A stretch of 23,822 nucleotides of DNA. It comes from a virus. Its lineage: Duplodnaviria > Heunggongvirae > Uroviricota > Caudoviricetes. Under the pieces are notes generated by a model that was not told the DNA's origin, made no database searches, and saw nothing but the letters and a program-made list of their open reading frames with translations. How positions within the stretch are numbered: position 1 is the first letter of the stretch; every line of letters starts with the position of its first letter. Made by a program: the position numbers and the translations under genes. The DNA lies in the IMG/VR virus record IMGVR_UViG_2671180283_000029, positions 1-23,822 of that record. One strand, written 5' to 3'. Positions 1 to 23,822 of this stretch are shown one piece after another.

Positions 1-291
1 ATGACTCACACAGTTACACGCCTTTTGCCAGAGGCATTTGAACGACTGGCAGCAATCAAAGCCAAATACCCTGATATGAAGCATACGGCGCTTGTTGGAG
101 AGCTTTTAAAAGAGTCGGTAACCCTTACCCCTTTTGATAACGTTAAGGGCGTTGCAGAAGGTTCTAAGGCCATCAGAATCACAACGAACCAACTGGAACT
201 ACTCAAAGCACAGTCCGCAGTAGCAGGTTGCTCAATGATTCAAGTGTTAAGTACCAAGGTTCATCAACTGGCGGATAAATTGGGGGTTTAA
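1..291 (+). CDS. hypothetical protein; possibly ribbon-helix-helix-like DNA-binding protein; may be 5'-truncated by the window edge
   Basis: 96-aa ORF starting at window position 1; two segments (TRLLPEAFERLAAIKAK and KAIRITTNQLELLKAQSAVAGCSMIQVL) loosely resemble RHH repeats; no upstream sequence available to confirm the start. Confidence 0.35.
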   Translation: MTHTVTRLLPEAFERLAAIKAKYPDMKHTALVGELLKESVTLTPFDNVKGVAEGSKAIRITTNQLELLKAQSAVAGCSMIQVLSTKVHQLADKLGV

Positions 292-521
292 TGCTACCTA
301 GGTACAAATTTTATAAACTGGCATCACATCTAATCAGACAAGATACCCGCTCAAAAGAATATGAAGATGTTACGCTTGACCGTAACAAGAAAAGACTAAA
401 ACCACATCAAATTGAGCAGTTACGCCATGAATTAAAGTCACTGGATATCGAGCTTGATTATAGTGACCCGACTCAATTTAAACGGGCTTATGAACTCATT
501 AAGAATTGGGGGGAAGAATGA
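291..521 (+). CDS. hypothetical protein (76 aa)
   Basis: ORF in compact same-strand array; its stop overlaps the next ATG (ATGA at 518-521). Confidence 0.4.
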   Translation: MLPRYKFYKLASHLIRQDTRSKEYEDVTLDRNKKRLKPHQIEQLRHELKSLDIELDYSDPTQFKRAYELIKNWGEE

Positions 522-727
522 AGAAAGTATTCACCCTCAAACTTAAAACAGATAAAGCCTTCAAATATTTTCGAAATCTAATTGATGTACATAATGGATG
601 GGGTGACATTGATAATGATGACATCTATCTGATTATGCAATCCCCATCTTTCACGTTAAAAACCTCAGTAACAAAAAGCTGGTTTAGCCAATTTCATAGT
701 GAGATGGGTTTAATAGTCTCAGACTAA
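518..727 (+). CDS. hypothetical protein (69 aa)
   Basis: ATG at 518 preceded by GGGGGAAG SD; the track start at 506 is TTG; translationally coupled to the upstream ORF. Confidence 0.45.
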   Translation: MKKVFTLKLKTDKAFKYFRNLIDVHNGWGDIDNDDIYLIMQSPSFTLKTSVTKSWFSQFHSEMGLIVSD

Positions 728-894
728 AGGCAAAAAACGGTTTTACCCACTCTCAGACGCTCTCAATCGCATTCTAACGCAAAAAACCATCTTATTTTAG
801 GGTATGTTACACCCCTACAGGCTACCCCTGAAAAAGACTGTTTAGCTCGTTACAGAGCGATTGAGGAGGTCTGGTAAAAAGGAGATTTTAGGAA

Positions 895-1191
895 ATGAAC
901 AATTACCCAATGCAAGTTATGGTTGACCAAGAAACTATGAATTGGCTTAATGACCTGAACAGGTCGGGATTTAATATCTATTTCATGCATTGTTTTGAAG
1001 CATCAACGTATATTGACAAGCATATAATCAACGAAATTAAACTTGGTGACTTTGTTCACAAACTGGAAGTAACAGACCCAGACTACAAGAGATTTATCAC
1101 AAGCGAATGCAACCGACTTGATTTAAGCCCGGAGCAATTATTGAAGCTGAATGTATTCTTGACATTAAACCCTTACAGTGAGGTGATGTAA
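895..1191 (+). CDS. hypothetical protein (98 aa)
   Basis: ORF with AAGGAG SD 8 nt upstream of the ATG. Confidence 0.5.
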   Translation: MNNYPMQVMVDQETMNWLNDLNRSGFNIYFMHCFEASTYIDKHIINEIKLGDFVHKLEVTDPDYKRFITSECNRLDLSPEQLLKLNVFLTLNPYSEVM

Positions 1192-1268
1192 TGACGCTCG
1201 TTATTTTATGGACAGCTTTAGGTTTATTATGTGGTTGCCTGATTGCTAACGCAGCTAACAGAAATTGA
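1191..1268 (+). CDS. possible small hydrophobic peptide (25 aa, MTLVILWTALGLLCGCLIANAANRN)
   Basis: ATG at 1191 overlaps the last base of the upstream TAA stop; strongly hydrophobic; below the ORF-track size cutoff; could be spurious. Confidence 0.25.
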   Translation: MTLVILWTALGLLCGCLIANAANRN

Positions 1269-1292
1269 TGTTATCAGATTGTTAAAAAGCTG

Positions 1293-1321
1293 TTGACAAA
1301 TAACCTTAAGCATGACATAAT
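1293..1321 (+). promoter_or_regulatory. near-consensus sigma70-type promoter
   Basis: TTGACA at 1293-1298, 17-nt spacer, CATAAT at 1316-1321, reading rightward into a ~380-nt non-coding leader. Confidence 0.5.
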
Positions 1322-1490
1322 TTTAATTATAGGGAAGAGCAATTCTTCCTAAAATCATATTTTCAATAATCCGATGGATGGATATTCTGAGTTGGAAAGG
1401 TGCAATGCTTTTCGTCATGGCCTTTCAGTTTAGTCTGAGAGGCTATCTCAAAAAGTCTTTGTTCATTCGTTATTGAATCCTTACAGCTTT

Positions 1491-1520
1491 GCCCTAATCA
1501 TGAGTTAGGGCGTTTTCTTT
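1491..1520 (+). terminator. intrinsic terminator-like hairpin in leader
   Basis: GCCCTAA / TTAGGGC 7-bp stem, 7-nt loop, followed by GTTTTCTTT. Confidence 0.4.
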
Positions 1521-1581
1521 AAGAGTTTTAAGCAGAGCTTTTAAAGAAAGTTTTTCCTGAAACTTCGTTAACGTAACCTCC

Positions 1582-1617
1582 AAAGCCCTTCACAGATTAT
1601 GTTTAGGGCTTTTCTTA
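1582..1617 (+). terminator. second hairpin with T-rich tail in leader (terminator or attenuator)
   Basis: AAAGCCCT / AGGGCTTT 8-bp stem with 15-nt loop followed by TCTT; weaker than the first hairpin. Confidence 0.3.
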
Positions 1618-1711
1618 ATAGAGCATCTTTAATCAATCGTTAAGTCATCTTCTAAGTGTATTGGCGTTGAAGGTGCTCTATTAAGAAATAACCACTTAGA
1701 GGAAAATTATA

Positions 1712-2422
1712 ATGACAAACGATTTATATATTAACGGCAGAAAGATTGATAGCTTCGGGGACTGGTCACCACAGACTGAACATCCAGCTATCGCTATTCA
1801 GCGTAAAGAACACGATGAAAGAATTAAGCTTGAGCAAGAAATCCGAATGTCACCAAAGGAAATTACCTTTGTGGCTCCTGAGCCTCAAGAAATGCCTGAT
1901 ATCTGCAAAAGTGAAGCACTATTTAATCTTGAGCGTGAATATTACCCACAGTTAAAAGAACAGCGCCTTAGACTAGATGACGCTTACAGCAAAGTTACCC
2001 TGATGCAATCAGCTATTGAGCCGTCAGAATTTGAGATTCAGGATGAATTGTCACAGAAACCATTTGTCTATTACCAATACGAAGACAATGATGGTTTTGG
2101 TATTTATCCAGAAAACATCCCAGCCGCGATTAGTAGTCTTCCTGAGGGACATCGAATTGTGAAGATGGTTAAGGCATCAAGAGGTGCTGGTCAGTTTATT
2201 TACATGACCAATAAGAGCGATGAAGAACTCTGTGAACTTGCCAGGCAGAACATCTTGGCATCACGTAACAAGCAACTTGAAAATGTTAAGTTGTGTCTCT
2301 TAAGAGAGCTTCAGGCTATGAAAGACCTTATTTCTGCATATGAAACGCAGAAGAAGATTGCTATGCAGGCTGATATTGAGCAGTTAGTGAAGATTTCAAC
2401 GAAGTACGCAAAGGTGCTTTAA
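1712..2422 (+). CDS. hypothetical protein (236 aa), acidic with a coiled-coil-like C-terminus
   Basis: ORF with GAGGAAA SD upstream of the ATG; no recognisable motif. Confidence 0.55.
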   Translation: MTNDLYINGRKIDSFGDWSPQTEHPAIAIQRKEHDERIKLEQEIRMSPKEITFVAPEPQEMPDICKSEALFNLEREYYPQLKEQRLRLDDAYSKVTLMQSAIEPSEFEIQDELSQKPFVYYQYEDNDGFGIYPENIPAAISSLPEGHRIVKMVKASRGAGQFIYMTNKSDEELCELARQNILASRNKQLENVKLCLLRELQAMKDLISAYETQKKIAMQADIEQLVKISTKYAKVL

Positions 2423-2445
2423 CTATGAATTAAAAGAGGTGATTA

Positions 2446-2655
2446 ATGTTTGAAGAACGTTTAGAGACTATTCGGTCTGTTTGTGAAAACTTAAAGTTAC
2501 AAGCCAATCCAGCCTTAAGAATTAAAAACAAACGTCAAGTTATCACCTCACACAAACCAAAAACACGCAAGATTCCAAAGTGGTGTATCGACCGTATCCC
2601 TTCTGATGCCCAAATCATAGGTGAAACGGAATTACATTATCTTGTCAGACATTAA
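2446..2655 (+). CDS. hypothetical basic protein (69 aa)
   Basis: ORF with AGAGGTG SD 4 nt upstream of the ATG. Confidence 0.4.
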   Translation: MFEERLETIRSVCENLKLQANPALRIKNKRQVITSHKPKTRKIPKWCIDRIPSDAQIIGETELHYLVRH

Positions 2656-2733
2656 AAAAGAATTGGTTGGGTAAAAATCTACGGGAGAGATTATCGAGTG
2701 ACATCGGTAGTTTCTCCCTTTTTTGTATATGTG

Positions 2734-2797
2734 CTACGTGAAATCTGTAAAGCTAATACCCACACTGAATAATAGAATTTACGTAGCTCACGCTTAA
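2734..2797. repeat. conserved 64-bp intergenic element, copy A (CTACGTGAA-N11-TAATACCCACAC-N15-ACGTAGCTCACGCTTAA)
   Basis: Three conserved blocks with identical 11- and 15-nt spacings, matched by copy B at 4979-5042; lies directly upstream of the 2816 gene. Confidence 0.6.
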
Positions 2798-2815
2798 AGA
2801 GGTGAAATATGAACA

Positions 2816-4966
2816 ATGGCACAGTTTAAAGTTGATGATTTTCTGATTGAGTTAAGTTTTAACTCTCAGAAAGTTTTAAAAGGCTTGGAAAAAGCCGAGA
2901 AACAAACGATGCAAATCGCATCAAGAATTGAGAAACGACTAAATAAGGCATTCAGAGTTAACCCTACGCCTTTAAATGATTCTCTCAAACTAATGGAAAA
3001 GAATGTCGATAAAACTGTTTCCAAGATTGAGCAGCGTCTTAAAAACACTAGAGCGTTTAAGATTAAAACGGAAATTGATGACACTTTAAAGCCACTTAGA
3101 CAACCAAGACAGCCACGAATTAGCGGCAACAGAGCAATCACAGCGGCTTACTCAGCTAATATGTCTAAGCTAAAAGGCTTTGACCCTATTTTGCAGAAAT
3201 ACATCAAATCTCAGTTTTACGGGCTATCTGCTAAAGCTGGGTCAATGGATTCTTCAAAATTCAATGAGAAGCTGACTCAGTTAAATGCTTCAGTCAGAGA
3301 AGCAATTGCTAAAGCTAAAGGTCATACATCCACCAGCATTAACAATACAAGCGACGCATTTAATAATCTTGCAAGCAATGCAATCAAGTTATCTGGTGCA
3401 TTTTACTCTGTGATGGGTGCTCTTAACGCTTACAAGGCCATCATGAATGCAGGTCTTAAACGAGATTCCGCACAGAGAGCCGCTAAGTTTGTACTTGGTG
3501 ATAAAGCATCTGAGGCTGAAACATTTATCAGGGGACTGGCTGACAAGACAGGTCTTAATATCTCTGAAGGGCTATCAAGCTACGCTAAGTTTGCAGCAGG
3601 TGCTCAGGGTTCTATGTCACAGGAACAGACACAGGAGCTATTTGGTAATGCAACGGCTATGAGTCGCTTAATGGGGCTTTCTAACGATGAGCTAAACGGC
3701 ATTTTGAAAGCATTTGAGCAGATGGCTTCTAAGGGCAAGATTCAGGCTGAAGAGCTTCGTGGGCAGTTAGGTGACCGTATGGCAGGGGCATTTAAGCTAT
3801 TCGCTGAAGCATTGGGTATGACTGCTACAGAGCTTGATAAAGCGATGAAAGACGGGAAGATTTTAAGTAGTGATACTCTCCCTAAAGTCGCTAAACAGAT
3901 GGGCTTGATGATTGATAAAGCGGGTGGCTGGGCTGAAGTCGCTAAGAGCACTCAGACAGCTTTAGGGAAACTGGCTAACAACTGGGATGATACGATGGTG
4001 AAAATCTTCTCAGGTTCACAGGATGAGTTAAACGGCTTCTTATCCAGCATGAGTAGCTTGCTTAGTGAAATGGGTATGAGTTCTTCTATCGCTGGTGATG
4101 CTATCGGTGGACTTATCGACATGCTTAAAGCTGGTGTAGATGACATCCGTATCTTTAACAATCACCTTGAAGGCTGGATTCTACAGATTAAGAAGACCTA
4201 TTACAGCCTTGATGACACTAAACGAAAACTACTTGATGAAGTCGGTGATGGTTTTATCAATTTTGTCAAAGGTCTTGCTATAGCGTTATCTGCAAAGACG
4301 CTATTCAGTGCTACTACAGGGGTTATGAACCTGACAAGAGCAATCACAACGTTAGGTACAAGAGCTAATCAGGTGGCTGGTCAGGTAGCTACTGGTAAAG
4401 GTGTAGCTGGTGGTGTAGGTAGTGCTCTTGCAATTGGTTATGCTGATGACGGTTATGAAACAGCGTTAGCATTAGCTTCAATGATTCCACAAATCAGAGG
4501 CGTCACTCTTGGTTTATATGCATTGAAGAAAGCACTGGATTTTATGAATCAGGAAGTAGTCAAAAACGCTAATATGCATCCATCTGGGGTAGGTGTGGGT
4601 AGTGACTTTAATCCTGTGTATTCTGGTGACCCTAATAAACCGAATATGATTAACGAAGGATGGGGTAGAATTTTTAGTTCAATGGGTGAATTGTTTAACA
4701 ATGCCACAATGAATATTGCAAGATTCAATCATCCAGAATTAATTACCATGAAACAAGATGCATCATTAACGAGCACTGACATCCAAAATCTAAGAGATGA
4801 AATTAGTGCTTTAAGTAAGCGTATTCAGGAGCCTGTGAAAGTTTCACTTGGTGGTGAAGTTGCCATTAAACCAGATGAAACCAGCTTTATGACCTTTAGC
4901 AGTAATATCTACGACCAATATGCAGAAGCTACGTTATTAAGTTCATCATTCCCAGAAGATGATTGA
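2816..4966 (+). CDS. phage tail tape-measure-like protein (716 aa)
   Basis: Motif GKIQAEELRGQLGDRMAGAFKLFAEALGMTATELDKAMKDGKILSSDTLPKVAKQMG resembles the conserved tape-measure domain; helical N-terminus and Gly/Ala-rich hydrophobic segments (about residues 480-560), typical of TMPs. Confidence 0.7.
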   Translation: MAQFKVDDFLIELSFNSQKVLKGLEKAEKQTMQIASRIEKRLNKAFRVNPTPLNDSLKLMEKNVDKTVSKIEQRLKNTRAFKIKTEIDDTLKPLRQPRQPRISGNRAITAAYSANMSKLKGFDPILQKYIKSQFYGLSAKAGSMDSSKFNEKLTQLNASVREAIAKAKGHTSTSINNTSDAFNNLASNAIKLSGAFYSVMGALNAYKAIMNAGLKRDSAQRAAKFVLGDKASEAETFIRGLADKTGLNISEGLSSYAKFAAGAQGSMSQEQTQELFGNATAMSRLMGLSNDELNGILKAFEQMASKGKIQAEELRGQLGDRMAGAFKLFAEALGMTATELDKAMKDGKILSSDTLPKVAKQMGLMIDKAGGWAEVAKSTQTALGKLANNWDDTMVKIFSGSQDELNGFLSSMSSLLSEMGMSSSIAGDAIGGLIDMLKAGVDDIRIFNNHLEGWILQIKKTYYSLDDTKRKLLDEVGDGFINFVKGLAIALSAKTLFSATTGVMNLTRAITTLGTRANQVAGQVATGKGVAGGVGSALAIGYADDGYETALALASMIPQIRGVTLGLYALKKALDFMNQEVVKNANMHPSGVGVGSDFNPVYSGDPNKPNMINEGWGRIFSSMGELFNNATMNIARFNHPELITMKQDASLTSTDIQNLRDEISALSKRIQEPVKVSLGGEVAIKPDETSFMTFSSNIYDQYAEATLLSSSFPEDD

Positions 4967-4978
4967 TTTAACGGTGTT

Positions 4979-5042
4979 CTACGTGAATAAAGCAAAGTTA
5001 ATACCCACACCAAAAATTATTTTTCACGTAGCTCACGCTTAA
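4979..5042. repeat. conserved 64-bp intergenic element, copy B
   Basis: Same three blocks and same spacings as copy A; lies between the TMP-like gene stop and the 5123 gene. Confidence 0.6.
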
Positions 5043-5122
5043 CAGAGAAAATACATACATATCAAAGGTTTGGTTAAAAATGATTAAAATACACTAAGCC
5101 TTTGAAATCAAAGGAGAATTTA

Positions 5123-5911
5123 ATGATTTACTCTAATCAGATTCGTTACAGTGGCAAAGATGGCATCTATTTCCACTTAAGAGATAATGTAGATGCCTTC
5201 TTAACCTTATCAGCAACTGAGAACATGGAATTTGATAGCCCTATGCAGGTGACTACACAGAATATGCAATCGGGGCAAACCGTCACAGATAATGTGCAAA
5301 GAGCACCCAGAACAATCACTATTAGTGGTGTCGTTGTAGTTGGCTATGAAGGGAGCTTATTATTAACTCGTCAGGGTCAATTAGTAGAAAACTTCATCGA
5401 CACTCTGGAAAACTGGCGTGACCAGAAGCAAATTATTTCGGTCATCTGTAAAGATGGAATTAAAATTGATGATTCCATTATTACGAGTTTTAAAGCCTCT
5501 AAAGATGTTGGAATTTCAAATGGTCTAAGAATCCAGCTAACTTTTCAGGAAATTAACTTTAAAGCGATTGTAGGACAAACTGATATTTCAGCAGCAACTG
5601 GAAAGACCGCTACTACAAATGACGGTGGTGTGACCAGTAAGAAGAATGCAGGTAACGTGACCACTGAACGCAATAACGCGCCTATGCTATCGTGCAAAGA
5701 ATTAATGAATATTAGCGATGTATCCGGTTACGCTCCAGCTATCAGAAATGATATTCTCGATGCTCAGATTAAATGTAATAAGGCTTGGAAGCTGGACTAT
5801 TCAGACTTAACAGAAGCTGAAAAAACCAACGTCACCAATGCTAACAGTAACGCTGGTCGGGTAGCTTCAAAGCTTAAAAAGTACTCAGTGAATCCTAACA
5901 AAAAATACTAA
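5123..5911 (+). CDS. hypothetical protein (262 aa); position after the TMP-like gene suggests a tail-associated role, unproven
   Basis: ATG at 5123 with AAGGAG SD (track start at 5102 lacks an SD); Thr/Asn/Gly-rich C-terminal half; 3' end overlaps the convergent recombinase gene by 4 nt. Confidence 0.5.
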
Positions 5912-7431
5912 ATCTCTACTACATCAACATCTATTAAACCCCTCTCAGTGACTTCAGAAAGCGACTGTATAGCCTCTGTAACGTCCTCTGAGGGGTTTTC
6001 TGTTATTGATAGGGTGATTGACTTACTATTGTGAAAAGTCACTTTACAGCGACGTTTAGCAGTATTTAAAACGACCTCTTTAACAGCACTTTTGATTATC
6101 AGTTGTGCTTCAATCCTTCCCGCCTTTGTAGTCAAGTCACAATCGGACAAACAACCCACATCAATAGATTTAAGGCGTTGTGTCTCCTTCTCGATATCAG
6201 CATCAACCTGTGATAGCTCACCTTTTAACTGTTTTAGTTTGCTGGTAATAGCTGACAAATCTTCAATTTCAAGTGATAGCTGTACCAGCTTTTCAATATT
6301 GCTTGAGATGTGTTCACGGTGTAGCCTCAACATATCTATGGTATTCGTCGTATCGCTATCAAATCGGTCAAGACGAGATAGCAGAGTAAGCAATGTACCA
6401 TCGGTTTGCTTACGTGAAAGTCCTTTAGCACTACAACGGTTTTCATTACGAAGAGGACAACGATAAATCCCGCTTCTTGTATCGCTAAAGCCTGTGATAA
6501 TCAGAGCATGACCACATTCAGAACAACGGATAACACCTTTGAAAAGATTCACAGCCATTGGCTTATCTGAAGCAGGTTTTCTACCGTAACGAGCATATGA
6601 TAGTTGCTGGACTTTGTAGAATGTTGTTTCATCTATAATTGCAGGATAATAATCAGCTATCTCTTCACAGCCTTTAGGTGTGAAGTAACCAATTACAGAG
6701 CGATTTTTCAGAAGGTCTTGTACTGAGGTTTGACCAAATGAACCCGCTTTATATTGGTTAAGCGTCTGGTGACCTTCATCATTAAGAGTCCTGACAATCT
6801 CCCAGATAGACTTACCCTCTAACCGTAGCTGAAAGCACCTCTTCACAGTTTCTACCTTCTCAGGTATCACAGAGAAGCTTTTACGGTCATCATTAAGCTT
6901 AAGCCATGCAGGACAACGTTTAGAAATCTTGATACCTTCAGAGATGAGTTCTTTTTTACGGTTCCATGCAGCTTGTATACGCTCAGACTTCCTCAAACTC
7001 TCCTCATGCGACCGCTGCATTATCAGAATGCTTTTAATCAGAGCTAACGGGTCTTTAAGAGATTCTCGTGTGTAATGTTCACCATCGGACAAGGTGACTA
7101 CATCTACACCAGAGCGAAGAATGTTTCGTAATAGCTCACTTGCTCGGTCTACGTTCTGGCGTGACAAACGGTCAAGAGATTCTATCAAGAGCGTATCACC
7201 AGCTTTAACAAGCCCTTTCTCGATAGCGGTTAAGAAGTCACCTAAGCCACCTTTCAAGTGCTTACCAGTGAATCCACTCACACCTAAATCACGGAAGGAT
7301 AAATCTTGGTCAAGGTAGTACTCAGGATGAGCCTTAAGCCAATCAGTGACCATCTTAGATTGTCGGCGTAATGAATCACCTCGGGATTGCTTCTCAGATG
7401 AAAACCTGATGTAAGAAATGGCACGTTTCAT
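5908..7431 (-). CDS. large serine recombinase (serine integrase), 507 aa
   Basis: N-terminal resolvase-type catalytic domain (YIRFSSEKQ with candidate nucleophilic Ser, [11 protein letters not shown]), then recombinase domain, Cys-rich zinc-ribbon-like segment (CSECGH...[11 protein letters not shown]) and C-terminal coiled coil; GAGGTG SD; sits at the element edge next to the junction. Confidence 0.9.
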
Positions 7432-7483
7432 TGTTCACCTCAAAACTGATGCCTAGATTGTATCGCTTTAGGTGGTGTATTTA

Positions 7484-7921
7484 AACGTGTCTAATAAAAA
7501 TCACCCGATTAACGCCGCGCTGATGTAAACCGCGATTAAGCGTTTGTTCCTCTTCCCCTTTGGCGAAAAACTGTGGATGGCGGACTTCCACACCATAATT
7601 AAATTCGCCAGGGAGAGAATCGAGAAAATGCCAAAGCGCAGGCAGCTCCCGTGGGCCGAATGTGGCAGGCAGTTGCAGCCAGTATTGCCCAATGCGCGGA
7701 GCCAACGGTGACATGCGGGTCAAAAATTCAGTCACTAAATCATCGCAATGTCGTAATGCTGCCTGATGCGAAATGGTCGCCGGAAACTTAAAACAGAAGC
7801 GGAAGTCATCTGTGGTCTGTTCACGCCAGCGCAGGACAACCTCGGGTTTCGGCAGGGCGTAAAGCGTGGTGTTGCCCTCCACGCAGTTAACATGACGGGT
7901 ATTAAGGATTAACTTACTGAT
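7484..7921 (-). pseudogene. yecE: internal fragment of a chromosomal DUF72-family gene (yecE-like), truncated at both ends
   Basis: Reading frame open from 7921 to 7484 with no credible start (track start is GTG); the protein matches my recollection of E. coli YecE across its central ~130 residues, with the C-terminal tail (IFIRHV) diverging near 7500 and the 5' end running into the integrase 3' end; GC visibly higher than the left element. Identity is from memory, not a search. Confidence 0.55.
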
Positions 7922-9222
7922 TTTAATAAGCCTCTGGTGTCACTTTGGTGACTATGGGGCATCATTGGGACATAATCTGTCAGCTTCTGATTCAGCATTG
8001 CGATCTGTTCTGCATTGCTGTCAGTCATCCATGCTCCGTATACATTGAATACCATCTGGGCACTTGCATGGCCCATCTGGCTGGCAATGAAGCTTGGGTT
8101 TGCTCCGGCAGATAATGACCAGCACGCATAAGTGTGTCGTGACTGGTATGCCTTTCGATGCCTGATCCCTGCACGCTTAATGGCTGTTTCCCATGAGTCA
8201 CCTACAGAATCGACTTTGTAGACAAAACCTACCTGTTCGCTTTTTCTAACCACTTGAGGGTTAAACACGAAAGTACATTCATGGTTCACTGAACGTCCAT
8301 ATTCACGTAGTTGCACCTTGATGTTGTACTGCTTACCCAGTCTTGTCATTTCAGCCTGATTTTTCAGGACACTGATAGCGGGCTGGATAAGGTGCACAAC
8401 CCTGTTTGTGCTTGCTTCAGTTTTCGGTAGAGTGAACTCACCAAGTTTCGTATAATTGCGCCTGATGGTAATTGTTCCTGCCTTCAGATCGATATCTTCC
8501 CAGGCCAGGGAGACCAGTTCACCGTGACGCATTCCTGTGTACACAGCCAATGACCACAGGTTTTTCGTCTGCTGATGTCGGCAAGCATCTATCAGGCGAA
8601 TAAATTCGTCACGAGTTAGCGGATCTGGCTCTGCCCTGGCTCTTTTAAGAGGCTTAATTCCCTGGAAGGGATTTGCTTCTAAGTAACCGTGATCTGCAGC
8701 AAACTGAAACATTCCAGCGATTGTCGTCATGTAATAATTTACAGTAACGACGCTCCGTCCTTTTGCTGCTGCTTTGTTTTTCGTTGAATTCTGATACCCG
8801 GTCAGCAAATCTTTCCTGATATACAGCAATTCCTCTTTGGTTACCGATGACACCAGTCTACTGCCTCCAATTTTCGGAACCATCGTTCTTGCAACGGATT
8901 CATAGCGATTGAATGCATTTGCAGAGATTTCCATTCGTTTCAGATCCAGCCACTTTTCTTCAAGTTTCTTCACCGTAATTTCTTTTTTACTTACCCCAAA
9001 AGCCTGAAGGTTGGGGGAGTCAGGGAACTGTGCAGCATAATCAAAGCTTCCTGTGCGGATGGCAAAACATACTGATGTCCGCAGTTCCCCGGCGATCTTC
9101 CTGTTCTTGGCAGTGTCAGGGACACCAAGATTTTCCCTGACACGTTTACCTTTAAAATTAAACCAGATGCGTAATGTGCCGCCGTGGTTTTCGACGCCTG
9201 TTGGATATTTGACTTTATCCAT
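7909..9222 (-). CDS. int: phage tyrosine integrase (437 aa)
   Basis: C-terminal catalytic region with Arg/His/Tyr pattern (GMRHGELVSL, SRHTYACW, MGHAS, VYGAW); GGAGG SD; adjacent to the chromosomal gene remnant and followed by an excisionase-like gene. Confidence 0.9.
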   Translation of the reverse strand: MDKVKYPTGVENHGGTLRIWFNFKGKRVRENLGVPDTAKNRKIAGELRTSVCFAIRTGSFDYAAQFPDSPNLQAFGVSKKEITVKKLEEKWLDLKRMEISANAFNRYESVARTMVPKIGGSRLVSSVTKEELLYIRKDLLTGYQNSTKNKAAAKGRSVVTVNYYMTTIAGMFQFAADHGYLEANPFQGIKPLKRARAEPDPLTRDEFIRLIDACRHQQTKNLWSLAVYTGMRHGELVSLAWEDIDLKAGTITIRRNYTKLGEFTLPKTEASTNRVVHLIQPAISVLKNQAEMTRLGKQYNIKVQLREYGRSVNHECTFVFNPQVVRKSEQVGFVYKVDSVGDSWETAIKRAGIRHRKAYQSRHTYACWSLSAGANPSFIASQMGHASAQMVFNVYGAWMTDSNAEQIAMLNQKLTDYVPMMPHSHQSDTRGLLKSVS

Positions 9223-9277
9223 CGATACCTCCAGACGCCCAAGAGCGATACGAGCTTACATATTTCATGATATTAAA

Positions 9278-9514
9278 TCACCTGGGTTGTTTGTTTTTCA
9301 TTGAGGCGACCCAGGCATCTATTGCTTTTCTGTTATACATACATTCACTGGAAGGCTTTGGATTACCGTCTGGTGATACGTGAATATACTCTCTTCCAAC
9401 CATCCAGCATTCTTTCCGGGCCCGAAGAATTGTGCCTGGTTTGAGCCCGGTAATTGCGATAAGAACGCTTTCACAAACCCATTCATTGGGAGTCAGTTGA
9501 ATCACATTGCCCAT
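9278..9514 (-). CDS. xis: excisionase-like protein (78 aa)
   Basis: Small protein immediately upstream of int on the same strand; WMVGREYIHV resembles the lambda Xis winged-helix region (DGREYLFH). Confidence 0.6.
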   Translation of the reverse strand: MGNVIQLTPNEWVCESVLIAITGLKPGTILRARKECWMVGREYIHVSPDGNPKPSSECMYNRKAIDAWVASMKNKQPR

Positions 9515-9522
9515 GCATTACC

Positions 9523-9669
9523 TCACACAACACTCAGCCCACGGCAGTGGTACCACACTTCAAACATTCGTTTCACAATTTCACGACAGTAGAAGACGTC
9601 AACATCTCGCGTCAGGTCATAGCGATTGCCGTAACGCTGGCGCACCCATAGCTCAAACGCTTTATTCAT
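9523..9669 (-). CDS. small hypothetical protein (48 aa, MNKAFELWVRQRYGNRYDLTRDVDVFYCREIVKRMFEVWYHCRGLSVV)
   Basis: ATG at 9669 with AAGGAAG SD; fills the gap between xis and the next gene; below the track size cutoff. Confidence 0.35.
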   Translation of the reverse strand: MNKAFELWVRQRYGNRYDLTRDVDVFYCREIVKRMFEVWYHCRGLSVV

Positions 9670-9672
9670 TCT

Positions 9673-9915
9673 TTACTTCCTTTTCATGGCCCGTAATTTT
9701 TTCAGATGAGCTTCCTGCTCTGTTTCTGCCAGAATTTGTCGGTATTCCTGGTGATCAATCCGTTCAAACAGTTCATTGAAATCGTTTATTTTTACTGACT
9801 GTGTTCGCCCATCCATTCTTCTGTACAACACAGTGTTGTTTATGCAGCGAACAATTTTTACCGGGTAACCGGCATTGTCGGTATACAGTTGTCCCTGATT
9901 AATCAAAGCGAACAT
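9673..9915 (-). CDS. hypothetical phage protein (80 aa)
   Basis: Internal ATG at 9915 preceded by AGGAG SD; the track's longer 121-aa version would overlap the upstream gene. Confidence 0.5.
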   Translation of the reverse strand: MFALINQGQLYTDNAGYPVKIVRCINNTVLYRRMDGRTQSVKINDFNELFERIDHQEYRQILAETEQEAHLKKLRAMKRK

Positions 9916-9946
9916 TTTTTCTCCTGCTCTCTGAATAGTGAGAACT

Positions 9947-10318
9947 TCAGAGCCGTATGTTTGTAGCGGGTTCAATACTGATAATTTCTGCTGAGATAAG
10001 CATCCCGGCAAGCCAGAGCTCTCCGGACAGATCTTCATCCTGGCATGTCAGTTCGCCAATATTAATGGTGGCCATGATATCTGTTTCCCCTGTACGCTCA
10101 TCCTCGACTTCTTCATAAGGCAGCGTTGCGTACAGGCTTTCAATAGCGCAACTGATAACATCGAGTCCGGTCAGGTTGCCACCGACAGTGACTTCGAATG
10201 TTTCGCGGTATTCCCATTGCCCGAAAGTTAATCGAACGGTTTGTTTCGCCATGCGTCCGCATGACGTCAGATTTGGGTCATAGTTCATTATTTGCGGTTG
10301 AGTATTATGAGTGTTCAT
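9947..10318 (-). CDS. hypothetical phage protein (123 aa), acidic
   Basis: ORF in the leftward early operon; no recognisable motif. Confidence 0.5.
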   Translation of the reverse strand: MNTHNTQPQIMNYDPNLTSCGRMAKQTVRLTFGQWEYRETFEVTVGGNLTGLDVISCAIESLYATLPYEEVEDERTGETDIMATINIGELTCQDEDLSGELWLAGMLISAEIISIEPATNIRL

Positions 10319-10359
10319 CTGCTTTTCCCTTAGCCCGACGGCCTGCCGGGCATATTAAG

Positions 10360-11187
10360 TTATTTAACCTGGATAAATGGTGTATTGGCACCGCTGGTCA
10401 TGTATTGCGGCAGCGTGCCATTCCATTTATTGATGGCTTCCAGCTCCATAACACCGGGGTTCTGACGCAGAGCTTCACCGCGTAAACGAATAGCATCGGC
10501 TTCAGCCTGGGCTTTTGTGCGAATCGCATCAGCCTGTCCGGCAGCTTCCGCGCGCAACATGTTGGCTTCCGCTTCGCGCTGTTTTACTTCCTGCTCGCGT
10601 TGCAGAGTTTTCTGGTTCGCCGTGACTTTGGCATTAATGCTGTCGATAACAGTAGGCGGGTACTCCGGCTTACCCACATATGAGAGGCTTATTACCTGAA
10701 TACCGATGGGCGTCATTTCTTCCTGAATGTCTTTAAGAGCTGCATCCAGCAGCTCAGACTTGCCGCCGTCGATAAATTTGTCGGTGGTCATTTTGCTGGC
10801 CAGTCGGTTGAGTGCGTCGGCTATCTTCTGGCGCAGGTCGGTGTCGGTAATGTCGTCCACGCCTTTGCGGTAGGTCTGAAAGACTGTGGTAACTTTGGAT
10901 GGATCAACCTTGTAGGCTACTCCGATGTGGTAACCAATGGTTGTTCCATCGCTCATCTGGAAACTGAATGGATCATCGTAGGTCTTCATCTGCTTAAAGG
11001 TCGGGAAGATATAAACTTCAGTGTTCCAGCCTGTCCAGTAGCGACCAACACCGACCACTTCACCGACGCCTTTGTCGTCGCCAAGTTTGTTGACTTTGAT
11101 GCCCACATTACCAGGCTCAACACGATCACAACCGACAAGGCCAATGGCAGGCAGAACAATGGCTAAAGAAAAAATAATTTTTTTCAT
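10360..11187 (-). CDS. SPFH/band-7 (prohibitin/stomatin-like) domain lipoprotein, 275 aa
   Basis: Signal peptide with lipobox LVGC (MKKIIFSLAIVLPAIGLVGC); band-7-like core; C-terminal Ala/Glu/Arg/Gln-rich coiled coil typical of SPFH oligomerisation tails; AAGGA SD; ATGA overlap with the upstream small gene. Confidence 0.75.
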   Translation of the reverse strand: MKKIIFSLAIVLPAIGLVGCDRVEPGNVGIKVNKLGDDKGVGEVVGVGRYWTGWNTEVYIFPTFKQMKTYDDPFSFQMSDGTTIGYHIGVAYKVDPSKVTTVFQTYRKGVDDITDTDLRQKIADALNRLASKMTTDKFIDGGKSELLDAALKDIQEEMTPIGIQVISLSYVGKPEYPPTVIDSINAKVTANQKTLQREQEVKQREAEANMLRAEAAGQADAIRTKAQAEADAIRLRGEALRQNPGVMELEAINKWNGTLPQYMTSGANTPFIQVK

Positions 11188-11372
11188 CTTTTATCCTTAG
11201 TGAAAGAAAGCCCCTTATAAATGGTATAAATGCATGGCGGGGTTAGAAACGTCAGTGCAAAGCCAGAAATCACCGCTACCGTATCCTTCATTGATATCAG
11301 AAACGGGACGAGCAATCCGTAAATACATGCGATAATTGCCAGTGATATAACTATTCTGAAATAAATATTCAT
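11184..11372 (-). CDS. small membrane protein (62 aa, two predicted TM helices) coupled to the SPFH lipoprotein
   Basis: Two hydrophobic stretches (IVISLAIIACIYGLLVPFLI and AVISGFALTFLTPPCIYTI); AGGAGG SD; its stop overlaps the lipoprotein ATG. Confidence 0.55.
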   Translation of the reverse strand: MNIYFRIVISLAIIACIYGLLVPFLISMKDTVAVISGFALTFLTPPCIYTIYKGLSFTKDKR

Positions 11373-11432
11373 GGTCCTCCTGCTGTATTCGGCTTGCCTT
11401 ATTTAATTGCGTCATGGTTAATTTCGTTTACG

Positions 11433-11825
11433 TCAGAATGGTTTTGTTGCCATCAGTTCGTAATATCCGGCGCTCCATGTGTCATATTTTCTGAACCATT
11501 TTTCTGTATACTGTTTCCTGGCGATGAGTCTGCGCAGTCGTCTGATTGTTCGCTGGTGTGCGCGGGTGTACTCTGTGGTTGATTCTCCACGTTTCCATAT
11601 CTCATTCCCGTTGAAGATAAAACGCTTGTCAGGATGGCGTTGTCGGAATCCTGAACGTTCAAAAGCGCGGGTGGTCATAAAGAATGCCAGGTAACGAATT
11701 GCCGTTTTTCGAGTGAGGCATTTTTTTGTTCTTCCGTGGCGTGTTACAAAAAATAACGGGCCGACGGGTGTATCATGTTTCTGTAATGCCTGGTCAATGG
11801 CGCTGGCGGTGCGGTTGTCGATCAT
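11433..11825 (-). CDS. hypothetical basic protein (130 aa)
   Basis: ORF in the coupled leftward operon; Arg/Lys-rich; start overlaps the upstream gene stop. Confidence 0.5.
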   Translation of the reverse strand: MIDNRTASAIDQALQKHDTPVGPLFFVTRHGRTKKCLTRKTAIRYLAFFMTTRAFERSGFRQRHPDKRFIFNGNEIWKRGESTTEYTRAHQRTIRRLRRLIARKQYTEKWFRKYDTWSAGYYELMATKPF

Positions 11826-12040
11826 TTCTTTATTTCTCCTGAATAACGTTCATGACTCATTACTTCCCAGTTCCGGCCGTCGTCTTTCGATAACAGCCGC
11901 CAGCGACGGTTAACCTTCAGACTGAGACATCCGTTGCGCTGTATCCGATGCGGGAATATACGTCGGCATCTGTACCGCCGCAGGACCAGCAACGCCTGCT
12001 GGTGGACCCACTCAGGAATTCGCGTTGCTGTTAATGTCAC
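11822..12040 (-). CDS. hypothetical protein (72 aa)
   Basis: GTG start at 12040 with AGGAGG SD 6 nt upstream; ATGA-type junction with the downstream gene. Confidence 0.4.
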   Translation of the reverse strand: MTLTATRIPEWVHQQALLVLRRYRCRRIFPHRIQRNGCLSLKVNRRWRLLSKDDGRNWEVMSHERYSGEIKK

Positions 12041-12227
12041 TGGTTTCCTCCTGAGCAGGTGCTGTTATCTGATACCCCGCTCTTTCTGCCAGCCATATGA
12101 ATGTATCCATGCTGGCAATCAGCTCTCCATCGCGGACTTTGCAGACATCTGTTACCTGGCCATTTTCAATTGTCATAACGATCTGCACTTTTTCGTGCAC
12201 AACAGATACAGGGGATAAATTAGCCAT
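12012..12227 (-). CDS. hypothetical protein (71 aa)
   Basis: ATG at 12227 with GGAGG SD; overlaps the stop of the upstream gene. Confidence 0.45.
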   Translation of the reverse strand: MANLSPVSVVHEKVQIVMTIENGQVTDVCKVRDGELIASMDTFIWLAERAGYQITAPAQEETSDINSNANS

Positions 12228-12586
12228 CAGTTAATTCCTCCGCTGATATATTTTTCTTTCGCGTAATCAATAACCTCTTGTAAAAGGTTGTCTATAATTA
12301 ACTTTCCGGTTTCAGCCTGGTATTCAGTATGTTGATTAATCCCGATGGCATTCTGGTATGCAGTTCGGAATTCTGTTTCACCCTCCACTCGACCCAATTC
12401 ACCACGGGTAATATCTTCAAAGCGCAACAGCAACTGGTTTATAAACTGTTCTGTTATTTCTATGGTCGTAATGTTCCCATTCAGAAGGTCAACAATAAGC
12501 AGTTCACCACCTGTTTTACGTTTTATTCGATGGAGTTCTGCAACAGCTATACGGCGACGATATGTATTAATGGATTCATGTGTCAT
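12227..12586 (-). CDS. hypothetical protein (119 aa)
   Basis: ORF in the coupled leftward operon. Confidence 0.5.
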   Translation of the reverse strand: MTHESINTYRRRIAVAELHRIKRKTGGELLIVDLLNGNITTIEITEQFINQLLLRFEDITRGELGRVEGETEFRTAYQNAIGINQHTEYQAETGKLIIDNLLQEVIDYAKEKYISGGIN

Positions 12587-12589
12587 TTG

Positions 12590-12703
12590 TTATTTCCCGT
12601 ATGCTTTACGCAGAAATAAGCAGGCAATATGCATGTAATTTTCACCGTATTGTGCAATAAGACAGGCGGTCTTGTGTGATGCCATATTCTTTATAAAAGT
12701 CAT
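12590..12703 (-). CDS. small hypothetical protein (37 aa, MTFIKNMASHKTACLIAQYGENYMHIACLFLRKAYGK)
   Basis: ATG at 12703 with perfect AGGAGG SD 7 nt upstream; ends 4 nt before the next gene's start; below the track cutoff. Confidence 0.3.
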   Translation of the reverse strand: MTFIKNMASHKTACLIAQYGENYMHIACLFLRKAYGK

Positions 12704-12781
12704 AATAAAGCCTCCTGTGGATTAAGATTGTAACAATCCCCGGCGATAAAACCGCAATAAACCTTCAGGGCATATTTGTTG

Positions 12782-13147
12782 TTATTGCGCTAATTCTTTT
12801 TCGGCAGCAGCTTTTGCATACTCACATGCAAAATTCAGAATTTCGCTGCCGAGTGTTTTCGTTTCGTGATTACTGGACATATGTAATACCTGTGTTGCAT
12901 GCAATAAATGATAAACATTTACCGCAAATGAATCAGGCTCCAGACAAATGCCTTCGTAATTATCTTGCTGTGAGGTTGTTTCTGTCATTGCTTCTGAAGT
13001 GCATGCGAGCCTGTTTTTGACAATTCTCTTTCCTCTAATCACTATATCGGCAACATCTATTGCCTTTACAACCTCCGGGAGAAGTTCCGGGTTTGTATAA
13101 TCAAAGTCATCAACATGGAGAACAGTTATGTTTTCGAACTTTTTCAT
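12782..13147 (-). CDS. hypothetical protein (121 aa); first gene of the leftward early operon (lambda N map position, not N-like)
   Basis: ORF preceded by a divergent intergenic region (13148-13326) containing inverted repeats; not arginine-rich like N. Confidence 0.5.
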   Translation of the reverse strand: MKKFENITVLHVDDFDYTNPELLPEVVKAIDVADIVIRGKRIVKNRLACTSEAMTETTSQQDNYEGICLEPDSFAVNVYHLLHATQVLHMSSNHETKTLGSEILNFACEYAKAAAEKELAQ

Positions 13148-13326
13148 GGCTTCCTCAGCTGACTTATATGTCCTGCTATATAGCGAGTCTCAGAAGTGTT
13201 TTCATATTGAGACTGTTTCCGCAATGATTGATAATCAGTTACCGGATGCTTATCCGTGTCCGGCGCACGACCACACGTAGCCGCGTGTTGGTCCCCATTT
13301 TCAATTCAGCTCTCAATGGAGGATAA

Positions 13327-13554
13327 ATGATTAACGCAGAGCAACTCGAAAAAGAGATTTCAGAACTCAAAAAAGAATTAATTTGGCACAAAGTTGCTAT
13401 CTCCGCATTAATTCGTCAGGTAGTTTCACCTGAAGATAAAGTAAAGTTTATGAAGCAGCTCTCATCTTCATCAAAGGAGTTTTTCACTGACGAGGTTCAT
13501 CCAGAGGCTGGATTTTGGATCCGTCAATTATTTTCGCAAGATAAGCGTAAATAG
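13327..13554 (+). CDS. hypothetical small coiled-coil protein (75 aa)
   Basis: ATG with GGAGG SD 5 nt upstream; converges on and overlaps the 3' end of the minus-strand 80-aa gene by 71 nt. Confidence 0.45.
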   Translation: MINAEQLEKEISELKKELIWHKVAISALIRQVVSPEDKVKFMKQLSSSSKEFFTDEVHPEAGFWIRQLFSQDKRK

Positions 13555-13726
13555 CGTCATCAATACTCGCGTCGCTCTTGAATTTAAGAGCGATGCTCTT
13601 TATATCCTCTGAAATTATTACCAGATCACCATATGTTATATTTTTATTATTGCGCGCAGTGCTTTTTTGTATGAAATCAAGCAATTCACCAATGAGACAA
13701 ATATGGTAAGCATTACAGTTTTTCAT
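13484..13726 (-). CDS. hypothetical protein (80 aa), gene B of the cI-adjacent module
   Basis: ATG at 13726 overlaps the TGA of the upstream HTH gene (ATGA junction); the track's longer version starts further upstream in the other gene. Confidence 0.5.
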   Translation of the reverse strand: MKNCNAYHICLIGELLDFIQKSTARNNKNITYGDLVIISEDIKSIALKFKSDASIDDAIYAYLAKIIDGSKIQPLDEPRQ

Positions 13727-14184
13727 GCGCAGATATCCTTTGCTGCCGTTTCGCCAGTTAACAGCCACATCGCATCGCAGCCAAGAATATTTGCCAGTGG
13801 GATAAGCATACTGATAGTTGGTTCATACTCTCCGCTCTCCCACTGGATGATAATTTCTTCATCGAGATCGAGCAGCCTGGCGAGTTCGGCGGTTGTTAAG
13901 CCGCAGGCTTCGCGTTGGGTGCGAAGGTTAACCAGCCAGCTTTCAGGGAAGGATTGTTTTTGTTGCGCAGGAGAAGCAGCAGATAGAGCATATTCATGGA
14001 TAAATTCCATTATCTCAATGCCCAGTTCCTTTGAGCGAGCACAATCCAGAAGATGGAATGTGCGTACAGCACTTAGCAAATTTGCAATATTTAATGCAAA
14101 GGAATCAAGTTCTAAGCCCTTAAGCGTAACACAGCCGCAGTTGATAAAATTAGTTGTTTCTGGAGTTGCTTTTAGTGTCTTCAT
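13723..14184 (-). CDS. XRE-family HTH protein with an unknown N-terminal domain (153 aa), gene A of the cI-adjacent module
   Basis: C-terminal LRTQREACGLTTAELARLLDLDEEIIIQWESGEYEPTISMLIPLANILGCDAMWLL is a classic XRE helix-turn-helix; ATG at 14184 with GGCGGA SD (track start at 14214 is TTG); N-terminal ~85 aa unrecognised. Confidence 0.6.
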   Translation of the reverse strand: MKTLKATPETTNFINCGCVTLKGLELDSFALNIANLLSAVRTFHLLDCARSKELGIEIMEFIHEYALSAASPAQQKQSFPESWLVNLRTQREACGLTTAELARLLDLDEEIIIQWESGEYEPTISMLIPLANILGCDAMWLLTGETAAKDICA

Positions 14185-14237
14185 ATATCCGCCAACAATT
14201 TTAAATTGAATCAAATCAAGTTATAATTGATGGTGCG

Positions 14238-14266
14238 ATATTATGTTTTGGGAAATAGCCTGTCAA
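14238..14266 (-). promoter_or_regulatory. near-consensus sigma70-type promoter for the gene A-B module
   Basis: On the minus strand TTGACA (rc of 14261-14266), 17-nt spacer, TAATAT (rc of 14238-14243); lies between the cI terminator and gene A. Confidence 0.45.
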
Positions 14267-14294
14267 GAAAAAATTGATATCGTATATTTCAGGC

Positions 14295-14318
14295 AGAAAA
14301 AAAACGGGCAAAGCCCGT
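14295..14318 (-). terminator. intrinsic terminator downstream of cI
   Basis: On the minus strand ACGGGC-TTT-GCCCGT stem-loop followed by T8. Confidence 0.55.
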
Positions 14319-14330
14319 TAAAATCAAAGA

Positions 14331-15026
14331 CTAACCAAATCTGTTTATGTTGAATGGTACTGATGAGATCACTTTAGACTGGATATAAAGCAGAGCTAAC
14401 CCCTCTTTTTCGATGCTCCATGGTTGATAATTGGGGTTATCAGATAACACCATGATTTTGCTTCCAATTTTTTGAAGCCTTTTCACGTAGCATTCTCCAT
14501 CAAAACAAAATGCATAAATACCATCGCCATCAAAATAAGTTACTGTCTTATCAAGAAAAAGAAGGTCGCCAGGTGAGATTGTGGGAGCCATACTGTCTCC
14601 TCTGGCGTTACCTATTTCTATATTTTTGAATGCCCGATTCCCAACAAGACGTCGGGCATATTCAGGATCAAGTTCTATTGAGCGCACTACATCTATCAAG
14701 TCACCACGGACATGAGTTCCATCACCGCAACTAAACTCAACATCAAGGACATTAAACACGACACTATCTGTTCTTGTCTGGTGTTTCTCTTGCGAGGAAA
14801 AGGTTGGTGAGGAGTCTTCACCTAAGAACCAGGATTGTGGATAACCGCTAATCTCTGATAAATGCGCGAGCTTATCACTCCGTGGAAATGTTTTTCCTGT
14901 TGTCCAGTACTGCACTGATTGCGCACTCACACCTAACTTGCGGGCCAGTTGAGCCTGAGTCCATCCTTTTGCTTTCAGCATCGCGGCTATTCGATTTTCC
15001 GTGTTTTTGACGTTCTTCATGACCAA
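14331..15026 (-). CDS. cI: CI-type prophage repressor (HTH_XRE plus S24 LexA-like peptidase), 231 aa
   Basis: N-terminal HTH (KGWTQAQLARKLGVSAQSVQYWTTGKTFP); C-terminal S24 signature with GDSM serine and VKRL lysine; divergent from the cro-like gene. Confidence 0.85.
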   Translation of the reverse strand: MVMKNVKNTENRIAAMLKAKGWTQAQLARKLGVSAQSVQYWTTGKTFPRSDKLAHLSEISGYPQSWFLGEDSSPTFSSQEKHQTRTDSVVFNVLDVEFSCGDGTHVRGDLIDVVRSIELDPEYARRLVGNRAFKNIEIGNARGDSMAPTISPGDLLFLDKTVTYFDGDGIYAFCFDGECYVKRLQKIGSKIMVLSDNPNYQPWSIEKEGLALLYIQSKVISSVPFNINRFG

Positions 15027-15153
15027 ATCCTGTGGGTTTCTTTACAAGGATAAATCTTTACTTGATTTTAGTGTATTCGATCCTTTTGCAACTTGCATGT
15101 TAATTTAAACTTGATGTATTCTTGATTTATAAAGTTAATATTGGTGCTTTGTT
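15027..15153. promoter_or_regulatory. cI/cro divergent promoter-operator region (pRM/pR equivalent)
   Basis: 127-bp AT-rich spacer between divergent cI and cro-like genes containing three copies of a CTTGAT-containing motif; exact operators not resolved. Confidence 0.45.
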
Positions 15154-15444
15154 ATGGAAGGAAATGATTACGACAAACTTCGTGCATTAATTGCGCAAAA
15201 TGCCATAGCGCGAAATCTTGGTGTGACGCCGCAAGCGGTGAATCAGTGGTTTTCAAAAAGCACAATTCCTGCTCGTTTCGTTTTACGAGTATGTGAAGTA
15301 GTTGCATGGAAGGTTACACCTCATGGCTTAAGGCCAGATCTTTATCCTCACCCTGAAGATGGAATTCCTAACTTGTTACGCAAAAGCCTAAATCCAAGTT
15401 CACCACACAGAGCGGATGGAATACACGCAGGAGATAAACAATGA
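15154..15444 (+). CDS. Cro-like (YdaS-type) HTH regulator, 96 aa
   Basis: Position divergent from cI; HTH-like segment ARNLGVTPQAVNQWFSKSTIP; stop overlaps the next ATG (ATGA). Confidence 0.55.
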   Translation: MEGNDYDKLRALIAQNAIARNLGVTPQAVNQWFSKSTIPARFVLRVCEVVAWKVTPHGLRPDLYPHPEDGIPNLLRKSLNPSSPHRADGIHAGDKQ

Positions 15445-16148
15445 ACACCGCAATTTTTAACGGCAAAGCATCCATGACCAGCGTTGAGATCGCAGAGCTG
15501 GTGGGAAGCCGACCAGATAGTGTTAAGAGAACTATTGAAACACTGGCTAAAAAGGGAATCATCCAATTTCCACAGACTGTGGAAATTGAGAATAAACAAT
15601 CACTTGGGCCTCGCCGATTTTCTAGCGCGTATGTATTCGAAGGTGAACGAGGTAAGCGCGACAGCATCATTGTCGTCGCACAGCTCTGTCCTGAATTCAC
15701 TGCTCGCCTGGTAGATCGCTGGCGCGAACTGGAAGAACAGATCCGTAAGCCAATGAGCGAAATCGAAATGGTTGCCGCGATGGCTCTTGAAGCAGTTCGT
15801 CAGCAGAAACGGATCACTCAGGTGGAAGAAAAAGTCAGCCACGTTGCTGAAACAGTCGAGCAAATTAAAAAGGGCACTATTCGTGAGGGCTATGCCGGAT
15901 ATCGCCAACTGAAAGCAAAAACCGGTTTGTCAGATGATAAATGCCGCAATCTGGTGAACGCCTATCAGATTCCTACAGACACCCATGAGTTCATGACGCC
16001 GGACGGATTGTTGTCACGTCGCGCAATTGTTGCTGTGGAACCGTTTATGGCTGCTTTTTATCGGGTTATGGAGGAAGCAGAACCGCGAGGGACTCGCTGG
16101 TATCACCCGAAAATGGGGTTATTTCAGGTTATTGGTTGGCAGCGGTGA
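15441..16148 (+). CDS. Rha-family phage regulatory protein (235 aa), in the cII map position
   Basis: N-terminal SVEIAELVGSRPDSVKRTIETL and later YVFEGERGKRDSIIVVAQLCPEFTARLVDRWRELE fit the pattern I recall for the Phage_pRha domain; translationally coupled to cro. Confidence 0.5.
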   Translation: MNTAIFNGKASMTSVEIAELVGSRPDSVKRTIETLAKKGIIQFPQTVEIENKQSLGPRRFSSAYVFEGERGKRDSIIVVAQLCPEFTARLVDRWRELEEQIRKPMSEIEMVAAMALEAVRQQKRITQVEEKVSHVAETVEQIKKGTIREGYAGYRQLKAKTGLSDDKCRNLVNAYQIPTDTHEFMTPDGLLSRRAIVAVEPFMAAFYRVMEEAEPRGTRWYHPKMGLFQVIGWQR

Positions 16149-16256
16149 AAAAAAGCCGGGAGTAACCCGGCTCACTCAACATCAATAACGGGGAGCTGTT
16201 TCGCATAAAACGGCTCCGAAACATCCAAGAACAGTTCTAAAGATATCAGCAGCTAT

Positions 16257-16919
16257 ATGATCATTTCAAGACCAAATATTGATTCTGCAATTTCGGGACG
16301 TTACACTGTCTCCGCACCTTATAAAGCGGGTGCCGGGGGTCGCAGCCCGGAATTGTCAACGGCGATATATGACGCGCCAGCGTCTTTTTTATCGTCCGCG
16401 CTCACGCACGCCAGAATTATGGTGGGCTGGGCAGGGGAGCCGAAAGGCTCGCCGGTCTCCGTTGACGCCGGTACTGCGAACCCTGTTCAGTCTGCCACCA
16501 GTGAGTTTCGCAGCTCCGGTGGTGGAAGTTTTCCACAGTCAACGGAGGCTGCCATCATGGCTACTGTCCCAACTTCCCCATACCTGAAAATTGAAGTTGT
16601 CAACGGCAAGGCCGTTATTTTCTCCCTGCATGTTGCCTGCCACTTTAAGCGAATGCACCAGAACATCGTTGACAAAATCGAGTATCTGAACTGCTCACGC
16701 GAGTTTTTTACCCGCAATTTCATACCGGGTACTTATCACATCTACGGTGACTCCCTGCGTGGTTATTACATCACCCTTGATGGTCTGATGATGCTTCAGC
16801 TTGGGTTAAGTCTGCGCACAATGCGGTACTACGAGAGCTGTATTGAAGCATTCCATGAGGCTGAAACCGTCCAGGGTCACTCCGCGTTCCGTCGTAATCA
16901 ACGGGAGGTGCACCTATGA
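16257..16919 (+). CDS. Rha-domain protein with Gly/Ala/Pro/Ser-rich N-terminal extension, paralog 1 (220 aa)
   Basis: Segment KIEVVNGKAVIFSLHVACHFKRMHQNIVDKIE ... YYITLDGLMMLQLGLSLRTMRYYESCIEAFHEAE matches the Rha-domain pattern; ~90-aa low-complexity N-terminus; no SD before the 16257 ATG, so the start is uncertain. Confidence 0.55.
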   Translation: MIISRPNIDSAISGRYTVSAPYKAGAGGRSPELSTAIYDAPASFLSSALTHARIMVGWAGEPKGSPVSVDAGTANPVQSATSEFRSSGGGSFPQSTEAAIMATVPTSPYLKIEVVNGKAVIFSLHVACHFKRMHQNIVDKIEYLNCSREFFTRNFIPGTYHIYGDSLRGYYITLDGLMMLQLGLSLRTMRYYESCIEAFHEAETVQGHSAFRRNQREVHL

Positions 16920-17590
16920 TCCGCCACCAGCTTATTGATTCTGCAATTTCGGGACGGTACACTGTCCAAGCACCTTATAAAGCGGGTGCCGGGATTGGCG
17001 TCCTGGAAATGTTATCGGCGATATATGACGCGCCAGCGTCTTTTTTATCGTCTGCGTCTGCGCACACCCAAATTATGGTGGGCTGGACGGGGGCACCGAA
17101 AGGTGCGCCGGTTTCCGATAACGCCGGTTACGCCAACCCCGTTCAGTTCACCACCAGCGAAATTGGCGTTTCCGGTGGTGAAGGTAATTCACTGTTATCG
17201 GAGGCTGCCATCATGGCTACAGTCCCAACTTCCCCATACCTCAAAATCGAAGTCGTCAACGGCAAGGCCGTTATTTTCTCTTTGCATGTTGCCTGTCATT
17301 TCAAGCGCATGCACCAGAACATCGTCGACAAAATCGAGTATCTGAACTGCTCGCGTGAATTCTTCTCCCGTAATTTCATTCCGGGTACTTACCACGTGTA
17401 TGGCGATTCCTTGCGTGGTTATTACATCACTCTTGATGGCCTGATGATGCTTCAGCTTGGGTTAAGTCTGCGCACAATGCGGTACTACGAGAGCTGCATT
17501 GAGGCATTCCATGAAGCTGAAACCAGCCTGAATCATACAGCTTTCCGCTGTAATCAATGGGAGGTGCGCCCATGATTCGCCGCCTCGTTA
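16277..17590. repeat. tandem direct duplication (~660 bp x 2) spanning the two Rha-like paralogs
   Basis: Copy 1 (from ~16277) and copy 2 (from ~16933) align colinearly with high identity, including the downstream SD-ATGA junction (GGGAGGTGCACCTATGA vs GGGAGGTGCGCCCATGA). Confidence 0.8.
16916..17575 (+). CDS. Rha-domain protein with low-complexity N-terminal extension, paralog 2 (219 aa)
   Basis: Same architecture as paralog 1; GGGAGG SD; ATGA overlap with paralog 1. Confidence 0.55.
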   Translation: MIRHQLIDSAISGRYTVQAPYKAGAGIGVLEMLSAIYDAPASFLSSASAHTQIMVGWTGAPKGAPVSDNAGYANPVQFTTSEIGVSGGEGNSLLSEAAIMATVPTSPYLKIEVVNGKAVIFSLHVACHFKRMHQNIVDKIEYLNCSREFFSRNFIPGTYHVYGDSLRGYYITLDGLMMLQLGLSLRTMRYYESCIEAFHEAETSLNHTAFRCNQWEVRP

Positions 17591-17805
17591 ATTCTCTGTA
17601 TCACCGATACAACCGTTGCCCCCGTGTGGGGCAGTGGTTCGCCACCAGCGACGGTCGCGTTCTGCGGGTTTGCCTGGTCAGCACCGAAAGCCAGAAAGTT
17701 GTGTGTGAATTACTGGGGCGTAACTACACCATCAGTTACCCACTAGTGGCGTTTCAGTCCGGAAAAATGTTTAAACGCCTGGGAGGTGGCTATGCGTCCG
17801 TCTGA
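17572..17805 (+). CDS. hypothetical small protein (77 aa)
   Basis: ATG at 17572 with GGGAGG SD, overlapping the stop of Rha paralog 2; the track's longer version starts at 17557. Confidence 0.4.
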   Translation: MIRRLVNSLYHRYNRCPRVGQWFATSDGRVLRVCLVSTESQKVVCELLGRNYTISYPLVAFQSGKMFKRLGGGYASV

Positions 17806-18700
17806 TCTTCTGCTCGATTTTGGGCATCCGGTTGCTTATTACCCTGGGCTCGTTAAATACATGGGAAGTCCGCACGCTGTTATTTTCTTTGGTCAGATTT
17901 TTTACTGGCAGGATAAAGCACATGCAGCGGAAGGCGTACATAAAACGCGTGAAGAGATACAACACGAAACCGGACTTACATTTGAACAACAGGCTGTAGC
18001 GCGTAAGCATCTTGTGTCCAGAGGCATTTTGGTTGAAACCAACAAGCGTCTTGAGCACAAAATGTTCTACCGTATAGATTGTGAGCGCCTTAATGAAATT
18101 ATCAATGAAAACAATCAGTTTTCCCGAAATGGGGAAACCCGTTTTCGGGAAACTGTAAAACCCAATTTCGCGGAGGAGGGAAAGCCTTCACCGCGGACAC
18201 GGGAAACCCCTCGCCGCGGTGAAGGGAAAACCAATTTCGATCTTACAGAGATTACAACAGAGATTACTTCAGAGAGTACTACAGAGAGTAAAAACACTAT
18301 TGGCGCATCCGCTGACGCGTCTGCACCAGCGCGTTCTGCCCGACAGGAATATTCACCGGAATTTGAACAGGCATGGCAGGAATATCCCAAACGTGCTGGT
18401 GGCAATTCCAAGTCAGCAGCCTTCAAAGCCTGGAAAGCACGTATCAGGGAGGGAATAAAACCGGAGAACATGCTTGATGGCGTGAAGCGGTATGCCGCCT
18501 GGGTACGTGCTACAGGAAATACCGGCACACAGTTCGTGAAGCAGGCTGCGACGTTCTTTGGACCCGATCGTCACTTCGAAGATTACTGGCAACAGCCAGC
18601 CGCTCACGGAGGTGGGCGACAGCGACAGGTCGATGTCCTGGCTGGCCTGGGAGCCATGTCTGACAAATTCGGTAAATCCAGTAACAAATTGACATTCTGA
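17786..18700 (+). CDS. phage replication initiator (O-like), 304 aa, with internal origin-like repeats
   Basis: GGAGGTGG SD; lies immediately upstream of the DnaC-like and DnaB-like genes; central region is encoded by direct repeats and iterons as in lambda O. Confidence 0.6.
   Translation: MAMRPSDLLLDFGHPVAYYPGLVKYMGSPHAVIFFGQIFYWQDKAHAAEGVHKTREEIQHETGLTFEQQAVARKHLVSRGILVETNKRLEHKMFYRIDCERLNEIINENNQFSRNGETRFRETVKPNFAEEGKPSPRTRETPRRGEGKTNFDLTEITTEITSESTTESKNTIGASADASAPARSARQEYSPEFEQAWQEYPKRAGGNSKSAAFKAWKARIREGIKPENMLDGVKRYAAWVRATGNTGTQFVKQAATFFGPDRHFEDYWQQPAAHGGGRQRQVDVLAGLGAMSDKFGKSSNKLTF
18132..18290. repeat. putative origin of replication: direct repeats and four ~11-bp iterons inside the initiator gene
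   Basis: GGGAAACCC at 18132 and 18201; AAAACC(C)AATTTCG at 18157 and 18227; inverted repeat CTTCACCGCGG/CCGCGGTGAAG at 18187-18225; four tandem iterons (ACAGAGATTAC, AACAGAGATTAC, TTCAGAGAGTAC, TACAGAGAGTA) at 18245-18290. Confidence 0.5.
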
Positions 18701-18710
18701 GGTGACAGCG

Positions 18711-19610
18711 ATGATGACGATTGACCAACGTGAGAAACAAACAAGACTACAGGCGCGAATGGATGAGTTACGGGCAGAAATGGATGAGTTACGGGCAGAG
18801 ATTGCATTTGCTCAGAAGGGCGAAAAGCCATGGCCTTATCGTTCCTGCCTGATGCGTGAAGGTCGCGGATATTGCGAAAAACACGGTAAATATCGTACGC
18901 ATATACTGGTGTGGATCGATCGTAATGGCGAGGACAGAGAAAAAATTTCATGCTGCCCTGACTGCTTGATCGCTGAGGCCAGTGATTTGACCATGGAACT
19001 GTCGTCCCTCAAGGCGGAAGAACTGACTGATAACGCCGGAATTGCTCTGCGTTTTCGGGACTGCGAGTTTGATAATTATCTGGAGGTTAATCCTGACGCA
19101 GCCAGAAATCTTGCGGCCTGTCGCCGCTATGCGGAGAACTGGCCAGATATGCTGGAGAACGGTACCAGTCTTGTTATGACCGGCAGTTGCGGTACCGGGA
19201 AAAATCATCTGGCGGTATCAATGGCAAAACACATCATCCGTAACTATCTGGCCAGTGTGGAGATCACCGACGTGATGCGCCTTACCCGGGCTGTGAAAAA
19301 CTGCTGGCGGAATGACAGTGAAAAAACAGCGGATGACGTCATTGAGCATTATGCGTCACTGGATTTGCTGATTGTCGACGAAGTCGGCGTTCAGTTTGGC
19401 AGTGCGGCTGAAATGGCCATTTTGCAGGAAATTATCAATGCCCGGTATGAGGGTATTTTGCCAACTATCCTGATCAGCAACCTTTCACCGGAAGAATTGT
19501 GGGCGTTCATCAGTCCCCGGATTGCCGACAGGATCACCGATGGCGGGCGCAACTGGTTGTCGTTTAACTGGCCCAGCTACCGTTCTCGTATCGGAGGTGT
19601 TGCCGCATGA
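18711..19610 (+). CDS. DnaC-like helicase loader (IstB-type AAA+ ATPase)
   Basis: Walker A GSCGTGKNHLAVSMA, Walker B-like LLIVDEVG; N-terminal Cys4 cluster (CEKHGK...CCPDC); ATG at 18711 with GAGGTG SD (track start at 18702 is GTG). Confidence 0.85.
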   Translation: MMTIDQREKQTRLQARMDELRAEMDELRAEIAFAQKGEKPWPYRSCLMREGRGYCEKHGKYRTHILVWIDRNGEDREKISCCPDCLIAEASDLTMELSSLKAEELTDNAGIALRFRDCEFDNYLEVNPDAARNLAACRRYAENWPDMLENGTSLVMTGSCGTGKNHLAVSMAKHIIRNYLASVEITDVMRLTRAVKNCWRNDSEKTADDVIEHYASLDLLIVDEVGVQFGSAAEMAILQEIINARYEGILPTILISNLSPEELWAFISPRIADRITDGGRNWLSFNWPSYRSRIGGVAA

Positions 19611-21007
19611 CCAGCCAGAACACCCCGGCATGGCGTAACGATGACCTGGAAGGCGCTGTCATCGGTGCGTTTTTTCTGCGTGGGGCCGATCCGGAAGTGA
19701 TGGATATTCTGGCCACACTTCCGGCGGATGTATTTTTTGTGCGTCAGTACCGGGATATTTACGCGGGGATTTGCAGACAGGCTCGCATATCCGGCGTCAT
19801 TGACCCCGTACTGCTGTGCAATGAGATGCCGGAACTTGCCCCGGTGATTACCGACACCGGACGCAAAACCTGGGTGAAGTCTTCACTGGAGCACTATGTC
19901 GCAGCGTTGCGGCGCAATGCCGCACTGCGCGATGCAGAAAAAACACTGACTGAAGCATTACAGAATTTACGTGATGCGTATACCTGTGAAGCAGCCGAGG
20001 ATGCCCTGAAGGATGCGCAGAACATGATGGCCTCACTGTCGACCGGAAAGGGCGTCATTCAGCCGGTTCACATTGATGATGTCCTTCCGGAAGTGGTCGA
20101 CCGTGTTGAATGCCGCAATCAGGGACTGGAGAAATCCAGGGCGCTGATGACCGGTATTGATGAACTGGACGCAAAAACGGGCGGTATGGAGCCCGGAGAC
20201 CTGGTATTCATTGCCGCCCGTCCTTCGATGGGGAAAACCGAACTTGCGCTGGACATCATCGACAAGGTGACTGAGCAGGGGCATGGCGTGCTTCTGTTCA
20301 CCATGGAGATGGCGAACATCCAGATTGGTGAACGTATGGTGTCTGCTGCCGGTGGAATGCCGGTATCCCGTCTTAAGTCTGTTGCCCGTTTTGAAGATGA
20401 AGACTGGGCGCGTTTCTCGCAGGGCGTGGGACGAATGACGGGGCGTAATATCTGGATGGTGGACCAGGCAAACCTGACCATTGATGAGATATGTGCAACC
20501 ACGAAGCACCACCGGATGAAACACCCGGAAACGGCGCTGGTGGTGGTCGATTACCTCGGCCTGATTAAAACCCGCAGCACGGGGCGTCACGACCTTGCGG
20601 TGGGGGAAATCTCAAAGGGACTAAAAAGCCTGGCAAAATCCGGCGGTTTTCCGCTGATTGCTCTGAGCCAGCTCTCCCGCGGTGTGGAATCCAGACCCAA
20701 TAAACGCCCCATGAACTCGGACCTGAAAAACTCAGGGGAAATAGAGGCGGATGCAGACATCATTCTGATGCTTTACAGGGATGAGGTGTACAACCCGGAG
20801 ACACAGGCGAGAGGCATAGCAGAAATCAACATCACGAAACAGCGTAATGGTACGCTGGGTACCATTTACCGGCGTTTTCATAACGGGCATTTTCTGCCTG
20901 TGGACCAGGAGAGTGCCCGGGTTCTTTCCACTCCCATGACGCCGGGCAATCCGCGCAGATACAGCAATAACCGCATGTCGGGTAGTAAAACGGAGCGTTT
21001 ATTTTGA
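19607..21007 (+). CDS. DnaB-family replicative DNA helicase (466 aa)
   Basis: Walker A ARPSMGKTELALD, Walker B-like VVVDYLGL, and RecA-like C-terminal pattern (ALSQLSRGVESR) in DnaB order; coupled to the upstream loader gene. Confidence 0.9.
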   Translation: MTSQNTPAWRNDDLEGAVIGAFFLRGADPEVMDILATLPADVFFVRQYRDIYAGICRQARISGVIDPVLLCNEMPELAPVITDTGRKTWVKSSLEHYVAALRRNAALRDAEKTLTEALQNLRDAYTCEAAEDALKDAQNMMASLSTGKGVIQPVHIDDVLPEVVDRVECRNQGLEKSRALMTGIDELDAKTGGMEPGDLVFIAARPSMGKTELALDIIDKVTEQGHGVLLFTMEMANIQIGERMVSAAGGMPVSRLKSVARFEDEDWARFSQGVGRMTGRNIWMVDQANLTIDEICATTKHHRMKHPETALVVVDYLGLIKTRSTGRHDLAVGEISKGLKSLAKSGGFPLIALSQLSRGVESRPNKRPMNSDLKNSGEIEADADIILMLYRDEVYNPETQARGIAEINITKQRNGTLGTIYRRFHNGHFLPVDQESARVLSTPMTPGNPRRYSNNRMSGSKTERLF

Positions 21008-21261
21008 ACAACAGAACAACCACTGTTTCACCGGAACAACTTCGTCGGCAGGCGCAGGAGATGCTTCGTTGTGCTGAACAGATGGAAAAAACGAGCGTGA
21101 AAAAAGATACGCTCCGCAAGCAGCTTACTCCGGCGCTTCGTGATCTGCTGCAGGCAAAACACCGCACACAAAAGGCGGTGGATGAGCTGGTGGATTGCGT
21201 GGCGGAACTGGAAGGACAGGTAAGCCAGTTTGAAATACTGGTGAAGGAGTTTACTGCGTGA
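21004..21261 (+). CDS. hypothetical coiled-coil protein (85 aa)
   Basis: TTG start overlapping the helicase TGA; an alternative ATG lies at 21061; start uncertain. Confidence 0.3.
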   Translation: MNNRTTTVSPEQLRRQAQEMLRCAEQMEKTSVKKDTLRKQLTPALRDLLQAKHRTQKAVDELVDCVAELEGQVSQFEILVKEFTA

Positions 21262-21306
21262 TGGCTGAATTTTTTCTTCTGCGTTCATGCAATACCGTTC
21301 GCTGAG

Positions 21307-22302
21307 GTGACCGTGAGAGCACTACTGACCCCTGAAATTGCCCCGCGTATGGGGATCGTATTGTTCAGGCCCGGTTCAGAGCTGATGCCCCTGTTTATGC
21401 AGGGGCGTGTCCTGCTGGAGCCTGAGCCGGAACGTTATTCATCTTTTGCCAGTGGTGCCGTTCCGGCGGCATCACAACCGCTGGCGGATGATCCTGCCGT
21501 TCGGGCCGTGTTCCGCAATGAGGCAGTGATCCGTCGTGCTGGTGGCGTGGAATGTCTTGAAAGCTGGTTACTTCGTGAAAAGGGCTGTCAGTGGCCTCAT
21601 TCCGACTGGCACAGCGAGAACATGACCACAATGCGACACGCTCCGGGCGCAATCCGTCTGTGCTGGCACTGCGATAACCAGCTGCGCGATCAGTTCACGG
21701 AACGGCTGGAATCAATGGCAACGGATAACTGTGCCCGCTGGGTGTTGTCTGTTGTGCGTCGGGATCTCGGTTTTGATGACAGTCACGTTGTGACAATGCC
21801 GGAACTGTGCTGGTGGCTGGTTCGTAATGATCTGGCGGATGCCTTACCGGAAAGTGCAGCCCGTAAGGCACTGAGATTACCGAAGCCTGTTGTGCCGTCT
21901 GTCACCCGGGAGAGTGACCTTGTGCCTTCGGTTCCGGCCACCAGCATCATCCAGAATAAAGCGAAAAAGGTGCTGGCGCTGAAAGTGGATCCGGAGTCGC
22001 CGGAGTCTTTTATGTTACGCCCAAAACGTCGCCGCTGGGTTAACGAAAAGTACACGCGCTGGGTTAAGACGCAGCCGTGTGCATGTTGTGGAAAGCCTGC
22101 TGATGATCCCCACCACCTGATAGGCCACGGTCAGGGGGGAATGGGTACAAAAGCGCATGACCTCTTCGTGCTGCCTTTGTGCAGAAAGCATCACGACGAG
22201 CTGCATGCGGATACCGTGGCATTTGAAGAGAAGTATGGCTCCCAGCTGGAGCTGATATTTCGTTTTATCGATCGTGCGCTGGCAATAGGCGTGCTGGCCT
22301 GA
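21307..22302 (+). CDS. DUF968-like protein with C-terminal HNH-like Cys/His motif (331 aa)
   Basis: C-terminal CACCGKPADDPHHLIGHGQGGMGTKAHDLFVLPLCRKHHDELH resembles an HNH/zinc-binding motif; GTG start with weak SD, so the true start may be internal. Confidence 0.5.
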   Translation: MTVRALLTPEIAPRMGIVLFRPGSELMPLFMQGRVLLEPEPERYSSFASGAVPAASQPLADDPAVRAVFRNEAVIRRAGGVECLESWLLREKGCQWPHSDWHSENMTTMRHAPGAIRLCWHCDNQLRDQFTERLESMATDNCARWVLSVVRRDLGFDDSHVVTMPELCWWLVRNDLADALPESAARKALRLPKPVVPSVTRESDLVPSVPATSIIQNKAKKVLALKVDPESPESFMLRPKRRRWVNEKYTRWVKTQPCACCGKPADDPHHLIGHGQGGMGTKAHDLFVLPLCRKHHDELHADTVAFEEKYGSQLELIFRFIDRALAIGVLA

Positions 22303-22319
22303 TTTTGTGGAGAAAGTTG

Positions 22320-22691
22320 ATGCGTGATATTCAAATGGTTCTTGAACGTTGGGGGGCATGGGTGGCAAATAATCACGAGGATGTGGAATGGTCATCTGTT
22401 GCTGCAGGTTTTAAGGGATTAATTCCTTCGAAAGTAAAATCCCGCCCGCAATGTAGCGATGACGATGGCCTGATCATTAGCTCTGCGATGACAGTTCTTA
22501 AGAAAAAGGAACCGTATCAATACGAATTACTGGAAATGTATTATGTGTATGGGGTTACATTACGGGTGTTGGGGGTAAAACTGGGGATATCACTTAATCA
22601 GGTTGTTATCAGACTGCAGAAAGCTGAAGGGTTTATTGACGGTTGTCTGGCAATGTTGGGGGTATCTTTAGAAATTGATTGTTACATATAG
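22320..22691 (+). CDS. late-gene antiterminator Q-like protein
   Basis: N-terminus MRDIQMVLERWGAW matches my recollection of Q proteins of lambdoid/Stx-type phages; ATG at 22320 with GGAGA SD; position after the replication/nin region. Confidence 0.6.
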   Translation: MRDIQMVLERWGAWVANNHEDVEWSSVAAGFKGLIPSKVKSRPQCSDDDGLIISSAMTVLKKKEPYQYELLEMYYVYGVTLRVLGVKLGISLNQVVIRLQKAEGFIDGCLAMLGVSLEIDCYI

Positions 22692-22766
22692 TAATAAATT
22701 CAATCAAAGTAAATAATCATATTTTATTATAACCTCCTGATGATACCTGTTCATTGGGAGATTATT

Positions 22767-23384
22767 ATGGATAAAAATGTAGAGCATGTATTAGTTGATG
22801 CAATTGAAAATAAGCAATCTTTAACAGTCGTTTACTTAGGAGGGAGCCAGCCCGGAACATTAAGGAATATTTCTCCGATTAGTATAAATGGGGATAAATT
22901 GCGGGCAAGATGCCATAGTTCTGGAGCAGTAAAGGTTTTCAATCTTGGGAAAATACAGTTACCCAGTGACTCCTGCGCGGTATCTATGCACTATGGAGAT
23001 TTAGAAGTTAAAGCTTATGAGACGATGCAGAGCGTAAATGACAACTTTCATGCCCTTTATCCTGAAGGACGATGGGGTGTTGATTTTAATGAGCATCGCT
23101 TTGCTTTATTTGATTTTTTTAAAAACGGGAAACAAAAAAAAACGGCATTTATGGCAATTGAGTTCAGGGAAAGAGATGAAGAGAAAATAATAACAGGTGT
23201 AACAATTGATATTGGTATATCTGGAACAGTGATTTCTGAGAAGTCCCGAATCCCAAAAAGACGACCATGGGTAGTGGTTGGTCCCGAACACGGAGAATAC
23301 AGTACTTATTCAACTTTGGACAAGGCTGCTACAGCGTTTTTTGAGAGGCTTTCGTTGATAGCATCCGGCCTGGAAGATAATTGA
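22767..23384 (+). CDS. hypothetical protein (205 aa), AT-rich moron downstream of Q
   Basis: ATG at 22767 with GGGAG SD (track start at 22740 lacks one); visibly lower GC than the flanking Q and replication genes; AT-rich upstream region 22692-22766; no recognisable motif. Confidence 0.55.
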   Translation: MDKNVEHVLVDAIENKQSLTVVYLGGSQPGTLRNISPISINGDKLRARCHSSGAVKVFNLGKIQLPSDSCAVSMHYGDLEVKAYETMQSVNDNFHALYPEGRWGVDFNEHRFALFDFFKNGKQKKTAFMAIEFRERDEEKIITGVTIDIGISGTVISEKSRIPKRRPWVVVGPEHGEYSTYSTLDKAATAFFERLSLIASGLEDN

Positions 23385-23514
23385 TTTTATGTTTGGTATT
23401 CAGAGTTCGCCGTGCTTAAGAAAGTCAAGATTCTAAAAATACTGAATGAGCTACTTGTGTTATAACAAAAATGCTATTAGTGTGTTAAGAGTGGTTACTT
23501 CGCCACACAACTTA

Positions 23515-23540
23515 AACCCGCCACTGAGCGGGTTTTTTGT
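23515..23540 (+). terminator. intrinsic (rho-independent) terminator, possibly tR'-like
   Basis: AACCCGC-CACTGA-GCGGGTT stem-loop followed by a T-run. Confidence 0.6.
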
Positions 23541-23659
23541 ACCTGTAAACTTGGTGCAGTACAGTAAACACGCTGGTGGTCGTGAATACTGACTTTTTAT
23601 CTTGCTGGCTTTTTAGACAAGAGTTATTGGTATGTCATGTTAACCAGAAGGGAAAAAGA

Positions 23660-23822
23660 CATGCTAAAACAGCAAGATATGACCGAAACCGCCAGAGTGG
23701 TGTTTAATGAATTGAGCGTCACCGAACCGGCGACAGTCGGGGAGATTGCGCAGAATACTTACCTTTCACGCGAACGCTGCCAGTTAATACTGACCCAGCT
23801 GGTTATGGCGGGTCTGGCAGAC
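23660..23822 (+). CDS. hypothetical protein, 3'-partial (runs off the window end)
   Basis: ATG at 23660 preceded by a GAAGGG SD-like sequence; reading frame open to the window end (MLKQQDMTETARVVFNELSVTEPATVGEIAQNTYLSRERCQLILTQLVMAGLAD); not in the track because it has no stop. Confidence 0.3.

Follow-up and report, generated by a model that had tools for sequence, protein, structure and literature searches.

The PLEs (see also PMC10055350) are small AT-rich islands whose integrase is a large serine recombinase and whose remaining genes lie almost all on the same strand; they have their own replication initiator with an allele-specific origin and exchange sequence with a strictly virulent myovirus helper. 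The integrative element analysed here resembles them in all these respects, its helper being presumed. It differs in size (11 kb versus about 18 kb) and in site (yecE versus Vibrio repeats); no homology to PLE genes was detected, RepA_N is missing, Pfam and PHROG gave no common matches, and the helper dependence of the element is putative. To our knowledge, the tape measure protein (TMP) and tube initiator that the element encodes have no counterparts in PLEs.

The putative Justusliebigvirus satellites of E. coli (Inny, Muut, Mt1B1_P17; Barth et al. 2023, PMC10055350) are, like the element, islands of enterobacteria with a link to large virulent myoviruses. They too encode a TMP plus one protein of the baseplate-hub region but no further tail genes, their replication initiators have modular DNA-binding modules, and a subset has a serine recombinase (PMC10055350). 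However, they possess major capsid and decoration genes, RepA_N initiators and mostly a tyrosine integrase beside tRNA genes, or the lysR site (PMC10055350), whereas the element has no detectable capsid-type gene, an HTH_36-type initiator and an Ounavirinae partner, and its family integrates either at yecE or between lpxL and the gene for an MFS transporter. The ECONIH2, PM22 and YD786 accessions, which belong to element copies, were not found in the supplementary files of PMC10055350, among which Table S6 is perhaps not covered.

PICIs, cf-PICIs and P4-like satellites also combine an integrase, a replicon, a few helper-interacting genes and variable defence cargo, and cf-PICIs encode one part of the virion themselves and take the other from the helper, as the element may do. 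Here the division of labour would be reversed in comparison with cf-PICIs, with two tail-core genes and zero capsid genes. Pfam and PHROG searches of the element gave no match to the hallmarks of these groups (tyrosine integrase, alpA, pri-rep, terS, capsid and portal genes, sid/psu/delta). The Tai and Tab genes, carried by mobile elements, intervene when an infecting phage assembles its tails (PMC11364771, PMC10884400). By their descriptions they encode inhibitor proteins and not homologues of tail components (PMC11364771, PMC10884400), in contrast to the full-length homologues of the phage's own TMP and tube initiator in the element.

These two genes occur, in the same order, in the tail-nucleation module of Felix O1 (ORF67 and ORF68) and Bas63 (gp17 and gp18), and the element pair is syntenic with that of Felix O1. 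The TMP is of similar length (716 aa in the element versus 742 aa), and its conserved parts are the N-terminal ~45 aa and the C-terminal tip (LLSSSFPEDD versus LLSSSYPEEE in Felix O1); at the protein level the tube initiators share about 98% identity in their tube-like domain. In contrast, the TMP core is just 32% identical (over 556 aa, to Felix O1), and the C-terminal extension of the tube initiator in the E. coli copies is element-specific. The phage genes belong to a complete morphogenesis operon in an 86-kb virulent genome, while those of the element stand alone in 11 kb.

The window, which is the whole stretch of 23,822 nucleotides that was analysed, holds at positions 1-7496 the right-hand 7.5 kb (about two-thirds) of this ~11-kb integrative element within yecE. 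A sequence-only reading had proposed that the element continues past the window start; about 3.7 kb more can be placed there, because the complete relatives are longer (PM22, 11,224 bp; ECONIH2, 11,150 bp; Salmonella, 10,698 bp). The features are as follows.

1..291, plus strand: orf96, small protein, conserved (omega 0.04-0.26) in the copies of E. coli and of Citrobacter
291..727, plus strand: variable cargo slot, here two small ORFs (291-521, 506-727), content swapped in ECONIH2
895..1191, plus strand: orf98; PM22, ECONIH2 and Salmonella have homologues of ~100-109 aa in this place
1293..1520, plus strand: candidate small RNA gene (promoter, terminator, conserved hairpins)
1712..2422, plus strand: orf236, element-specific coiled-coil protein (omega 0.26-0.45)
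2446..2655, plus strand: orf69, small basic protein directly 5' of the tape measure gene, in all versions and highly divergent
2730..2797, plus strand: 68-nt repeat, copy 1, upstream of the tape measure gene; a 9-bp inverted repeat (CTACGTGAA...TTnACGTAG) lies inside it
2816..4966, plus strand: TMP, 716 aa, homologue of Felix O1 ORF67 (PF20155, 2.8e-22; phrog_4036, 9.5e-90)
4975..5042, plus strand: 68-nt repeat, copy 2, upstream of the tube initiator gene
5123..5911, plus strand: tube initiator (Dit-like), 262 aa counted from an ATG with SD, homologous to Felix O1 ORF68 and Bas63 gp18 (PF21821, 2.6e-20; phrog_3721, 1.5e-130; PDB 9ndy_A)
5908..7431, minus strand: large serine recombinase of 507 aa, which serves the element as integrase (Resolvase, Recombinase, Zn_ribbon_recom; phrog_95 integrase, 8.6e-76)
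7432..7503, no strand: attR, from the attB/attL/attR comparison with attP rebuilt, junction by blastn
7497..7890, minus strand: internal fragment of yecE (DUF72), nt about 86-479, 98.7% identical to K-12 yecE (PF01904, 1.3e-31)
7891..23822, no strand: adjacent lambdoid prophage, outside the element, with its own tyrosine integrase (7909-9222, minus)

On calculation, GC is 0.397 (39.7%) for 1-7496 versus 0.474 (47.4%) for 7497-23822, and the 500-nt profile runs at 0.36-0.47 in the left part and mostly at 0.43-0.57 in the right, which bears out the impression that the left 7.5 kb is more AT-rich. Homology to K-12 yecE begins at a clean junction (7496/7497; nt ~473-479 of the 819-nt gene by blastn) and ends at 7890 (nt ~86). 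It lies between the element and the tyrosine integrase at 7909-9222, minus strand (Arm-DNA-bind_2 and Phage_integrase, with a lambdoid early region next to it); therefore the element and the lambdoid prophage, which begins ~390 bp beyond the element junction, both interrupt yecE at different points. The sequence-only reading had rightly assigned both to one gene and had placed a 507-aa large serine recombinase near the break, where its start codon indeed lies 65 bp from the junction. Of its compact same-strand genes, the common strand was borne out for the plus-strand genes, but compactness is not uniform, with gaps at 728-894, 1192-1711 and 2656-2815.

That reading recognised the tape-measure-like gene only, but two ORFs can be named, and the one at 5123-5911 is a Dit-like tube initiator by PF21821 and by its match to PDB 9ndy_A, 'Tube initiator protein' (2e-115). 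The formerly unrecognised ORF beside the tape measure gene is the tube initiator of Felix O1 type, and the tie to virulent Felix O1-like phages (Ounavirinae) goes beyond what could be seen from the letters of the window. The TMP of the element has an omega of 0.10-0.32; its best phage matches are all Felix O1-like, and the TMP of a Klebsiella relative is 57% identical to those of Erwinia Felix O1-like phages. Positions 5147-5656 of the tube initiator gene form a tract of 510 nt shared with phages, 95.1% identical to Felix O1 in nucleotides and ~95% to about 200 Felix O1-like genomes. The dS of this N-domain to Felix O1 (0.25) is equal to or lower than that between element alleles. Comparison of alleles shows that the tube-like N-domain has evidently been exchanged with phages on the same timescale as among element copies. 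The C-terminal 89 aa found no match among 50,697 phage records. The Salmonella copy encodes a full-length tube initiator with a C-extension homologous to that of Felix O1.

The best conserved cargo of the group found in E. coli, Salmonella, Citrobacter and Pluralibacter is the TMP/tube-initiator pair, which tracks Ounavirinae sequences; GC is also similar (0.393-0.397 in the element versus 0.390 in Felix O1). In Bas63 the tube initiator forms a hexamer on the hub, which the last 25 residues of the TMP touch, and tube nucleation by both proteins needs very few copies per virion (PMC12609058). These hub contacts make the two proteins one functional unit in the helper, and exactly the interfaces known from Bas63 are kept in the element. 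Pfam and PHROG searches, complete relatives included, found no capsid, terminase, sheath, tube or lysis genes, and the element also showed neither a packaging signal nor a capsid-size factor or small terminase.

Replication and control were judged from relatives, as the regions concerned are outside the window, on its left side. There the closest complete relatives add only a Dam-HTH and a replication-initiator-like gene together with small ORFs and ~1.1 kb of non-coding sequence, and no complete siphophage. Together with composition and recombinase, this content supports the earlier idea of a foreign phage-like integrative element, possibly a satellite. The HTH_36 protein of complete copies has weak PHROG matches to replication initiators, and tandem, allele-specific iterons lie inside its gene. 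Upstream of their main operon, the non-coding DNA of complete copies has homology to two intergenic regions of Felix O1. It is colinear with positions 13289-13452 of that phage and with the divergent ORF40/ORF41 control region. It matches 249 phage records, in unannotated DNA only, and is kept in the Citrobacter and Pluralibacter versions. A search for a phage Odn-like anti-satellite nuclease with the element's Rep domain found none, which, like the negative result for packaging functions above, counts against a satellite.

What could two tail genes do in such an island? Its own integrase together with copies of just two tail-building genes of Felix O1 type suggests that it is most likely a satellite of those phages. 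We hold with moderate confidence that the element represents an undescribed satellite family, which has virulent Felix O1-like myoviruses as helpers and plugs into their tail nucleation. Infection by such a phage would turn on the long plus-strand operon through the phage-like control region; the element would then excise and replicate from an origin inside the rep gene. Its TMP and tube initiator would load onto the helper baseplate hub and nucleate tubes, for which 3-6 copies per virion may suffice, so tails built in that cell would carry a satellite-encoded core. The outcome could be transfer of the element, a lower yield of infectious helper, or both. A precedent is given by putative E. 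coli satellites of other virulent myoviruses, which carry TMP and a baseplate-hub gene (PMC10055350).

The same proteins could instead be decoys poisoning the tail nucleation of Felix O1-like phages, in a mobile anti-phage island that gives population-level defence, is not itself transduced, and uses recombinase and replicon for integration and maintenance only. We regard this as rather unlikely. In its favour, both proteins act where very few copies per virion are needed, the E. coli tube initiator joins a phage-identical tube-like domain to a C-terminal extension that spans the baseplate and has no phage counterpart, genuine defence genes occur in relatives, and interference with tail assembly is an established strategy of mobile elements (PMC11364771, PMC10884400). 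However, the Salmonella tube initiator has its Felix O1-like extension, both proteins keep all known interaction tips under purifying selection like that of working structural proteins, and a static pair of defence genes would need neither control DNA of phage type nor a replicon nor the excised form of 11.5 kb; PADLOC also gave no match.

The excised form also counts in favour of the preferred reading as a satellite. The domains of the recombinase (Resolvase 5e-21, Recombinase 9e-16, Zn_ribbon_recom 5e-07) form the architecture of a large serine recombinase, the YIRFSS..Q serine-nucleophile motif is invariant across the family alignment, and omega is 0.13-0.18. On its element side, attR carries GTGTATTTA as inverted-repeat end; AAAATCA (7497-7503), the 7-bp core, is common to attR, attB and attL. 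By this reconstruction, integration into yecE is shown to proceed via the large serine recombinase on a 46-bp attP with core AAAATCA and perfect 9-bp inverted ends. The full length of the protein, its position beside these att sites and the attP junction in a host-free 11.5-kb contig identify it as an integrase, as first proposed, and not as a resolvase or invertase. This metagenome contig (L023; 11,473 bp), in which the attP 26-mer was found, is the whole element, circularly permuted and joined at attP, with no yecE flank; the element therefore does occur as an excised circle or concatemer. This single contig could stem from a plasmid-like or tandem form instead of helper-induced excision. 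No virome evidence of encapsidation was found in IMG/VR, where the attP junction and orf236 occur only inside prophage predictions from isolate genomes.

This circular 11.5-kb assembly, the Rep-like gene with iterons, and the small serine resolvase of the metagenome circle and relatives would also suit an integrative plasmid-like element that spreads independently of virions and captured two phage genes by chance. We find this improbable, since mobilisation and conjugation genes were looked for and none found, all 388 recombinase matches in complete E. coli genomes (297 of 5426 carry it) are chromosomal with none on a plasmid, and the most conserved cargo is the pair that tracks Ounavirinae.

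Complete copies of 10.7-11.2 kb with unchanged gene order occur in E. coli, Salmonella and Citrobacter, and the same architecture, at two different att sites, extends to Pluralibacter. For all tested genes omega is 0.03-0.45, at dS of 0.14-0.37 within E. coli and 1-2 to Citrobacter; by these values all of them are under purifying selection. The element, as judged from such comparisons, is not a truncated phage or decaying prophage, because it has this architecture in four genera, two att sites and these omega values. A cryptic remnant of a once-complete Ounavirinae-related temperate phage, frozen in yecE and drifting, might account for tail genes, Dam-like methylase and integrase and for copies that are IS-interrupted or have lost the small resolvase gene, but we rate it least probable of all, given the same 11-kb content in at least four genera and two att sites, purifying selection that is strong for each tested gene even at dS up to 2, continuing exchange with present-day virulent phages, the host-free attP form, and no longer version with the TMP/tube-initiator module and further structural genes among the related loci inspected. 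About half of the more distant islands with related recombinases have no TMP, and not every member of the wider clade thus has the tail genes, a further point against a satellite.

The cargo slot holds an unrelated 141-aa gene in ECONIH2, and in relatives from other genera the variable parts carry AbiTii and Shedu-type (SduA_C) genes, a defence cargo as in known satellites. Neither Pfam nor PHROG matched orf96 or orf69, and these and further family searches gave no match for orf98. A sub-threshold VapB/RHH match of its Salmonella counterpart is a weak hint that orf96 may possibly be a ribbon-helix-helix regulator. The orf236 family, named 'transposase' at NCBI without support for the name, falls into >3000 clusters from E. 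coli and Salmonella at the 90% identity level, and into only 20 representatives at 50%. Its AF2 model (pLDDT 80) predicts long helical hairpins and a small beta sheet, and fold search returned generic coiled-coil matches only. From its position one might guess a cognate tape-measure chaperone or assembly factor. The two copies of the 68-nt direct repeat D1 (2730-2797 and 4975-5042) are 78% identical; the repeat was not found upstream of the ECONIH2 tape measure gene, nor in Felix O1.

The candidate small RNA had no match in an Rfam search. A near-consensus sigma-70 promoter (1293-1321; 11 of 12 positions plus TG), in a block nearly invariant among six element versions, precedes a predicted transcript from ~1328 to 1520 with an intrinsic terminator at 1490-1512. 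Its four conserved hairpins include 6 pairs with compensatory change, and the MFE is -59.8 kcal/mol (z = -4.8).

Positions 1-7496 of the window, which belong to the element, have a GC content of 39.7% versus 47.4% in the remainder.

Features of the element in the window and of the adjoining host gene fragment
1-291, 291-521, 506-727 and 895-1191, plus strand: small ORFs
Between the ORF at 895-1191 and the 236-aa ORF: non-coding gap of 520 bp
1293-1520, plus strand: candidate small RNA of ~190 nt, with a near-consensus sigma-70 promoter at 1293-1321 and an intrinsic terminator at 1490-1512
1712-2422, plus strand: orf236, 236 aa
2446-2655, plus strand: 69-aa ORF
2730-2797 and 4975-5042: 68-nt direct repeat, copies 78% identical, one before each tail gene
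2816-4966, plus strand: tape measure protein (TMP), 716 aa (PF20155, 2.8e-22; phrog_4036, 9.5e-90)
5123-5911, plus strand: Dit-like tube initiator (PF21821, 2.6e-20)
5908-7431, convergent to the plus-strand genes: predicted large serine recombinase, 507 aa, with Resolvase, Recombinase and zinc-ribbon domains
7497-7890: yecE fragment, homologous to K-12 yecE from nt about 479 down to 86

The boundary of the element lies 65 bp past the recombinase. Behind the yecE fragment comes a tyrosine integrase and then a lambdoid early region (CI-like repressor, DnaB, DUF968, Q). The sequence-only reading had placed both elements in the same gene, and this was borne out: yecE is interrupted at two different points, with the K-12 yecE homology of 7497-7890 between them. 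Another strain matches the whole of 7497-23822 at 100% identity, starting exactly at the element junction, which suggests that this strain has the lambdoid prophage without the serine-recombinase element.

The left end lies beyond the window, and the extent of the element was judged from its closest complete relatives. Two E. coli strains have complete copies bounded by two yecE halves (PM22, 11,224 bp; ECONIH2, 11,150 bp), and a Salmonella copy of 10,698 bp occupies the same yecE site. The copy of Citrobacter freundii (recombinase 82% identical) also adjoins a lambdoid prophage, and there the yecE homology stops at the same position to within a few bases. In Pluralibacter the recombinase is 63% identical and the gene order is the same, with the element set between lpxL and an MFS-transporter gene. 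A Klebsiella relative with a recombinase of 49% identity is again found in yecE, and related elements occur in Salmonella, Citrobacter, Pluralibacter and other enterobacteria. Among complete E. coli genomes, 297 of 5,426 (~5%) carry a relative of the recombinase, chromosomal in all of them. Two recombinase homologues were set aside as uninformative: one from Yersinia (39% identity), which adjoins P2-like tail genes, and one from E. coli (68% identity), which lies in a ~4-kb remnant at the lpxL locus. This remnant (L008:10001-13934) retains the 68% recombinase, a small resolvase and a 227-aa ORF, and its site, lpxL/MFS-transporter gene, is that of the full element in Pluralibacter.

Judged from these relatives, the left part of the element holds ~1.1 kb of non-coding DNA, a Dam-like methylase-HTH fusion, a 320-aa HTH_36 protein and small ORFs. 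Among all ORFs of four versions we detected no capsid, portal, terminase, sheath, tube or lysis genes; the only detectable virion genes were those of the TMP and the tube initiator. A truncated ordinary phage is thereby ruled out, the complete versions being 10.7-11.2 kb long without any of these genes. Nor does the element fit a complete or defective Ounavirinae-type prophage, in which sheath, tube, baseplate wedge, capsid, portal and terminase genes would surround the TMP gene: in the genome of Felix O1, a virulent phage of this subfamily, tblastn matches only ORF67 and ORF68, and the element ends 65 bp past the recombinase.

The catalytic resolvase domain (PF00239, 5.3e-21) spans residues 4-160 of the recombinase, and the serine nucleophile S11 of its YIRFSS..Q motif is invariant in 18 homologues. 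The C-terminal part matches PF07508 (8.5e-16) and PF13408 (5.1e-07). Serine integrases of this type are about 450-700 aa in size, and their attP, with a length of about 40-50 bp, is an imperfect dyad. By domains and size, the 507-aa protein is predicted to be a large serine recombinase of the phage/ICE serine integrase type. The start codon of its gene is 65 bp from the junction, yecE is uninterrupted in K-12 and most E. coli, and the core AAAATCA is common to attB, attL and attR. When both element ends are joined, a 46-bp attP results; the A-run lies at its centre and its inverted ends (GTGTATTTA and TAAATACAC) are perfect over 9 bp, which agrees with a serine integrase. The position of the gene beside the att site, the shared core, the attP dyad and the empty attB elsewhere identify the protein as the predicted integrase of the element. 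Excision by serine integrases requires a directionality factor, and no candidate for it was found among the small ORFs of the element.

A 26-mer across the rebuilt attP junction occurred exactly once in the metagenome collection, in a host-free contig of 11,473 bp (L023), and had 0 matches in IMG/VR and 0 in the one-genome-per-species contigs. L023 is the whole element, circularly permuted; yecE sequence is absent from it and the two contig ends meet at a single coordinate of the element. Its final 43 nt (11431-11473) are the Nextera transposase adapter (CTGTCTCTTATACACATCT...), an assembly contamination, and its break falls within the iteron region of the rep gene. The attP junction and the permuted, host-free contig indicate the natural existence of an excised form, either a circle or a head-to-tail concatemer; less likely, L023 stems from a tandem integrated copy. 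Near attP, this circular version has a gene for a small serine resolvase/invertase of 191 aa (L023:2000-2575), which may possibly act in multimer resolution. PM22 and ECONIH2 have lost it, and relatives in Pluralibacter, Klebsiella, Serratia and Pectobacterium have a Resolvase-domain gene likened to it by domain and size.

What, then, connects the element with phages? The TMP gene and the next one are homologous to, and syntenic with, Felix O1 ORF67 and ORF68, and when every element protein was compared with the whole 86-kb Felix O1 genome by tblastn, nothing except these two ORFs was matched. The TMP is 32% identical to that of Felix O1 overall, with about 45 N-terminal residues and the C-terminal tip kept (LLSSSFPEDD versus LLSSSYPEEE in Felix O1). 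The tube initiator is 76% identical overall and almost identical over residues about 13-180; of its last about 85 residues, only the terminal SVNPNKK is shared with Felix O1, the others being unrelated. In DNA, 5147-5656 is a tract of 95% identity to some 200 Felix O1-like genomes, and the sequence on either side of it is unrelated. In the tube-like domain, dS to Felix O1 is 0.25 versus 0.25-0.37 between element alleles; the exchange with the phages therefore dates back no further than that among element copies. The GC content is also close, 0.393-0.397 in the element and 0.390 in Felix O1.

The similarity extends to intergenic DNA. In the complete copies, the DNA 5′ of the first gene aligns colinearly with positions 13289-13452 of Felix O1 and also, in reverse orientation, with ~160 nt from the control region of the divergent ORF40/ORF41 pair of this phage. 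The upstream non-coding query matches 249 phage records, in unannotated DNA only; the phages among the matches listed are 85-90-kb Felix O1-like phages with E. coli, Salmonella, Shigella and Citrobacter as hosts. One or other of these Felix O1 non-coding blocks is retained in the Citrobacter and Pluralibacter versions. The DNA of window 1-2830 gave no match to phages in distant mode; within the window, therefore, only the TMP and tube-initiator genes resemble phage sequences. Among wider relatives, the Klebsiella one has a TMP with 57% identity to Erwinia Felix O1-like phages, and an Erwinia amylovora island has nearly the same TMP. No match to an Odn-like anti-satellite nuclease was obtained when the Rep protein of the element was compared with 50,697 phages. 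Taken together, the synteny, the homology, the 95% DNA tract, the GC content and the shared intergenic DNA point to a specific molecular link with a helper phage.

The Dit-like protein matches a solved structure named tube initiator protein (9ndy_A, 2e-115). According to the cryo-EM structure of Bas63, a Felixounavirus, this protein serves as a hexameric adaptor between the trimeric hub and the six-fold tube; its fold is tube-like, with a C-terminal extension of roughly 100 residues threading the baseplate, and the last 25 residues of the TMP touch the hub (PMC12609058). By the roles assigned in the Bas63 structure, the element carries exactly the pair responsible for tail-tube nucleation and length, with the known interfaces preserved. 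The baseplate-spanning extension in the E. coli copies had no match in 50,697 phage records and is element-specific; that of the Salmonella copy is homologous to the extension of Felix O1.

Phage satellites are generally integrated elements of ~7-20 kb with their own integrase and att sites and without a full set of virion, packaging and lysis genes. By its gene content, and with copies of 10.7-11.2 kb, a predicted integrase and att sites of its own, the element would belong to this class. As regards helper-dependent induction, replication, packaging and transfer in particles, the host-free, circularly permuted contig is the only evidence, and an indirect one; virome-type data yielded nothing. 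We give slightly better than an even chance to the reading that it is a phage satellite whose helpers are virulent Ounavirinae. In favour of this are the integrase, the putative replicon, the excised form, the lack of autonomous virion genes, the pair exchanged with helpers, the copied control DNA, the helper-like GC content and the defence cargo of relatives. Beside the anatomy, homologies, selection, attP form and distribution, which are shown, stands a possible life cycle in which the element would be induced via its phage-like control region, replicate from an internal origin, load its TMP and tube initiator onto helper hubs and be transferred in helper-derived particles. Somewhat short of an even chance, in our estimate, is the fuller proposal that this is the first satellite family of Ounavirinae phages (in E. 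coli, Salmonella, Citrobacter and relatives), which would replace the tail-nucleating core of the helper, TMP plus tube initiator, rather than remodel capsids, and would combine copied control DNA, a constitutive small RNA, a lambda-O-style origin in the rep gene and real-time segment swaps with helpers.

A non-transduced defence island, in which the TMP and the tube initiator serve as decoys, is in our view unlikely, and an integrative plasmid-like element quite improbable.

PADLOC gave no match on ten proteins, and NCBIfam returned generic recombinase and TMP matches only. There is a variable slot at 291-727, with two small ORFs here and an unrelated 141-aa gene in ECONIH2, which resembles the accessory/defence hotspots of other satellites. 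The relatives in Klebsiella grimontii (L011) and Serratia fonticola (L016) have AbiTii genes, and the Serratia one also has a Shedu-type SduA_C nuclease gene; the S. fonticola copy sits in a type II secretion/pilus ATPase gene.

Evidence for a putative replicon comes from the HTH_36 protein encoded left of the window, whose PHROG matches to replication initiators are weak (5e-07 to 1e-03), and from tandem iterons inside this initiator-like gene (23 bp x 3.8 in ECONIH2; TGACATTTTGTCAC x 4 in PM22 and L023). By analogy, iterons within such a gene form the lambda-O arrangement, with a putative origin in the gene. Their difference between alleles would support, short of proof, the reading that the element has a replication initiator and origin of its own.

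A drifting prophage remnant is the least probable of the rival readings, with selection and conservation across genera against it; the remaining probability goes to readings other than the satellite, the defence island, the plasmid-like element and the remnant. Between E. coli alleles dS is 0.14-0.37, and about 1-2 to Citrobacter, with omega at 0.03-0.45 in every gene tested; by these measures the genes of the element are evidently maintained. The nearest allele differs by module, PM22 for the TMP of the window and ECONIH2 for orf236, and element copies therefore recombine with one another.

The best-conserved non-coding block of the element is the 520-bp gap in the window. The candidate small RNA (z = -4.8) has four conserved hairpins, in which six pairs show compensatory change. 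Its conservation extends over the versions from E. coli, Salmonella, Citrobacter and the metagenome, and window 1-8000 had no Rfam match at E <= 0.1. Each copy of the 68-nt repeat contains a 9-bp inverted repeat with arms about 30 nt apart, and ECONIH2 is without the copy upstream of the tape measure gene. We rejected the repeat as a copied phage promoter because Felix O1 lacks it; it could be an operator, a processing site or a small mobile cassette. The left non-coding DNA of the complete element (L003:5284-6385, outside the window) is enriched in the motif TATACAG, with five occurrences over 1 kb, all in one orientation, and this cluster has no counterpart in Felix O1.

Among known systems, the PLE of Vibrio cholerae is similar, by analogy, in its serine integrase, virulent myovirus partner and modular replicon. 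Its core genes are a RepA_N initiator, TcaP, NixI, CapR and LidI, and no homologues of PLE core genes were found in Pfam and PHROG scans of all ORFs. PICI and cf-PICI have as hallmarks a tyrosine integrase, alpA, pri-rep, and terS and/or a capsid module. The element differs from PICI, cf-PICI and P4 in that such hallmarks are absent from it in the same scans. The nearest precedent is the putative E. coli Justusliebigvirus satellites of Barth et al. 2023, which have a TMP and a hub-region gene, together with capsid and decoration genes, RepA_N initiators and mostly tyrosine integrases at tRNA sites, the lysR site being used too (PMC10055350). By description, they are alike in having a TMP and a baseplate-hub-region gene without other tail genes. 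In contrast, the element has no capsid, decoration or RepA_N matches (Pfam/PHROG), and its sites are yecE or the interval between lpxL and an MFS-transporter gene. The literature searched on yecE serine recombinases, on satellites of Felix O1-like phages or Ounavirinae and on satellite tube initiators, beyond which further papers may exist, did not describe the element, and contained no satellite or dedicated mobile antagonist of Felix O1-like phages.

Salmonella typing, food biocontrol and phage therapy against E. coli and Salmonella all make heavy use of Felix O1-like phages. Should the element parasitise or block these phages, it would be a widespread, hitherto unannotated determinant of host range and therapy failure. 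It would also offer a tractable E. coli counterpart to the Vibrio PLE-ICP1 system and a new satellite strategy, the takeover of the tape-measure/tube-initiator nucleation step.

At present the element is mis-annotated, orf236 being called a transposase and the element being fused with the neighbouring lambdoid prophage in virus catalogues. The NCBI name of orf236, carried by hundreds of records, is unsupported: Pfam, PHROG and NCBIfam gave no match, and a coiled-coil fold is predicted. The gene is extremely polymorphic, with >3000 clusters at 90% identity. In IMG/VR it was found at only five loci, all of them prophage predictions from isolate genomes that include the neighbouring lambdoid prophage, and these are not virion evidence. 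In IMG/VR the element is catalogued (L018-L022) only inside 25-50-kb "viral genomes" predicted from isolate genomes, and in those entries it is apparently joined to the lambdoid prophage beside it.

In the lambdoid prophage itself, a 214-aa AT-rich ORF (22740-23384, plus strand; GC 0.37 over 22500-23500) without a Pfam match lies directly 3′ of the Q antiterminator gene (22305-22691). Toxin genes of Stx phages are located downstream of Q, and because of this shared position the ORF is probably a moron.

What the first reader, a model, noticed from the sequence alone, without database searches (positions are those of the whole stretch)
1191..1711. Strong promoter driving a ~380-nt structured non-coding leader, plus a 25-aa hydrophobic peptide
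A 25-codon hydrophobic ORF (1191-1268) starts on the stop codon of the upstream gene. It is followed by a near-consensus promoter (TTGACA-17-CATAAT, 1293-1321) and a leader with no ORF of 60 aa or more on either strand, containing at least two terminator-like hairpins (1491-1520, 1582-1617) and a third imperfect stem around 1621-1682, before the next gene at 1712. This layout resembles an antitermination-controlled late leader (analogous to lambda pR'-tR' and its short RNA), or a small RNA or riboswitch-like attenuator. The hydrophobic peptide resembles a small membrane toxin or regulatory peptide.
Basis: seen in the sequence. Interest (0 to 1): 0.47.

Follow-up and report, generated by a model that had tools for sequence, protein, structure and literature searches.

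The report
Structured leader RNA of satellite-like island
The gap is a real, conserved non-coding leader RNA: a very strong promoter, one or two terminators that should give a short RNA, and a long hairpin that hides the next gene's ribosome-binding site. It sits in front of the tail-gene module of an apparently undescribed 11-kb phage-satellite-like island found in about 9% of complete E. coli genomes.

Summary
The region occurs in 477 of 5,426 complete E. coli genomes and in over 100 metagenome or virome contigs, always in the same place. That place is an ~11-kb island inserted in yecE. The island carries a serine integrase, a Dam-type methylase, a replication initiator, and Felix O1-type tape-measure and Dit genes.

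- **25-codon ORF:** a genuine small membrane-protein gene (fixed length, pN/pS 0.32).
- **Promoter block:** the best-conserved segment (91% identity against 50-73% around it).
- **~385-nt leader:** a mosaic of hairpin modules with compensatory changes and many G-U pairs, so it acts as plus-strand RNA. It has no conserved ORF and no Rfam match.
- **Terminators:** every one of 98 distinct leaders keeps one or two terminators with GCCCT/AGGGC stems.
- **Long hairpin:** a 17-27-bp hairpin before the gene exists in four unrelated sequence versions. In all 90 distinct versions its loop is complementary to the downstream Shine-Dalgarno region, and the two co-vary.

Best reading: a late-operon leader with a double lock, transcription termination plus ribosome-site masking. 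It also yields a ~190/290-nt short RNA. The releasing factor and any trans role are unknown. The λ Q, P4 CI, riboswitch and ToxIN membership tests failed.

The parts
1191..1268 (+). 25-aa single-helix hydrophobic peptide gene (MTLVILWTALGLLCGCLIANAANRN). It is the last gene of the upstream small-ORF operon, with a TAATG stop-start overlap and its own SD.
   Evidence: Exactly 25 codons in 85 loci (54 distinct CDS), with pN/pS 0.32 at pS 0.50. In 21 loci a different 21-aa hydrophobic peptide occupies the same slot.
1269..1321 (+). Conserved promoter block. It holds an A-tract resembling an UP element (1284-1288), -35 TTGACA (1293-1298), a 17-bp spacer, TG, and -10 CATAAT (1316-1321). Three TGTT(A/G) repeats lie 11 bp apart at 1269, 1280 and 1291.
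   Evidence: 11 of 12 consensus matches plus TG. Mean pairwise identity is 90.7%, against 50-73% for all neighbouring segments, in 16 loci collected without using this block as a search key. It occurs once per island.
1332..1350 (+). SL1, a 7-bp hairpin 3-5 nt after the predicted transcription start (about 1328-1330). It probably acts as a 5' stabiliser.
   Evidence: Three of 7 pairs show changes on both sides, 4 change on one side, and 90.6% of cells are paired. Some loci add a second 5' hairpin module upstream of it.
1395..1414 (+). Invariant core GAAAGGTGCAATGCTTTTCG. It can fold as a 7-bp stem with a GCAAU loop. It is a candidate recognition site for a protein or an RNA.
   Evidence: Identical in 15 of the 16 loci found by BLAST, and invariant in alignment A1. 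Most A1 rows were found with this 19-mer, so only the 16 BLAST loci are unbiased. It occurs once in the window.
1417..1446 (+). HP2, a 12-bp hairpin (ATGGCCTTTCAG / CTGAGAGGCTAT).
   Evidence: Six of 12 pairs change on both sides, with many G-C to G-U alternations. 90.5% of cells are paired, against 44-59% when partners are slid.
1491..1520 (+). Intrinsic terminator T1 (GCCCTAA / TTAGGGC plus GTTTTCTTT). It would end a short RNA of about 190 nt.
   Evidence: Found by the scan, dG -10.2 kcal/mol. All 98 distinct leaders carry 1 (32) or 2 (66) such GCCCT/AGGGC hairpins with T-rich tails.
1582..1617 (+). Intrinsic terminator T2 (AAAGCCCT / AGGGCTTT plus TTTTCTT). It would end an RNA of about 290 nt. 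Its T-tract is also the base of the 5' arm of the long hairpin.
   Evidence: dG -10.0. It is replaced by other GCCCT/AGGGC terminator modules in some loci, and is inverted in one variant.
1611..1688 (+). Long hairpin (22-nt arms 1611-1632 / 1667-1688) whose apical loop carries an anti-Shine-Dalgarno sequence (TCTTCTAAGTG, 1648-1658).
   Evidence: RNAalifold over four sequence types gave 17 pairs, 8 of them with compensatory double changes. G-U pairs show it acts as plus-strand RNA. Loop-to-SD complementarity of 6-12 nt (7 or more in 89) is present in all 90 distinct sequences.
1693..1714 (+). Ribosome-binding region of the 236-aa gene (CACTTAGAGGA 1693-1703, ATG 1712). It is the target of the loop anti-SD.
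   Evidence: Pairing co-varies between types: UCUUCUAAGUG:CACUUAGAGGA, CUCUUCUAAGU:ACUUAGAAGAGG, UUCACCUCU:AGAGGUGAA and AUUCACCUC:GAGGUGAAU. Mean z is -2.4 to -4.8 against shuffled loops.
1712..2655 (+). The genes under the leader: a 236-aa and a 69-aa orphan protein, followed by a strong terminator at 2683-2718.
   Evidence: Same synteny in all loci fetched. No Pfam, PHROG, NCBIfam, PADLOC or significant PDB sequence match (two PDB chains at E 0.19-0.32). The AF2 model is mostly long helices at pLDDT 63.5.

Best explanation
This is the leader of the 'late' (tail-gene) module of an ~11-kb integrative, satellite-like island.

**Proposed sequence of events**
1. A near-perfect sigma-70 promoter fires at about 1328-1330. 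It has an A-tract resembling an UP element, a consensus -35, a 17-bp spacer and a TG-extended -10.
2. The transcript starts with a protective hairpin (SL1). It then runs through a modular 5' domain with an invariant 20-nt core and a covarying hairpin (HP2).
3. It meets one or two moderately strong intrinsic terminators (T1, T2). Most transcripts should therefore end as a non-coding RNA of about 190 nt or 290 nt.
4. Transcripts that read through fold a 17-27-bp hairpin. Its loop pairs with the Shine-Dalgarno region of the first gene, so translation is blocked as well.

The downstream genes are the 236-aa and 69-aa proteins and, past a further terminator, the tape-measure and Dit genes. They are thus held off by a double lock, termination plus ribosome-site masking, despite a very strong promoter.

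**Proposed release.** I expect it when the island is activated, most plausibly by infection with a Felix O1-like helper. A factor would suppress termination and open or remove the hairpin. RNase III cleavage of the long stem is one candidate for the second step.

**What is shown by sequence and comparison**
- the promoter;
- RNA-level conservation of the hairpins on the plus strand;
- the obligatory terminators;
- the covarying anti-SD/SD pairing;
- the absence of any coding potential.

**What is inferred:** the transcription start, the efficiency of the terminators, the repressing effect of the loop-SD pairing, and the identity of the releasing factor.
For: **Distribution.** The layout recurs in 477 of 5,426 E. 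coli genomes and in 121 extra loci, with constant synteny.

**Promoter.** The block is 90.7% identical against 50-73% for its neighbours. It is the top sigma-70 match in the island.

**5' domain.**
- SL1 and HP2, counted with a third, uninformative helix: 90.5% of cells paired against 44-59% with slid partners.
- Nine pairs show double changes against 1-3 in the controls.
- No shuffle out of 500 reached the observed covariation score, and G-U pairs are abundant.
- Fold z-scores are -4.5 and -6.8 on the plus strand.

**Terminators.** Present in 98 of 98 distinct leaders.

**Long hairpin.** It exists in four unrelated sequence types, and 8 of 17 consensus pairs show compensatory changes.

**Anti-SD.** The loop-to-SD complement is 6-12 nt (7 or more in 89) in all 90 distinct sequences and co-varies between types. 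Mean z is -2.4 to -4.8.

**No coding potential.** There is no conserved ORF and no conserved upstream ORF.

**Position.** The leader sits between a replication and small-ORF module and the tail-gene module.
Against: - No transcript data exist for this locus, so the start site, the termination and the repression are all predictions.
- Both terminators are only moderate (dG about -10 kcal/mol, interrupted U-tracts), so read-through could be substantial.
- No antiterminator, RNA-binding protein or other releasing factor could be identified in the island. No related RNA element exists in the Felix O1 genome.
- The invariant core has no assigned role in this model.
- The long-range helix that the minimum-energy fold of the window predicts is not conserved.
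Confidence: 0.6

Rival explanations
1. The main product is a trans-acting small RNA that runs from the promoter to T1 or T2. Its invariant core would be a seed that pairs with helper-phage or host transcripts, as with SviR of the Vibrio PLE satellite or the CI immunity RNA of P4. The terminators would mainly define its 3' end. This could coexist with the cis-acting lock.
For: - A very strong promoter, a 5' hairpin and an intrinsic terminator give the anatomy of an abundant, stable RNA of about 190 nt.
- A 20-nt core is invariant while neighbouring hairpins only covary. That points to sequence-specific recognition.
- The best-conserved parts are the promoter, the core and the terminator stems. 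The same is reported for SviR (bioRxiv 10.1101/2022.04.08.487710).
- The core has a 14-nt perfect complement in the mRNA of Felix O1 ORF216. Only 2 of 1,000 shuffled genomes reached 14 nt.
Against: - No complement longer than 9 nt to the core exists inside the island. One other conserved stretch has an 11-nt complement in the ECONIH2 island, reached by only 1 of 100 shuffles, but no counterpart in the window island. So a P4-type seqA/seqC arrangement is not supported.
- The Felix O1 match is not specially conserved: 13/14 in ASO1A, 12/14 in Mooglevirus, lost in Kolesnikvirus.
- The leader has two further exact matches of 14 nt or more to Felix O1, so such matches are not rare for this AT-rich sequence.
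- In the fold, most of the core is drawn into a stem.
Confidence: 0.3
2. Lambda-type Q antitermination. A factor would load onto RNA polymerase at the promoter, through the conserved spacer and a promoter-proximal pause. Polymerase would then become resistant to T1, T2 and the terminator at 2683-2718. This is a specific version of the 'release' step in the best explanation.
For: - A strong promoter is followed by a first terminator about 190 nt downstream.
- The -35/-10 spacer is conserved far beyond what a promoter needs.
- All three variants of the initially transcribed sequence contain a -10-like hexamer: TTTAAT, TATATA or GGTAAT (read from the sequence).
- A further strong terminator separates the first two genes from the tape-measure gene.
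Against: - No island ORF matches any Q family or any other Pfam or PHROG antiterminator.
- The gene just upstream encodes a 98-107-aa protein with no zinc-finger pattern.
- Felix O1-like phages are not known to use Q-type factors (my own knowledge).
- Antitermination alone would not open the SD lock.
Confidence: 0.1
3. A type III toxin-antitoxin or abortive-infection module. The leader RNA would be an RNA antitoxin made in excess because of the leaky terminator, and the 236-aa protein would be the toxin it neutralises.
For: - The order is the ToxIN layout: constitutive promoter, non-coding RNA, leaky terminator, then a protein gene.
- Very tight control of the downstream gene (two locks) suggests that its product is harmful.
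Against: - There are no tandem repeats in the RNA.
- The 236-aa protein has no ToxN, AbiQ or any PADLOC or Pfam match. Its model is mostly coiled-coil-like helices.
- It always sits directly upstream of tail genes, where assembly factors are usual.
Confidence: 0.05

Closest known systems
Lambda late leader: pR' - qut - 6S RNA - tR' with Q antitermination
   Same: A strong constitutive-looking promoter stands in front of the late (structural) genes. A short non-coding transcript would end at an intrinsic terminator about 190 nt downstream. The late genes need read-through.
   Different: No Q-family gene is present (tested). There is no sequence or Rfam similarity. This leader carries a large modular 5' domain and a second lock at the level of translation. 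The host element is a small satellite-like island, not a lambdoid phage.
Lambda N leader (nutL followed by an RNase III-sensitive hairpin that governs N translation); from my own knowledge of the literature
   Same: A phage 5' UTR in which a long double-stranded hairpin just upstream of the Shine-Dalgarno sequence controls translation of the first gene. The stem here (17-27 bp) is long enough to be an RNase III substrate.
   Different: Here the hairpin loop itself carries the anti-SD. No boxA/boxB pair and no N-like protein were found. The terminators lie upstream of the gene, not downstream.
P4 satellite CI RNA / P1-P7 C4 RNA (Rfam RF01695)
   Same: A satellite element in which a constitutive promoter makes a leader that yields a short, stable regulatory RNA, and in which early termination keeps downstream genes silent.
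   Different: The covariance model finds no match here, although it finds two C4 copies elsewhere in the same window. No flanking sequences complementary to the core were found in the island.
SviR, the small RNA of the Vibrio cholerae PLE satellite (bioRxiv 10.1101/2022.04.08.487710)
   Same: A non-coding RNA of about 200 nt encoded by a satellite of a virulent myovirus. The promoter, a short internal segment and an intrinsic terminator are the best-conserved parts.
   Different: SviR is induced by helper infection and has mapped targets. Here nothing is known about expression, and the only candidate target match is weak. No sequence relation was tested or seen.
ToxIN-type (type III) toxin-antitoxin loci
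   Same: The order promoter, non-coding RNA, leaky terminator, protein gene.
   Different: No repeat array, no ToxN-like protein, and a tail-gene context.

Membership tests
Lambda-type Q antitermination unit (pR'-qut-tR') | Strong promoter with an intrinsic terminator 150-250 nt downstream, ahead of the late genes | tested here: met
   Promoter at 11 of 12 matches plus TG. The stretch from just after the -10 to just past the first terminator is 188-284 nt in 82 distinct sequences.
Lambda-type Q antitermination unit (pR'-qut-tR') | A Q-family antiterminator gene in the element | tested here: not met
   No Pfam or PHROG match of any island ORF to an antiterminator family.
Lambda-type Q antitermination unit (pR'-qut-tR') | A Q-binding element in the spacer and a sigma-dependent promoter-proximal pause | not testable with these tools
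   The spacer is unusually conserved and -10-like hexamers follow the -10, but binding and pausing need experiments.
C4 / P4 CI immunity RNA (Rfam RF01695, clan CL00128) | Match to the covariance model | tested here: not met
   No hit in 1150-1800 even at E up to 10, nor in 13 related loci. The same search found two C4 copies at 16415-16502 and 17071-17158, which serve as a positive control.
C4 / P4 CI immunity RNA (Rfam RF01695, clan CL00128) | Target sequences in the same operon complementary to the RNA's conserved loop (seqA/seqC type) | tested here: not met
   The longest complement to the core within two island copies is 8-9 nt, the level of shuffled controls. Another conserved stretch reaches 11 nt in one island copy only, 1 of 100 shuffles.
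Riboswitch or other curated cis-regulatory RNA | Match to any of 4,227 Rfam models | tested here: not met
   Only sub-threshold chance hits, best 20 bits against gathering scores of 54-118. None at gathering score in the window or in related loci.
Intrinsic (Rho-independent) terminator | G+C-rich stem-loop followed by a T-rich tract, conserved in position | tested here: met
   T1 was found by the scan. There are 1-2 GCCCT/AGGGC hairpins per leader in 98 of 98 distinct leaders, with mean dG -10.7 and 5.9 T in the next 9 nt. Termination itself was not measured.
Translational operator that sequesters the Shine-Dalgarno sequence | A sequence complementary to the SD region, kept through covariation | tested here: met
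   A perfect complement of 6-12 nt (7 or more in 89) in all 90 distinct sequences, in four co-varying versions, with mean z -2.4 to -4.8 against shuffled loops. The repressing effect is not testable here.
RNase III processing site | About 20 bp or more of nearly continuous double-stranded RNA | tested here: met
   22-nt arms at 91% complementarity. The consensus is 17 pairs, and up to 27 bp in other types. Cleavage is not testable here.
Type III toxin-antitoxin (ToxIN, CptIN, TenpIN) | Array of tandem repeats of about 34-36 nt as the antitoxin RNA | tested here: not met
   Tandem Repeats Finder gives no array in 1150-1760 at minimum score 30.
Type III toxin-antitoxin (ToxIN, CptIN, TenpIN) | ToxN/AbiQ-type endoribonuclease downstream | tested here: not met
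   The 236-aa protein has no PADLOC, Pfam, NCBIfam or significant PDB match (two chains at E 0.19-0.32).
Type I toxin (small hydrophobic peptide) | Hydrophobic peptide under 60 aa with one membrane helix | tested here: met
   25 aa with a hydrophobic stretch from residue 3 to 19, conserved under purifying selection.
Type I toxin (small hydrophobic peptide) | Own promoter and long 5' UTR, with an overlapping or adjacent antisense RNA that blocks its translation | tested here: not met
   The start overlaps the stop of the upstream gene (TAATG) and has an SD inside that gene. The only minus-strand promoter-like site nearby (1734-1706) is not conserved.
Satellite small RNA of the SviR kind | Base-pairing with helper-phage transcripts through a conserved seed | tested here: inconclusive
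   The core has a 14-nt perfect complement in Felix O1 ORF216 mRNA, and 2 of 1,000 shuffles reach 14 nt. The site is not specially conserved, and the leader has other matches of 14 nt or more to this genome.

The most novel reading that the evidence does not exclude
The short RNA made from this promoter may be the regulatory RNA of a previously undescribed family of E. coli satellites of virulent Felix O1-like myoviruses. Its invariant 20-nt core would be a seed or protein-binding site through which the satellite senses or manipulates its helper, for example by pairing with the ORF216 transcript. The terminator plus anti-SD double lock would be the switch that releases the satellite's own tape-measure and Dit module only during helper infection.
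Probability: 0.12. Interest if true: 0.8.

Novelty: new variant of a known kind. Interest (0 to 1): 0.55.

Why it matters
- **A new RNA family.** It adds a well-supported non-coding RNA element, with about 100 distinct natural variants, to a genome as heavily studied as E. coli. It has no Rfam counterpart.
- **An unusual design.** A near-perfect promoter is neutralised by termination and, independently, by a hairpin loop that masks the ribosome-binding site. The hairpin has been replaced at least three times by unrelated sequences that keep both the stem and the loop-SD match. This gives a ready-made set of natural compensatory mutants for testing.
- **A possible new satellite type.** The leader marks the early-to-late boundary of an 11-kb island that carries Felix O1-type tape-measure and Dit genes but no capsid or terminase genes. 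If the island is a satellite of virulent Felix O1-like phages, this leader is the obvious place where helper infection is sensed. Felix O1-like phages are used in Salmonella and E. coli typing and biocontrol, so a common chromosomal element that responds to them would be of practical interest.

Tried and rejected
1. **Protein-coding leader.** There are 129 different peptides of 20 aa or more among 98 leaders, and none is shared by more than 6. The ORF starting at the invariant AUG in the core is 5-58 aa long with scattered stops, so leader-peptide attenuation is rejected.
2. **Long-range closing helix.** The window's minimum-energy fold pairs TCAATAAT/(GATG)n with (CATT)n/ATTATTGA. Matched partners pair no better than permuted ones (-8.47 against -8.57 kcal/mol), and repeat copy numbers do not correlate.
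3. **Helix CUUUUCG/CRAAAAG extending HP2.** It shows no informative variation, and 61 of 92 sequences have a C.A mismatch.
4. **SL1 acting on the hairpin loop.** SL1 variants and hairpin types assort independently.
5. **CsrA-type GGA motif enrichment.** The count in the window leader is what base composition predicts. This was a hand count only.
6. **Minus-strand promoter at 1734-1706.** It is not conserved in related loci.
7. **Homology of the leader to phage DNA.** blastn against 50,697 phage records found nothing. A covariance model of the 5' domain finds one copy per island and nothing in the complete Felix O1 genome, best E 1.4.
8. **Exact short matches to Felix O1.** There are three: 17 nt at 1530-1546, 14 nt in the core and 14 nt at 1518-1531. 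They were followed up and down-weighted after the all-20-mer control.
9. **Function of the 236-aa protein.**
   - No hit in Pfam, PHROGs, NCBIfam or PADLOC, only two insignificant PDB sequence hits (E 0.19-0.32), and nothing by tblastn against phages.
   - The AF2 model is too uncertain (pLDDT 63.5) for a fold search.
   - NCBI's name 'transposase' has no model behind it that I could find.
10. **Literature.** Searches for the island, for the RNA and for sequence strings found nothing relevant.
Full report
**Observation**

- ORF 1191-1268 (25 aa, MTLVILWTALGLLCGCLIANAANRN) starts on the stop of ORF 895-1191.
- TTGACA-17-CATAAT with a TG just upstream of the -10 lies at 1293-1321. It is the best sigma-70 match in the first 6 kb (11 of 12).
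- No ORF of 60 aa or more lies between 1269 and 1711 on either strand.
- T1 (1491-1520) was found by the terminator scan. T2 (1582-1617) has the same GCCCT/AGGGC stem with a longer loop.
- The third stem is in fact a 22-nt inverted repeat, 1611-1632 with 1667-1688, 91% complementary.
- As plus-strand RNA, 1329-1522 and 1523-1714 fold far better than shuffled sequences (z -4.5 and -6.8, no shuffle out of 200 as good). The minus strand of the first stretch gives z -2.7.

**Context**

Positions 1 to about 7480 have 37-44% G+C. They are the right part of an ~11-kb island that splits the E. coli gene yecE. Complete copies (L157 2284-13433, L001 8394-19618) carry the following, in order:
1. a Dam-type methyltransferase with an HTH tail;
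2. an O-like replication initiator;
3. four to six orphan small ORFs;
4. the 25-aa peptide;
5. the leader;
6. a 236-aa and a ~69-aa orphan protein;
7. a strong terminator;
8. a tape-measure gene and a Dit-like gene;
9. a large serine recombinase.

The C-terminal half of the tape-measure gene and most of the Dit-like gene are about 90% identical at the DNA level to Felix O1-like phages. The island has no capsid or terminase gene. The leader therefore sits at the boundary between a replication and small-ORF module and a tail-gene module of something that looks like a phage satellite. I found no paper on it.

From 7909 a separate prophage begins. It has a tyrosine integrase and two isrK+C4 RNA pairs.

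**Comparative material**

- blastn of 1191-1711 finds the region in 477 of 5,426 complete E. coli genomes. It is always chromosomal, at 68-91% identity. I fetched 13 of them, and two more species came from a protein-anchored scan.
- An exact search for the conserved 16- or 19-mer brought 12 virome and 116 metagenome loci.
- In all, 121 loci have promoter and core, 108 also have the downstream gene, and 98 leaders are distinct.
- The synteny is constant: a ~100-aa ORF, the small peptide, 320-520 bp from promoter to ATG, then the ~236-aa gene.

**The peptide**

- In 85 loci the ORF has exactly 25 codons (54 distinct coding sequences). The consensus is M[GT]L[IV][IV][AL]WT[LA]LGLFVGCW[VM]GNTVNKN.
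- An SD precedes it and its start overlaps the upstream stop as TAATG.
- pN/pS is 0.32 at pS 0.50, and the other two frames are full of stops.
- In 21 loci a different 21-aa hydrophobic peptide (MELVIICFVLIGMIAGASIKV) takes its place.

So a small membrane peptide is selected at this position. It is translationally coupled to the upstream gene, which is not the layout of a type I toxin. Its function remains unknown.

**The promoter**

In the 16 loci that were not selected through this sequence, the block 1269-1321 is 90.7% identical on average. Every neighbouring segment is 50-73% identical, and the peptide gene is 67%.
- Conservation includes the 17-bp spacer and about 25 bp upstream of the -35.
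- The upstream part holds an A-tract (AAAAAGCTG next to the -35) resembling an UP element, and three TGTT(A/G) repeats 11 bp apart. I read these from the sequence.
- This is more than a plain promoter needs, so a protein probably binds here.
- The block occurs once per island and is the best sigma-70 match in a complete island.

**The 5' domain**

The leader is a mosaic of modules that assort freely:
- an optional extra 5' hairpin;
- SL1;
- alternative linkers, one of them with (GATG)2-5;
- an optional 28-nt hairpin insert;
- an invariant core, GAAAGGTGCAATGCTTTTCG;
- HP2;
- a (CATT)1-3 stretch;
- the motif TTGAAyCC.

On the alignment of 92 distinct 5' domains (A1) I counted SL1 and HP2 together with a third, uninformative helix (rejected below):
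- 90.5% of cells pair, against 44-59% when partners are slid;
- 9 pairs show changes on both sides, against 1-3 in the slid controls;
- the covariation score is 0.191, against 0.085 or less when slid, and no shuffle out of 500 reaches it.

Several positions alternate between G-C and G-U. That fits an RNA read from the plus strand and not a DNA element.

The core does not vary at all, whereas the hairpins beside it covary. That points to sequence-specific recognition. One caveat applies: most metagenome loci were found through this very sequence, so only the 16 BLAST-derived loci (15 of them identical) are unbiased.

The long-range helix in the window's minimum-energy fold is not conserved.

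**No coding, no known family**

- The leaders encode 129 different peptides of 20 aa or more, and none is shared by more than 6 of 98.
- The ORF that starts at the AUG inside the core is 5-58 aa long with scattered stops.
- Rfam gives nothing for 1150-1800 even at E up to 10, and nothing at gathering score in 13 related loci. The same search finds C4 and isrK in the neighbouring prophage.
- There are no tandem repeats and no tRNA.
- blastn against 50,697 phage records finds nothing.
- A covariance model of the 5' domain finds one copy per island and none in the complete Felix O1 genome.

**Terminators**

- All 98 distinct leaders have one (32) or two (66) hairpins with GCCCT/AGGGC stems and T-rich tails. 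Mean dG is -10.7 kcal/mol, with 5.9 T in the next 9 nt.
- Loops and flanks differ between modules. One variant carries the T2 hairpin inverted.
- The stretch from just after the -10 to just past the first terminator is 188-284 nt. In the window this predicts RNAs of about 190 nt (T1) and 290 nt (T2).
- The stems are moderate, so some read-through is expected.

**The long hairpin and the ribosome-binding site**

Directly after the last terminator, and using its T-tract as the base of the 5' arm, every leader has a long hairpin.
- It comes in four sequence versions that cannot be aligned outside the stem, with stems of 17-27 bp.
- RNAalifold on nine representatives predicts 17 pairs. Eight have compensatory double changes, there are several G-U pairs, and none of the inner 13 pairs is broken.

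The new point is the loop. In all 90 distinct sequences it contains a perfect complement of the Shine-Dalgarno region of the next gene, 6-12 nt long (7 or more in 89), and the two change together:

| Type | Loop sequence | SD-region sequence |
|---|---|---|
| 1 (window) | UCUUCUAAGUG (1648-1658) | CACUUAGAGGA (1693-1703) |
| 2 | CUCUUCUAAGU | ACUUAGAAGAGG |
| 3 | UUCACCUCU | AGAGGUGAA |
| 0 | AUUCACCUC | GAGGUGAAU |

- Duplex energies average -17.7 kcal/mol, against -13.4 for cross-type pairs.
- Mean z is -2.4 to -4.8 against shuffled loops.

This is the signature of a translational operator that masks the ribosome-binding site. The stem length would also suit RNase III, but that is inference.

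**Mechanism I commit to (0.6)**

This is a late-operon leader with two locks.
1. The promoter fires strongly.
2. Most polymerases stop at T1 or T2 and leave a stable short RNA protected by a 5' hairpin.
3. Read-through transcripts cannot be translated, because the hairpin loop holds the SD.
4. Release needs a factor that I could not identify. Helper infection is the natural candidate, given the island's Felix O1-type tail genes.

Shown: the elements themselves, their strand, their conservation and their covariation. Inferred: the transcription start, the termination efficiency, the repression and the trigger.

**Rivals**

- **Trans-acting small RNA (0.3, not exclusive).**
  - *For:* the invariant core and the parallel with SviR of the PLE satellite. 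In SviR the promoter, the seeds and the terminator are the conserved parts.
  - *Candidate target:* the core has a 14-nt perfect complement in the Felix O1 ORF216 transcript. Only 2 of 1,000 shuffled genomes reach 14 nt.
  - *Against:* the site drifts like the rest of that gene in related phages. The leader has two more exact matches of 14 nt or more to this genome. I therefore treat the match as a lead only.
- **Q-type antitermination (0.1).** This is a specific version of the release step. The conserved spacer and the -10-like hexamers after the -10 fit it. The lack of any Q-like gene does not.
- **ToxIN-like module (0.05).** It fits the gene order only.

**Comparison and novelty**

The element works like known phage leaders: lambda pR'-tR', the lambda N leader with its RNase III hairpin, and the P4 CI leader. 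It failed every membership test that could be run for those families. It is a new RNA family and a new combination of known devices: tandem attenuating terminators plus a loop anti-SD in a long hairpin that has been replaced repeatedly. I rate it a new variant of a known kind.

Interest is moderate (0.55). The leader is solid and testable. The larger surprise is the island around it.

Noticed in passing
window 1-7480; full copies at L157 2284-13433 and L001 8394-19618: An ~11-kb island splits yecE. It carries a Dam-type methylase, an O-like replication initiator, orphan small ORFs, the leader, two orphan genes, a tape-measure gene and a Dit-like gene about 90% identical in DNA to Felix O1-like phages, and a large serine recombinase. 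It has no capsid or terminase gene. It looks like an undescribed satellite of virulent Felix O1-like phages, and the leader region (used as a proxy for the island) is present in about 9% of complete E. coli genomes. Literature searches found nothing.
   Followed up: partly
window 2730-2797 and 4975-5042: A 68-nt repeat (78% identical copies) lies just upstream of the tape-measure gene and of the Dit-like gene. Each copy forms a hairpin (GCTACGTGAAA...TTTACGTAGC). In the first copy a CUCAC stretch can pair with the SD of the tape-measure gene. In Felix O1 the two genes abut with no such spacer. These may be further translational or promoter elements of the island.
   Followed up: partly
window 2683-2718: A strong intrinsic terminator (15-bp stem, T6 tail, z -4.2) lies between the 69-aa gene and the tape-measure gene. 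The leader's promoter can therefore reach the tail genes only with antitermination or through a separate promoter.
   Followed up: no
window 1395-1414 versus Felix O1 record 60067-60080 (L158 37143-37156): Fourteen of the 20 invariant core bases (GTGCAATGCTTTTC) are identical to the plus strand of Felix O1. They are therefore complementary to the mRNA of ORF216 (phrog_5180, function unknown). The match is 13/14 in E. coli phage ASO1A, 12/14 in Mooglevirus, and lost in Kolesnikvirus.
   Followed up: yes
window 1530-1546 versus L158 524-540: A 17-nt perfect antisense match between the spacer hairpin after T1 and Felix O1 ORF86 (blastn-short E 0.001). Most related leaders differ at one base of this stretch. 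It is probably chance in AT-rich sequence.
   Followed up: partly
window 1373-1384 and 1461-1468, and the same places in related loci: Short repeat tracts, (GATG)2-5 and (CATT)1-3, vary in copy number between leaders. The two numbers do not correlate.
   Followed up: yes
related loci, e.g. the leader variant with CCAAAGCCCTAAACATAATCTGTGAAGGGCTTTT: In one variant the whole T2 hairpin is inverted relative to the common form. This keeps the stem and the flanking A and T tracts, as expected for a two-way terminator.
   Followed up: no
window 7481-7902 and 7909-9222: The right-hand yecE remnant is followed within a few bases by a tyrosine integrase with an Arm-DNA-binding domain and a second, higher-G+C prophage. 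Two mobile elements therefore sit back to back at this locus.
   Followed up: no
window 16314-16502 and 16970-17158: There are two tandem copies of an isrK-like RNA followed by a C4 antisense RNA (Rfam scores 59-83 bits), each inside or next to ~220-aa ORFs of the neighbouring prophage. This is a duplicated immunity or anti-repressor control module.
   Followed up: no
L006, L007, L008, L012, L013, L015 (upstream small-ORF region): Some islands carry an HNH endonuclease gene among the small ORFs upstream of the leader, and others do not. This fits the free reassortment of modules seen in the leader.
   Followed up: no
L157 5936-5964: A second strong promoter (TTGACA-17-TAAGAT with TG) stands in front of the small-ORF operon. 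The window begins just after the corresponding place. Transcription from it would also run into T1 and T2.
   Followed up: no
window 1712-2422: NCBI names many homologues of the 236-aa protein 'transposase', but no NCBIfam, Pfam or PHROG model matches it. Its predicted structure is mostly long helices. The name is probably a propagated error.
   Followed up: partly

Follow-up and report, generated by a model that had tools for sequence, protein, structure and literature searches.

The window analysed here, a stretch of 23,822 nucleotides from the virus record IMGVR_UViG_2671180283_000029, carries an island of about 11 kb with a large serine integrase, a tape measure protein (TMP) gene and a Dit-like gene. 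Two intergenic copies of a short motif, which we call M, lie on the + strand around the TMP gene: copy 1 between a terminator with its T-run and the ribosome-binding site (RBS) of the TMP gene, and copy 2 after the TMP stop codon and ahead of the Dit-like gene (Table 1). The RBS region in front of the TMP gene abuts the tail of M, and a homologous unit of M and RBS is found at both positions. The leader that follows copy 2 has a 13-bp hairpin (5062-5105; z −3.2 to −4.2), the 3′ arm of which could pair alternatively with the Dit Shine-Dalgarno sequence; this 80-nt leader is present in 69 of 88 loci and absent from the other 19, which have 13-21 nt there. No sigma-70 promoter or terminator was called by the scan between TMP and Dit. 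The small basic protein p69 is co-conserved with M and has neither a family or fold match nor any similarity to N; we infer that it is a candidate trans-factor for M. The DUF72 insertion site of the island is the same in loci L005, L006, L110 and L111.

Table 1. Features around the two copies of M in the window
Feature	Positions	Strand	Description and basis
Hairpin between a terminator-like element and the p236 RBS	1611-1688		20-22 bp, covarying
p69 gene	2446-2655	+	Small basic protein gene just upstream of the terminator and copy 1
Intrinsic terminator	2683-2727	+	Directly upstream of copy 1; 15-bp stem (2683-2718) and T-run TTTTTTGTAT; terminator scan, fold
M copy 1 (pre-TMP)	2734-2797	+	Pattern search, fold, covariance model
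Parts of copy 1	left arm 2734-2742, loop 2743-2777, right arm 2778-2786, tail 2787-2797	+	
RBS (AGAGGTG) and start of a short out-of-frame mini-ORF	2798-2815	+	Before the TMP ATG; direct reading
TMP gene	2816-4966	+	716 aa, flanked by both copies of M; Pfam TMP_3, PHROG 4036
M copy 2 (pre-Dit)	4979-5042	+	Pattern search, inverted-repeat search, fold, covariance model
Parts of copy 2	left arm 4979-4987, loop 4988-5022, right arm 5023-5031, tail 5032-5042	+	
Leader from copy 2 to the Dit ATG	5043-5122	+	80 nt; fold
Dit-like tail/baseplate gene	5123-5911	+	262 aa; PF21821, PHROG 3721
Large serine recombinase (island integrase) gene	5908-7431	-	Right end of the island
DUF72 (yecE-like) gene fragment	7481-7882		Island insertion site

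The composite CTACGTGAA-N11-TAATACCCACAC-N15-ACGTAGCTCACGCTTAA was found by exact pattern search, with 0 mismatches, at these two positions only, just as the first-pass annotation had described, and its further claim that the window holds no other copy was borne out by the pattern search and by a covariance model, which scores copy 1 at 87 bits and copy 2 at 100 bits. None is expected by chance (0 matches in 100 dinucleotide-preserving shuffles), and the 17-nt right block ACGTAGCTCACGCTTAA alone occurs twice in the window versus 0.03 times expected. The outer blocks had been noted for an ACGT core in inverted orientation; they are indeed inverted, and are better described as the arms of a longer inverted repeat, with a 9-bp core of CTACGTGAA/TTCACGTAG, that stretches to 15-23 nt if mismatches are allowed. 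In its layout M is an inverted repeat, CTACGTGAA ... TT(C/T)ACGTAG, which encloses an AT-rich loop and is followed by CTCACGCTTAA adjoining the RBS. RNA fold prediction, one of the checks suggested with the annotation, gives a hairpin at M (copy 1, −11.9 kcal/mol, z −2.7). The stem has the 9-bp core, in which copy 1 contains a G.T; with mismatches allowed it reaches 13-16 bp in the two copies of the window, and the imperfect inverted repeat around copy 2 extends over 4968-5042.

M is the best-conserved non-coding feature of the island family. All of the 723 places where it was found belong to the island; these are spread over 466 genomes at a median of 2 each, and the island is present in 468 genomes. 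Of 5426 complete E. coli genomes, about 466 (approximately 1 in 12) carry the island, the family of which extends to Citrobacter, Kluyvera, E. albertii and Shigella; a scan of species-representative genomes gave only 2 loci. Its TMP and Dit-like genes are still exchanging sequence with virulent Felix O1-type phages: the TMP of the window is partially similar to the Felixounavirus TMP at about 88% nucleotide identity, and positions 5147-5300 in the Dit-like gene are 98.7% identical to gp112 of the Felixounavirus VpaE1. The island has the appearance of a hitherto undescribed satellite, a parasite of Felix O1-type phages; no description of this island family, or of a TMP-carrying Felix O1-type satellite, was found in the searchable literature. 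The only comparable family that came up is that of Barth et al. 2023 (PMC10055350), who described putative satellites of Justusliebigvirus phages in E. coli that have a TMP and a baseplate gene. Those elements resemble the island in being integrative and ~11-13 kb long, in having a TMP and a baseplate-type gene without a complete tail module, and in having sequence in common with lytic myoviruses. They differ, as far as their description goes, in carrying an MCP, a decoration protein, RepA_N and mostly tyrosine integrases, and in the presumed helper genus, which is Justusliebigvirus there and Felix O1-type for the island; an M-like motif was not reported for them.

The variation of M was followed in about 100 related loci, with 88 island loci for the pre-Dit position. 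This search of related genomes, which the annotation had recommended, did bring up further copies, including a third at the left end of the island, which heads a rightward gene array and occurs with or without a 27-nt insert. Every copy, the third included, is co-oriented with the genes, and no inverted arrangement was seen. The pre-Dit copy is present in all 88 islands. The pre-TMP copy is often missing or present as a remnant only, and in islands without it the T-run of the terminator abuts the TMP RBS directly. Only the arms are near-invariant, even where the identity of TMP falls to ~41% and that of Dit to ~62%; they are identical in islands with p236 at ~25%, TMP at 41-48% and Dit at ~62%, and they are likewise kept in Citrobacter and Kluyvera. 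In pairwise comparison the left arm is 96.5% identical, versus 64% for the loop, and indels are confined to the loop. The loops fall into at least seven shuffled families, and although these can barely be aligned, the arm-to-arm length is 35 nt in most of them. Other lengths occur in islands that look functional: 26 nt in L111 and L112, with a 9-nt deletion, 36 nt in L078, L079 and L093, and 62 nt in L068, L083 and L097, as a result of a 27-nt palindromic insert. One loop family has the middle block TAATACCCACAC displaced by 2 nt and others lack it, and the tail is replaced in some families by CACCCTTAA, CATCACTAA or CATCACAAA. The spacers, which had been called variable, do differ between the two window copies; they are not freely variable, however, but come as a few discrete alleles that are common to both positions and recombine. 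A protein-binding architecture had been proposed from the fixed spacing, which reflects the sampling of two alleles; it is a caution that "fixed spacing, variable spacer", as read from two copies, failed as a rule among ~100 relatives.

Transitions in the core stem, as read on the + strand, yield 24 G.U cells at 5 sites versus 1 A.C cell; G7 of the stem is invariant while its partner is either C (16) or U (21). The outer stem of L106 has been rebuilt with two G.U pairs into a perfect 15-bp helix (−27.3 kcal/mol, z −5.1). No covariation above controls was found in the stem of M, because there is too little variation in it to be informative.

The central observation of the annotation is upheld: M is genuine, a conserved non-coding cis-element that goes with the TMP and Dit genes and falls on a mosaic boundary. 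With a probability of roughly 0.4, and therefore tentatively, we read it as a stem-loop leader that is transcribed and doubles as a joint for homologous recombination. The functional core would be the 9-bp duplex CUACGUGAA / UU(C/U)ACGUAG, often with 4-7 more pairs outward, closing a loop that is free in sequence and length and followed by a short A/U-rich tail, CGCUUAA, which runs into the Shine-Dalgarno sequence. M would act in RNA of the + strand, where it would form a leader or an intercistronic part of the tape-measure and Dit messages, and its most likely function is the control or processing of the tail-gene mRNA: it may offer a sequence-specific handle to a protein, with p69 or a ribonuclease as candidates, that sets the processing, stability or read-through of these messages. 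Changes in loop length favour a hairpin, since a hairpin joins the arms at any length and the geometry of a promoter or operator on duplex DNA would not tolerate them. Where copy 1 is missing, the TMP RBS stands straight after the terminator T-run, and therefore read-through transcripts must exist. The RNA reading is further supported by the near-invariance of the arms amid diverging genes, the common orientation of all copies, the G.U bias and the rebuilt L106 helix in the stem, the lack of a called terminator or sigma-70 promoter between TMP and Dit, and the hairpin of the p236 leader.

The second part of the same reading concerns the exchange of alleles. Copy 2 is a mosaic boundary at which the TMP and Dit alleles re-assort: the correlation of pairwise identities across it is 0.15, with 50 strongly discordant pairs, compared with 0.82 and 5 such pairs inside TMP. 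The left and right loop halves and the flanks of M occur in many combinations, and the exchange points are spread over all of its conserved blocks, which points to homologous and not to site-specific recombination. M would be a passive crossover point in this process, shuffling the TMP and Dit alleles and converting its own copies, because it is the sole strongly conserved DNA, with 2-3 copies per island, between fast-diverging genes. It would be the site where tail-gene alleles swap during the arms race with phages that serve in the diagnostics and biocontrol of Salmonella and E. coli, and, should the island be a satellite or an anti-phage element, M is the obvious handle on the switching of its two tail genes.

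The main rival holds that M is a regulated promoter/operator acting on duplex DNA, which we regard as possible, if doubtful. The AT-rich loop would then house a weak core promoter, whose −10-like TAnnnT lies at positions 40-45 and from which transcription would begin close to the right arm, and the arms would be operators for an island- or helper-encoded regulator, with TMP, Dit and the early region switched independently. The strong terminator directly upstream of copy 1, the third copy at the head of the rightward gene array, the 35-nt arm spacing in families with hardly alignable loops, and arms as strictly conserved as a protein site all speak for such a design, as does the presence of TAGAAT, TATTTT or TAGATT at the same position in loop families A-D, preceded in families C and D, as judged by eye, by TGAACA 18 nt upstream of the −10-like hexamer. 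The sigma-70 scan, however, with −35 and −10 hexamers of at least 4/6 at 16-18 bp from each other, calls nothing in either window copy, and the late promoter that the annotation had suggested is left with a −10-like TAnnnT in most loop families and no −35. The −10-like hexamer is lacking from families E and G and the L111 type, the middle block can be missing or shifted, and the 9-nt deletion and 27-nt insertions lie within what would be the promoter of otherwise intact islands. Copy 1 is dispensable, too; its precise absence from many islands means that it is not an obligatory TMP promoter. Finally, M has no counterpart among the promoters of helper-type phages, which are sigma-70-like.

Several known classes of signal were considered and set aside. 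Mimicry of a helper-phage promoter was rejected, since the matches of both copies to 50,697 phage records, searched by BLAST, were at chance level only, and scans of a complete Felixounavirus genome with the M blocks gave chance matches inside genes only; the M covariance model R1 found nothing in that genome. The intergenic regions of the same Felixounavirus genome have ordinary TTGACA-type promoters and an unrelated repeated cassette. Motifs for sigma-32, sigma-E/ECF, sigma-28 and sigma-54, as well as T4 late, MotA box, CRP, NarL, TyrR, LexA and IHF motifs, were inconsistent across the loop families when inspected by eye. A rolling-circle nick site or geminivirus-like loop, suggested by TAATAC... 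in the loop, was dismissed because this block is not maintained from one family to the next and a Rep/HUH protein is absent. The terminator scan does not call M, whereas it does call the true terminator upstream; the loop of M is 26-62 nt and not 3-8 nt, and CUCACGCUUAA, with no U-tract, comes after the right arm. Rfam at gathering thresholds has no match at M, with only C4/isrK in the neighbouring prophage, and nothing at M for positions 1-7600 at E up to 5. No complementarity was found between M and a putative sRNA unit at 1293-1512, with up to 2-3 mismatches allowed.

Other readings grant M no part in gene control. It may be a conserved linker that is kept for the homologous recombination or gene conversion by which tail-gene modules are swapped, much like the boundary sequences in mosaic phages. 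The strong allele discordance across copy 2, the shuffling of loop halves and flanks between copies 1 and 2 and between genomes, and the uncoupling of the TMP N-terminal alleles (~48% identical) from the Dit alleles are what a linker would produce. We nevertheless think it unlikely that M is only that, for a linker gives no account of the inverted repeat of the arms, of indels that spare them, or of a pre-Dit copy that is never lost, and there is a motif-less breakpoint of similar strength inside Dit (correlation 0.175). It is very unlikely that M is a functionless miniature mobile element (MITE/REP-like) or the decaying remnant of a simple duplication. The inverted terminal arms, the presence/absence polymorphism of copy 1 with its sharp borders and remnants, and a second small palindromic module (P) that inserts in or beside M in either orientation do recall such elements, but M is confined to the island family, constant in position and orientation, and conserved in its arms across genera far above the flanking genes; moreover, the empty site ...TTTGTAT/GAGGTG..., when set against filled sites, reveals no target-site duplication.

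The annotation had also raised the possibility of recombination sites bracketing the TMP gene as a cassette, and we consider it highly improbable that the copies of M are site-specific sites at which a serine recombinase or an integron-like system excises or exchanges TMP. The idea draws on the direct repeats around one gene, on the two serine recombinases encoded in the island family, and on arms and a variable loop that superficially recall attC. Yet no TMP-less derivative was found: each of the 80 loci with both flanking genes still has TMP between them, and the distance from p69 to Dit is 2.23-2.55 kb in 79 of them, the exception being an IS2 insertion. Many islands lack copy 1 entirely, the crossovers are not limited to one point, the small recombinase is missing from some islands, and there is no integron integrase in the island. 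Sites of the hix, res or att type consist of two ~12-bp half-sites around a 2-bp core, unlike arms that are 26-62 nt apart. The likeness to attC extends to conserved inverted arms, direct orientation beside a gene and the exchange of alleles, but M has no IntI integrase and no R′/R″ boxes (RYYYAAC/GTTRRRY), with arms that read CTACGTGAA/TTCACGTAG instead, and neither an excised cassette nor an empty array was found.

Among known systems, the promoter-early stem-loops (PeSL), which Arbiol et al. are said to have presented in 2010 as "mobile regulatory cassettes" of T4-type phages, are similar to M in being short (~50-70 bp) intergenic repeats with a stem-loop, in direct orientation around single genes, at mosaic boundaries where they promote modular shuffling. 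PeSL have a clear sigma-70 early promoter and a terminator-like stem-loop, whereas M, a sequence of a chromosomal island with no more than 2-3 copies, is without a callable promoter or a U-tract. A repeated intergenic cassette is also present in the Felix O1-type phage VpaE1, and it is unrelated to M. The nut sites of lambda and rrn also come to mind, as they combine a hairpin with a short conserved single-stranded motif in the leaders of terminator-punctuated operons. The tail CGCUUAA(CA) resembles boxA (CGCUCUUA / CUUUAACA), and the gene of a small basic protein, p69, adjoins M. However, the tail CGCTTAA falls 2 nt short of boxA (CGCTCTT(T)A) and varies between families, and its place 3′ of the hairpin is the rrn order and not that of lambda. 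M conserves the stem and not the loop, contrary to nut boxB, and copy 1 comes after the nearest terminator and not before it. A bolder version of the RNA reading would make M and p69 the dedicated RNA switch, either a stem-specific operator or a nut-like site, of an undescribed Felix O1-type satellite, which would pass RNA polymerase or ribosomes through the terminator-punctuated operon only during helper infection and so time TMP and Dit to enter or sabotage the helper tails; we find this improbable.

RNase III processing hairpins between phage cistrons, such as the R sites of T7, have about 20 bp (two turns) of mostly continuous double-stranded RNA. Like them, M is an intercistronic, co-oriented and irregular helix upstream of an RBS; unlike them, its helix has only 9-16 bp in most islands, and it is the sequence that is conserved and not the shape. 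The hairpin in the p236 leader fits this class well. It has compensatory double changes at 10 of its 20 pairs, many G.U pairs and almost no broken ones, and, as judged from this pattern of substitutions, the island demonstrably uses an RNA hairpin in a place equivalent to that of M.

Element M, a 64-nt sequence made up of a left arm, a loop, a right arm and a tail, is a stem-loop cassette carried in two to three copies per island, constant before the Dit-like gene and optional before the tape-measure gene (TMP); how it works we infer. The two copies in the window lie on the plus strand at the positions given by the first-pass annotation, and both match the pattern CTACGTGAA-N11-TAATACCCACAC-N15-ACGTAGCTCACGCTTAA with no mismatches in an exact search of the window, while none of the window shuffles contains it. 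The same search and a covariance model confirmed the earlier impression that the window holds no further copy. A repeat finder recovers the two as a 68-nt pair with 78% identity (family D3). The gene between them encodes a tape-measure protein (Pfam TMP_3, PHROG 4036), and the one 3' of copy 2 a Dit-like tail or baseplate protein. Together the outer blocks make up the arms of an inverted repeat: the partner of CTACGTGAA is TTCACGTAG in copy 2 and TTTACGTAG in copy 1, where one pair is G.U or G.T; the flanks extend this repeat (TTAAcgGTGttCTACGTGAA / TTCACGTAGctCACgcTTAA, pair I16 of the repeat finder). RNA folding of the 64-mers gives -11.9 and -9.3 kcal/mol (z about -2.7). Directly 3' of the right arm is CTCACGCTTAA, which in copy 1 is continuous with the ribosome-binding site (RBS) AGAGGTG.

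Copy 1 begins 6 nt past the T-run of a strong intrinsic terminator, and copy 2 begins 12 nt after the TMP stop codon. An 80-nt leader, missing from 19 of 88 islands, lies between copy 2 and the Dit ATG and contains a 13-bp hairpin of its own. The hairpin encloses a 5-codon mini-ORF (ATGATTAAAATACACTAA), and an alternative pairing of its 3' arm (AAGCCUUUGA) with the Dit Shine-Dalgarno (SD) region (UCAAAGGAG) is possible, which could make a translational switch. At the TMP start, a six-codon out-of-frame mini-ORF (ATGAACAATGGCACAGTTTAA) begins 5 nt past the SD and overlaps the start codon; other TMP alleles have a similar upstream ATG, or the TMP ATG right behind the SD.

Table. Coordinates of the island features and of the neighbouring prophage in the window
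Feature	Position	Strand	Remark
Long-range hairpin in leader of 98-aa gene (895-1191)	725-870	+	
Promoter-terminator unit	1293-1512	+	terminator at 1490-1512
Hairpin upstream of p236	1611-1688	+	
p69	2446-2655		just upstream of terminator and copy 1
Intrinsic terminator	2683-2718		
M, copy 1	2734-2797	+	before TMP
Mini-ORF at TMP start	2809-2829	+	
TMP	2816-4966	+	
M, copy 2	4979-5042	+	before Dit
Dit leader	5043-5122	+	hairpin at 5062-5105
Dit-like gene	5123-5911	+	
Large serine recombinase (integrase)	5908-7431	-	closes right end of island
Tyrosine-integrase prophage	7909-9222	-	adjoins serine integrase
Tandem duplication	16277-17232	+	in neighbouring prophage
isrK/C4 Rfam matches	16314-16390, 16415-16502, 16970-17046, 17071-17158		

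The element was compared in about 100 loci. Dit led to 79 metagenome contigs; the other loci are from complete E. coli genomes, from IMG/VR contigs, and from Citrobacter and Kluyvera contigs that encode homologues of the 69-aa basic protein p69. The copy before Dit is present in 88 of 88 island-type loci and in 0 of 11 phage-type loci. The site before TMP is polymorphic: about 35 loci have a full M, about 21 an 11-14-nt remnant of the tail (ATGAACACTTAA or ATGAACGCTTAACA), and in 12 M is precisely absent, with the T-run of the terminator fused to the RBS (...TTTGTAT joined to GAGGTG...); others have a ~29-nt palindromic module, P, alone or beside M. Internal deletions are seen in two loci (L045, L081), and a 27-nt P-like insert occupies the loop in three (L068, L083, L097). 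A third copy, of the same orientation and with its own loop family, lies beyond the window at the left end of the island. L111 has a clean version of it (38.7 bits with the covariance model); in L001, L006, L013 and L004 it is degenerate or interrupted by P.

Near-invariance in these loci is limited to the arms, the mean pairwise identity being 96.5% for the left arm vs 64% for the loop. The arms are unchanged in islands where p236 (the 236-aa protein encoded upstream of TMP), TMP and Dit are only ~25%, 41-48% and ~62% identical to the proteins of the window, and in other genera too. M is a family-wide, island-specific cassette, and more than the remnant of a simple duplication, the alternative raised earlier. 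At least seven loop families (labelled A-G) can be told apart, with the L111 type in addition. Families E and G and the L111 type have no middle block TAATACCCACAC; in family C it has moved by 2 nt, and D and F carry a changed form of it. Most copies have 35 nt between the arms; the distance is shorter in L111/L112 (26 nt) and longer in L078/79/93 (36 nt) and in copies with the insert (62 nt), and the argument from fixed spacing thus fails in the wider sample. The two "variable spacers" of the window are two alleles, and each half-loop allele is found at both positions, in combinations such as A+a, A+b, B+a, B+b and C+b, a pattern that indicates gene conversion and recombination within M. The window itself has no P module (~27-29 nt, ATGAGGATAG-N4-CTATCCGAAGTCTAT and variants, with a palindromic core). 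In related loci the module is found on either side of the terminator, alone or adjoining M, as between the terminator and the TMP RBS in L013/L025/L071, and also within M loops next to an arm, in either orientation, as in the left-end copy of L001 (6349-6375).

Indirect evidence leans toward M acting as a hairpin in the plus-strand transcript, a reading to which we would assign a probability of about 0.40. Every copy is co-oriented with the genes. The loop accepts insertions and deletions (-9, +1 and +27 nt), but none hits the arms. Neither promoter nor terminator was called between TMP and Dit, and in islands without copy 1, TMP expression must depend on read-through of the terminator. Transitions in the core stem leave G.U on the plus strand at 5 sites vs A.C at 1 site, the invariant G7 stands opposite C or U at about equal frequency, and a Citrobacter copy has a 15-bp helix (z -5.1) in which two G.U pairs rebuild the outer stem. 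Covariation among 37 distinct copies was not above shuffles, a test that is uninformative because the nearly invariant core stem hardly varies. A serious rival, in our judgment less likely than the hairpin, is that M is a regulated promoter or operator. Four observations count against the transcribed hairpin: A.C is commoner than G.U in the outer stem, most families have a 35-nt loop even where the sequences are barely alignable, a -10-like TAnnnT is kept at motif positions 40-45 in families A-D, and no RBS follows the left-end copy. The promoter idea of the first-pass annotation is possible, but weakened.

Site-specific recombination of TMP as a cassette, with excision via the M sites, is not supported: TMP lies between p69 and Dit in 80 of 80 loci holding both, many islands have no copy 1, and the arms are unlike serine-recombinase sites. 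There is support for the weaker claim of a recombination joint around the TMP module, marked by M, as pairwise identities over the 400 nt on each side of copy 2 give r = 0.15 with 50 strongly discordant pairs, compared with r = 0.82 and 5 discordant pairs for adjacent TMP segments. There is a breakpoint inside Dit too (r = 0.175, 10 discordant pairs), and the N-terminal alleles of TMP (~48% identical) are combined freely with different Dit alleles and with different states of copy 1. The exchange points are distributed over every conserved block of M, which points to homologous rather than site-specific recombination; homologous recombination at a conserved linker produces exchange points spread in this way.

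Positions 1-7431 are the right two-thirds of a chromosomal island of ~11 kb, the remainder of which lies left of the window (the whole element is seen, for example, at ~6000-17200 of the related locus L001). It is inserted here in a DUF72 (yecE-like) gene; related islands are found in yecE, between yegS and yegR, near tonB and in other places. The conserved order begins, in some islands, with a small serine recombinase, Dam methylase or HNH-AP2 gene, and continues with an ORF-poor stretch, several small genes without assigned function, a small HNH gene, p236, p69, the terminator, TMP, Dit and the integrase. The protein p236 is hypervariable (more than 3000 clusters at 90% identity), and no domain backs the RefSeq label "transposase"; none of the uncharacterised proteins of the island has a match in Pfam, PHROGs, NCBIfam or PADLOC. 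The island is carried by 466-468 of 5426 complete E. coli genomes (~8.6%), and also occurs in Citrobacter, Kluyvera, E. albertii and Shigella. In its left part, outside the window, ~1.5 kb of L001 (7021-8545) has no ORF of at least 45 aa, with a similar stretch at ~1250-3450 of L013. Flanked by the left-end M copy or the small recombinase on one side and by the first of the conserved genes on the other, this stretch might contain an origin or a packaging signal, or encode non-coding RNAs.

Over its first ~150 nt, Dit matches Felixounavirus phages at 98.7% identity, and one part of TMP does so at about 88%; in these phages TMP and the Dit homologue overlap, with zero intergenic DNA. M as a copy of helper-phage signals was rejected: BLAST of both copies against 50,697 phage records gave no counterpart at that level, a complete Felixounavirus genome has only chance-level matches to the blocks, within genes, and the covariance model finds nothing in it. 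The intergenic regions of this phage have ordinary TTGACA-type promoters and a repeated cassette unrelated to M, and no Rfam family matches M. The island is integrative and its only virion genes are two helper-like tail genes, which gives it the look of a satellite of Felix O1-type phages or of an element directed against them, and an undescribed one: no published description of the family was found in the literature searched. The closest case is a different group of putative satellites in E. coli, which also carry TMP and baseplate genes and are tied to Justusliebigvirus phages (PMC10055350). A common, apparently undescribed satellite-like island exchanging tail-gene sequence with Felix O1-type phages is of at least as much interest as the motif itself.

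As a trans-factor for M, p69 is our guess, from co-conservation and position and nothing else. It is confined to this island family (110 clusters) and is 85-91% identical where adjacent genes have strongly diverged. Its AlphaFold model (pLDDT 79) has an N-terminal helix, a basic linker and a small beta-alpha-beta-beta domain, for which no structural relative was found.

The hairpin that separates a terminator-like element from the p236 RBS (20-22 bp, loop of ~34 nt, -37 kcal/mol, z -4.6) is a well-supported structured RNA: 10 of 20 pairs show compensatory double changes, along with many G.U pairs, in at least five sequence families. It has no Rfam match and is possibly an RNase III-type processing site. 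A structured element at a place equivalent to that of M, in the same island, leans in favour of M as a transcribed hairpin. Further upstream is a near-consensus sigma-70 promoter (TTGACA-17-CATAAT with TG, 11/12), followed ~170 nt later by an intrinsic terminator; no ORF of at least 50 aa lies within or reaches into about 1322-1512 on either strand, and the island may have a small RNA gene here. The leader of the 98-aa gene is a further structured leader, with a long-range hairpin (CUCUCAAUCGC ... GCGAUUGAGGAG) whose 3' arm holds GAGGAGG ~28 nt upstream of the ATG.

A tyrosine-integrase prophage adjoins the serine integrase of the island both in the window and in the Citrobacter locus L107 (11434-12216, minus strand), which suggests a shared or adjacent integration hotspot. 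In the neighbouring prophage of the window, 656 bp are tandemly duplicated (82% identity over 300 nt), and the duplicated region has isrK and C4 antisense RNA genes in two sets.

Follow-up and report, generated by a model that had tools for sequence, protein, structure and literature searches.

To our knowledge, very few systems of satellites that depend on virulent phages are known, namely the PLEs of Vibrio, the PICMI and those of Streptococcus thermophilus. PLEs encode a large serine recombinase and live at the expense of ICP1, a virulent myophage; they replace the helper's tail assembly chaperone (TAC) and tape measure protein (TMP), and some variants also replace BhuB, the hub protein adjacent to the TMP, which leads to chimeric tails, and their small RNA SviR binds the helper transcripts for the TAC and the hub (PMC12987554). 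It was for PLEs, and only in 2026, that satellite-encoded tail parts were shown experimentally. The PICMI (phage-inducible chromosomal minimalist islands) of Vibrionaceae are described as minimal satellites of virulent phages with reduced gene content, without capsid-remodelling genes and with concatemer packaging (PMC10803314). The cf-PICIs are described as encoding all proteins for their own small capsids and for packaging. Putative tmp genes are present in some of them (PMC12987554, Extended Data Fig. 10). On the side of the phages, the solved virion of Bas63 contains homologues of the two tail genes treated here, the TMP and a baseplate-hub tube initiator (TI); the C-terminal ~100 amino acids of this TI span the baseplate beside spacer proteins, and the C-terminal tip of the TMP touches the spike and the hub (PMC12609058).

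The window analysed here, that is, the whole stretch of 23,822 nucleotides taken from IMG/VR record IMGVR_UViG_2671180283_000029, holds the right-hand 7.5 kb of a chromosomal island of ~11 kb (10.7-11.5 kb between att sites); the left 4 kb lie outside it, and a Rep-like gene, a Dam gene and a mimic of a phage terminal-repeat (DTR) boundary are known from relatives of the island alone. On the basis of its genes, we interpret the element as a probable satellite of Felix O1-like virulent myophages (Ounavirinae) which puts its own TMP and TI in place of the helper's, and we put the probability of this reading at roughly 0.6. A small mobile island that combines two tail genes with a DNA-end signal, copied from phages of the Felix O1 type, is most likely an undescribed satellite that builds hybrid tails, and a replication-initiator-like gene and a circularised form favour the same reading. 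In a full-text literature search of open-access papers, no publication on the island or on any Ounavirinae satellite was found. The features of the window that belong to the island and its border are listed in Table 1.

Table 1. Island features and right-hand border in the window (positions refer to the window)
Feature	Position	Strand	Basis
Small ORF, 96 aa	1-291	+	Homologues at the same position in PM22, YD786, L012, L015 and L022
Three small ORFs	291-521, 506-727, 895-1191	+	Syntenic in other islands
Near-consensus sigma-70 promoter (TTGACA, 17 nt, TG-CATAAT)	1293-1321	+	11/12 matches
Candidate structured RNA, ~190 nt	1328-1520	+	Conserved blocks and hairpins
orf236, island-specific hypervariable protein	1712-2422	+	Searches given in the text
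orf69, small protein conserved in most island variants	2446-2655	+	Island comparison
Intrinsic-terminator-like hairpin between orf69 and TMP gene	2683-2718	+	15-pair stem followed by TTTTTT
Promoter-like element, copy 1 (~65 nt: CTACGTGAA ... TAATACCCACAC ... ACGTAGCTCACGCTTAA), directly upstream of TMP gene	2734-2797	+	Copy alignment
TMP, 716 aa, satellite-specific lineage related to Ounavirinae TMPs	2816-4966	+	Domain, PHROG and PDB matches
Promoter-like element, copy 2, upstream of TI gene	4979-5042	+	Copy alignment
Tail tube initiator (TI, Dit-like), 262 aa	5123-5911	+	Pfam Dit_like; PDB 9ndy gp018
Large serine recombinase (507 aa), island integrase	5908-7431	-	Resolvase, Recombinase and Zn_ribbon_recom
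attR: island arm GTGTATTTAAACGTGTCTAATA and shared core AAAATCA (7497-7503)	7475-7503		Junctions compared in four genomes
yecE (DUF72) middle fragment, interrupted host gene	7504-7890	-	Pfam DUF72, 1.3e-31

The TMP gene is a single unbroken reading frame in the ORF list of the window. Its product matches Pfam TMP_3 (PF20155; E 2.8e-22, 79.8 bits against a curated cut-off of 41), NCBIfam TIGR02675 tape_meas_nterm (E 2.9e-15, 56.3 bits, cut-off 21.35), PHROG 4036 “tail length tape measure protein” (E 9.5e-90) and gp017 of Bas63, the TMP in the solved virion (PDB 9ndy chain F; E 8.8e-70). These matches bear out the conserved tape-measure domain claimed in an earlier sequence-only reading of this DNA; the hydrophobic Gly/Ala-rich segments claimed there are also present, at residues ~480-600 (G+A 28%), with Kyte-Doolittle windows above 1.2 at residues 479-486 and 549. 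The siphophage type assigned to the protein has to be corrected, however. The TMP family is widespread and matches many phages, among which those of the Felix O1 group are nearest, and the closest relatives of the window protein are TMPs of Ounavirinae myophages with 27-36% identity. Compared with the Felix O1 TMP (ORF67), to which it is 32% identical, it has preserved the N-terminal MAQFKVD, the central domain and the C-terminal LLSSS[FY]PE[DE]. The ORF is a real and intact TMP gene, and it is not orphaned, since the next gene is a tail gene. Because the protein has 716 residues against 742 in Felix O1, i.e. 26 fewer, the island TMP probably does not serve to re-measure the tail. With the usual tape-measure scaling of ~1.5 Å of tail per TMP residue, we estimate that a tail built with it would be ~4 nm shorter than one built with the Felix O1 protein. 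Among the earlier suggestions, a satellite that brings its own tail-length determinant is the one that the evidence favours. A non-virion use of the TMP fold, raised in the same place, is possible. Across islands, the TMPs share only 27-38% identity with the phage TMPs known so far, and the true helper may therefore be a relative that has not been sampled.

The tail gene in question follows directly 3′ of the TMP gene, in the same order as in Felix O1, where ORF68 lies immediately 3′ of ORF67. With its true start at 5123, it encodes a protein that matches Pfam Dit_like (PF21821; E 2.6e-20, residues 37-153) and the “tube initiator protein” gp018 of Bas63 (PDB 9ndy; E 2.6e-115). The absence of a virion module around the TMP, as previously described, therefore holds for head, portal and terminase genes but not for this neighbour, which is a tail gene, though not part of a complete prophage; on the refuting condition set in the earlier reading, this counts only marginally against it. 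Overall amino acid identity to the Felix O1 ORF68 protein is 74%, but it is unevenly distributed: the N-terminal 183 residues are 94% identical, while the C-terminal ~75 are strongly diverged (36%), the C-terminal extension having a length similar to that in the phage, two conserved Cys and a terminal SVNPNK. At the nucleotide level, positions 5147-5656 are 95.1% identical to Felix O1 44139-44648 (510 nt). All 301 phage records that match the TI have names typical of the Felix O1 group, and all records checked are classified in the Ounavirinae. As a side observation, the C-termini of TMP and TI co-vary among islands (r = 0.61, 55 pairs), which is merely suggestive because physical linkage confounds it.

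A TI split in this way has the look of a dominant-negative subunit, and the island might then be a defence locus that is never packaged and protects the population. The TMP and the chimeric TI would be decoys: the TI would seat on the phage hub by means of its phage-identical N-terminal domain, and its divergent C-terminal arm and the foreign TMP would block completion of baseplate and tail. The C-terminal region that spans the baseplate beside spacer proteins in Bas63, and hypervariable alleles that suggest an arms race, are in line with such a role, and a satellite defence that acts through a block of tail assembly is exemplified by Rta of PLE11 (PMC12987554). We nevertheless regard a role in defence alone as unlikely. 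A search of nine island proteins against PADLOC-DB 2.0 (E ≤ 0.01) gave no match to a defence system, and the DTR-boundary mimic, the replication-initiator-like protein and the attP-joined unit-length form described below would be needless for a pure defence locus. Moreover, the TMP keeps both helper-contacting termini and its full length under purifying selection, which fits a working tail component, and defence and satellite lifestyles can coexist.

The serine recombinase (PHROG 95 “integrase”, E 8.6e-76) is encoded at the island end beside attR and converges with the TI gene, the 3′ ends overlapping by 4 nt, in agreement with the earlier statement that the gene downstream of the TMP is followed directly by the recombinase. 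Directly after attR the yecE sequence takes up again. The attP predicted from the junctions has the same core and forms an imperfect inverted repeat. The yecE fragment stands between the island and a lambdoid prophage, which extends from an integrase (7909-9222) to Q (22305-22691); homology to the chromosome of E. coli YD786 stops at about 7890. The island has a GC content of about 0.37-0.44 against ~0.5 or more in the adjoining prophage. For comparison, the GC content of phage Pr103Blw is 38.7% (PMC8303462). The island occupies yecE, between yecN and yecD, in E. coli YD786, E. coli PM22 and Salmonella, and among 5,426 complete E. coli genomes, 488 (about 9%) contain similar DNA. The island also occurs in Salmonella, E. 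albertii and Citrobacter; in the GTDB set with one genome per species, close relatives were found in E. albertii only. Related islands, whose serine recombinases differ from one location to the next, are inserted in wrbA, at a further site in E. coli and in Citrobacter. One metagenome contig (L022, 11,473 bp) represents the complete island in circular permutation: the intact predicted attP lies inside, both contig ends fall in the Rep-like gene and yecE flanks are absent. This attP could alternatively come from tandem integrated copies instead of a free circle. A search for attP junctions gave none in IMG/VR viral contigs and one in metagenome contigs.

Within the att-bounded element, TMP and TI are the only structural genes. 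No capsid, portal, terminase, sheath, tube or chaperone gene was recognised in positions 1-7431 with Pfam, PHROG and NCBIfam, in agreement with the sequence-only reading, which had seen no capsid, portal, terminase, major tail or chaperone genes among the neighbours. Likewise, neither the annotation of the full ~11 kb islands in YD786 and PM22 nor the gene calls in Salmonella include any gene of these kinds, and the left-hand ORFs of the islands gave no match to them in Pfam and PHROG. A complete or defective tailed prophage was rejected, as there is no head, portal, terminase or full tail module within the element boundaries.

The left part of the island, as seen in relatives, connects it further with Felix O1-like phages. 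PM22 encodes a replication-initiator-like winged-helix protein (PHROG 270, 8102 and 186; ~1e-10 to 1e-11), which also occurs in L022, Citrobacter and other variants, while YD786 has a different 185-aa protein there; full-length copies also encode a Dam-type methyltransferase, in PM22 a Dam + HTH protein, and the region upstream of the island Dam gene matches the promoter region of Felix O1 ORF40. A non-coding island segment of 163 nt matches phage DNA with a database E of 8e-9, and all 246 matching records are named as Felix O1-group phages. The matched phage region contains the 581-bp DTR annotated in Pr103Blw (PMC8303462). A comparison of island and phage shows three conserved blocks that lie across the right-hand end of the Felixounavirus DTR; blocks A and C are spaced 122-128 nt apart in islands, and the corresponding distance in phages is 123 nt. 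The homology is short, with three blocks in ~160 nt and a single boundary matched, and could alternatively reflect a shared promoter or protein-binding site.

A different helper has to be weighed against these links. The lambdoid prophage that adjoins the island in the window lies 400 bp away in the same gene, IMG/VR prophage calls take in the island, and island variants use yecE and wrbA, both known as integration sites of Stx phages; the helper might accordingly be this prophage or another temperate phage, and the similarity to Felix O1 historical. This seems very improbable to us, since no prophage adjoins the island in YD786, PM22 or the Salmonella genome. In addition, with the TMP set aside, the matches of the island to phage DNA or protein (TI and non-coding segments) lead to Felix O1-group phages every time, the TMP is also closest to this group, and the left island region of YD786 matches no other phage.

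Both tail genes are, like the other island genes tested, under purifying selection. Over all of them, dN/dS is 0.04-0.42, with 0.10-0.30 for TMP, 0.04-0.12 for TI and 0.25-0.42 for orf236. Despite this, TMP alleles diverge by up to 58% and form at least three groups with 42-53% mutual identity behind recombinases that are 90-92% identical, and orf236 alleles are as little as 24% identical, a pattern of functional genes in conflict. The TMP lineage is old and has diversified into these groups, yet it remained full length. In nearly all islands examined from E. coli, Salmonella and Citrobacter, TMP and TI are intact, the exception being a truncated TI in one island (L013). A degraded tail module, as considered earlier, is at odds with an architecture that about 9% of the complete E. 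coli genomes and three further taxa have conserved, with the dN/dS values and with several integration sites served by different recombinases. The related idea of an inert remnant, a Felix O1-like tail-module fragment captured by or left in an integrative element and carried passively with no present function, draws on the presence of just two of about 20 tail genes and on the patch of 95% nucleotide identity, which shows recent DNA exchange with Felix O1-like phages. We know of no temperate relatives of these phages, so such a fragment could have come by illegitimate recombination during infection. We consider a remnant quite improbable, because the two genes are intact apart from the case mentioned, have dN/dS of 0.04-0.30 and are each preceded by a conserved dedicated upstream element, and because the age and constant full length of the TMP lineage argue against it.

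The upstream element just mentioned is present once before the TMP and once before the TI gene. Its 17-mer has two occurrences in the window, where 0.03 would be expected, and is absent from Felix O1, and an alignment of both copies shows that the element is conserved in other islands. The hairpin in front of the first copy was graded strong. Shared 11-mers between the window intergenic regions and Felix O1 did not exceed chance. The best sigma-70 promoter site of the island is located further upstream; its -35 hexamer is invariant and its -10 hexamer identical in 12 of 14 island variants, and it is kept even where the flanking proteins are only ~25% identical. The candidate RNA behind this promoter contains five pairs with compensatory changes, has a minimum free energy of -59.8 kcal/mol and ends at an intrinsic terminator (1490-1512). 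It matches no Rfam family and could be an sRNA or a terminated leader preceding orf236. A target in Felix O1 was sought and rejected: the best candidate, a 14-nt perfect complement at 60067-60080, is not significant with ~0.1 expected by chance. Among the small ORFs at the left, the three from 291 to 1191 belong to no family in Pfam, PHROG or NCBIfam; the first one (1-291) is without match in Pfam and PHROG and may encode a tandem ribbon-helix-helix regulator, judging from its sequence pattern.

The two genes between this RNA and the TMP were not recognised as tail genes. Orf236 comprises more than 3,000 clusters at 90% identity and a second allele family with 24-28% identity. It has no sequence match in Pfam, PHROG, NCBIfam, PADLOC or the PDB and no phage match in tblastn, and when its AF2 model (pLDDT 77) was compared with PDB and BFVD by Foldseek, nothing scored below E 0.01; with no family, PDB, phage or fold match, it was rejected as chaperone, major tail protein or distal tail protein. 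The RefSeq label “transposase” was treated as a naming artefact, since no transposase family matches. Orf69 is 68-100% identical in most islands and 43-46% in L015 and L022, and neither protein matches a chaperone family or fold. The neighbours suspected of tail functions have therefore yielded one Dit-like tube initiator, whereas orf236 and orf69 gave no tail match. Comparison of the orf236 and orf69 frames across islands revealed no programmed frameshift upstream of the TMP, where one had been suspected: orf69 has its own ribosome-binding site, the relative frame differs among islands and stop codons intervene, so that orf69 was rejected as a frameshift extension of orf236.

For a satellite of Felix O1-like phages, we propose the following course of events. 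Infection by such a phage would lead to excision and replication of the island, which would then express orf236, orf69, TMP and TI, the latter two each with its own copy of the island-specific promoter-like element. The TI would sit on the helper hub and nucleate the helper tube via its phage-identical N-terminal domain, and the island TMP would dock to the helper spike and hub via its conserved C-terminal tip, giving a chimeric tail. The mimicked DNA-end signal would let the helper terminase package DNA of the island, probably in concatemeric form. Packaging would spread the island and very likely cut the helper yield. None of the island genes could be recognised as coding for a tail assembly chaperone, a capsid-size factor or a small terminase, and an 11.4 kb genome in a head of ~87 kb needs either concatemer packaging or an unrecognised capsid remodeller. 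Whether the islands as a whole make up a widespread, undescribed satellite family of E. coli, Salmonella and Citrobacter, which parasitises Felix O1-like phages, is packaged via the mimic of the terminal-repeat boundary and replaces TMP and TI with fast-diversifying versions, is in our view an even call.

If this holds, the island would be, as far as we found, the first satellite assigned to the Ounavirinae and a second, independent example of tail-part substitution, and the chimeric tails of PLEs would represent a general satellite strategy. Resistance to this phage group, which serves in Salmonella typing, biocontrol and therapy, would then have a hidden cause in the island; with about 9% of the complete E. 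coli genomes carrying it, and Salmonella too, it could influence how well Felix O1-like phages work in these applications and which hosts they infect. Since the helper structure of the substituted parts is solved in Bas63, their interfaces can be studied directly, and the question of why satellites replace the tape measure becomes tractable in E. coli.

Compared with the known satellites of Enterobacteria, the island resembles PICI, cf-PICI and P4-like elements in being a chromosomal island of similar size in the same hosts. Hallmarks of those elements are a tyrosine integrase, AlpA, a primase-replicase and capsid or terminase genes, and none of these was recognised in the island with Pfam and PHROG. 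Known cf-PICI helpers are temperate phages. In contrast to cf-PICIs, the island has no recognisable capsid or packaging genes of its own. With PICMI it would share the concatemer packaging that an 11.4 kb island would need in a ~87 kb head, but it carries two tail genes where PICMI are described as reduced in gene content.

With Felix O1 and Bas63, the island has in common the TMP (ORF67, gp17) and the tube initiator (ORF68, gp18) in the same order, the Dit_like TI with 74% amino acid identity and the N-terminus, central domain and C-terminal tip of the TMP. The island genes differ in that they have none of the other ~20 tail and baseplate genes and no head genes with them, in the 156-nt spacer with a promoter-like element that separates two genes abutting in the phage, and in the TI, where the baseplate-spanning C-terminal arm is replaced (36% identity).

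The closest parallel is with PLEs, which we claim as an analogy and not as family membership. PLEs are larger (about 18 kb compared with about 11 kb), whereas the island is found in Escherichia, Salmonella and Citrobacter with a helper lineage in the Ounavirinae, has no recognisable tail assembly chaperone or capsid-remodelling gene, and carries a mimic of the helper DTR boundary; the N-terminal domain of its TI is 94% identical to that of the helper, against 41% for BhuB of PLEs. Both are small chromosomal islands with a large serine recombinase; PLEs have their own replication initiator, and island variants a replication-initiator-like protein. Both have a virulent myophage as helper, which for our island is inferred. 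Both possess tail-gene alleles of strongly divergent types and a conserved non-coding RNA (SviR in PLEs, a candidate in the island), and both encode their own TMP together with a baseplate-hub component next to it.

The uninterrupted reading frame that a sequence-only reading had taken for a tape measure protein (TMP) does carry the conserved tape-measure domain. It is matched by Pfam TMP_3 (2.8e-22, with 79.8 bits where the cut-off is 41), NCBIfam TIGR02675, PHROG 4036 "tail length tape measure protein" (9.5e-90) and gp017, the TMP of the solved virion of the Felix O1-like phage Bas63 (PDB 9ndy; 8.8e-70), and residues ~480–600 form the expected Gly/Ala-rich, hydrophobic segment. The siphophage type assumed for it did not hold, as the nearest relatives are TMPs of Felix O1-like myophages (Ounavirinae) with 27–36% identity. 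Relative to the Felix O1 TMP (32% identity overall), the island TMP keeps the N-terminal MAQFKVD..ELxF motif, a central domain with 54% identity in that window and the C-terminal tip LLSSS[FY]PE[DE]. In Bas63, contacts with the spike and the hub are made by the final 25 TMP residues (PMC12609058).

The next gene encodes a tube initiator (TI), matching Pfam Dit_like (2.6e-20), PHROG 3721 (1.5e-130) and the Bas63 "tube initiator protein" gp018 (PDB 9ndy; 2.6e-115). Felix O1 has the same order, with the TMP gene ORF67 directly followed by ORF68, the TI counterpart. Nucleotides 5147–5656 share 95.1% identity with Felix O1 44139–44648 and 90–95.5% with 212 phage records, almost all of which are named as Felixounavirus isolates; this is about as high as would be expected between Felix O1-like phages themselves. 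Within the protein, the N-terminal 183 aa are 94% and the C-terminal ~75 aa 36% identical to Felix O1. The Bas63 tube initiator is a hexamer with the tube-protein fold that acts as adaptor between the trimeric hub and the six-fold tube, and its ~100-aa C-terminal extension crosses the baseplate beside spacer proteins (PMC12609058). In short, surfaces expected to touch helper parts are retained, the remainder having diverged. In one IMG/VR island variant (L013, 4778–5215), the TI gene is truncated to 145 aa and the TMP gene is intact, possibly marking a decayed copy.

Searches of Pfam, PHROG and NCBIfam found no capsid, portal, terminase, sheath, tube or chaperone families among the other ORFs of 1–7431. 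Because of this result and the TMP matches, the initial observation of the TMP is correct; the claim that no virion module surrounds it stands for head, portal, terminase and chaperone genes, but not for the downstream neighbour, which is a tail gene. A programmed chaperone frameshift upstream of the TMP gene was looked for and not found. For orf236, a tail-type fold had likewise been considered; its AF2 model (pLDDT 77; long helices and a small alpha/beta domain) has no structural match. The RefSeq label "transposase" for orf236 was rejected, with no matches to transposase or other families. The gene forms >3,000 clusters at 90% identity and two allele families only 24–28% identical, a diversity unusual for a gene at a fixed position.

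Features of the island and of the adjacent prophage arm in the window
Feature	Position	Strand	Remarks
Sigma-70 promoter	1293-1321		best of island, 11/12 matches, near-consensus
Intrinsic terminator	1490-1512
orf236	1712-2422	+
orf69	2446-2655	+
Strong terminator-like hairpin	2683-2718		between orf69 and TMP gene
~65-nt promoter-like element, copy 1	2734-2797		before TMP gene
TMP gene	2816-4966	+	716 aa
~65-nt promoter-like element, copy 2	4979-5042		before TI gene
TI gene	5123-5911	+	262 aa, true start 5123, directly downstream of TMP gene
Serine recombinase	5908-7431	-
Prophage tyrosine integrase	7909-9222
Prophage CI-like S24 repressor	14331-15026
Tandem duplicate genes, Ash and Rha domains	16257-17575
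isrK and C4 RNAs, first copy	16314-16502
isrK and C4 RNAs, second copy	16970-17158
Prophage antiterminator Q	22305-22691

Of 5,426 complete E. coli genomes, 488 have DNA like window 1–7500, chromosomal in every case. In E. coli YD786 and PM22 this DNA makes up the right-hand portion of an ~11 kb insertion within yecE (DUF72), flanked by yecN and yecD; Salmonella has the same insertion at the same yecE site (10.7 kb), and E. albertii carries a relative. Complete islands begin at the left with 1.1–1.6 kb of non-coding DNA and a fusion of a Dam-type methyltransferase with an HTH domain. In PM22 a winged-helix protein follows, with matches to DnaD-like and phage replication-initiator families (~1e-10 to 1e-11). 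Next come small ORFs, one of them HNH-like, the genes orf236, orf69, TMP and TI in this order, and a convergent large serine recombinase. In none of the complete copies (YD786, PM22, Salmonella and a metagenome contig, ERZ1090866 NODE_760) does the leftward sequence, where head genes of an ordinary prophage might have been sought, hold head or packaging genes.

Junction comparison places attB, CGGGTGATTTTAGACAGCC, in yecE with the core AAAATCA common to both junctions, and the predicted attP has imperfect inverted arms. A search with the attP junction led to one metagenome contig, ERZ1090866 NODE_760 (11,473 bp), which contains the entire island circularly permuted, with attP internal, without yecE sequence and with both ends at adjacent positions of the Rep-like gene. 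This contig shows a unit joined at attP, whether as a tandem array, a concatemer or an excised circle. Further variants occupy wrbA (ERZ28624251 scaffold_929), a third E. coli site, whose core is AATGACCCTTGA (ERZ28594460 scaffold_6011), and a Citrobacter freundii site (L023–L025); each has a different large serine recombinase (547, 506 and 514 aa) and the same module of orf236, small ORFs, TMP and TI. Some of these variants have an extra small resolvase of 182–191 aa near the left end. Because different recombinases and sites carry one common tail-gene module, the element is mobile and modular.

Pairwise dN/dS values are 0.10–0.30 for TMP, 0.04–0.12 for TI, 0.25–0.42 for orf236 and 0.15–0.25 for the recombinase, which indicates that all four are maintained genes. 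A degraded tail module, as one of the first explanations had it, is not supported with genes so maintained, and an inert captured fragment seems improbable. In E. coli yecE islands the recombinases are 90–92% identical, yet there are at least three TMP allele groups (679–725 aa) with mutual identities of 42–53% and, in every group, just 27–38% identity to Felix O1. Identities are 60–99% among TI alleles and fall to 24% among those of orf236. TI is mosaic, with no correlation between the identities of its N- and C-terminal parts (r = 0.13); its C-terminus tracks that of TMP moderately (r = 0.61), a value confounded by physical linkage. In the Citrobacter island, the nearest TI relatives are, by record name, those of Suspvirus-type phages (67%) and the nearest TMP is that of Mooglevirus (29%), both within the Felix O1 group. 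This allele pattern fits a long conflict or co-adaptation with the Felix O1 phage group. That the island is a defence-only decoy system is unlikely in our estimation.

Further ties to these phages lie in non-coding DNA of full-length island relatives, outside the window. In the left non-coding region of PM22, 163 nt match phage DNA (database E 8e-9); each of the 246 records hit bears a Felix O1-group phage name, and the matches lie in unannotated DNA. The Felix O1 counterpart is a 1.6 kb gene-free region (12305–13928) packed with strand-biased CTTGTTAG and CTGTTAAG repeats, including eight of the nine plus-strand CTTGTTAG copies of the genome. The left non-coding region of the islands has looser CTNTNNAG-type repeats. 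In phage Pr103Blw, the corresponding region holds a 581-bp direct terminal repeat (DTR) defined by PhageTerm (PMC8303462; also record annotation). Aligning three phages and three islands reveals three conserved blocks that straddle the right DTR boundary. Block A, GATATTTTAA..AATTYTGCAAAGGGGGT, lies inside the repeat by about 20–45 nt; blocks B, AGATATTTTT, and C, TTTTATAAAAATTTT...TCTGAA...CTRTACAG, lie outside it by about 25 nt and about 90 nt, respectively. From A to C the distance is 123 nt in phages and 122–128 nt in islands, and the DNA between the blocks is unrelated. We infer that this segment may mimic a helper packaging or end-processing signal; alternatively, promoter activity or protein binding could be what islands and phages share there. 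Immediately upstream of the island Dam gene, a second segment has its match in the ORF40 operon promoter region of Felix O1; it contains a ACCTTGTCAAGTGCNTTGTCAAC-like box, which is found before the DNA polymerase operon of Felix O1 as well.

The GC content of the island (0.37–0.44) resembles that of Felixounavirus (38.7% in Pr103Blw, PMC8303462), unlike that of the adjacent prophage (~0.5 or more). Homology to uninterrupted chromosome stops at about 7890, and a lambdoid prophage inserted toward the 5' end of yecE, about 400 bp from the island, contributes its left arm as 7891–23822. This arm has a DUF1233 excisionase and an SPFH protein between integrase and repressor, and a Cro/YdaS-like protein, DnaC-like and DnaB genes and a DUF968 gene between repressor and Q. 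Both Ash/Rha copies are overlapped by isrK Hfq-binding RNA and C4 antisense RNA, with matches exceeding the Rfam gathering scores; the region is a duplicated P1/P7-style c4/ant-type immunity module within the lambdoid prophage. As island and prophage both lie in yecE, two mobile elements use one target gene. Dependence on another helper, such as this prophage, we regard as very improbable.

Within the island, the -35 hexamer of the sigma-70 promoter is invariant and its -10 is identical in 12 of 14 island variants; hairpins with compensatory changes are conserved downstream. Together with the terminator, they predict a putative ~190-nt RNA or terminated leader ahead of orf236. This transcript could act as a regulatory sRNA (compare PLE SviR) or, as a leader, control orf236; 1293–1520 matches no Rfam family. 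A 14-nt complement to the invariant loop of the RNA, GTGCAATGCTTTTC, is present at Felix O1 60067–60080, within chance expectation. The ~65-nt element, CTACGTGAA...TAATACCCACAC...ACGTAGCTCACGCTTAA, contains a 17-mer observed twice (expected 0.03), is kept across divergent islands including a Citrobacter-like variant, and is absent from Felix O1. Terminators and duplicated element suggest that tail-gene expression may be gated.

We propose, with a probability of roughly 0.6, that the element parasitises Felix O1-like phages as a satellite and carries a module for TMP and TI substitution. The closest working model is the Vibrio satellite PLE. Of the readings offered at the outset, a satellite with its own tail-length determinant is the best supported, by the tail genes, the likeness at the DTR boundary and the attP-joined unit. 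If true, satellite tail manipulation would extend to enterobacteria, and a testable helper with a solved baseplate structure is named. No description of this island, or of any satellite of Felix O1-like phages, was found in the open-access literature, and the element appears to be a variant, so far undescribed, of a known type of system.

PLE is a large-serine-recombinase island parasitising the virulent myophage ICP1 and was shown in 2026 to encode its own chaperone and TMP, in some variants also a TMP-adjacent hub protein; these tail proteins take the place of the helper versions, giving chimeric tails, and tmp deletion lowers transduction by 96–99.9% (PMC12987554). Genes for TMP were noted in further putative satellites, namely PLE-like elements and cf-PICIs (PMC12987554). 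In contrast to PLE with its tail chaperone, no chaperone or capsid remodeller is recognisable in the island. Like PLE, the island has a large serine recombinase, its own TMP and a TMP-adjacent hub-side gene; we liken it to PLE in its proposed mechanism, not as a member of the PLE family.

Follow-up and report, generated by a model that had tools for sequence, protein, structure and literature searches.

The stretch analyzed here, hereafter called the window, is the 23,822-nucleotide sequence of IMG/VR record IMGVR_UViG_2671180283_000029. It contains an internal piece of the Escherichia coli gene yecE, flanked on the left by an element encoding a large serine recombinase (LSR) and on the right by a prophage encoding a tyrosine integrase. 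The features are as follows.

1..7496, right-hand 7.5 kb of an 11.27-kb LSR element, whose far end abuts the yecE 3' piece
2816..4966, plus strand, tape measure protein (TMP), 716 aa, Felixounavirus-related (Pfam TMP_3, E value 2.8e-22; phrog_4036, E value 9.5e-90)
5102..5911, plus strand, tail tube initiator (Dit-like), 269 aa (PDB 9NDY_A, E value 2.2e-115)
5908..7431, minus strand, LSR, 507 aa, intact (Pfam Resolvase PF00239, Recombinase PF07508, and Zn_ribbon_recom PF13408)
7432..7496, terminal arm of the LSR element, an attP-derived half site, kept across 13 occupied sequences
7497..7503, 7-bp identity AAAATCA, yecE nt 473-479, common to attB, attL, attR, and attP of the LSR element
7504..7879, minus strand, yecE internal remnant, yecE nt 97-472, codons 33-158, not decayed
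7880..7890, phiP27-type att core CACGCAGTTAA, 11 bp, yecE nt 86-96 (att alignments and phiP27 annotation)
7891..7908, prophage arm from the core to the integrase stop codon, 18 bp (alignments)
7909..9222, minus strand, tyrosine integrase of the phiP27 type, 437 aa (Pfam Arm-DNA-bind_2 PF12167 and Phage_integrase PF00589)
9278..9514, minus strand, excisionase, 78 aa (annotation in the Z1323HEC0393 prophage; Pfam DUF1233 on record)
9515..23822, early/regulatory region of a phiP27-like lambdoid prophage, which continues beyond the window at the right

A preliminary description had assigned the central fragment to a DUF72 (yecE-like) gene, and this assignment is correct. The reading frame of the remnant matches Pfam DUF72 (PF01904) with an E value of 6.8e-35 over profile positions 15-138 of 217, and its residues N30-I159 are identical to those of K-12 YecE. 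At the nucleotide level, window positions 7497-7890 correspond to nt 86-479 of the 819-nt E. coli gene, with 100% identity to natural alleles. The yecE gene is matched by the remnant in 5419 of 5426 complete E. coli genomes, and the flanking order yecN ... yecD is preserved in related genomes. Alignment to intact yecE mapped both breakpoints, to nt 86-96 and nt 473-479. The lengths proposed at first were approximate: the piece put at ~430 bp contains 394 bp of true yecE DNA (7497-7890) when both recombination cores are included and 376 bp (7504-7879) between them, and the insertions placed about 400 bp apart do occupy two sites in the same gene, with cores separated by 376 bp. The frame, described as open from 7921 to ~7500, is open on the minus strand from 7939 down to a stop at 7481-7483, its last ~30-50 bp being phage-derived. 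Positions 7891-7939 are phage DNA, and the frame remains open into them because 8 of the 12 bases at positions 7891-7902 match yecE in the alignments. As had been noted, the fragment lacks both a start and a native end: no ATG, GTG, or TTG is present in the frame upstream of GTG 7882, and after codon 159 of 272 the frame runs out into element DNA. The remnant arose passively, as what two site-specific insertions, each independent of the other and reversible, left behind. It has no function of its own that is known or expected, and this part of the locus is ordinary and largely known.

On the right-hand side, the integrase gene ends with a stop codon at 7909-7911, as previously stated, and an attachment core had been proposed inside the 5' portion of yecE. 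This core is CACGCAGTTAA at 7880-7890, which equals the annotated attL (1..11) of phiP27 (AJ298298) and agrees with the core published for Stx phages at yecE, CAYGCAGTTAA (PMC5592225). A search for a duplicate at the far end of the prophage had been suggested; the window ends inside the prophage, and the 11-bp core does recur at the far end, beside the yecE 5' piece and yecD, in Z1323HEC0393 (L004) and FAM21845. The integrase shares 416 of 436 residues (95%) with the phiP27 integrase L01. The adjacent gene carries the annotation "excisionase family protein" in Z1323HEC0393, whose prophage is 100% identical, and the early region encodes an SPFH protein, repressors, Rha/Ash, replication proteins, a helicase, and Q. 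Window positions 7497-23822 are 100.0% identical to NZ_CP148357.1, a genome with the tyrosine-type insertion only, and phiP27 and Stx2 phages display ~91% nucleotide identity across ~65% of the visible 16-kb region. The use of yecE as an integration site by Stx and other lambdoid phages, as noted in the preliminary description, is documented (PMC8112680, PMC5592225, PMC3603311).

The left-hand breakpoint at ~7500 had been attributed to a second element, with its serine recombinase gene starting 70 bp away. It is indeed a different site, yecE nt 473-479, occupied by an LSR element with its own attL at the far end; the recombinase gene adjoins the breakpoint, starting at 7431, a distance of 65 bp. 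The 7-bp identity was defined by alignment of the window, K-12 yecE, and the left junction of FAM21845, by 13 occupied junctions (the window and 12 further loci), by the attP of the circular contig L019 described below, and by the center of a dyad. This dyad, formed by the attP arms (the two element ends), is imperfect, with 15 of 24 bases complementary, and is centered between 7497 and 7498, inside the 7-bp identity; strand exchange probably takes place at the dinucleotide AA (7497-7498). The element end ...GTGTATTTAAACGTGTCTAATAAAAATCA is conserved in 13/13 occupied sequences examined, and the promoter scan predicted a promoter-like site within the 65-bp arm (7485-7457, minus strand). The recombinase also matches phrog_95 (integrase) and has an N-terminal YIRFSSEKQ motif, in which the expected serine is present. 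Its nearest phage proteins are the YbcK-type coliphage LSRs (36% identity), and the LSRs of the elements at yecE are 90-94% identical. The domain set, the 7-bp identity shared among the att sites, the dyad attP, the empty site found in K-12 and in tyrosine-only genomes, and an excised form (one contig) are all those of an LSR element. A 348-nt yecE 3' piece was found at the far end of the element in FAM21845, TUM1881, DJH_183sputum, and L027-L030. The window includes neither far end (serine attL, prophage attR). For this exact molecule we infer the far ends from L030, which provides the left end only and is 100% identical over 17.4 kb, together with other genomes.

The inserted elements had been described as two unrelated ones. 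They are separate, but the left one is not an ordinary prophage: it is 11.3 kb in length with no recognizable head, packaging, or lysis genes. It extends ~3.77 kb beyond the left edge of the window, and the complete element measures 11,268-11,270 bp in L030, L027-L029, and L036, loci that match the window at 99.9% or without any difference. In at least eight copies the size is 11.3-12.0 kb and the gene order is kept. By Pfam, PHROGs, PADLOC, and NCBIfam, the only recognizable products are the LSR, a Dam methylase, the two tail proteins (TMP and tube initiator), and a putative O-like replication initiator, in addition to ~8 uncharacterized small ORFs; the same profile scans recognized no capsid, terminase, or lysis genes, and PADLOC identified no known defense system, only the orphan methylase. 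The TMP is 32% identical in amino acid sequence to that of FelixO1, the genes resembling each other at the conserved 5' end, in a central patch, and over the last 30 nt, and the TMPs of sibling elements share only 40-58% identity with one another. The tube initiator is much closer to its FelixO1 counterpart, ORF68 (73% at the amino acid level; 95.1% at the nucleotide level over 510 bp), a gene located directly 3' of the FelixO1 TMP gene. The protein in structure 9NDY_A is the tube initiator gp18 of Felixounavirus Bas63 (PMC12609058), and the TMP and tube initiator genes of the element are syntenic with Felixounavirus gp17/gp18. Besides these two, no other ORF of the element had a FelixO1 homolog, and pairwise comparison with FelixO1 ORF65/66 revealed no tail assembly chaperone. 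The putative initiator (326-330 aa) gave weak matches to phrog_270 (E value 3e-7) and the O-like phrog_678 (E value 3.6e-6), with HTH_36 below threshold; within its gene, four 23-bp iterons (GTGACAAAATGTCAC) precede an AT-rich stretch, an arrangement like that of the lambda ori. For a conserved 236-aa protein and a 69-aa protein, sequence searches of the PDB produced no match. The AlphaFold2 model of the former (pLDDT 58.6, mostly long helices) was too poor for a fold search, and its NCBI label "transposase" is backed by no profile library. Sibling elements with other LSRs and the same architecture are present in wrbA and at another site. MT836130.1, a 12.7-kb fecal "Bacteriophage sp." sequence with a 30%-identical LSR, was rejected as a relative, as it has no other gene in common.

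An excised form of the serine element was found in a metagenome. Contig L019 (11,473 bp) comprises the whole element in circularly permuted form and contains the predicted attP and no yecE sequence; the circle is represented by one contig with 6x coverage that ends in a Nextera adapter, and the same junction would also arise from a head-to-tail tandem array. Other contigs of ~11.2 kb were rejected as circles. L041 from Logan/ENA carries 23 nt of yecE at both ends, the assembly graph having been broken where the site is polymorphic. L037-L040 proved to be siblings of the element inserted elsewhere. An exact scan with the predicted attP gave no match in IMG/VR or in one-genome-per-species contigs, and on this account there is no sign of packaging; no copy of the element was found in the phage genome collection. 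The IMG/VR relatives of the LSR are all prophage calls from isolate genomes and are uninformative with regard to encapsidation.

These properties bear on whether the left element is a decayed and immobile prophage remnant, that is, a deletion derivative of a serine-integrase myovirus with leftover tail genes. We consider this unlikely. It would account for the presence of just two recognizable virion genes among many small unknown ORFs, for damaged copies such as the TUM1881 recombinase with its IS3 insertion, and for the absence of the element from the phage genome collection and of its attP from IMG/VR. Against it, size and gene order have been kept among copies with no more than 40-58% identity in their TMP genes, most copies have an intact recombinase, and the putative O-like initiator gene contains four internal iterons and an AT-rich stretch. 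The excised circle is precise, siblings with different recombinases maintain the same architecture in wrbA and at the other site, and no larger "parent" prophage was seen at the yecE site.

Among the 5426 complete E. coli genomes, we found all four states of yecE: empty (as in K-12), occupied by the tyrosine-type element only, occupied by the serine-type element only, and doubly occupied. The comparison of strains with one, both, or neither element that had been suggested covers every state. The view that two elements with different integrase types share one gene holds, and each is found alone with the rest of yecE intact. Tyrosine junctions numbered 323 and serine junctions 280, and both were adjacent in at least 10 genomes, a lower bound. 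The latter count is close to the 16.7 double occupants that independent insertion predicts [P(X<=12)=0.14]; as the genomes are phylogenetically non-independent, these numbers do not amount to statistical proof of independence. Serine-only genomes are 99.9% identical to window positions 1-7902, and serine-only strains include DJH_183sputum and an ST410 isolate. In the double occupant FAM21845, all three yecE pieces are present in the correct order and orientation. An assembly artifact had been named as a concern for the junction; the same three-part arrangement occurs in at least 10 complete genomes and in five independent draft/Logan assemblies that encode an identical recombinase, and one of these assemblies, GCA_001283605.2, displays 100.000% identity to window positions 1-17431. 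A break at ~7848 in 23CRST022 was considered as a third att site in yecE and rejected; it is a prophage remnant without int/xis, fused to yecE by a deletion. The element is present at yecE in ~5% of complete E. coli genomes and the wrbA sibling in 73 genomes, and the family overall is present in at least 6.5%.

Our results indicate, with a probability that we place at about 0.94, that two unrelated mobile elements integrated independently and site-specifically at two points of yecE, a non-essential gene that lies on the minus strand of the window. The phiP27-type prophage, which occupies everything to the right of 7890, presumably recombined at the 11-bp core TTAACTGCGTG (yecE nt 86-96) by means of its lambda-like tyrosine integrase with an arm-binding domain, and the adjacent excisionase may assist. 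The 11.3-kb element, comprising everything to the left of 7497, would have recombined via its LSR at the 7-bp identity (yecE nt 473-479). The remnant of 376-394 bp would then be the stretch of yecE between the two attB sites. The two attB sites are short and do not reach across to each other's side, so that the site of one element survives insertion of the other. Either element could thus have inserted first, and each should in principle be excisable alone, restoring its part of yecE. The breakpoints, the cores, the far ends in related genomes, the four occupancy states, and a circular form of the serine element were observed directly; the insertion order, the exact crossover dinucleotide, and the current competence for excision in this strain are inferred.

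It is very improbable that the remnant has gained a role, either as a conduit for read-through from int/xis into the LSR gene or as the source of a YecE protein that is shortened or has a different N terminus. The remnant does share its orientation with the integrase and LSR genes on either side, no terminator is predicted among the three, and in tyrosine-only lysogens PGAP annotates a 256-aa DUF72 CDS with an ATT start in phage DNA. However, the ATT start is an annotation choice and not evidence of expression, no canonical start precedes GTG 7882, and beyond codon 159/272 the frame enters element DNA and terminates there. Moreover, the promoter-like site of the LSR gene lies within the element's own 65-bp arm, and the remnant is identical to native alleles, as recent insertions predict. 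A single composite element, with continuous flanks and both recombinases, that captured an internal yecE piece would explain the co-stranded recombinase genes and remnant with no terminator predicted between them, as well as the IMG/VR prophage calls that fuse both regions into single viral contigs, but it is already refuted by the single-occupancy genomes, in which near-identical copies of each half occur alone with the complementary part of yecE intact; each element has its own pair of att junctions, and the serine element closes as an 11.5-kb circle. We attach equally negligible weight to an assembly chimera or a prophage-mediated rearrangement, as suggested by the maximal window coverage of 77% by any complete genome in the collection and by the 100% identity of the right part to a genome without the left part, since each breakpoint coincides exactly with a recombination core that is in use in hundreds of genomes, the double junction recurs in the at least 10 closed genomes and five independent draft/Logan assemblies, one assembly is identical to the window over 17.4 kb, and the pieces of yecE follow the order and orientation of the intact gene.

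The gene content of the left element raises the possibility that it belongs to an undescribed satellite family of E. coli and Salmonella that parasitizes, or defends against, virulent Felixounavirus myophages, in analogy to the PLEs. We put this forward tentatively, with odds somewhat below even. In such a case, the LSR would excise the element upon infection, and replication would proceed from the O-like initiator and the iteron origin. The element's own TMP and tube initiator might be put into helper-derived tails, or helper tail assembly might be poisoned. Searches of the literature on yecE together with serine recombinases or satellites, and on satellites of Felixounavirus, found nothing relevant.

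The remnant itself carries little biological weight, but it shows that yecE has two independent attB sites. A disrupted yecE is not diagnostic of phiP27 or of Stx-type prophages, and the ~5% of genomes with a serine-split yecE would score as occupied in PCR-based or in silico insertion-site typing of STEC. The wrbA sibling is a confounder in the same manner, yecE and wrbA being target genes that these elements share with Stx phages. If the satellite reading is true, the element would provide an experimentally tractable parallel in E. coli to the Vibrio PLE-ICP1 system and the second example of a satellite with its own tape measure and hub proteins. It would also bear on host-range failures of Felixounavirus phages, which are used in therapy and typing.

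In Bacillus subtilis, SPbeta (in spsM) and the skin element (in sigK) are LSR elements that split a host gene reversibly. The element at yecE likewise carries its LSR gene at the very end, tens of base pairs from the crossover, inserts within a coding sequence with an identity of a few base pairs, and has precise empty and circular forms. It differs in its host, E. coli, and in being 11 kb in size with phage tail genes, and there is no sign of developmentally programmed excision or that restoration of yecE matters.

The prophage on the right resembles phiP27 and the Stx1/Stx2-converting lambdoid phages in yecE, sharing the integrase family and the 11-bp core as well as the int-xis-early layout (PMC5592225, PMC8112680). 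In contrast to Stx phages, no stx gene is annotated in the Z1323HEC0393 prophage, which is 100% identical; the window stops before the late region. Adjacent, tandem, and nested prophages are known from E. coli hot spots such as ompW/PPompW (Nakamura et al. 2021, PMC8112680). The locus described here is similar in harboring several elements and in the involvement of yecE-type att sequences, and it is distinct in that two attB sites in one gene are used by two recombinase families, with no nesting and no reuse of att sites.

A parallel to the left element may be the PLE of Vibrio cholerae. Both are small LSR-integrase elements with an initiator of their own, putative in the case of the yecE element, and no recognizable capsid, terminase, or lysis genes. 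They also have in common a partial tail module, consisting of a TMP and a baseplate-hub-proximal protein, that is related to a virulent myovirus. PLEs have genes for a TMP, for BhuB, and for a tail assembly chaperone, and they assemble chimeric tails (PMC12987554), whereas no tail assembly chaperone was found in the yecE element. The initiator of the yecE element is lambda-O-like with internal iterons and not of the RepA_N type, and its putative helper would be a Felixounavirus.

The DNA between the two elements is real, undecayed yecE. The remnant's minus-strand frame lies between a stop codon at 7942-7940 and a stop at 7481-7483 (first canonical start, GTG at 7882) and matches Pfam DUF72 in a profile search (E 6.8e-35). 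With 7432-7925 as a megablast query, the yecE locus was matched in 5419 of 5426 complete E. coli genomes, and where the gene is intact the match always starts at window 7497 and ends at 7890, or at 7902 if four mismatches are allowed. The stretch 7497-7890 is 100% identical to some natural yecE alleles, and residues N30-I159 are the same as in K-12 YecE (272 aa). The preliminary description had correctly recognized a yecE fragment by its DUF72 frame; its length is 394 bp rather than ~430 bp, and positions 7891-7939, at the upper end of the open frame, are phage DNA. The frame stays open there because the phage arm at 7891-7902 resembles yecE at 8/12 bases. Alignment to intact yecE, as had been proposed, mapped both breakpoints.

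Features at the two breakpoints (window coordinates)
5908-7431, minus strand: large serine recombinase (LSR) gene, 507 aa, with Resolvase, Recombinase and zinc-ribbon architecture; start 65 bp from the breakpoint
7497-7503: serine att core AAAATCA (yecE nt 473-479, codons 158-160), from the three-way alignment
7880-7890: tyrosine att core TTAACTGCGTG (yecE nt 86-96, codons 29-32), from the attB/attL/attR alignment
7909-9222, minus strand: tyrosine integrase gene, 437 aa, 416/436 identical to phiP27 Int, with arm-binding and catalytic domains
9278-9514: excisionase gene, next after the integrase

For the right breakpoint, the window was aligned with K-12 yecE and with the two ends of the identical (100%) prophage in strain Z1323HEC0393 (NZ_CP148357.1); TTAACTGCGTG (11 bp, gene orientation) was the sole block common to attB, attL and attR. 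The phiP27 GenBank record begins exactly at this core, with nt 1-11 annotated as attL and the integrase gene at 30-1343, which bears out the suggestion of an attachment core within the 5' portion of yecE beside the integrase. Window 7880-23822 is ~91% identical to phiP27 and several Stx2 phages over ~65% of its length. The prophage side follows the textbook pattern. As the preliminary description indicated, yecE is a site for lambdoid and Stx phages, and it is well documented as one for Stx phages and phiP27: an att sequence, 5'-CAYGCAGTTAA-3', is given for Stx2 phages at yecE (Delannoy et al., PMC5592225), a 21-bp att has been defined for the yecE phage site (Nakamura et al., PMC8112680), and yecE is among the core genes disrupted by prophages (Bobay et al., PMC3603311).

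The O104:H4 2011 outbreak strains and their relatives have a phiP27-type integrase at yecE but lack the serine element; they are 100% identical to the window's prophage over the 160 bp at its integrase end. In tyrosine-only genomes, PGAP annotates a "complete" 256-aa DUF72 protein (WP_044713004.1) that starts at an ATT in phage DNA (window 7925-7927; 46279 in the related locus L003), overlaps the integrase 3' end and has 13 phage-encoded residues in place of the first 29 native ones; the annotation is probably an artefact and not a functional fusion. An apparent third att site in yecE (strain 23CRST022, NZ_AP045781.1, ~window 7848) is a deletion derivative of a yecE prophage, with yecE joined directly to the prophage bet/gam region and neither integrase nor excisionase present.

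At the left breakpoint, the block AAAATCA is common, by alignment, to K-12 yecE (...GGCTGTCTAAAATCACCCGATT...), the window (...GTGTCTAATAAAAATCACCCGATT...) and the element's far junction in strain FAM21845 (...GGCTGTCTAAAATCATCAAGGTC...). The same pair of serine junction sequences was seen in each of the 13 occupied sequences compared, namely the window and 12 further loci. The frame diverges at 7497, in agreement with the earlier estimate of ~7500, and the distance to the recombinase start is 65 bp, not 70 bp. Joining the two element ends predicts an attP, GTGTATTTAAACGTGTCTAAT-AAAA-ATCATCAAGGTCTAAATACAC, whose best dyad (15/24 bases complementary; other centres, at most 9) is centred at 7497/7498, inside the shared block. 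LSR sites are expected to have this geometry. An exact scan for it returned one metagenome contig, ERZ1090866 NODE_760 (11,473 bp, 6x coverage), which carries it at 2939-2965 and consists of the entire serine element, circularly permuted, without yecE sequence. The two ends of this contig map to adjacent bases of the copy in strain TUM1881; the break falls in the element's iteron array, and a Nextera adapter (CTGTCTCTTATACACATCT) is present at the 3' end.

Comparison of strains with one, both or neither element, a check proposed at the outset, revealed all four occupancy states of yecE.

Occupancy states of yecE
Empty: K-12
Tyrosine-only: Z1323HEC0393, 100.0% identical to window 7497-23822, remaining yecE contiguous
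Serine-only: DJH_183sputum
Serine-only: GCA_001283885.1 and others, 99.9% identical to window 1-7902
Both elements: FAM21845, TUM1881, JNEC-KY173 and others

Our results support the overall reading of tandem occupancy: these are two separate elements in one gene, each alone in some genomes and both together in others. The att cores expected at the far ends were located, that of the tyrosine element at the attR of Z1323HEC0393 and the serine far junction in FAM21845. The closed FAM21845 genome has the order yecD, yecE 5' piece (99 nt annotated), ~45-kb prophage, middle piece, 12-kb element, yecE 3' piece (348 nt), yecN. Draft contig CYDQ01000040.1 (GCA_001283605.2), which matches window 1-17431 at 100.000% identity and probably belongs to the lineage from which the window came, holds the element in full (11,268 bp), followed by the yecE 3' piece. 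Junction-specific queries against the 5426 complete E. coli genomes found the serine junction in 280, the tyrosine junction in 323, and both ends ~400 bp apart in at least 10. Independent insertion predicts 16.7 double occupants, and the difference is not significant (P(X<=12)=0.14, for a plausible true double count of 10-12 and with phylogenetic non-independence weakening the test); there is no sign of attraction or exclusion between the elements.

The remnant is a passive by-product of two independent site-specific insertions. The proposed spacing of ~400 bp holds, the attB sites lying 376 bp apart, and because these sites are short and so spaced, neither insertion harms the site of the other and either order is possible. 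Near-identical element copies in single-occupancy genomes point to recent gain or loss of each element. The integrase gene, remnant and LSR gene are co-oriented (window 7431-7909, minus strand) with no intrinsic terminator predicted between them, and a promoter-like TTTAAA-17-TACAAT is predicted at 7485-7457 (minus strand) inside the element's 65-bp terminal arm; read-through coupling of the two recombinase genes is conceivable but unsupported. In itself the remnant is unremarkable, and known biology accounts for most of it. In the doubly occupied TUM1881 locus (L005 18044-20900), an IS3-family insertion splits the serine recombinase gene, which would lock that copy in place.

The serine element (window 1-7503; complete in the related locus L030, 9933-21196) is not a conventional prophage. 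Complete copies measure 11.3-12.0 kb, or 12.7 kb with the IS3 insertion, and encode a Dam-type methylase, a protein of 326-330 aa that weakly matches lambda-O-like replication initiators, a tape measure protein (TMP) of 716 aa, a 269-aa tube-initiator-like protein (E 2e-115 to tube initiator gp18 of Felixounavirus Bas63, PDB 9NDY), a conserved 236-aa protein and about eight small unknown ORFs. Profile searches detected no capsid, portal, terminase, sheath, tube or lysis genes in it.

Further features of the serine element
L030 18564-18681, left of the window: four 23-bp iterons (GTGACAAAATGTCAC, palindromic core) at 22-23-bp spacing, inside the 326-aa initiator-like gene
L030, same gene, after the iterons: AT-rich run, TTATCTAATAAC x2.7
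Window 1712-2422: conserved 236-aa protein, immediately upstream of the tail module

Iterons followed by an AT-rich stretch within the initiator gene are the layout of lambda ori, and the array and run together form a putative lambda-ori-like origin embedded in that gene. The 236-aa protein, labelled a transposase by NCBI in many genomes, has no transposase or other profile match. Two alleles of it, sharing only ~24% identity, are found at the same position in different elements; its AlphaFold2 model consists mostly of long helices at low confidence (pLDDT 58.6), and its homologues, from E. coli and Salmonella, form 3059 clusters.

In FelixO1, the TMP (ORF67) and tube-initiator (ORF68) genes are adjacent and ordered as in the serine element, and in Bas63 the two proteins touch in the baseplate hub (PMC12609058). 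Window 5147-5656 (510 bp of the tube-initiator gene) is 95.1% identical in nucleotides to the virulent phage FelixO1 and similarly matched in ~200 other Felixounavirus genomes; the remainder of this gene and the adjoining TMP gene are much more diverged. This pattern suggests that a chromosomal element and lytic phages have recombined recently. The window's TMP gene has only its 5' end and a central patch in common with FelixO1; the last 30 nt, shared in some sibling elements, were not detected in this copy. Among siblings, LSRs are 90-94%, tube initiators 62-78% and TMPs only 40-58% identical, which points to a tail module that turns over rapidly. Size and gene order are kept across copies with TMPs this divergent.

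A sibling element of the same architecture with a different 547-aa LSR (ENA metagenome contigs L037-L039) lies near the 5' end of wrbA, the classic Stx2-phage integration gene; its junction (query, L038 8180-8433) occurs in 73/5426 complete genomes. A third LSR (506 aa) sits at a further site on contig L040, with AATGACCCTTGA repeated at both contig ends. At least 6.5% of the complete E. coli genomes contain the serine element or its wrbA sibling, and elements at yecE and wrbA can mislead Stx-phage insertion-site typing. A 548-bp contig assigned to "Mycobacterium sp. NAZ190054" (NZ_LMVQ01000531.1) encodes the first 161 residues of the recombinase at 93% identity; almost certainly, the assembly is contaminated.

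Neither the second attB in yecE nor the 11-kb element that uses it appears to have been described before. A limited literature search found no account of an LSR element at yecE or of a Felixounavirus satellite. The element is a candidate PLE-like satellite or tail-interference element aimed at Felixounaviruses; we rate the satellite reading tentatively, at somewhat below even odds, and if true it would be of interest for phage satellites and Felixounavirus host range. The serine element operates in the manner of other LSR elements that reversibly interrupt a host gene. In gene content it is most similar to the PLEs, the phage satellites of Vibrio cholerae, which use an LSR and their own initiator. 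PLEs have recently been shown to encode a TMP, a tail assembly chaperone and a baseplate-hub protein of their own and to assemble chimeric tails on parts supplied by ICP1, a virulent myovirus (PMC12987554). However, no chaperone was found in the serine element by comparison with FelixO1 ORF65/66, and the PLE initiator differs in type from its putative lambda-O-like one. These are among the reasons why the element is not filed as a PLE, and the likeness between them is one of gene content.

Follow-up and report, generated by a model that had tools for sequence, protein, structure and literature searches.

A probable cI-controlled early-left accessory operon in an N-less, phiP27-type lambdoid prophage of Escherichia coli

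Gene content and organisation

The window (the whole stretch of DNA analysed, 23,822 nt) comes from a prophage that is integrated in yecE of E. coli. An ORF listing and direct reading of the sequence give twelve consecutive minus-strand genes at 9278-13147, from xis to the gene for a 121-aa protein (Table 1). Four junctions are overlaps (4, 4, 29 and 1 nt), three are tiny gaps (3, 3 and 8 nt) and four are larger gaps (31, 41, 60 and 78 nt). The original prediction described these genes as joined by ATGA or short overlaps; this holds for about two thirds of the junctions, but not for the four larger gaps. The 60-nt gap precedes the SPFH cassette; the 78-nt gap precedes the 37-aa gene. Most genes would be translationally coupled to their neighbours, by ATGA or other short overlaps or across 3-8-nt gaps.

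Table 1. Features of the early-left region (positions in the window)
Feature	Position	Strand	Evidence and remarks
Excisionase xis, 78 aa	9278-9514	-	Pfam DUF1233 E 7.9e-33; phrog_539 E 4.6e-40
48-aa gene (first predicted small ORF)	9523-9669	-	conserved phage protein, usually adjoining xis
DUF4222 protein, 80 aa	9673-9915	-	PF13973 E 2.9e-16; phrog_285
DUF5406 protein, 123 aa	9947-10318	-	PF17400 E 1.7e-22; phrog_3409 E 5.1e-53
SPFH/Band-7 lipoprotein, 275 aa	10360-11187	-	PF01145 E 2.9e-31; phrog_200 'lipoprotein' E 9e-115
Membrane protein with two hydrophobic segments, 62 aa	11184-11372	-	phrog_1130 'membrane protein' E 3.6e-23; AGGAGG SD
130-aa conserved protein	11433-11825	-	phrog_1886 E 1.8e-59
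ParE_like protein, 72 aa, GTG start	11822-12040	-	PF24732 E 4.6e-17; reduced RelE/ParE toxin fold
71-aa protein	12012-12227	-	phrog_340 E 2.1e-25; overlaps ParE_like start by 29 nt
119-aa conserved protein	12227-12586	-	phrog_1737 E 2e-48
37-aa gene (second predicted small ORF)	12590-12703	-	conserved micro-protein; stop 3 nt before next gene's ATG
Conserved motif ATCGCCGGGGAT	12736-12747	-	in 78-nt spacer, 44 nt upstream of 37-aa gene
121-aa protein	12782-13147	-	phrog_5451 E 7.6e-83 over 121/121
Plus-strand ORF, 75 aa	13327-13554	+	phrog_20080 E 4.9e-46; RefSeq WP_071791889; own SD
82-aa ORF	13484-13729	-	phrog_23054 E 3.4e-57 over 82/82; ATGA-coupled to HTH gene
HTH_3 regulator, 153 aa	13723-14184	-	PF01381 E 1.3e-10; phrog_4836 'CII-like regulator' E 2.4e-76
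pL-like sigma-70 promoter	14238-14266	-	TTGACA-17-TAATAT, 10/12 consensus match; between cI terminator and HTH gene
Intrinsic terminator just past cI	14303-14319	-	AACGGGCTTTGCCCGTT then T run

The region was predicted to be an early-left operon of genes that could not be assigned. The early-left accessory operon is indeed present and no Red, kil, cIII or N genes can be recognised in it, but 'unassignable' was too strong, as five or six genes belong to named families: DUF1233 xis, DUF4222, DUF5406, SPFH/Band_7, ParE_like (PF24732) and the PHROG 'membrane protein'. Biochemical functions of the individual genes are putative. Xis is named 'excisionase family protein' in RefSeq, and DUF1233 is described as 'putative excisionase'. 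The DUF5406 protein was searched for a sequence relative in the PDB and none was found. For the DUF4222 gene, a 121-aa form (9673-10038) was rejected as over-extended. The PF13973 and phrog_285 profiles cover only residues 42-121 of this long form, an AGGAG SD lies 6 nt 5' of the ATG at 9915, and RefSeq has the 80-aa form with the short start. Only through this over-extension does the gene seem to overlap the next one by 92 nt.

The two small genes

On comparative evidence, both small SD-led ORFs named in the original prediction are shown to be true protein-coding genes. The 48-aa gene, with an AAGGAAG SD 6 nt 5' of its ATG, matches the whole phrog_3871 profile (48/48, E 6.1e-33) and is WP_032361717 in RefSeq. 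Homologues with 69-79% identity are found by tblastn in seven loci of other genera, and in two of these loci (L011 and L019) the homologue lies directly before xis. In phiP27 the sequence is 96% identical, though it carries no annotation there.

The 37-aa gene has no match in Pfam or PHROG. Its AGGAGG SD lies 7 nt 5' of the ATG. There are eight distinct DNA variants, every one of 37 codons; variable columns number 12/5/22 by codon position, and diverged variant pairs have a pN/pS of 0.15-0.32, with pS up to 0.9. Sixteen loci of other genera encode SD-led homologues of 32-44 aa, with the stop near or overlapping the next gene's ATG in all but one. The gene is considered real because frame, length and SD are kept across genera and because pN/pS is about 0.2. 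It is absent from the annotation of seven RefSeq loci and of phiP27; the exact sequence is a hypothetical protein in GenBank and UniProt. The two ORFs had been 'missed' only in the sense that they fall below the 60-aa cutoff of the ORF track; the 48-aa gene was already in RefSeq and the 37-aa gene in GenBank and UniProt.

SPFH lipoprotein and its membrane partner

The translated SPFH protein carries a lipobox, LVGC, with Asp at +2; the predicted topology is an inner-membrane anchor and a periplasmic SPFH domain. Its best NCBIfam/PDB relatives are HflC and HflK, both weak (E 3e-6 and 2e-4), and it is 87-98% identical in relatives. The 62-aa membrane gene is translationally coupled to the SPFH gene through an ATGA overlap, and in 6/6 E. 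coli relatives a 62-aa gene likewise overlaps the SPFH start by 4 nt. The P2-like phage P88 also has an SPFH gene, overlapped by 4 nt by a gene for an analogous 67-aa membrane protein, and P1-like phage records carry an SPFH gene as well. These occurrences indicate that the SPFH and two-TM cassette moves among lambdoid, P2-like and P1-like phages. Its most likely effect is a change to the envelope that would either exclude other phages or modulate a protease or another complex of the membrane.

ParE_like protein and associated genes

The ParE_like protein scores 62 bits against PF24732 (cutoff 24), and a homologue is named 'ParE family toxin-like protein' in RefSeq; some depositors label the family 'HigB-like'. 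The AF2 model has a pLDDT of 91. Nearly all of its top Foldseek matches in the PDB are YafQ, YoeB, HP0894, GraT, HigB or RelK, at statistically weak levels (E >= 0.12, TM 0.37-0.60). R47, H62 and E63 are among the residues that never vary, and Y65 is nearly invariant. The family occurs in 68 phage records, including the ~41-kb phages Sortsne, sortkaff and IME_EC2.

Neighbouring genes recur around ParE_like. A phrog_340 member lies directly upstream in 18/31 loci; phiP27 and five E. coli relatives have this family without ParE_like. The 119-aa gene is upstream in 25/31 loci and directly abuts ParE_like in five. The 130-aa gene follows with an ATGA overlap, both here and in at least 12 of the 31 related loci. 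An obligate toxin-antitoxin pair was considered and rejected, since the partners are variable and each is found without the other.

No PDB sequence relative was found in the search with the 71-aa protein. The 130-aa protein is modelled (AF2 pLDDT 81) as an alpha/beta domain with a long, basic helix at the C-terminal end; it has no significant Foldseek match in the PDB or BFVD, and its 206 homologues include none with a name or a Pfam domain. The genes for the 37-aa, 119-aa, 71-aa, ParE_like (72-aa) and 130-aa proteins form a module with wide conservation among enterobacterial prophages. We take ParE_like to be a host-directed effector that would act at induction, not half of an addiction module.

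The region had also been proposed to hold candidate defence and anti-defence genes. Ten proteins scanned with the PADLOC defence models gave no match; the proposal has no positive support and amounts to a prior based on position.

Promoter-proximal genes and transcription

The original prediction placed the genes between xis and the immunity region. The operon does not directly adjoin that region: the HTH regulator gene, the 82-aa ORF and a plus-strand ORF cassette intervene before cI, which encodes an HTH and S24 peptidase protein. The conserved unit of the 121-aa protein is its C-terminal 68 aa; phrog_4587 covers residues 57-121. A BLASTP match to the HTH protein (47% identity over 47 aa, E 6e-11) indicates that this C-terminal part and the N-terminal domain of the adjacent regulator are paralogues. 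RefSeq has only 12782-12988 for the 121-aa gene; a GAGGAAG SD precedes 13147 and none is obvious before 12988. Downstream, the motif ATCGCCGGGGAT is identical in the window and in loci L003, L006 and L007, even with a different upstream gene. A related motif, GGGGAAT...CACAACC, is found in four loci of other genera.

The 75-aa plus-strand ORF separates the 121-aa gene from the HTH block. It has a promoter-like site (13207-13235) and a 3' terminator-like palindrome or hairpin (13569-13596). In phiP27 it is frameshifted near the 5' end, unlike the overlapping 82-aa ORF, which is intact there. The 82-aa ORF is not in the RefSeq annotation; in the pL transcript it would probably come second. RefSeq places the start of the HTH regulator at 14184.

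Operator-like repeats of the ATCAAGT type at 14204-14231 are shared with the cI-cro intergenic region (15050-15116). Upon repressor cleavage, RNA polymerase would start at the pL-like promoter near 14238. The transcript would first cover the HTH regulator gene and the 82-aa ORF, then continue across the twelve genes to xis and probably onward to int. On the minus strand, no intrinsic terminator is predicted from the promoter to xis, and besides the one past cI none is predicted from 13700 down to 9000; the promoter and terminator map consists solely of consensus scans, with a site count no higher than in shuffled sequence. Part of the operon could conceivably use internal promoters or be expressed in the lysogen: the plus-strand ORF, with its own promoter-like site and hairpin, splits the HTH block from the 121-aa gene, and the two widest gaps lie before the SPFH cassette and the 37-aa gene. 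The preferred reading, to which we give a probability of about 0.8, is that the region is the early-left (pL) accessory operon, under cI control, of a mosaic lambdoid prophage of the phiP27 type that lacks N.

Absence of N and comparison with phiP27

Searches of every operon gene against Pfam, PHROGs, NCBIfam and PADLOC found no Exo, Bet, Gam, Kil, cIII or N, and there is no recombinase among the window's other phage genes. N-like proteins are short, disordered and poorly conserved, so absence from HMM searches is not proof; the N-like Gp17 of mEp021 was recognised through functional work (PMC11893012). An Arg-rich N-terminus occurs only in two alternate-frame ORFs in the isrK/C4 region, and no boxA-boxB pair was found. 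The position of lambda N, first past the pL-like promoter, is occupied here by the HTH regulator gene. Since no terminator is predicted en route to xis, the left arm would have no evident need for an N-type antiterminator. In the right operon, terminator-like hairpins lie upstream of Q, and some antitermination or RNA-based control may operate there.

The lack of N had been regarded as unusual. No N was found, but this is a published trait of the phiP27 lineage; a 2012 paper reported that phiP27 lacks N, cIII and cII (PMC3430580). The searches show no recognisable Red recombination genes or N here, as in phiP27.

The region matches E. coli chromosome NZ_CP148357 with 100% identity. Of 5426 complete E. 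coli genomes, 36 contain it at >=80% coverage and 920 contain part of it. Homology breakpoints coincide with gene boundaries, and the operon content is modular and exchangeable. This is an accessory operon of an ordinary mosaic kind, from a prophage type long known in E. coli, and is built of small conserved genes mostly without assigned function, and the region is not new. The Stx2e phage phiP27 is ~93% identical across 68% of the region's length and has the same gene order, int-xis-...-L08-HTH-cI. PhiP27 and five E. coli relatives retain the xis, 48-aa, DUF4222, DUF5406, SPFH, TM partner, 37-aa and 121-aa genes; they differ from the window in lacking the 119-aa, ParE_like and 130-aa genes.

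Organisation and relatives of the early-left operon

The subject of this analysis is an ordinary mosaic early-left accessory operon of a prophage of the phiP27 type; phiP27, an Stx2e phage, is the nearest characterised relative. Twelve successive minus-strand genes occupy positions 9278-13147 according to the ORF listing and direct reading of the sequence; genes without a family name are referred to by the length of their products.

Genes of the early-left operon, from xis to the 121-aa gene
Gene	Position	Strand	Assignment
xis	9278-9514	-	DUF1233 excisionase
48-aa gene	9523-9669	-	full-length PHROG family, no assigned function
DUF4222, 80 aa	9673-9915	-	Pfam/PHROG family scans
DUF5406, 123 aa	9947-10318	-	Pfam/PHROG family scans
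SPFH lipoprotein, 275 aa	10360-11187	-	Band_7/SPFH, E 2.9e-31
62-aa membrane protein	11184-11372	-	phrog_1130 'membrane protein'
130-aa gene	11433-11825	-	full-length PHROG family, no assigned function
72-aa gene	11822-12040	-	ParE_like PF24732, E 4.6e-17
71-aa gene	12012-12227	-	full-length PHROG family, no assigned function
119-aa gene	12227-12586	-	full-length PHROG family, no assigned function
37-aa gene	12590-12703	-	no Pfam or PHROG match
121-aa gene	12782-13147	-	full-length PHROG family, no assigned function

The original prediction, whose description of the sequence is accurate, had the genes joined by ATGA or short overlaps. This holds for four overlaps (4, 4, 29 and 1 nt) and three gaps of 3-8 nt, but four other junctions have gaps of 31-78 nt. 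The DUF4222 gene is over-extended to 9673-10038 both in simple ORF tracks and in the phiP27 annotation; the true start is the ATG at 9915, since an AGGAG SD precedes it, family profiles span the last 80 residues only, and the RefSeq gene also has the short start. Within 9000-14400 there were no hits from Rfam, even with a permissive threshold, or from Tandem Repeats Finder. PDB sequence searches gave no meaningful match for the 72-, 71-, 130-, 119- and 121-aa proteins or DUF5406.

The chromosome of E. coli Z1323HEC0393 matches the region with 100% identity; there the prophage adjoins yecE (DUF72). Of 5426 complete E. coli genomes, 36 contain at least 80% of the region and 920 contain parts of it. 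Within positions 1-7882 of the window, the yecE gene downstream of int is shortened to a 133-aa fragment (7481-7882). Adjoining this fragment is a second mobile element of low GC (37-40%), which encodes a large serine recombinase of 507 aa (5908-7431) and has other large ORFs; two elements thus lie in tandem at the yecE locus.

phiP27 (NC_003356 / AJ298298) is 93% identical over 68% of the region and has the same gene order: int, xis, DUF4222 (L03), DUF5406 (L04), the SPFH lipoprotein (L05) and, further on, L08 (the 121-aa gene), the plus-strand L09, the HTH regulator L10 and the cI-like L11. Protein identity is 95-99% for int, xis, the 48-aa protein, DUF4222, DUF5406, the SPFH protein and the 121-aa protein. 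In contrast, L06 and L07 replace the 119-aa, 71-aa, ParE_like and 130-aa genes, the 37-aa gene of phiP27 is just 70% identical, and its cI belongs to another immunity type. The 48-, 62-, 37- and 82-aa genes are left out of the phiP27 annotation. In a protein-by-protein comparison, int, xis, the 48-aa gene, DUF4222, DUF5406, SPFH and the 62-, 37- and 121-aa genes are common to phiP27 and five E. coli prophages; all six carry a different module in the slot of the 119-aa, ParE_like and 130-aa genes.

Two small protein-coding genes

Two small ORFs, of 48 and 37 aa, had been proposed as genes on the strength of their SD sequences; direct reading confirms these sequences at proper spacing. Judged by their SD, by conservation of frame and length, and by purifying selection on the protein, both are genuine protein-coding genes, and the 37-aa gene deserves RefSeq annotation. 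The 48-aa ORF covers the whole of a 48-position PHROG profile (E 6e-33), and RefSeq lists it. Its homologues in seven loci of other genera are 69-79% identical; in two of these loci they lie directly upstream of xis.

The 37-aa ORF belongs to no Pfam or PHROG family. The phiP27 annotation omits it, and PGAP does not call it in any of the seven RefSeq loci examined. It also follows a conserved non-coding motif, ATCGCCGGGGAT, which lies at 12736-12747 (minus strand) in the 12704-12781 spacer, 44 nt upstream of the gene. This motif is identical in E. coli relatives, including those with a different upstream gene, and a related GGGGAAT...CACAACC motif occupies the corresponding position in loci of Trabulsiella, Raoultella, Pseudocitrobacter and Citrobacter; neither a convincing sigma-70 promoter nor, by eye, conserved RNA pairing was found at the motif. 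The lack of a family and of annotation, together with the upstream motif, would suit a chance ORF within a conserved leader or regulatory RNA.

The pattern of variation makes such a chance ORF extremely unlikely. The eight distinct DNA variants all have 37 codons, and their variable columns pile up at third codon positions (12/5/22 by position). The pN/pS ratio of diverged pairs is 0.15-0.32, or about 0.2, although pS reaches 0.9, and the other five frames contain stops in most variants. Homologues of 32-44 aa, varying in length by whole codons only and with the SD kept, occur in 16 loci of other genera (Trabulsiella, Raoultella, Citrobacter, Phytobacter, Pseudocitrobacter, Enterobacter, Kosakonia, Atlantibacter and others); their consensus is M[TS]FIKDKxAY[KR]xAxL[YF]AxxGxxxIAxL[YF]L[RK]KAYGR.

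In all but one of these 16 loci the stop codon of the 37-aa gene lies close before, or overlaps, the ATG of the next gene. This spacing suggests a second role in which the product also couples translation of the gene that follows. GenBank and UniProt already list the exact peptide as hypothetical, with an Stx2a phage and O111 strain 11128 among the sources, and a search of 1.8 billion representatives found only about six true family clusters. Residues 8-31 give weak, multi-stretch matches to ankyrin-repeat proteins (E 2.5e-6 to 5e-4). These are read as generic resemblance to a single helix-turn-helix hairpin and not as membership of that family.

Early regulation and the absence of N

The cI gene (HTH and S24 peptidase) extends to 14331, with a clean terminator just beyond it at 14319-14303. 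A leftward, pL-like promoter, TTGACA-17-TAATAT, is located at 14266-14238. The ATCAAGT-type repeats just downstream of it recur in the cI-cro spacer, as would be expected of operators. The first leftward gene encodes an HTH_3 regulator (13723-14184, minus strand) with the PHROG label 'CII-like'; it is followed by an ATGA-coupled 82-aa ORF, a plus-strand 75-aa ORF with an SD, a promoter-like site and a hairpin, and then the 121-aa gene. From 13700 to 9000 no further minus-strand terminator-like site is predicted.

RefSeq does not list the 82-aa ORF (13484-13729, minus strand), which matches phrog_23054 (E 3e-57), is coupled by ATGA to the HTH gene and remains intact in phiP27. It annotates instead the convergent plus-strand 75-aa ORF (13327-13554), which overlaps the 82-aa ORF by 71 nt and whose phiP27 copy has a frameshift near codon 17. 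Within the 121-aa protein, residues 69-115 share 47% identity (E 6e-11) with residues 34-80 of the HTH regulator; as a paralogue without the DNA-binding domain, the 121-aa protein could modulate that regulator.

The apparent lack of an N-like antiterminator had been noted as unusual for a lambdoid phage with Q. The absence is real as far as Pfam, PHROG and nut-site searches reach. No ORF matches an N family, the place of a small Arg-rich first pL gene is taken by the HTH_3 regulator, and the only ORFs with Arg-rich N-termini are alternate-frame ORFs inside the isrK/C4 RNA region. It is not a novelty, however: N, cIII and cII are also lacking in phiP27, and Smith et al. (2012) reported their absence from P27 and found many lambdoid regulatory elements unidentifiable there (PMC3430580). 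On the left arm the absence should be unproblematic, since no terminator is predicted there.

The nut search returned one exact boxA 9-mer (13584-13592, minus strand) and one boxB-like hairpin (12199), 1.4 kb apart. The two are unlinked, both are inside coding sequence, and none follows pR; they were set aside as chance matches. The boxA 9-mer (CGCTCTTAA, minus strand), the only exact one in the window, falls in a 28-nt near-perfect palindrome at 13569-13596, which scores as a terminator for the plus-strand ORF, yet lies inside the 82-aa minus-strand ORF.

N-like proteins can escape sequence searches, an example being mEp021 Gp17 (PMC11893012). An unrecognised antiterminator might then be either the HTH protein, which stands in the N position, or the 130-aa protein, which has an Arg-rich helix with the invariant basic stretch AHQR..RRLRR; terminator-like hairpins precede Q in the right operon. 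This is scarcely credible on the available evidence. The ARM of N proteins is N-terminal and disordered, whereas the model of the 130-aa protein (pLDDT 81) predicts a folded chain whose basic stretch lies within a long C-terminal helix. The 130-aa gene is in mid-operon, not first; the lone boxA and boxB-like matches do not make a nut site, and the left arm has no predicted terminator to be read through.

The 130-aa protein has 206 unnamed homologues. In its AF2 model a basic helix of 40 residues comes after an alpha/beta domain, and Foldseek found no significant match to this model in PDB or BFVD. Gam, N and recombinases were considered as identities; none was recognisable in the AF2/Foldseek comparison.

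On the right arm, several terminator-like hairpins before Q are linked to isrK and C4 RNA matches. Two tandem 'ash family' ORFs are located there (16257-17575, plus strand), each with isrK sRNA and C4 antisense RNA matches in its 5' half and a Rha-like domain in its 3' half. The RNA matches are at 16314-16390, 16415-16502, 16970-17046 and 17071-17158, with isrK and C4 above the Rfam gathering score; short terminators (GACGCGCCAGCGTC then T6) are at 16371 and 17027. The pair looks like a duplicated RNA-controlled antirepressor unit of the P1 immI type (c4/ant) or the Gifsy isrK type, and the 'Ash' N-terminal domains may be RNA genes read as protein.

Recombination and defence genes

It had been stated that none of the operon genes can be assigned to lambda Exo, Bet, Gam, Kil, cIII or N. 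Pfam, PHROG and NCBIfam scans bear this out: no Exo/YqaJ, Bet/RecT/Erf, Gam, Kil, cIII or N family is present in the region or in the right operon, which contains cro/YdaS, Rha, two ash-type genes, a DnaC-like ATPase, DnaB, DUF968 and Q. Describing the genes as all unassignable was too strong, as HMM searches of every ORF placed several in named families, though in no standard recombination or antitermination family.

The operon had also been put forward as a pool of defence or anti-defence factors. In lambda-like phages, functions which exclude superinfecting phages or block host immunity sit between xis and the immunity genes. The operon occupies this position, its modules are exchanged among relatives at gene boundaries as in known hotspots, it carries a RelE/ParE-fold protein, and its SPFH and TM genes form a moron-like cassette common to lambdoid, P2-like and P1-like phages. 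It is nevertheless doubtful that the operon is chiefly a store of such genes, and there is no positive evidence for the proposal. PADLOC-DB 2.0 gave zero matches at E <= 0.01 for the ten proteins scanned, and no NCBIfam or Pfam defence domain was found. In addition, the 37-119-(71)-ParE_like-130 block is a conserved syntenic core in many genera and not a variable cargo slot.

A ParE_like protein with a toxin-like fold

The 72-aa protein scores 62 bits against PF24732 (cutoff 24). Its AF2 model has a pLDDT of 91, and the top Foldseek matches in PDB are nearly all RelE/ParE toxins (YafQ, YoeB, HP0894, GraT, HigB, RelK), with E >= 0.12 and TM 0.37-0.60. Family, model and structural matches (the last at E >= 0.12) together place it in the RelE/ParE fold. 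Among 29 homologues, R47, H62 and E63 are invariant and Y65 is nearly so.

One explanation is that the 71- and 72-aa genes form a true type II toxin-antitoxin (TA) module for addiction or abortive infection, in which the upstream gene encodes the antitoxin. This would be in keeping with the Pfam match of the 72-aa protein (E 4.6e-17) and with TA toxins being its best structural matches. The upstream gene is small, acidic-tailed and overlaps by 29 nt, and one phage record names a homologue 'putative toxin antitoxin system protein'. The 71-aa family consists of two subtypes, united by iterative HMM search; among 31 ParE_like loci from other species, a member lies directly upstream of and overlapping the ParE_like gene in 18.

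The same loci argue against an always-adjacent, co-inherited cognate antitoxin, because each gene occurs without the other. The remaining 13 loci have no 71-aa-family neighbour, and in five of these the 119-aa gene abuts ParE_like; conversely, phiP27 and the five E. coli relatives have the 71-aa family without ParE_like. The pair is not a stand-alone bicistronic unit: no promoter-like site is predicted before it, and it lies in mid-operon, coupled by a 1-nt overlap upstream and a 4-nt overlap downstream. The gene downstream of ParE_like is mostly ATGA-coupled but variable, the 130-aa gene being the commonest. No DNA-binding domain was detected in the 71-aa protein. The 34 plasmid records with ParE_like are overwhelmingly non-mobilizable, and many are 37-41 kb without named neighbours; those of 37-41 kb are tentatively read as phage-like. 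A TA module is therefore unlikely.

The family is common among temperate phages; in all it is found in 68 phage records, including the ~41-kb phages of the Sortsne/IME_EC2 type. Homologues with 37-42% identity occur in the ~41-kb sortkaff, IME279, Sortsne, Lumpael, KMB41 and IME_EC2, which are apparently not temperate, and the depositors of two Serratia phages label their homologue 'HigB-like'.

The data fit a phage early protein with a toxin-like fold and not a self-contained addiction module. The proposal that goes furthest, to which a probability of roughly one in five is given, is that the 72-aa protein is a stripped-down RelE/YoeB- or ParE-type toxin acting as an early host-shutoff effector. 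Repression of pL would keep the lysogen safe without a dedicated antitoxin, and the 71-aa family or the 119- and 130-aa neighbours would be only optional modulators. If so, ParE_like would be an 'antitoxin-free' toxin domesticated for host takeover.

A mobile SPFH membrane cassette

The SPFH protein begins with MKKIIFSLAIVLPAIGLVGCD, a signal peptide with the lipobox LVGC and Asp at +2; together with the PF01145 match, this gives an SPFH domain with a membrane anchor. Under the Lol sorting rule in E. coli, Asp at +2 retains a lipoprotein in the inner membrane. The predicted topology is thus an anchor in the inner membrane and a periplasmic domain. The 62-aa gene has a strong SD, encodes two hydrophobic segments and overlaps the SPFH gene by ATGA; apart from phrog_1130, its product has no family match, with no Pfam hit at all, including NfeD.

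Each of the six E. coli relatives examined has both genes, an analogous pair is found in the early operon of the P2-like phage P88, and the SPFH gene alone adjoins ban in P1-like records. On this distribution, SPFH and TM genes form a mobile two-gene membrane cassette. Identity with P1 plp/upl was considered; the reference P1 record was not among the matches. A GC-rich hairpin without a U tract, GCCCGGCAGGCCGTCGGGC, stands at 10325-10345 (minus strand), directly 3' of the SPFH stop codon, and may be a cassette-boundary mark or an RNA stabiliser.

The best NCBIfam and PDB relatives of the SPFH protein are HflC and HflK, whose topology (inner-membrane anchor, periplasmic SPFH domain) is also the one predicted here. 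With cIII lacking in the phiP27 lineage and the cassette located within the pL operon, the pair might mimic HflK/HflC, modulate FtsH and so replace cIII in the lysis-lysogeny decision. Such a role is very unlikely. The similarity is weak (HflC/HflK by NCBIfam, E 3e-6; E. coli HflK as best solved relative by sequence, E 2e-4) and confined to the generic SPFH and coiled-coil part. The cassette is also carried by P2-like and P1-like phages, which use no CII/FtsH switch, and no cII orthologue is identified in P27. A literature search found no functional test of a phage SPFH protein; the closest case was a Pasteurella SPFH protein from a prophage island, described as a virulence factor.

Significance

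Public records and the literature already cover the sequence, its gene families and the architecture without N. The discovery value is therefore small, and the practical value is modest and lies in annotation, triage and cheap experiments. For annotation, neither RefSeq nor the phiP27 record lists the 37-aa gene, which several genera conserve, and the 82-aa gene is probably a similar case. For triage, the label 'defence island' is without support. Two leads emerge: whether the antitoxin-independent ParE_like mini-protein is toxic and how it is restrained, and what the mobile SPFH and TM cassette does in the envelope.

Comparison with known systems

Like the type II toxins YafQ, YoeB, HigB, RelE and ParE, the 72-aa protein has a Pfam ParE_like domain and a predicted N-terminal helix, three-to-four-stranded sheet and C-terminal helix. 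Its invariant Arg and C-terminal His-Glu-x-Tyr would recall RelE/YoeB-type active sites. It differs in its length of merely 72 aa with weak structural matches (E >= 0.12), in having neither an obligate antitoxin partner nor its own promoter, and in being embedded in a phage early operon and found in virulent-looking phages.

The SPFH cassette shares with HflK/HflC and SPFH-NfeD operons the Band_7/SPFH domain, a C-terminal coiled-coil region and membrane anchoring. In bacteria, NfeD genes are coupled to SPFH genes (cited in PMC9872710); here too, a small membrane protein gene is coupled directly upstream. Unlike HflK/HflC, the phage protein is anchored by a lipobox and not a TM helix; unlike SPFH-NfeD operons, the cassette is phage-borne and its partner is a 62-aa two-TM protein without an NfeD match. 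PM0222 of a Pasteurella multocida prophage island is an HflK/C-like SPFH protein and is reported to be a secreted virulence factor which activates TLR1/2 (PMC9872710). The likeness is one of description: both proteins are HflK/C-like and borne on a prophage.

In contrast to the lambda pL operon (N, cIII, kil, gam, bet, exo, xis, int), the operon contains no N, nut, Red genes, or cIII or kil homologues; its first gene is an HTH regulator, and its left arm has no predicted terminators that need overriding. In other respects the two are alike. Both are leftward, repressor-controlled early operons with xis and int at the end and numerous small, translationally coupled accessory genes; as in lambda, toxic functions can be tolerated because the operon is silent in the lysogen.

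Follow-up and report, generated by a model that had tools for sequence, protein, structure and literature searches.

A phage gene pair encoding an SPFH lipoprotein and a two-helix membrane protein: a candidate membrane cage at the periplasmic face

Two overlapping genes in the leftward early operon

The window, by which we mean the whole 23,822-nucleotide stretch of DNA analysed, contains a yecE prophage related to phiP27, and two overlapping minus-strand genes lie within the leftward early operon of this element (Table 1). The upstream gene encodes a 62-residue protein with two hydrophobic segments (the partner; RefSeq WP_001538855.1), and the downstream gene encodes a 275-residue SPFH lipoprotein. 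The order on the minus strand is integrase (7909–9222), excisionase, DUF4222, DUF5406, SPFH lipoprotein, partner, phrog_1886, a ParE-like ORF, further ORFs and an S24/HTH repressor (14331–15026), and a cro-like gene lies on the plus strand. A first-pass annotation of this DNA had assigned the pair to the early-left operon, and its position between the excisionase and the repressor confirms this. The equivalent slot, from xis/integrase to the repressor, holds the pair in phiP27 and in Serratia-type prophages as well, which marks it as a genuine phage locus and not a host gene captured at a prophage edge. The same annotation had described the GC content as host-like; this holds for the SPFH gene (50.1%, against 45.0% for the window) but not for the partner gene (38.1%).

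Table 1. Features of the SPFH lipoprotein–partner locus in the window
Feature	Position	Strand	Basis
SPFH/Band-7 lipoprotein gene, 275 aa	10360..11187	(-)	PF01145, phrog_200, Foldseek matches
C-terminal motif I-x-K-W-N-G-x-L-P...P-F-I	10363..10434	(-)	Conservation in homologue alignment
Long Ala/Glu/Arg/Gln-rich helix, residues 178–242 (65 residues)	10462..10656	(-)	AF2 model
Band_7/SPFH domain match, residues 22–208	10564..11124	(-)	Pfam and AF2-model secondary structure
Signal peptide with lipobox LVGC, predicted lipidated Cys20	11128..11187	(-)	Sequence
ATGA overlap of partner TGA stop and SPFH ATG start	11184..11187	(-)	Sequence; translational coupling
Two-TM partner gene, 62 aa	11184..11372	(-)	ORF, two hydrophobic segments, phrog_1130
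Inter-helix loop motif P-x-L-I-S-x-x-x-T, residues 23–31, predicted periplasmic	11280..11306	(-)	Alignments and charge analysis
Strong AGGAGG ribosome-binding site, 4 nt 5' of partner ATG	11376..11381	(-)	Read from sequence

A consensus scan of the window found no sigma-70-like promoter or terminator flanking the pair, the scan being crude and liable to miss weak or non-sigma-70 promoters, and visual inspection shows just the ribosome-binding site in the 60 nt that precede the partner gene. Since the pair has no detectable promoter of its own, it is probably expressed as part of the leftward early transcript once the prophage is induced or a cell is infected, and is probably silent in the quiescent lysogen.

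The SPFH protein matches the Pfam Band_7/SPFH family PF01145 with E = 2.9e-31 (109.3 bits against a cut-off of 23.6) and the PHROGs family phrog_200 ('lipoprotein') with E = 9e-115. The band-7-like core noticed in the first-pass annotation is thus upheld by HMM search. Band_7 is the only Pfam match above threshold, and we found no support for the label 'serine protease' that GenBank gives to phiP27 L05, to Stx2 phage homologues and to others; the lone 'protease' match is a weak one to phrog_11227 (E = 3.7e-4) that runs across the coiled coil.

The N-terminus of the SPFH protein, MKKIIFSLAIVLPAIGLVGC followed by DR, consists of a basic n-region (MKK), a hydrophobic core and the lipobox LVGC ending in Cys20, and fits the pattern [LVI][ASTVI][GAS]C. 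This signal peptide is the sole hydrophobic segment of the protein, and the SPFH domain begins two residues past the predicted lipidated cysteine, which is followed by Asp at +2 and Arg at +3. Asp at +2 of a lipidated cysteine suggests that a lipoprotein is retained in the inner membrane, and Arg at +3 may weaken this signal; a literature search on the effect of residue +3 on Lol avoidance found nothing. The cysteine is followed by E-Y in 5 of 35 close relatives (C-E-Y) and by E-R in phage 4MG (C-E-R). Asp+2 thus suggests inner-membrane retention of the predicted lipoprotein, and Arg+3 and the C-E-Y variants make its sorting less sure. Among 81 diverse members of the family, 62 have a strict lipobox, and in about eight an uncleaved N-terminal TM helix takes its place at equal spacing. 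These TM-anchored variants can sit only in the inner membrane, which would place the lipoprotein there too.

An AlphaFold model of the SPFH monomer (mean pLDDT 74) has an alpha/beta SPFH body (residues 20–175) followed by a single long helix, the Ala/Glu/Arg/Gln-rich C-terminal segment that the first-pass annotation had read as a coiled coil. The helix aligns with the coiled-coil regions of HflK and prohibitin-2 and is, as modelled, the equivalent of the wall helix of SPFH cages. The C-terminal 32 residues (244–275) are disordered in the monomer model (pLDDT <50). The KWNG-LP motif near the C-terminus is found in 73 of the 81 homologues, with W255 and G257 invariant in all 81, and could serve as a cap or contact element. 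The top 35 Foldseek matches in the PDB are all to HflK/C, prohibitin, erlin, stomatin, flotillin or QmcA (E from 3e-14 to 5e-8); the matched entries include HflK/C 7vhq, prohibitin 8rrh and QmcA–YbbJ 8z5g, all of them cage-forming. The best PDB sequence matches are likewise HflK (E = 2e-4) and prohibitin-2.

The partner matches phrog_1130 ('membrane protein'; E = 3.6e-23) and has no Pfam match at E ≤ 0.1. Its homologues among the matches listed (at least 120) are 55–134 residues long, all without a Pfam domain. Pro23 and Gly37 do not vary among 24 partner homologues, 23 of which also have Ser27. Summed over these 24 proteins, the charges are +38/−2 in the N-terminus, +9/−12 in the loop and +74/−25 in the C-terminal tail, a distribution that fits the positive-inside rule and so predicts a hairpin with both termini in the cytoplasm. 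The partner gene is unannotated in several records, including those of phiP27, RCS47 and Stx2 phages.

A linked module on temperate, lytic and cellular backgrounds

The first-pass annotation had proposed that the two genes are translationally coupled through a shared ATGA, and both the overlap and the two hydrophobic segments of the 62-residue protein are present as described. Functional coupling of the pair is much stronger than could be seen in the first-pass annotation. In 57 of 58 diverse genomic loci, defined by SPFH proteins at least 39% identical, the partner gene immediately precedes the SPFH gene in the same orientation (an IS1 insertion splits the pair in two of the 57), and it is present at 79 of 80 IMG/VR loci. 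In a reciprocal check with three partner clusters outside the seed set, a Band_7 gene lay immediately downstream at 12 of 12 places. The overlap measures 4 nt in phiP27 and P88, 8 nt in N4 and 20 nt in RCS47. Natural partner–SPFH fusions also occur, and in these the order is two TM segments, a basic linker, a third hydrophobic segment with a lipobox, and the SPFH domain, an order that would put the SPFH body outside the cytoplasm. The partner and the SPFH lipoprotein are a tightly linked module with near-obligate adjacency across phyla.

We found a homologue of the SPFH lipoprotein in 413 phage records, many of them of strictly lytic phages. The profile with which genome contigs were scanned for the family was built on a 14-sequence alignment. 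The module is carried on lambdoid, P2-like and P1-like backbones and by the strictly lytic phages N4 and 4MG. Phages in which we found both genes include phiP27, P88, RCS47, N4 (gp19–gp20), 4MG (gp114, then gp115, then gp116) and phi1026b. LUZ24-like, FelixO1-like and phiCbK phages have the SPFH lipoprotein without the partner. The pair lies inside the early operon in P2-like P88, just past the RNAPII genes with hairpin terminators on both sides in N4, and between upl/plp and ban in P1-like RCS47, an interval that we take to hold tciABC, an accessory locus likewise related to the envelope, in the P1 gene map. Hosts of the lytic phages of the family include environmental and plant bacteria. In Dyella, from soil, cellular copies have non-phage-like neighbours that are conserved in about 25 species. 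These cellular copies and the lytic-phage carriers favour a role that is not tied to lysogeny.

The temperate carriers raise the question of whether the pair is instead a moron that protects the lysogen, produced by a resting prophage or phage-plasmid and acting at the envelope by superinfection exclusion or abortive infection; we regard this as improbable. PHROGs does place the partner in the class 'moron, auxiliary metabolic gene and host takeover', and the cassette moves among lambdoid, P2-like and P1-like backbones, the DNA identity between unrelated temperate backbones (~86–92%) being confined to the mature SPFH region. It occurs in 571 of 5426 complete E. coli genomes (~10%), with 241 places on plasmids, and in P1-like plasmids the pair is preceded by ~200 nt without annotation and has a Tad2-like gene in its vicinity. 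However, the consensus scan found no promoter-like site upstream of the pair in RCS47, crude as it is, and no flanking promoter- or terminator-like site in the window, and in lambdoid and P2-like phages the pair is part of operons that a lysogen normally keeps repressed. The abundance of the family in lytic phages also shows that the core function can do without lysogeny. Defence islands are usually patchy, whereas the neighbours in Dyella are conserved, and neither the two proteins nor six proteins encoded next to them gave a match at E ≤ 0.1 in PADLOC-DB v2. Expression from a resting prophage does have one possible precedent, a Pasteurella prophage SPFH protein, possibly related to the phage subfamily, that was seen in whole-cell protein of the strain carrying it (PMC9872710).

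Relation to HflK/HflC, prohibitin and phage envelope proteins

The likeness of the phage protein to HflK/HflC (PDB 7vhp, 7vhq, 7wi3, 9cz2) lies in the best PDB sequence and fold match, in the SPFH body and in the long helix, and the SPFH body of HflK/HflC is periplasmic at the inner membrane, the side predicted for the phage protein. The two systems differ in their build, however. HflK/HflC has two paralogous SPFH subunits with N-terminal TM helices (HflK, 419 aa; HflC, 334 aa), whereas the phage locus has one SPFH gene with a lipobox, whose 275-residue product has its own C-terminal KWNG-LP motif and a 62-residue hairpin partner. The equivalog test for HflK and HflC failed, with 26.2 bits against TIGR01932 (hflC; cut-off 134.4) and 23.6 bits against TIGR01933 (hflK; cut-off 159.4). 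Judged by these profiles and the fold matches, the protein is of the HflK/C–prohibitin type yet is an orthologue of neither HflK nor HflC. Prohibitin PHB1/PHB2 (PDB 8rrh, 9o9z) is matched by fold (E ~1e-13), and the coiled coil of prohibitin-2 aligns by sequence, but prohibitin is a eukaryotic mitochondrial heteromer that is TM-anchored and has neither a lipobox nor a small hairpin partner.

These relatives suggest a different function, in which the phage cage encloses FtsH or competes for it on the periplasmic side and thereby shifts the turnover of membrane and regulatory proteins. Temperate phages might in this way affect cII-like factors, among others, and lytic phages might protect their own proteins or alter the turnover of LpxC or SecY. 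We think this explanation rather unlikely. HflK/HflC and prohibitins are the nearest relatives in sequence and structure, and prohibitins partner the m-AAA proteases; FtsH is, to our knowledge, universal in bacteria, in keeping with the family's broad host range; and lambda cIII is encoded in the leftward early operon, the position that the pair has here. The predicted topology also matches that of HflK/C, which a passage in PMC10449902, citing Qiao 2022, describes as enclosing FtsH hexamers, and cIII is the FtsH inhibitor of lambda (PMC1838920). Enclosure of FtsH is harder to reconcile with the failed equivalog test, with a single SPFH gene in place of a heteropair and with the lack of the TM helix through which HflK/C touches FtsH. 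The many strictly lytic carriers argue, moreover, against a purpose tied to cII or to lysogeny in particular. A bias of the lysis–lysogeny decision through FtsH, which the first-pass annotation had raised, is disfavoured as the general function because strictly lytic N4 and 4MG have the pair and LUZ24-like, FelixO1-like and phiCbK phages have its SPFH member by itself, and further because RefSeq names no gene cII or cIII in the prophage.

SPFH–NfeD operons (QmcA–YbbJ, 8z5g; stomatin–NfeD) share with the phage locus an SPFH gene co-transcribed with a gene for a small membrane protein and an implied 1:1 partnership, and the ATGA overlap, the adjacency in 57 of 58 loci and the natural fusions place the phage pair in this type of arrangement. 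The partners differ. That of the SPFH–NfeD operons carries an NfeD/OB-fold domain, whereas the phage partner has no such domain and no Pfam match, and at 62 residues it is too short for an OB-fold. The possibility, raised at the first pass, that the partner is NfeD-related is therefore not borne out. QmcA faces the cytoplasm, in contrast to the periplasmic side predicted for the phage SPFH protein.

T4 Imm/Sp, HK97 gp15, P22 SieA, T5 Llp and phi80 Cor are superinfection-exclusion proteins, made early as small inner-membrane proteins or as periplasmic or lipid-anchored ones, and they act at the envelope of the infected cell. The phage pair resembles them in architecture and timing only; we found no sequence or profile similarity to them in Pfam, PHROGs or PADLOC-DB, and none of them is an SPFH protein. 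Early/middle genes of N4, which is strictly lytic, encode a true homologous pair, gp19–gp20. N4 gp20 is 62% identical to the SPFH lipoprotein and has the lipobox and the C-terminal motif, with Tyr and not Asp at +2, and gp19 is a 68-residue two-TM homologue of the partner with the loop motif P-x-M-V-S. N4 has no characterised superinfection-exclusion system, and its rapid-lysis mutants map outside gp19/gp20 (PMC12642591, preprint). A two-component spanin of the Rz/Rz1 type was considered and rejected: the inner-membrane partner has no periplasmic domain, the lipoprotein is a 275-residue SPFH protein and the location is early-left, and N4 has separate spanins, gp60 and gp60a (PMC12642591). Our literature search found no experiment or functional study on any phage SPFH lipoprotein of this family, which is mentioned in passing in genome-annotation remarks (PMC13239085, PMC10269572).

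A putative membrane cage and its role

We propose, tentatively and with somewhat less than an even chance of being right, that the pair forms a lytic-phase SPFH cage with a hairpin subunit on the periplasmic face, and that this cage protects the inner membrane. Both proteins would be in the inner membrane, with the SPFH body lying flat on its periplasmic face as in HflK/C, and the SPFH protein would form a ring or cage above a patch of membrane, as do all SPFH proteins solved to date. The lipid anchor would span the outer leaflet only, and the two-helix partner, made in a 1:1 ratio with the SPFH protein through translational coupling, would supply a fence that spans the bilayer. The role of the partner would then resemble that of NfeD (YbbJ) in QmcA–YbbJ, with no sequence relation between the two. 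We infer oligomerisation and partner contact from homology, gene coupling and the natural fusions.

Made early in lytic growth, the pair would condition and protect the inner membrane of the infected cell, walling it off or stabilising it against outside insults until programmed lysis. The insults countered may include lysis from without, the entry of DNA from superinfecting phages and a membrane made permeable too soon, which would give the pair a role like that of T4 Imm/Sp. Our leading guess is that it protects the envelope or excludes phages there, with FtsH sequestration as the main rival. If envelope exclusion is the role of the pair, it probably operates during lytic growth and not in the lysogen, since no promoter was found for the pair.

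Several observations weaken the proposed protective cage. Known superinfection-exclusion proteins are usually specific to a single phage lineage, whereas the SPFH family is very broad, which speaks against exclusion. The lack of a PADLOC match and the location of the N4 rapid-lysis mutants also count against protection or exclusion. The placement in the inner membrane is weakened by the Pasteurella prophage protein, which was detected in outer-membrane vesicles as well as in whole cells (PMC9872710).

The Pasteurella case also underlies a further explanation, that the lipoprotein is a lysogenic-conversion or virulence factor exported to the outer membrane or vesicles, where it would affect the infected animal, perhaps through TLR1/2 agonism. 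P. multocida PM0222 (OAZ06802.1), a prophage-encoded HflK/C-like SPFH protein that may be a relative, is reported to occur in outer-membrane vesicles and to activate TLR1/2 signalling, and its deletion is reported to attenuate virulence (PMC9872710). The prophage studied here is, in addition, related to the Stx-converting phages phiP27 and Stx2a. We nevertheless consider a virulence role very improbable. Lytic phages that infect environmental and plant bacteria commonly carry the family, which is also present in soil Dyella, and a function in an animal host cannot account for these carriers, and the obligate inner-membrane partner and the TM-anchored variants point to the inner membrane.

Returning to the protective cage, it can be extended to a bolder claim, which we consider unlikely: that gp19–gp20-type pairs are a general phage membrane-cage device that, early in infection and from the periplasmic face, seals or walls off the inner membrane against incoming phage DNA, that in N4 this device is the superinfection-exclusion system that would feed lysis inhibition, and that horizontal transfer has carried it to prophages of lambdoid, P2-like and P1-like build, Stx-converting phages among them.

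On the practical side, many GenBank records give the SPFH gene the unsupported name of serine protease, and several leave the partner gene unannotated. More broadly, SPFH cages (HflK/C, prohibitin, stomatin, flotillin, erlin) have recently been solved by cryo-EM, and their contents and mechanism are often unclear. The pair described here is a minimal viral version of the SPFH system, with one predicted lipid-anchored subunit and a hairpin of ~60 residues. Since the genetically tractable phage N4 carries it, the action of such a cage, its contents and its benefit to phages are directly testable. If the pair does block DNA entry or regulate FtsH, it would add a new class to the functions by which phages take over a host or exclude rivals.

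SPFH lipoprotein and hairpin partner

The early operon of this prophage encodes an HflK/prohibitin-type SPFH protein with a lipoprotein signal and an obligate hairpin partner. The 275-aa SPFH protein matches Band_7/SPFH in Pfam (E=2.9e-31) and phrog_200, 'lipoprotein' (E=9e-115), and its N-terminus is a textbook lipoprotein signal (MKKIIFSLAIVLPAIGLVGC, followed by DR), so the HMM search bears out the SPFH lipoprotein proposed in the first-pass annotation. The SPFH match begins at residue 22, which leaves essentially no linker after the predicted lipidated Cys20, and past the signal the protein has no further hydrophobic segment. The AlphaFold model (38 homologues, pLDDT 74) has an alpha/beta SPFH body, one long helix (residues 178-242) and a disordered tail. 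Among solved structures, HflK (E=2e-4) and prohibitin-2 are nearest in sequence, and each of the top 35 Foldseek matches is an SPFH protein that forms cages (HflK/C, prohibitin, erlin, stomatin, flotillin and QmcA-YbbJ). Orthology to HflK/HflC was ruled out by scores of 24-26 bits vs cut-offs of 134-159. The 'serine protease' label in many GenBank records is unsupported, as the protein has no protease domain, and none of the PADLOC defence models matched.

A C-terminal KW(N/D)G-LP motif, with W255 and G257 invariant across 81 diverse relatives, marks the group at the sequence level as a distinct subfamily. The lipobox is swapped for an uncleaved N-terminal TM helix with the same spacing in about 8 of these 81, and the residue at +2 is Asp in our protein and Tyr in phage N4. 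Together, these features point to the SPFH body lying on the periplasmic face of the inner membrane.

The partner stop and the SPFH start have an ATGA in common; the overlap of the two ORFs, read in the sequence, agrees with the coupling claimed earlier. A strong AGGAGG lies upstream of the partner gene, and its product has two hydrophobic segments, matches phrog_1130 and is annotated in RefSeq. A Pfam search of the partner returned no match, and the 120 homologues among the matches listed (55-134 aa) are domain-free 'hypothetical proteins', which rules out the NfeD kinship that the first-pass annotation had raised. We aligned 24 partner sequences; they come from Enterobacterales, Sutterella, Dyella, Hallella, Dependentiae and Methylumidiphilus, and N-terminal parts of fusion proteins are included. 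A single Pro and a single Gly never vary, and a Ser recurs in 23 of the 24; the three residues all fall in or beside the inter-helix loop motif P-x-L-I-S-A-x-S-T. As judged from conservation, the partner is a genuine protein family. Its charges obey the positive-inside rule (N-terminus +38/-2, C-tail +74/-25, loop +9/-12), which predicts that both ends are cytoplasmic and the conserved loop periplasmic. The GC content, described earlier as host-like, fits that description in the SPFH gene (50.1%; window 45.0%) but not in the partner gene (38.1%).

Genomic setting and linkage of the pair

A prophage of E. coli O39:NM F8704-2, which adjoins a yecE (DUF72) fragment, matches positions 10200-11500 at 100% identity. 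Phage phiP27 matches 89% of that length at 92% identity, and several phages that convert to Stx2a/Stx2d match at 89% identity. The minus-strand order is int, xis, a small ORF, DUF4222, DUF5406, SPFH, partner, phrog_1886, a ParE-like ORF, further ORFs, an HTH protein and an S24 repressor, and a cro-like gene lies in the opposite orientation to these early genes. This order places the pair inside the leftward early operon, as first proposed, and rules out a host gene captured at the prophage edge. On neither side of the pair does the window show a sigma-70-like promoter or an intrinsic terminator. The lack of a promoter and the operon position both speak against the pair being a defence moron that protects the lysogen, a reading we consider improbable.

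Features of the pair, its neighbours and the left flank
Feature	Position	Strand	Remarks
SPFH gene, 275 aa	10360-11187	-	ORF
Partner gene, 62 aa	11184-11372	-	ORF
GC-rich hairpin GCCCGGCAGGCCGTCGGGC	10333-10351	-	9 nt past SPFH stop; no T-run
phrog_1886 ORF	11433-11825	-	overlaps ParE-like ORF by 4 nt
ParE-like toxin-domain ORF, 72 aa	11822-12040	-	PF24732, E=4.6e-17; two genes upstream of pair
phrog_340 ORF, 71 aa	12012-12227	-	weak anti-repressor similarity; overlaps ParE-like ORF by 29 nt
yecE (DUF72) fragment	7481-7882		left of integrase
Large serine recombinase	5908-7431	-	beyond yecE fragment
Dit-like protein gene	5102-5911		tail genes
Tape-measure protein gene	2816-4966		tail genes

The GC-rich hairpin sits just upstream of the ribosome-binding site of the DUF5406 gene. 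The ParE-like ORF and its neighbour may form a toxin-antitoxin-like pair inside the early-left operon. The window's left flank is unlike F8704-2, where yecN and cmoA come after yecE, and positions 1712-7882 look like a second prophage adjoining the first at yecE.

An HMM search of 58 loci (one genome per species, SPFH protein at least 39% identical) placed the partner immediately before the SPFH gene, in the same orientation, in 57. The two genes overlap or lie at most 40 nt apart in 55 of the 57, and an IS1 element lies between them in 2. In Shigella flexneri SFBU1023 and E. coli ECMA0423 (L086 and L087, ~2230-3000) the IS1, with InsA-like ORFs on the opposite strand, sits exactly between the genes, alters the end of the partner protein and breaks the coupling of the two genes. 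The partner was also found in 79/80 IMG/VR loci, and reciprocally a Band_7 gene lay immediately downstream in 12/12 places from three partner clusters outside the seeds. The pair is thus conserved together, a point earlier left to a survey. Furthermore, natural fusions of 320-390 aa make up about 20 of the 150 best cluster representatives and argue for a 1:1 functional partnership. Their order (partner hairpin, basic linker, third hydrophobic segment with the lipobox usually kept, SPFH) places the SPFH body outside the cytoplasm.

Distribution in phages, plasmids and cells

The module is mobile: phages both lytic and temperate carry it, as do some cells. It is present on unrelated temperate backbones: as L05 and an unannotated ORF in the lambdoid phiP27, as gp11 and gp12 within the early operon of the P2-like P88, and between upl/plp and ban in the P1-like RCS47. 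Across these backbone types, DNA identity of 86-92% is kept only in the mature SPFH region. The position matching the RCS47 slot is occupied by tciABC in classical P1. Of 5426 complete E. coli genomes, 571 carry the cassette, and 241 of its places are on plasmids.

On P1-like phage-plasmid contigs (L169-L172) a Tad2-like gene (PF11195; ~4730-5305) lies ~700 nt downstream of the SPFH gene, which suggests that accessory or counter-defence genes collect in this slot. GenBank leaves the partner unannotated in phiP27 (L002 3304-3492), RCS47 (L004 4775-5011) and the Stx2a/Stx2d phages (H113-H123), and several of these records name the SPFH gene 'serine protease'. A copy of the pair, 81% identical, lies on a 108-kb contig of Yersinia pestis NCTC5923 (L093), probably plasmid pMT1. 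In the phi1026b record, NP_395392, presumably a Y. pestis plasmid protein, is named as similar.

A tblastn search gave SPFH homologues in 413 phage records, of which many belong to strictly lytic phages. The carriers include N4 (gp20, 62% identity) and its N4-like kin, 4MG and other rV5-like phages, LUZ24-like Pseudomonas phages, FelixO1-like phiEa21-4, phiCbK, crAss-like phages and Lak phages. This distribution counts against a purpose specific to the lysis-lysogeny decision, which we disfavour. Presence of the partner changes with the distance of the SPFH homologue: it is gp19 in N4 (8-nt overlap with gp20), gp114 in 4MG (one small ORF away from the SPFH gene) and a weaker match, gp49, in phi1026b. 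The SPFH gene is preceded by other small membrane ORFs in DL54 and phiCbK and by a soluble ORF in phiEa21-4. The N4 pair directly follows the RNAPII genes and is bracketed precisely by GC-rich hairpins with T-runs (L085 2762-2778 and 3838-3860), and hence looks like a discrete transcription unit. The annotation of gp18, upstream of gp19, notes a similarity to P22 gp17.

In Dyella/Rhodanobacteraceae (~40 species, L100-L144) the pair has conserved neighbours and no PHROG matches in its flanks, and looks like a vertically inherited cellular copy. The flanking ORFs there are conserved in 21-25 loci, with a hemerythrin-domain gene downstream in 9. On a metagenomic contig the pair lies between BlaI/BlaR1-like genes and ribonucleotide reductase genes. 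A role as a virulence lipoprotein, as claimed for Pasteurella PM0222 (PMC9872710), which is only a possible relative of the subfamily, would leave the phage and soil-bacterium distribution unexplained, and we regard it as very improbable.

Proposed role at the inner membrane

Virus-encoded SPFH proteins are structurally widespread and our full-text literature search found no functional study of the phage SPFH lipoprotein family, which is thus catalogued but unstudied. The nearest results are two genome notes, of which one calls the presence of the family in phages unexplained (PMC13239085) and the other speculates about Hfl (PMC10269572). A preprint of 2025 on lysis by N4 says that no superinfection-exclusion system has been characterised in this phage, and the rapid-lysis mutants it describes map outside gp19 and gp20 (PMC12642591). 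In the literature searched, there appears to be no description of the module of two genes with its non-NfeD hairpin, of the natural fusions or of the N4 gp19-gp20 equivalence.

We propose that, like all its solved SPFH relatives, the protein would form a ring or cage, here on the periplasmic side of the inner membrane, and that the hairpin would give the bilayer-spanning part missing from the lipid anchor, a role comparable to that of NfeD in QmcA-YbbJ. The main rival is that the pair sequesters FtsH, which the two families closest to it (HflK/C and the prohibitins) have as their canonical client; we think this unlikely. We tentatively prefer a role at the inner membrane itself, given the early expression expected from the operon, the predicted envelope site, the retention of the module by many lytic phages, its presence in cells without phage, and the RCS47 slot, where classical P1 has a different envelope-related locus. 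The pair may condition or protect the inner membrane of the infected cell during lytic growth, where it would exclude superinfecting DNA, resist lysis from without and avoid premature permeabilisation.
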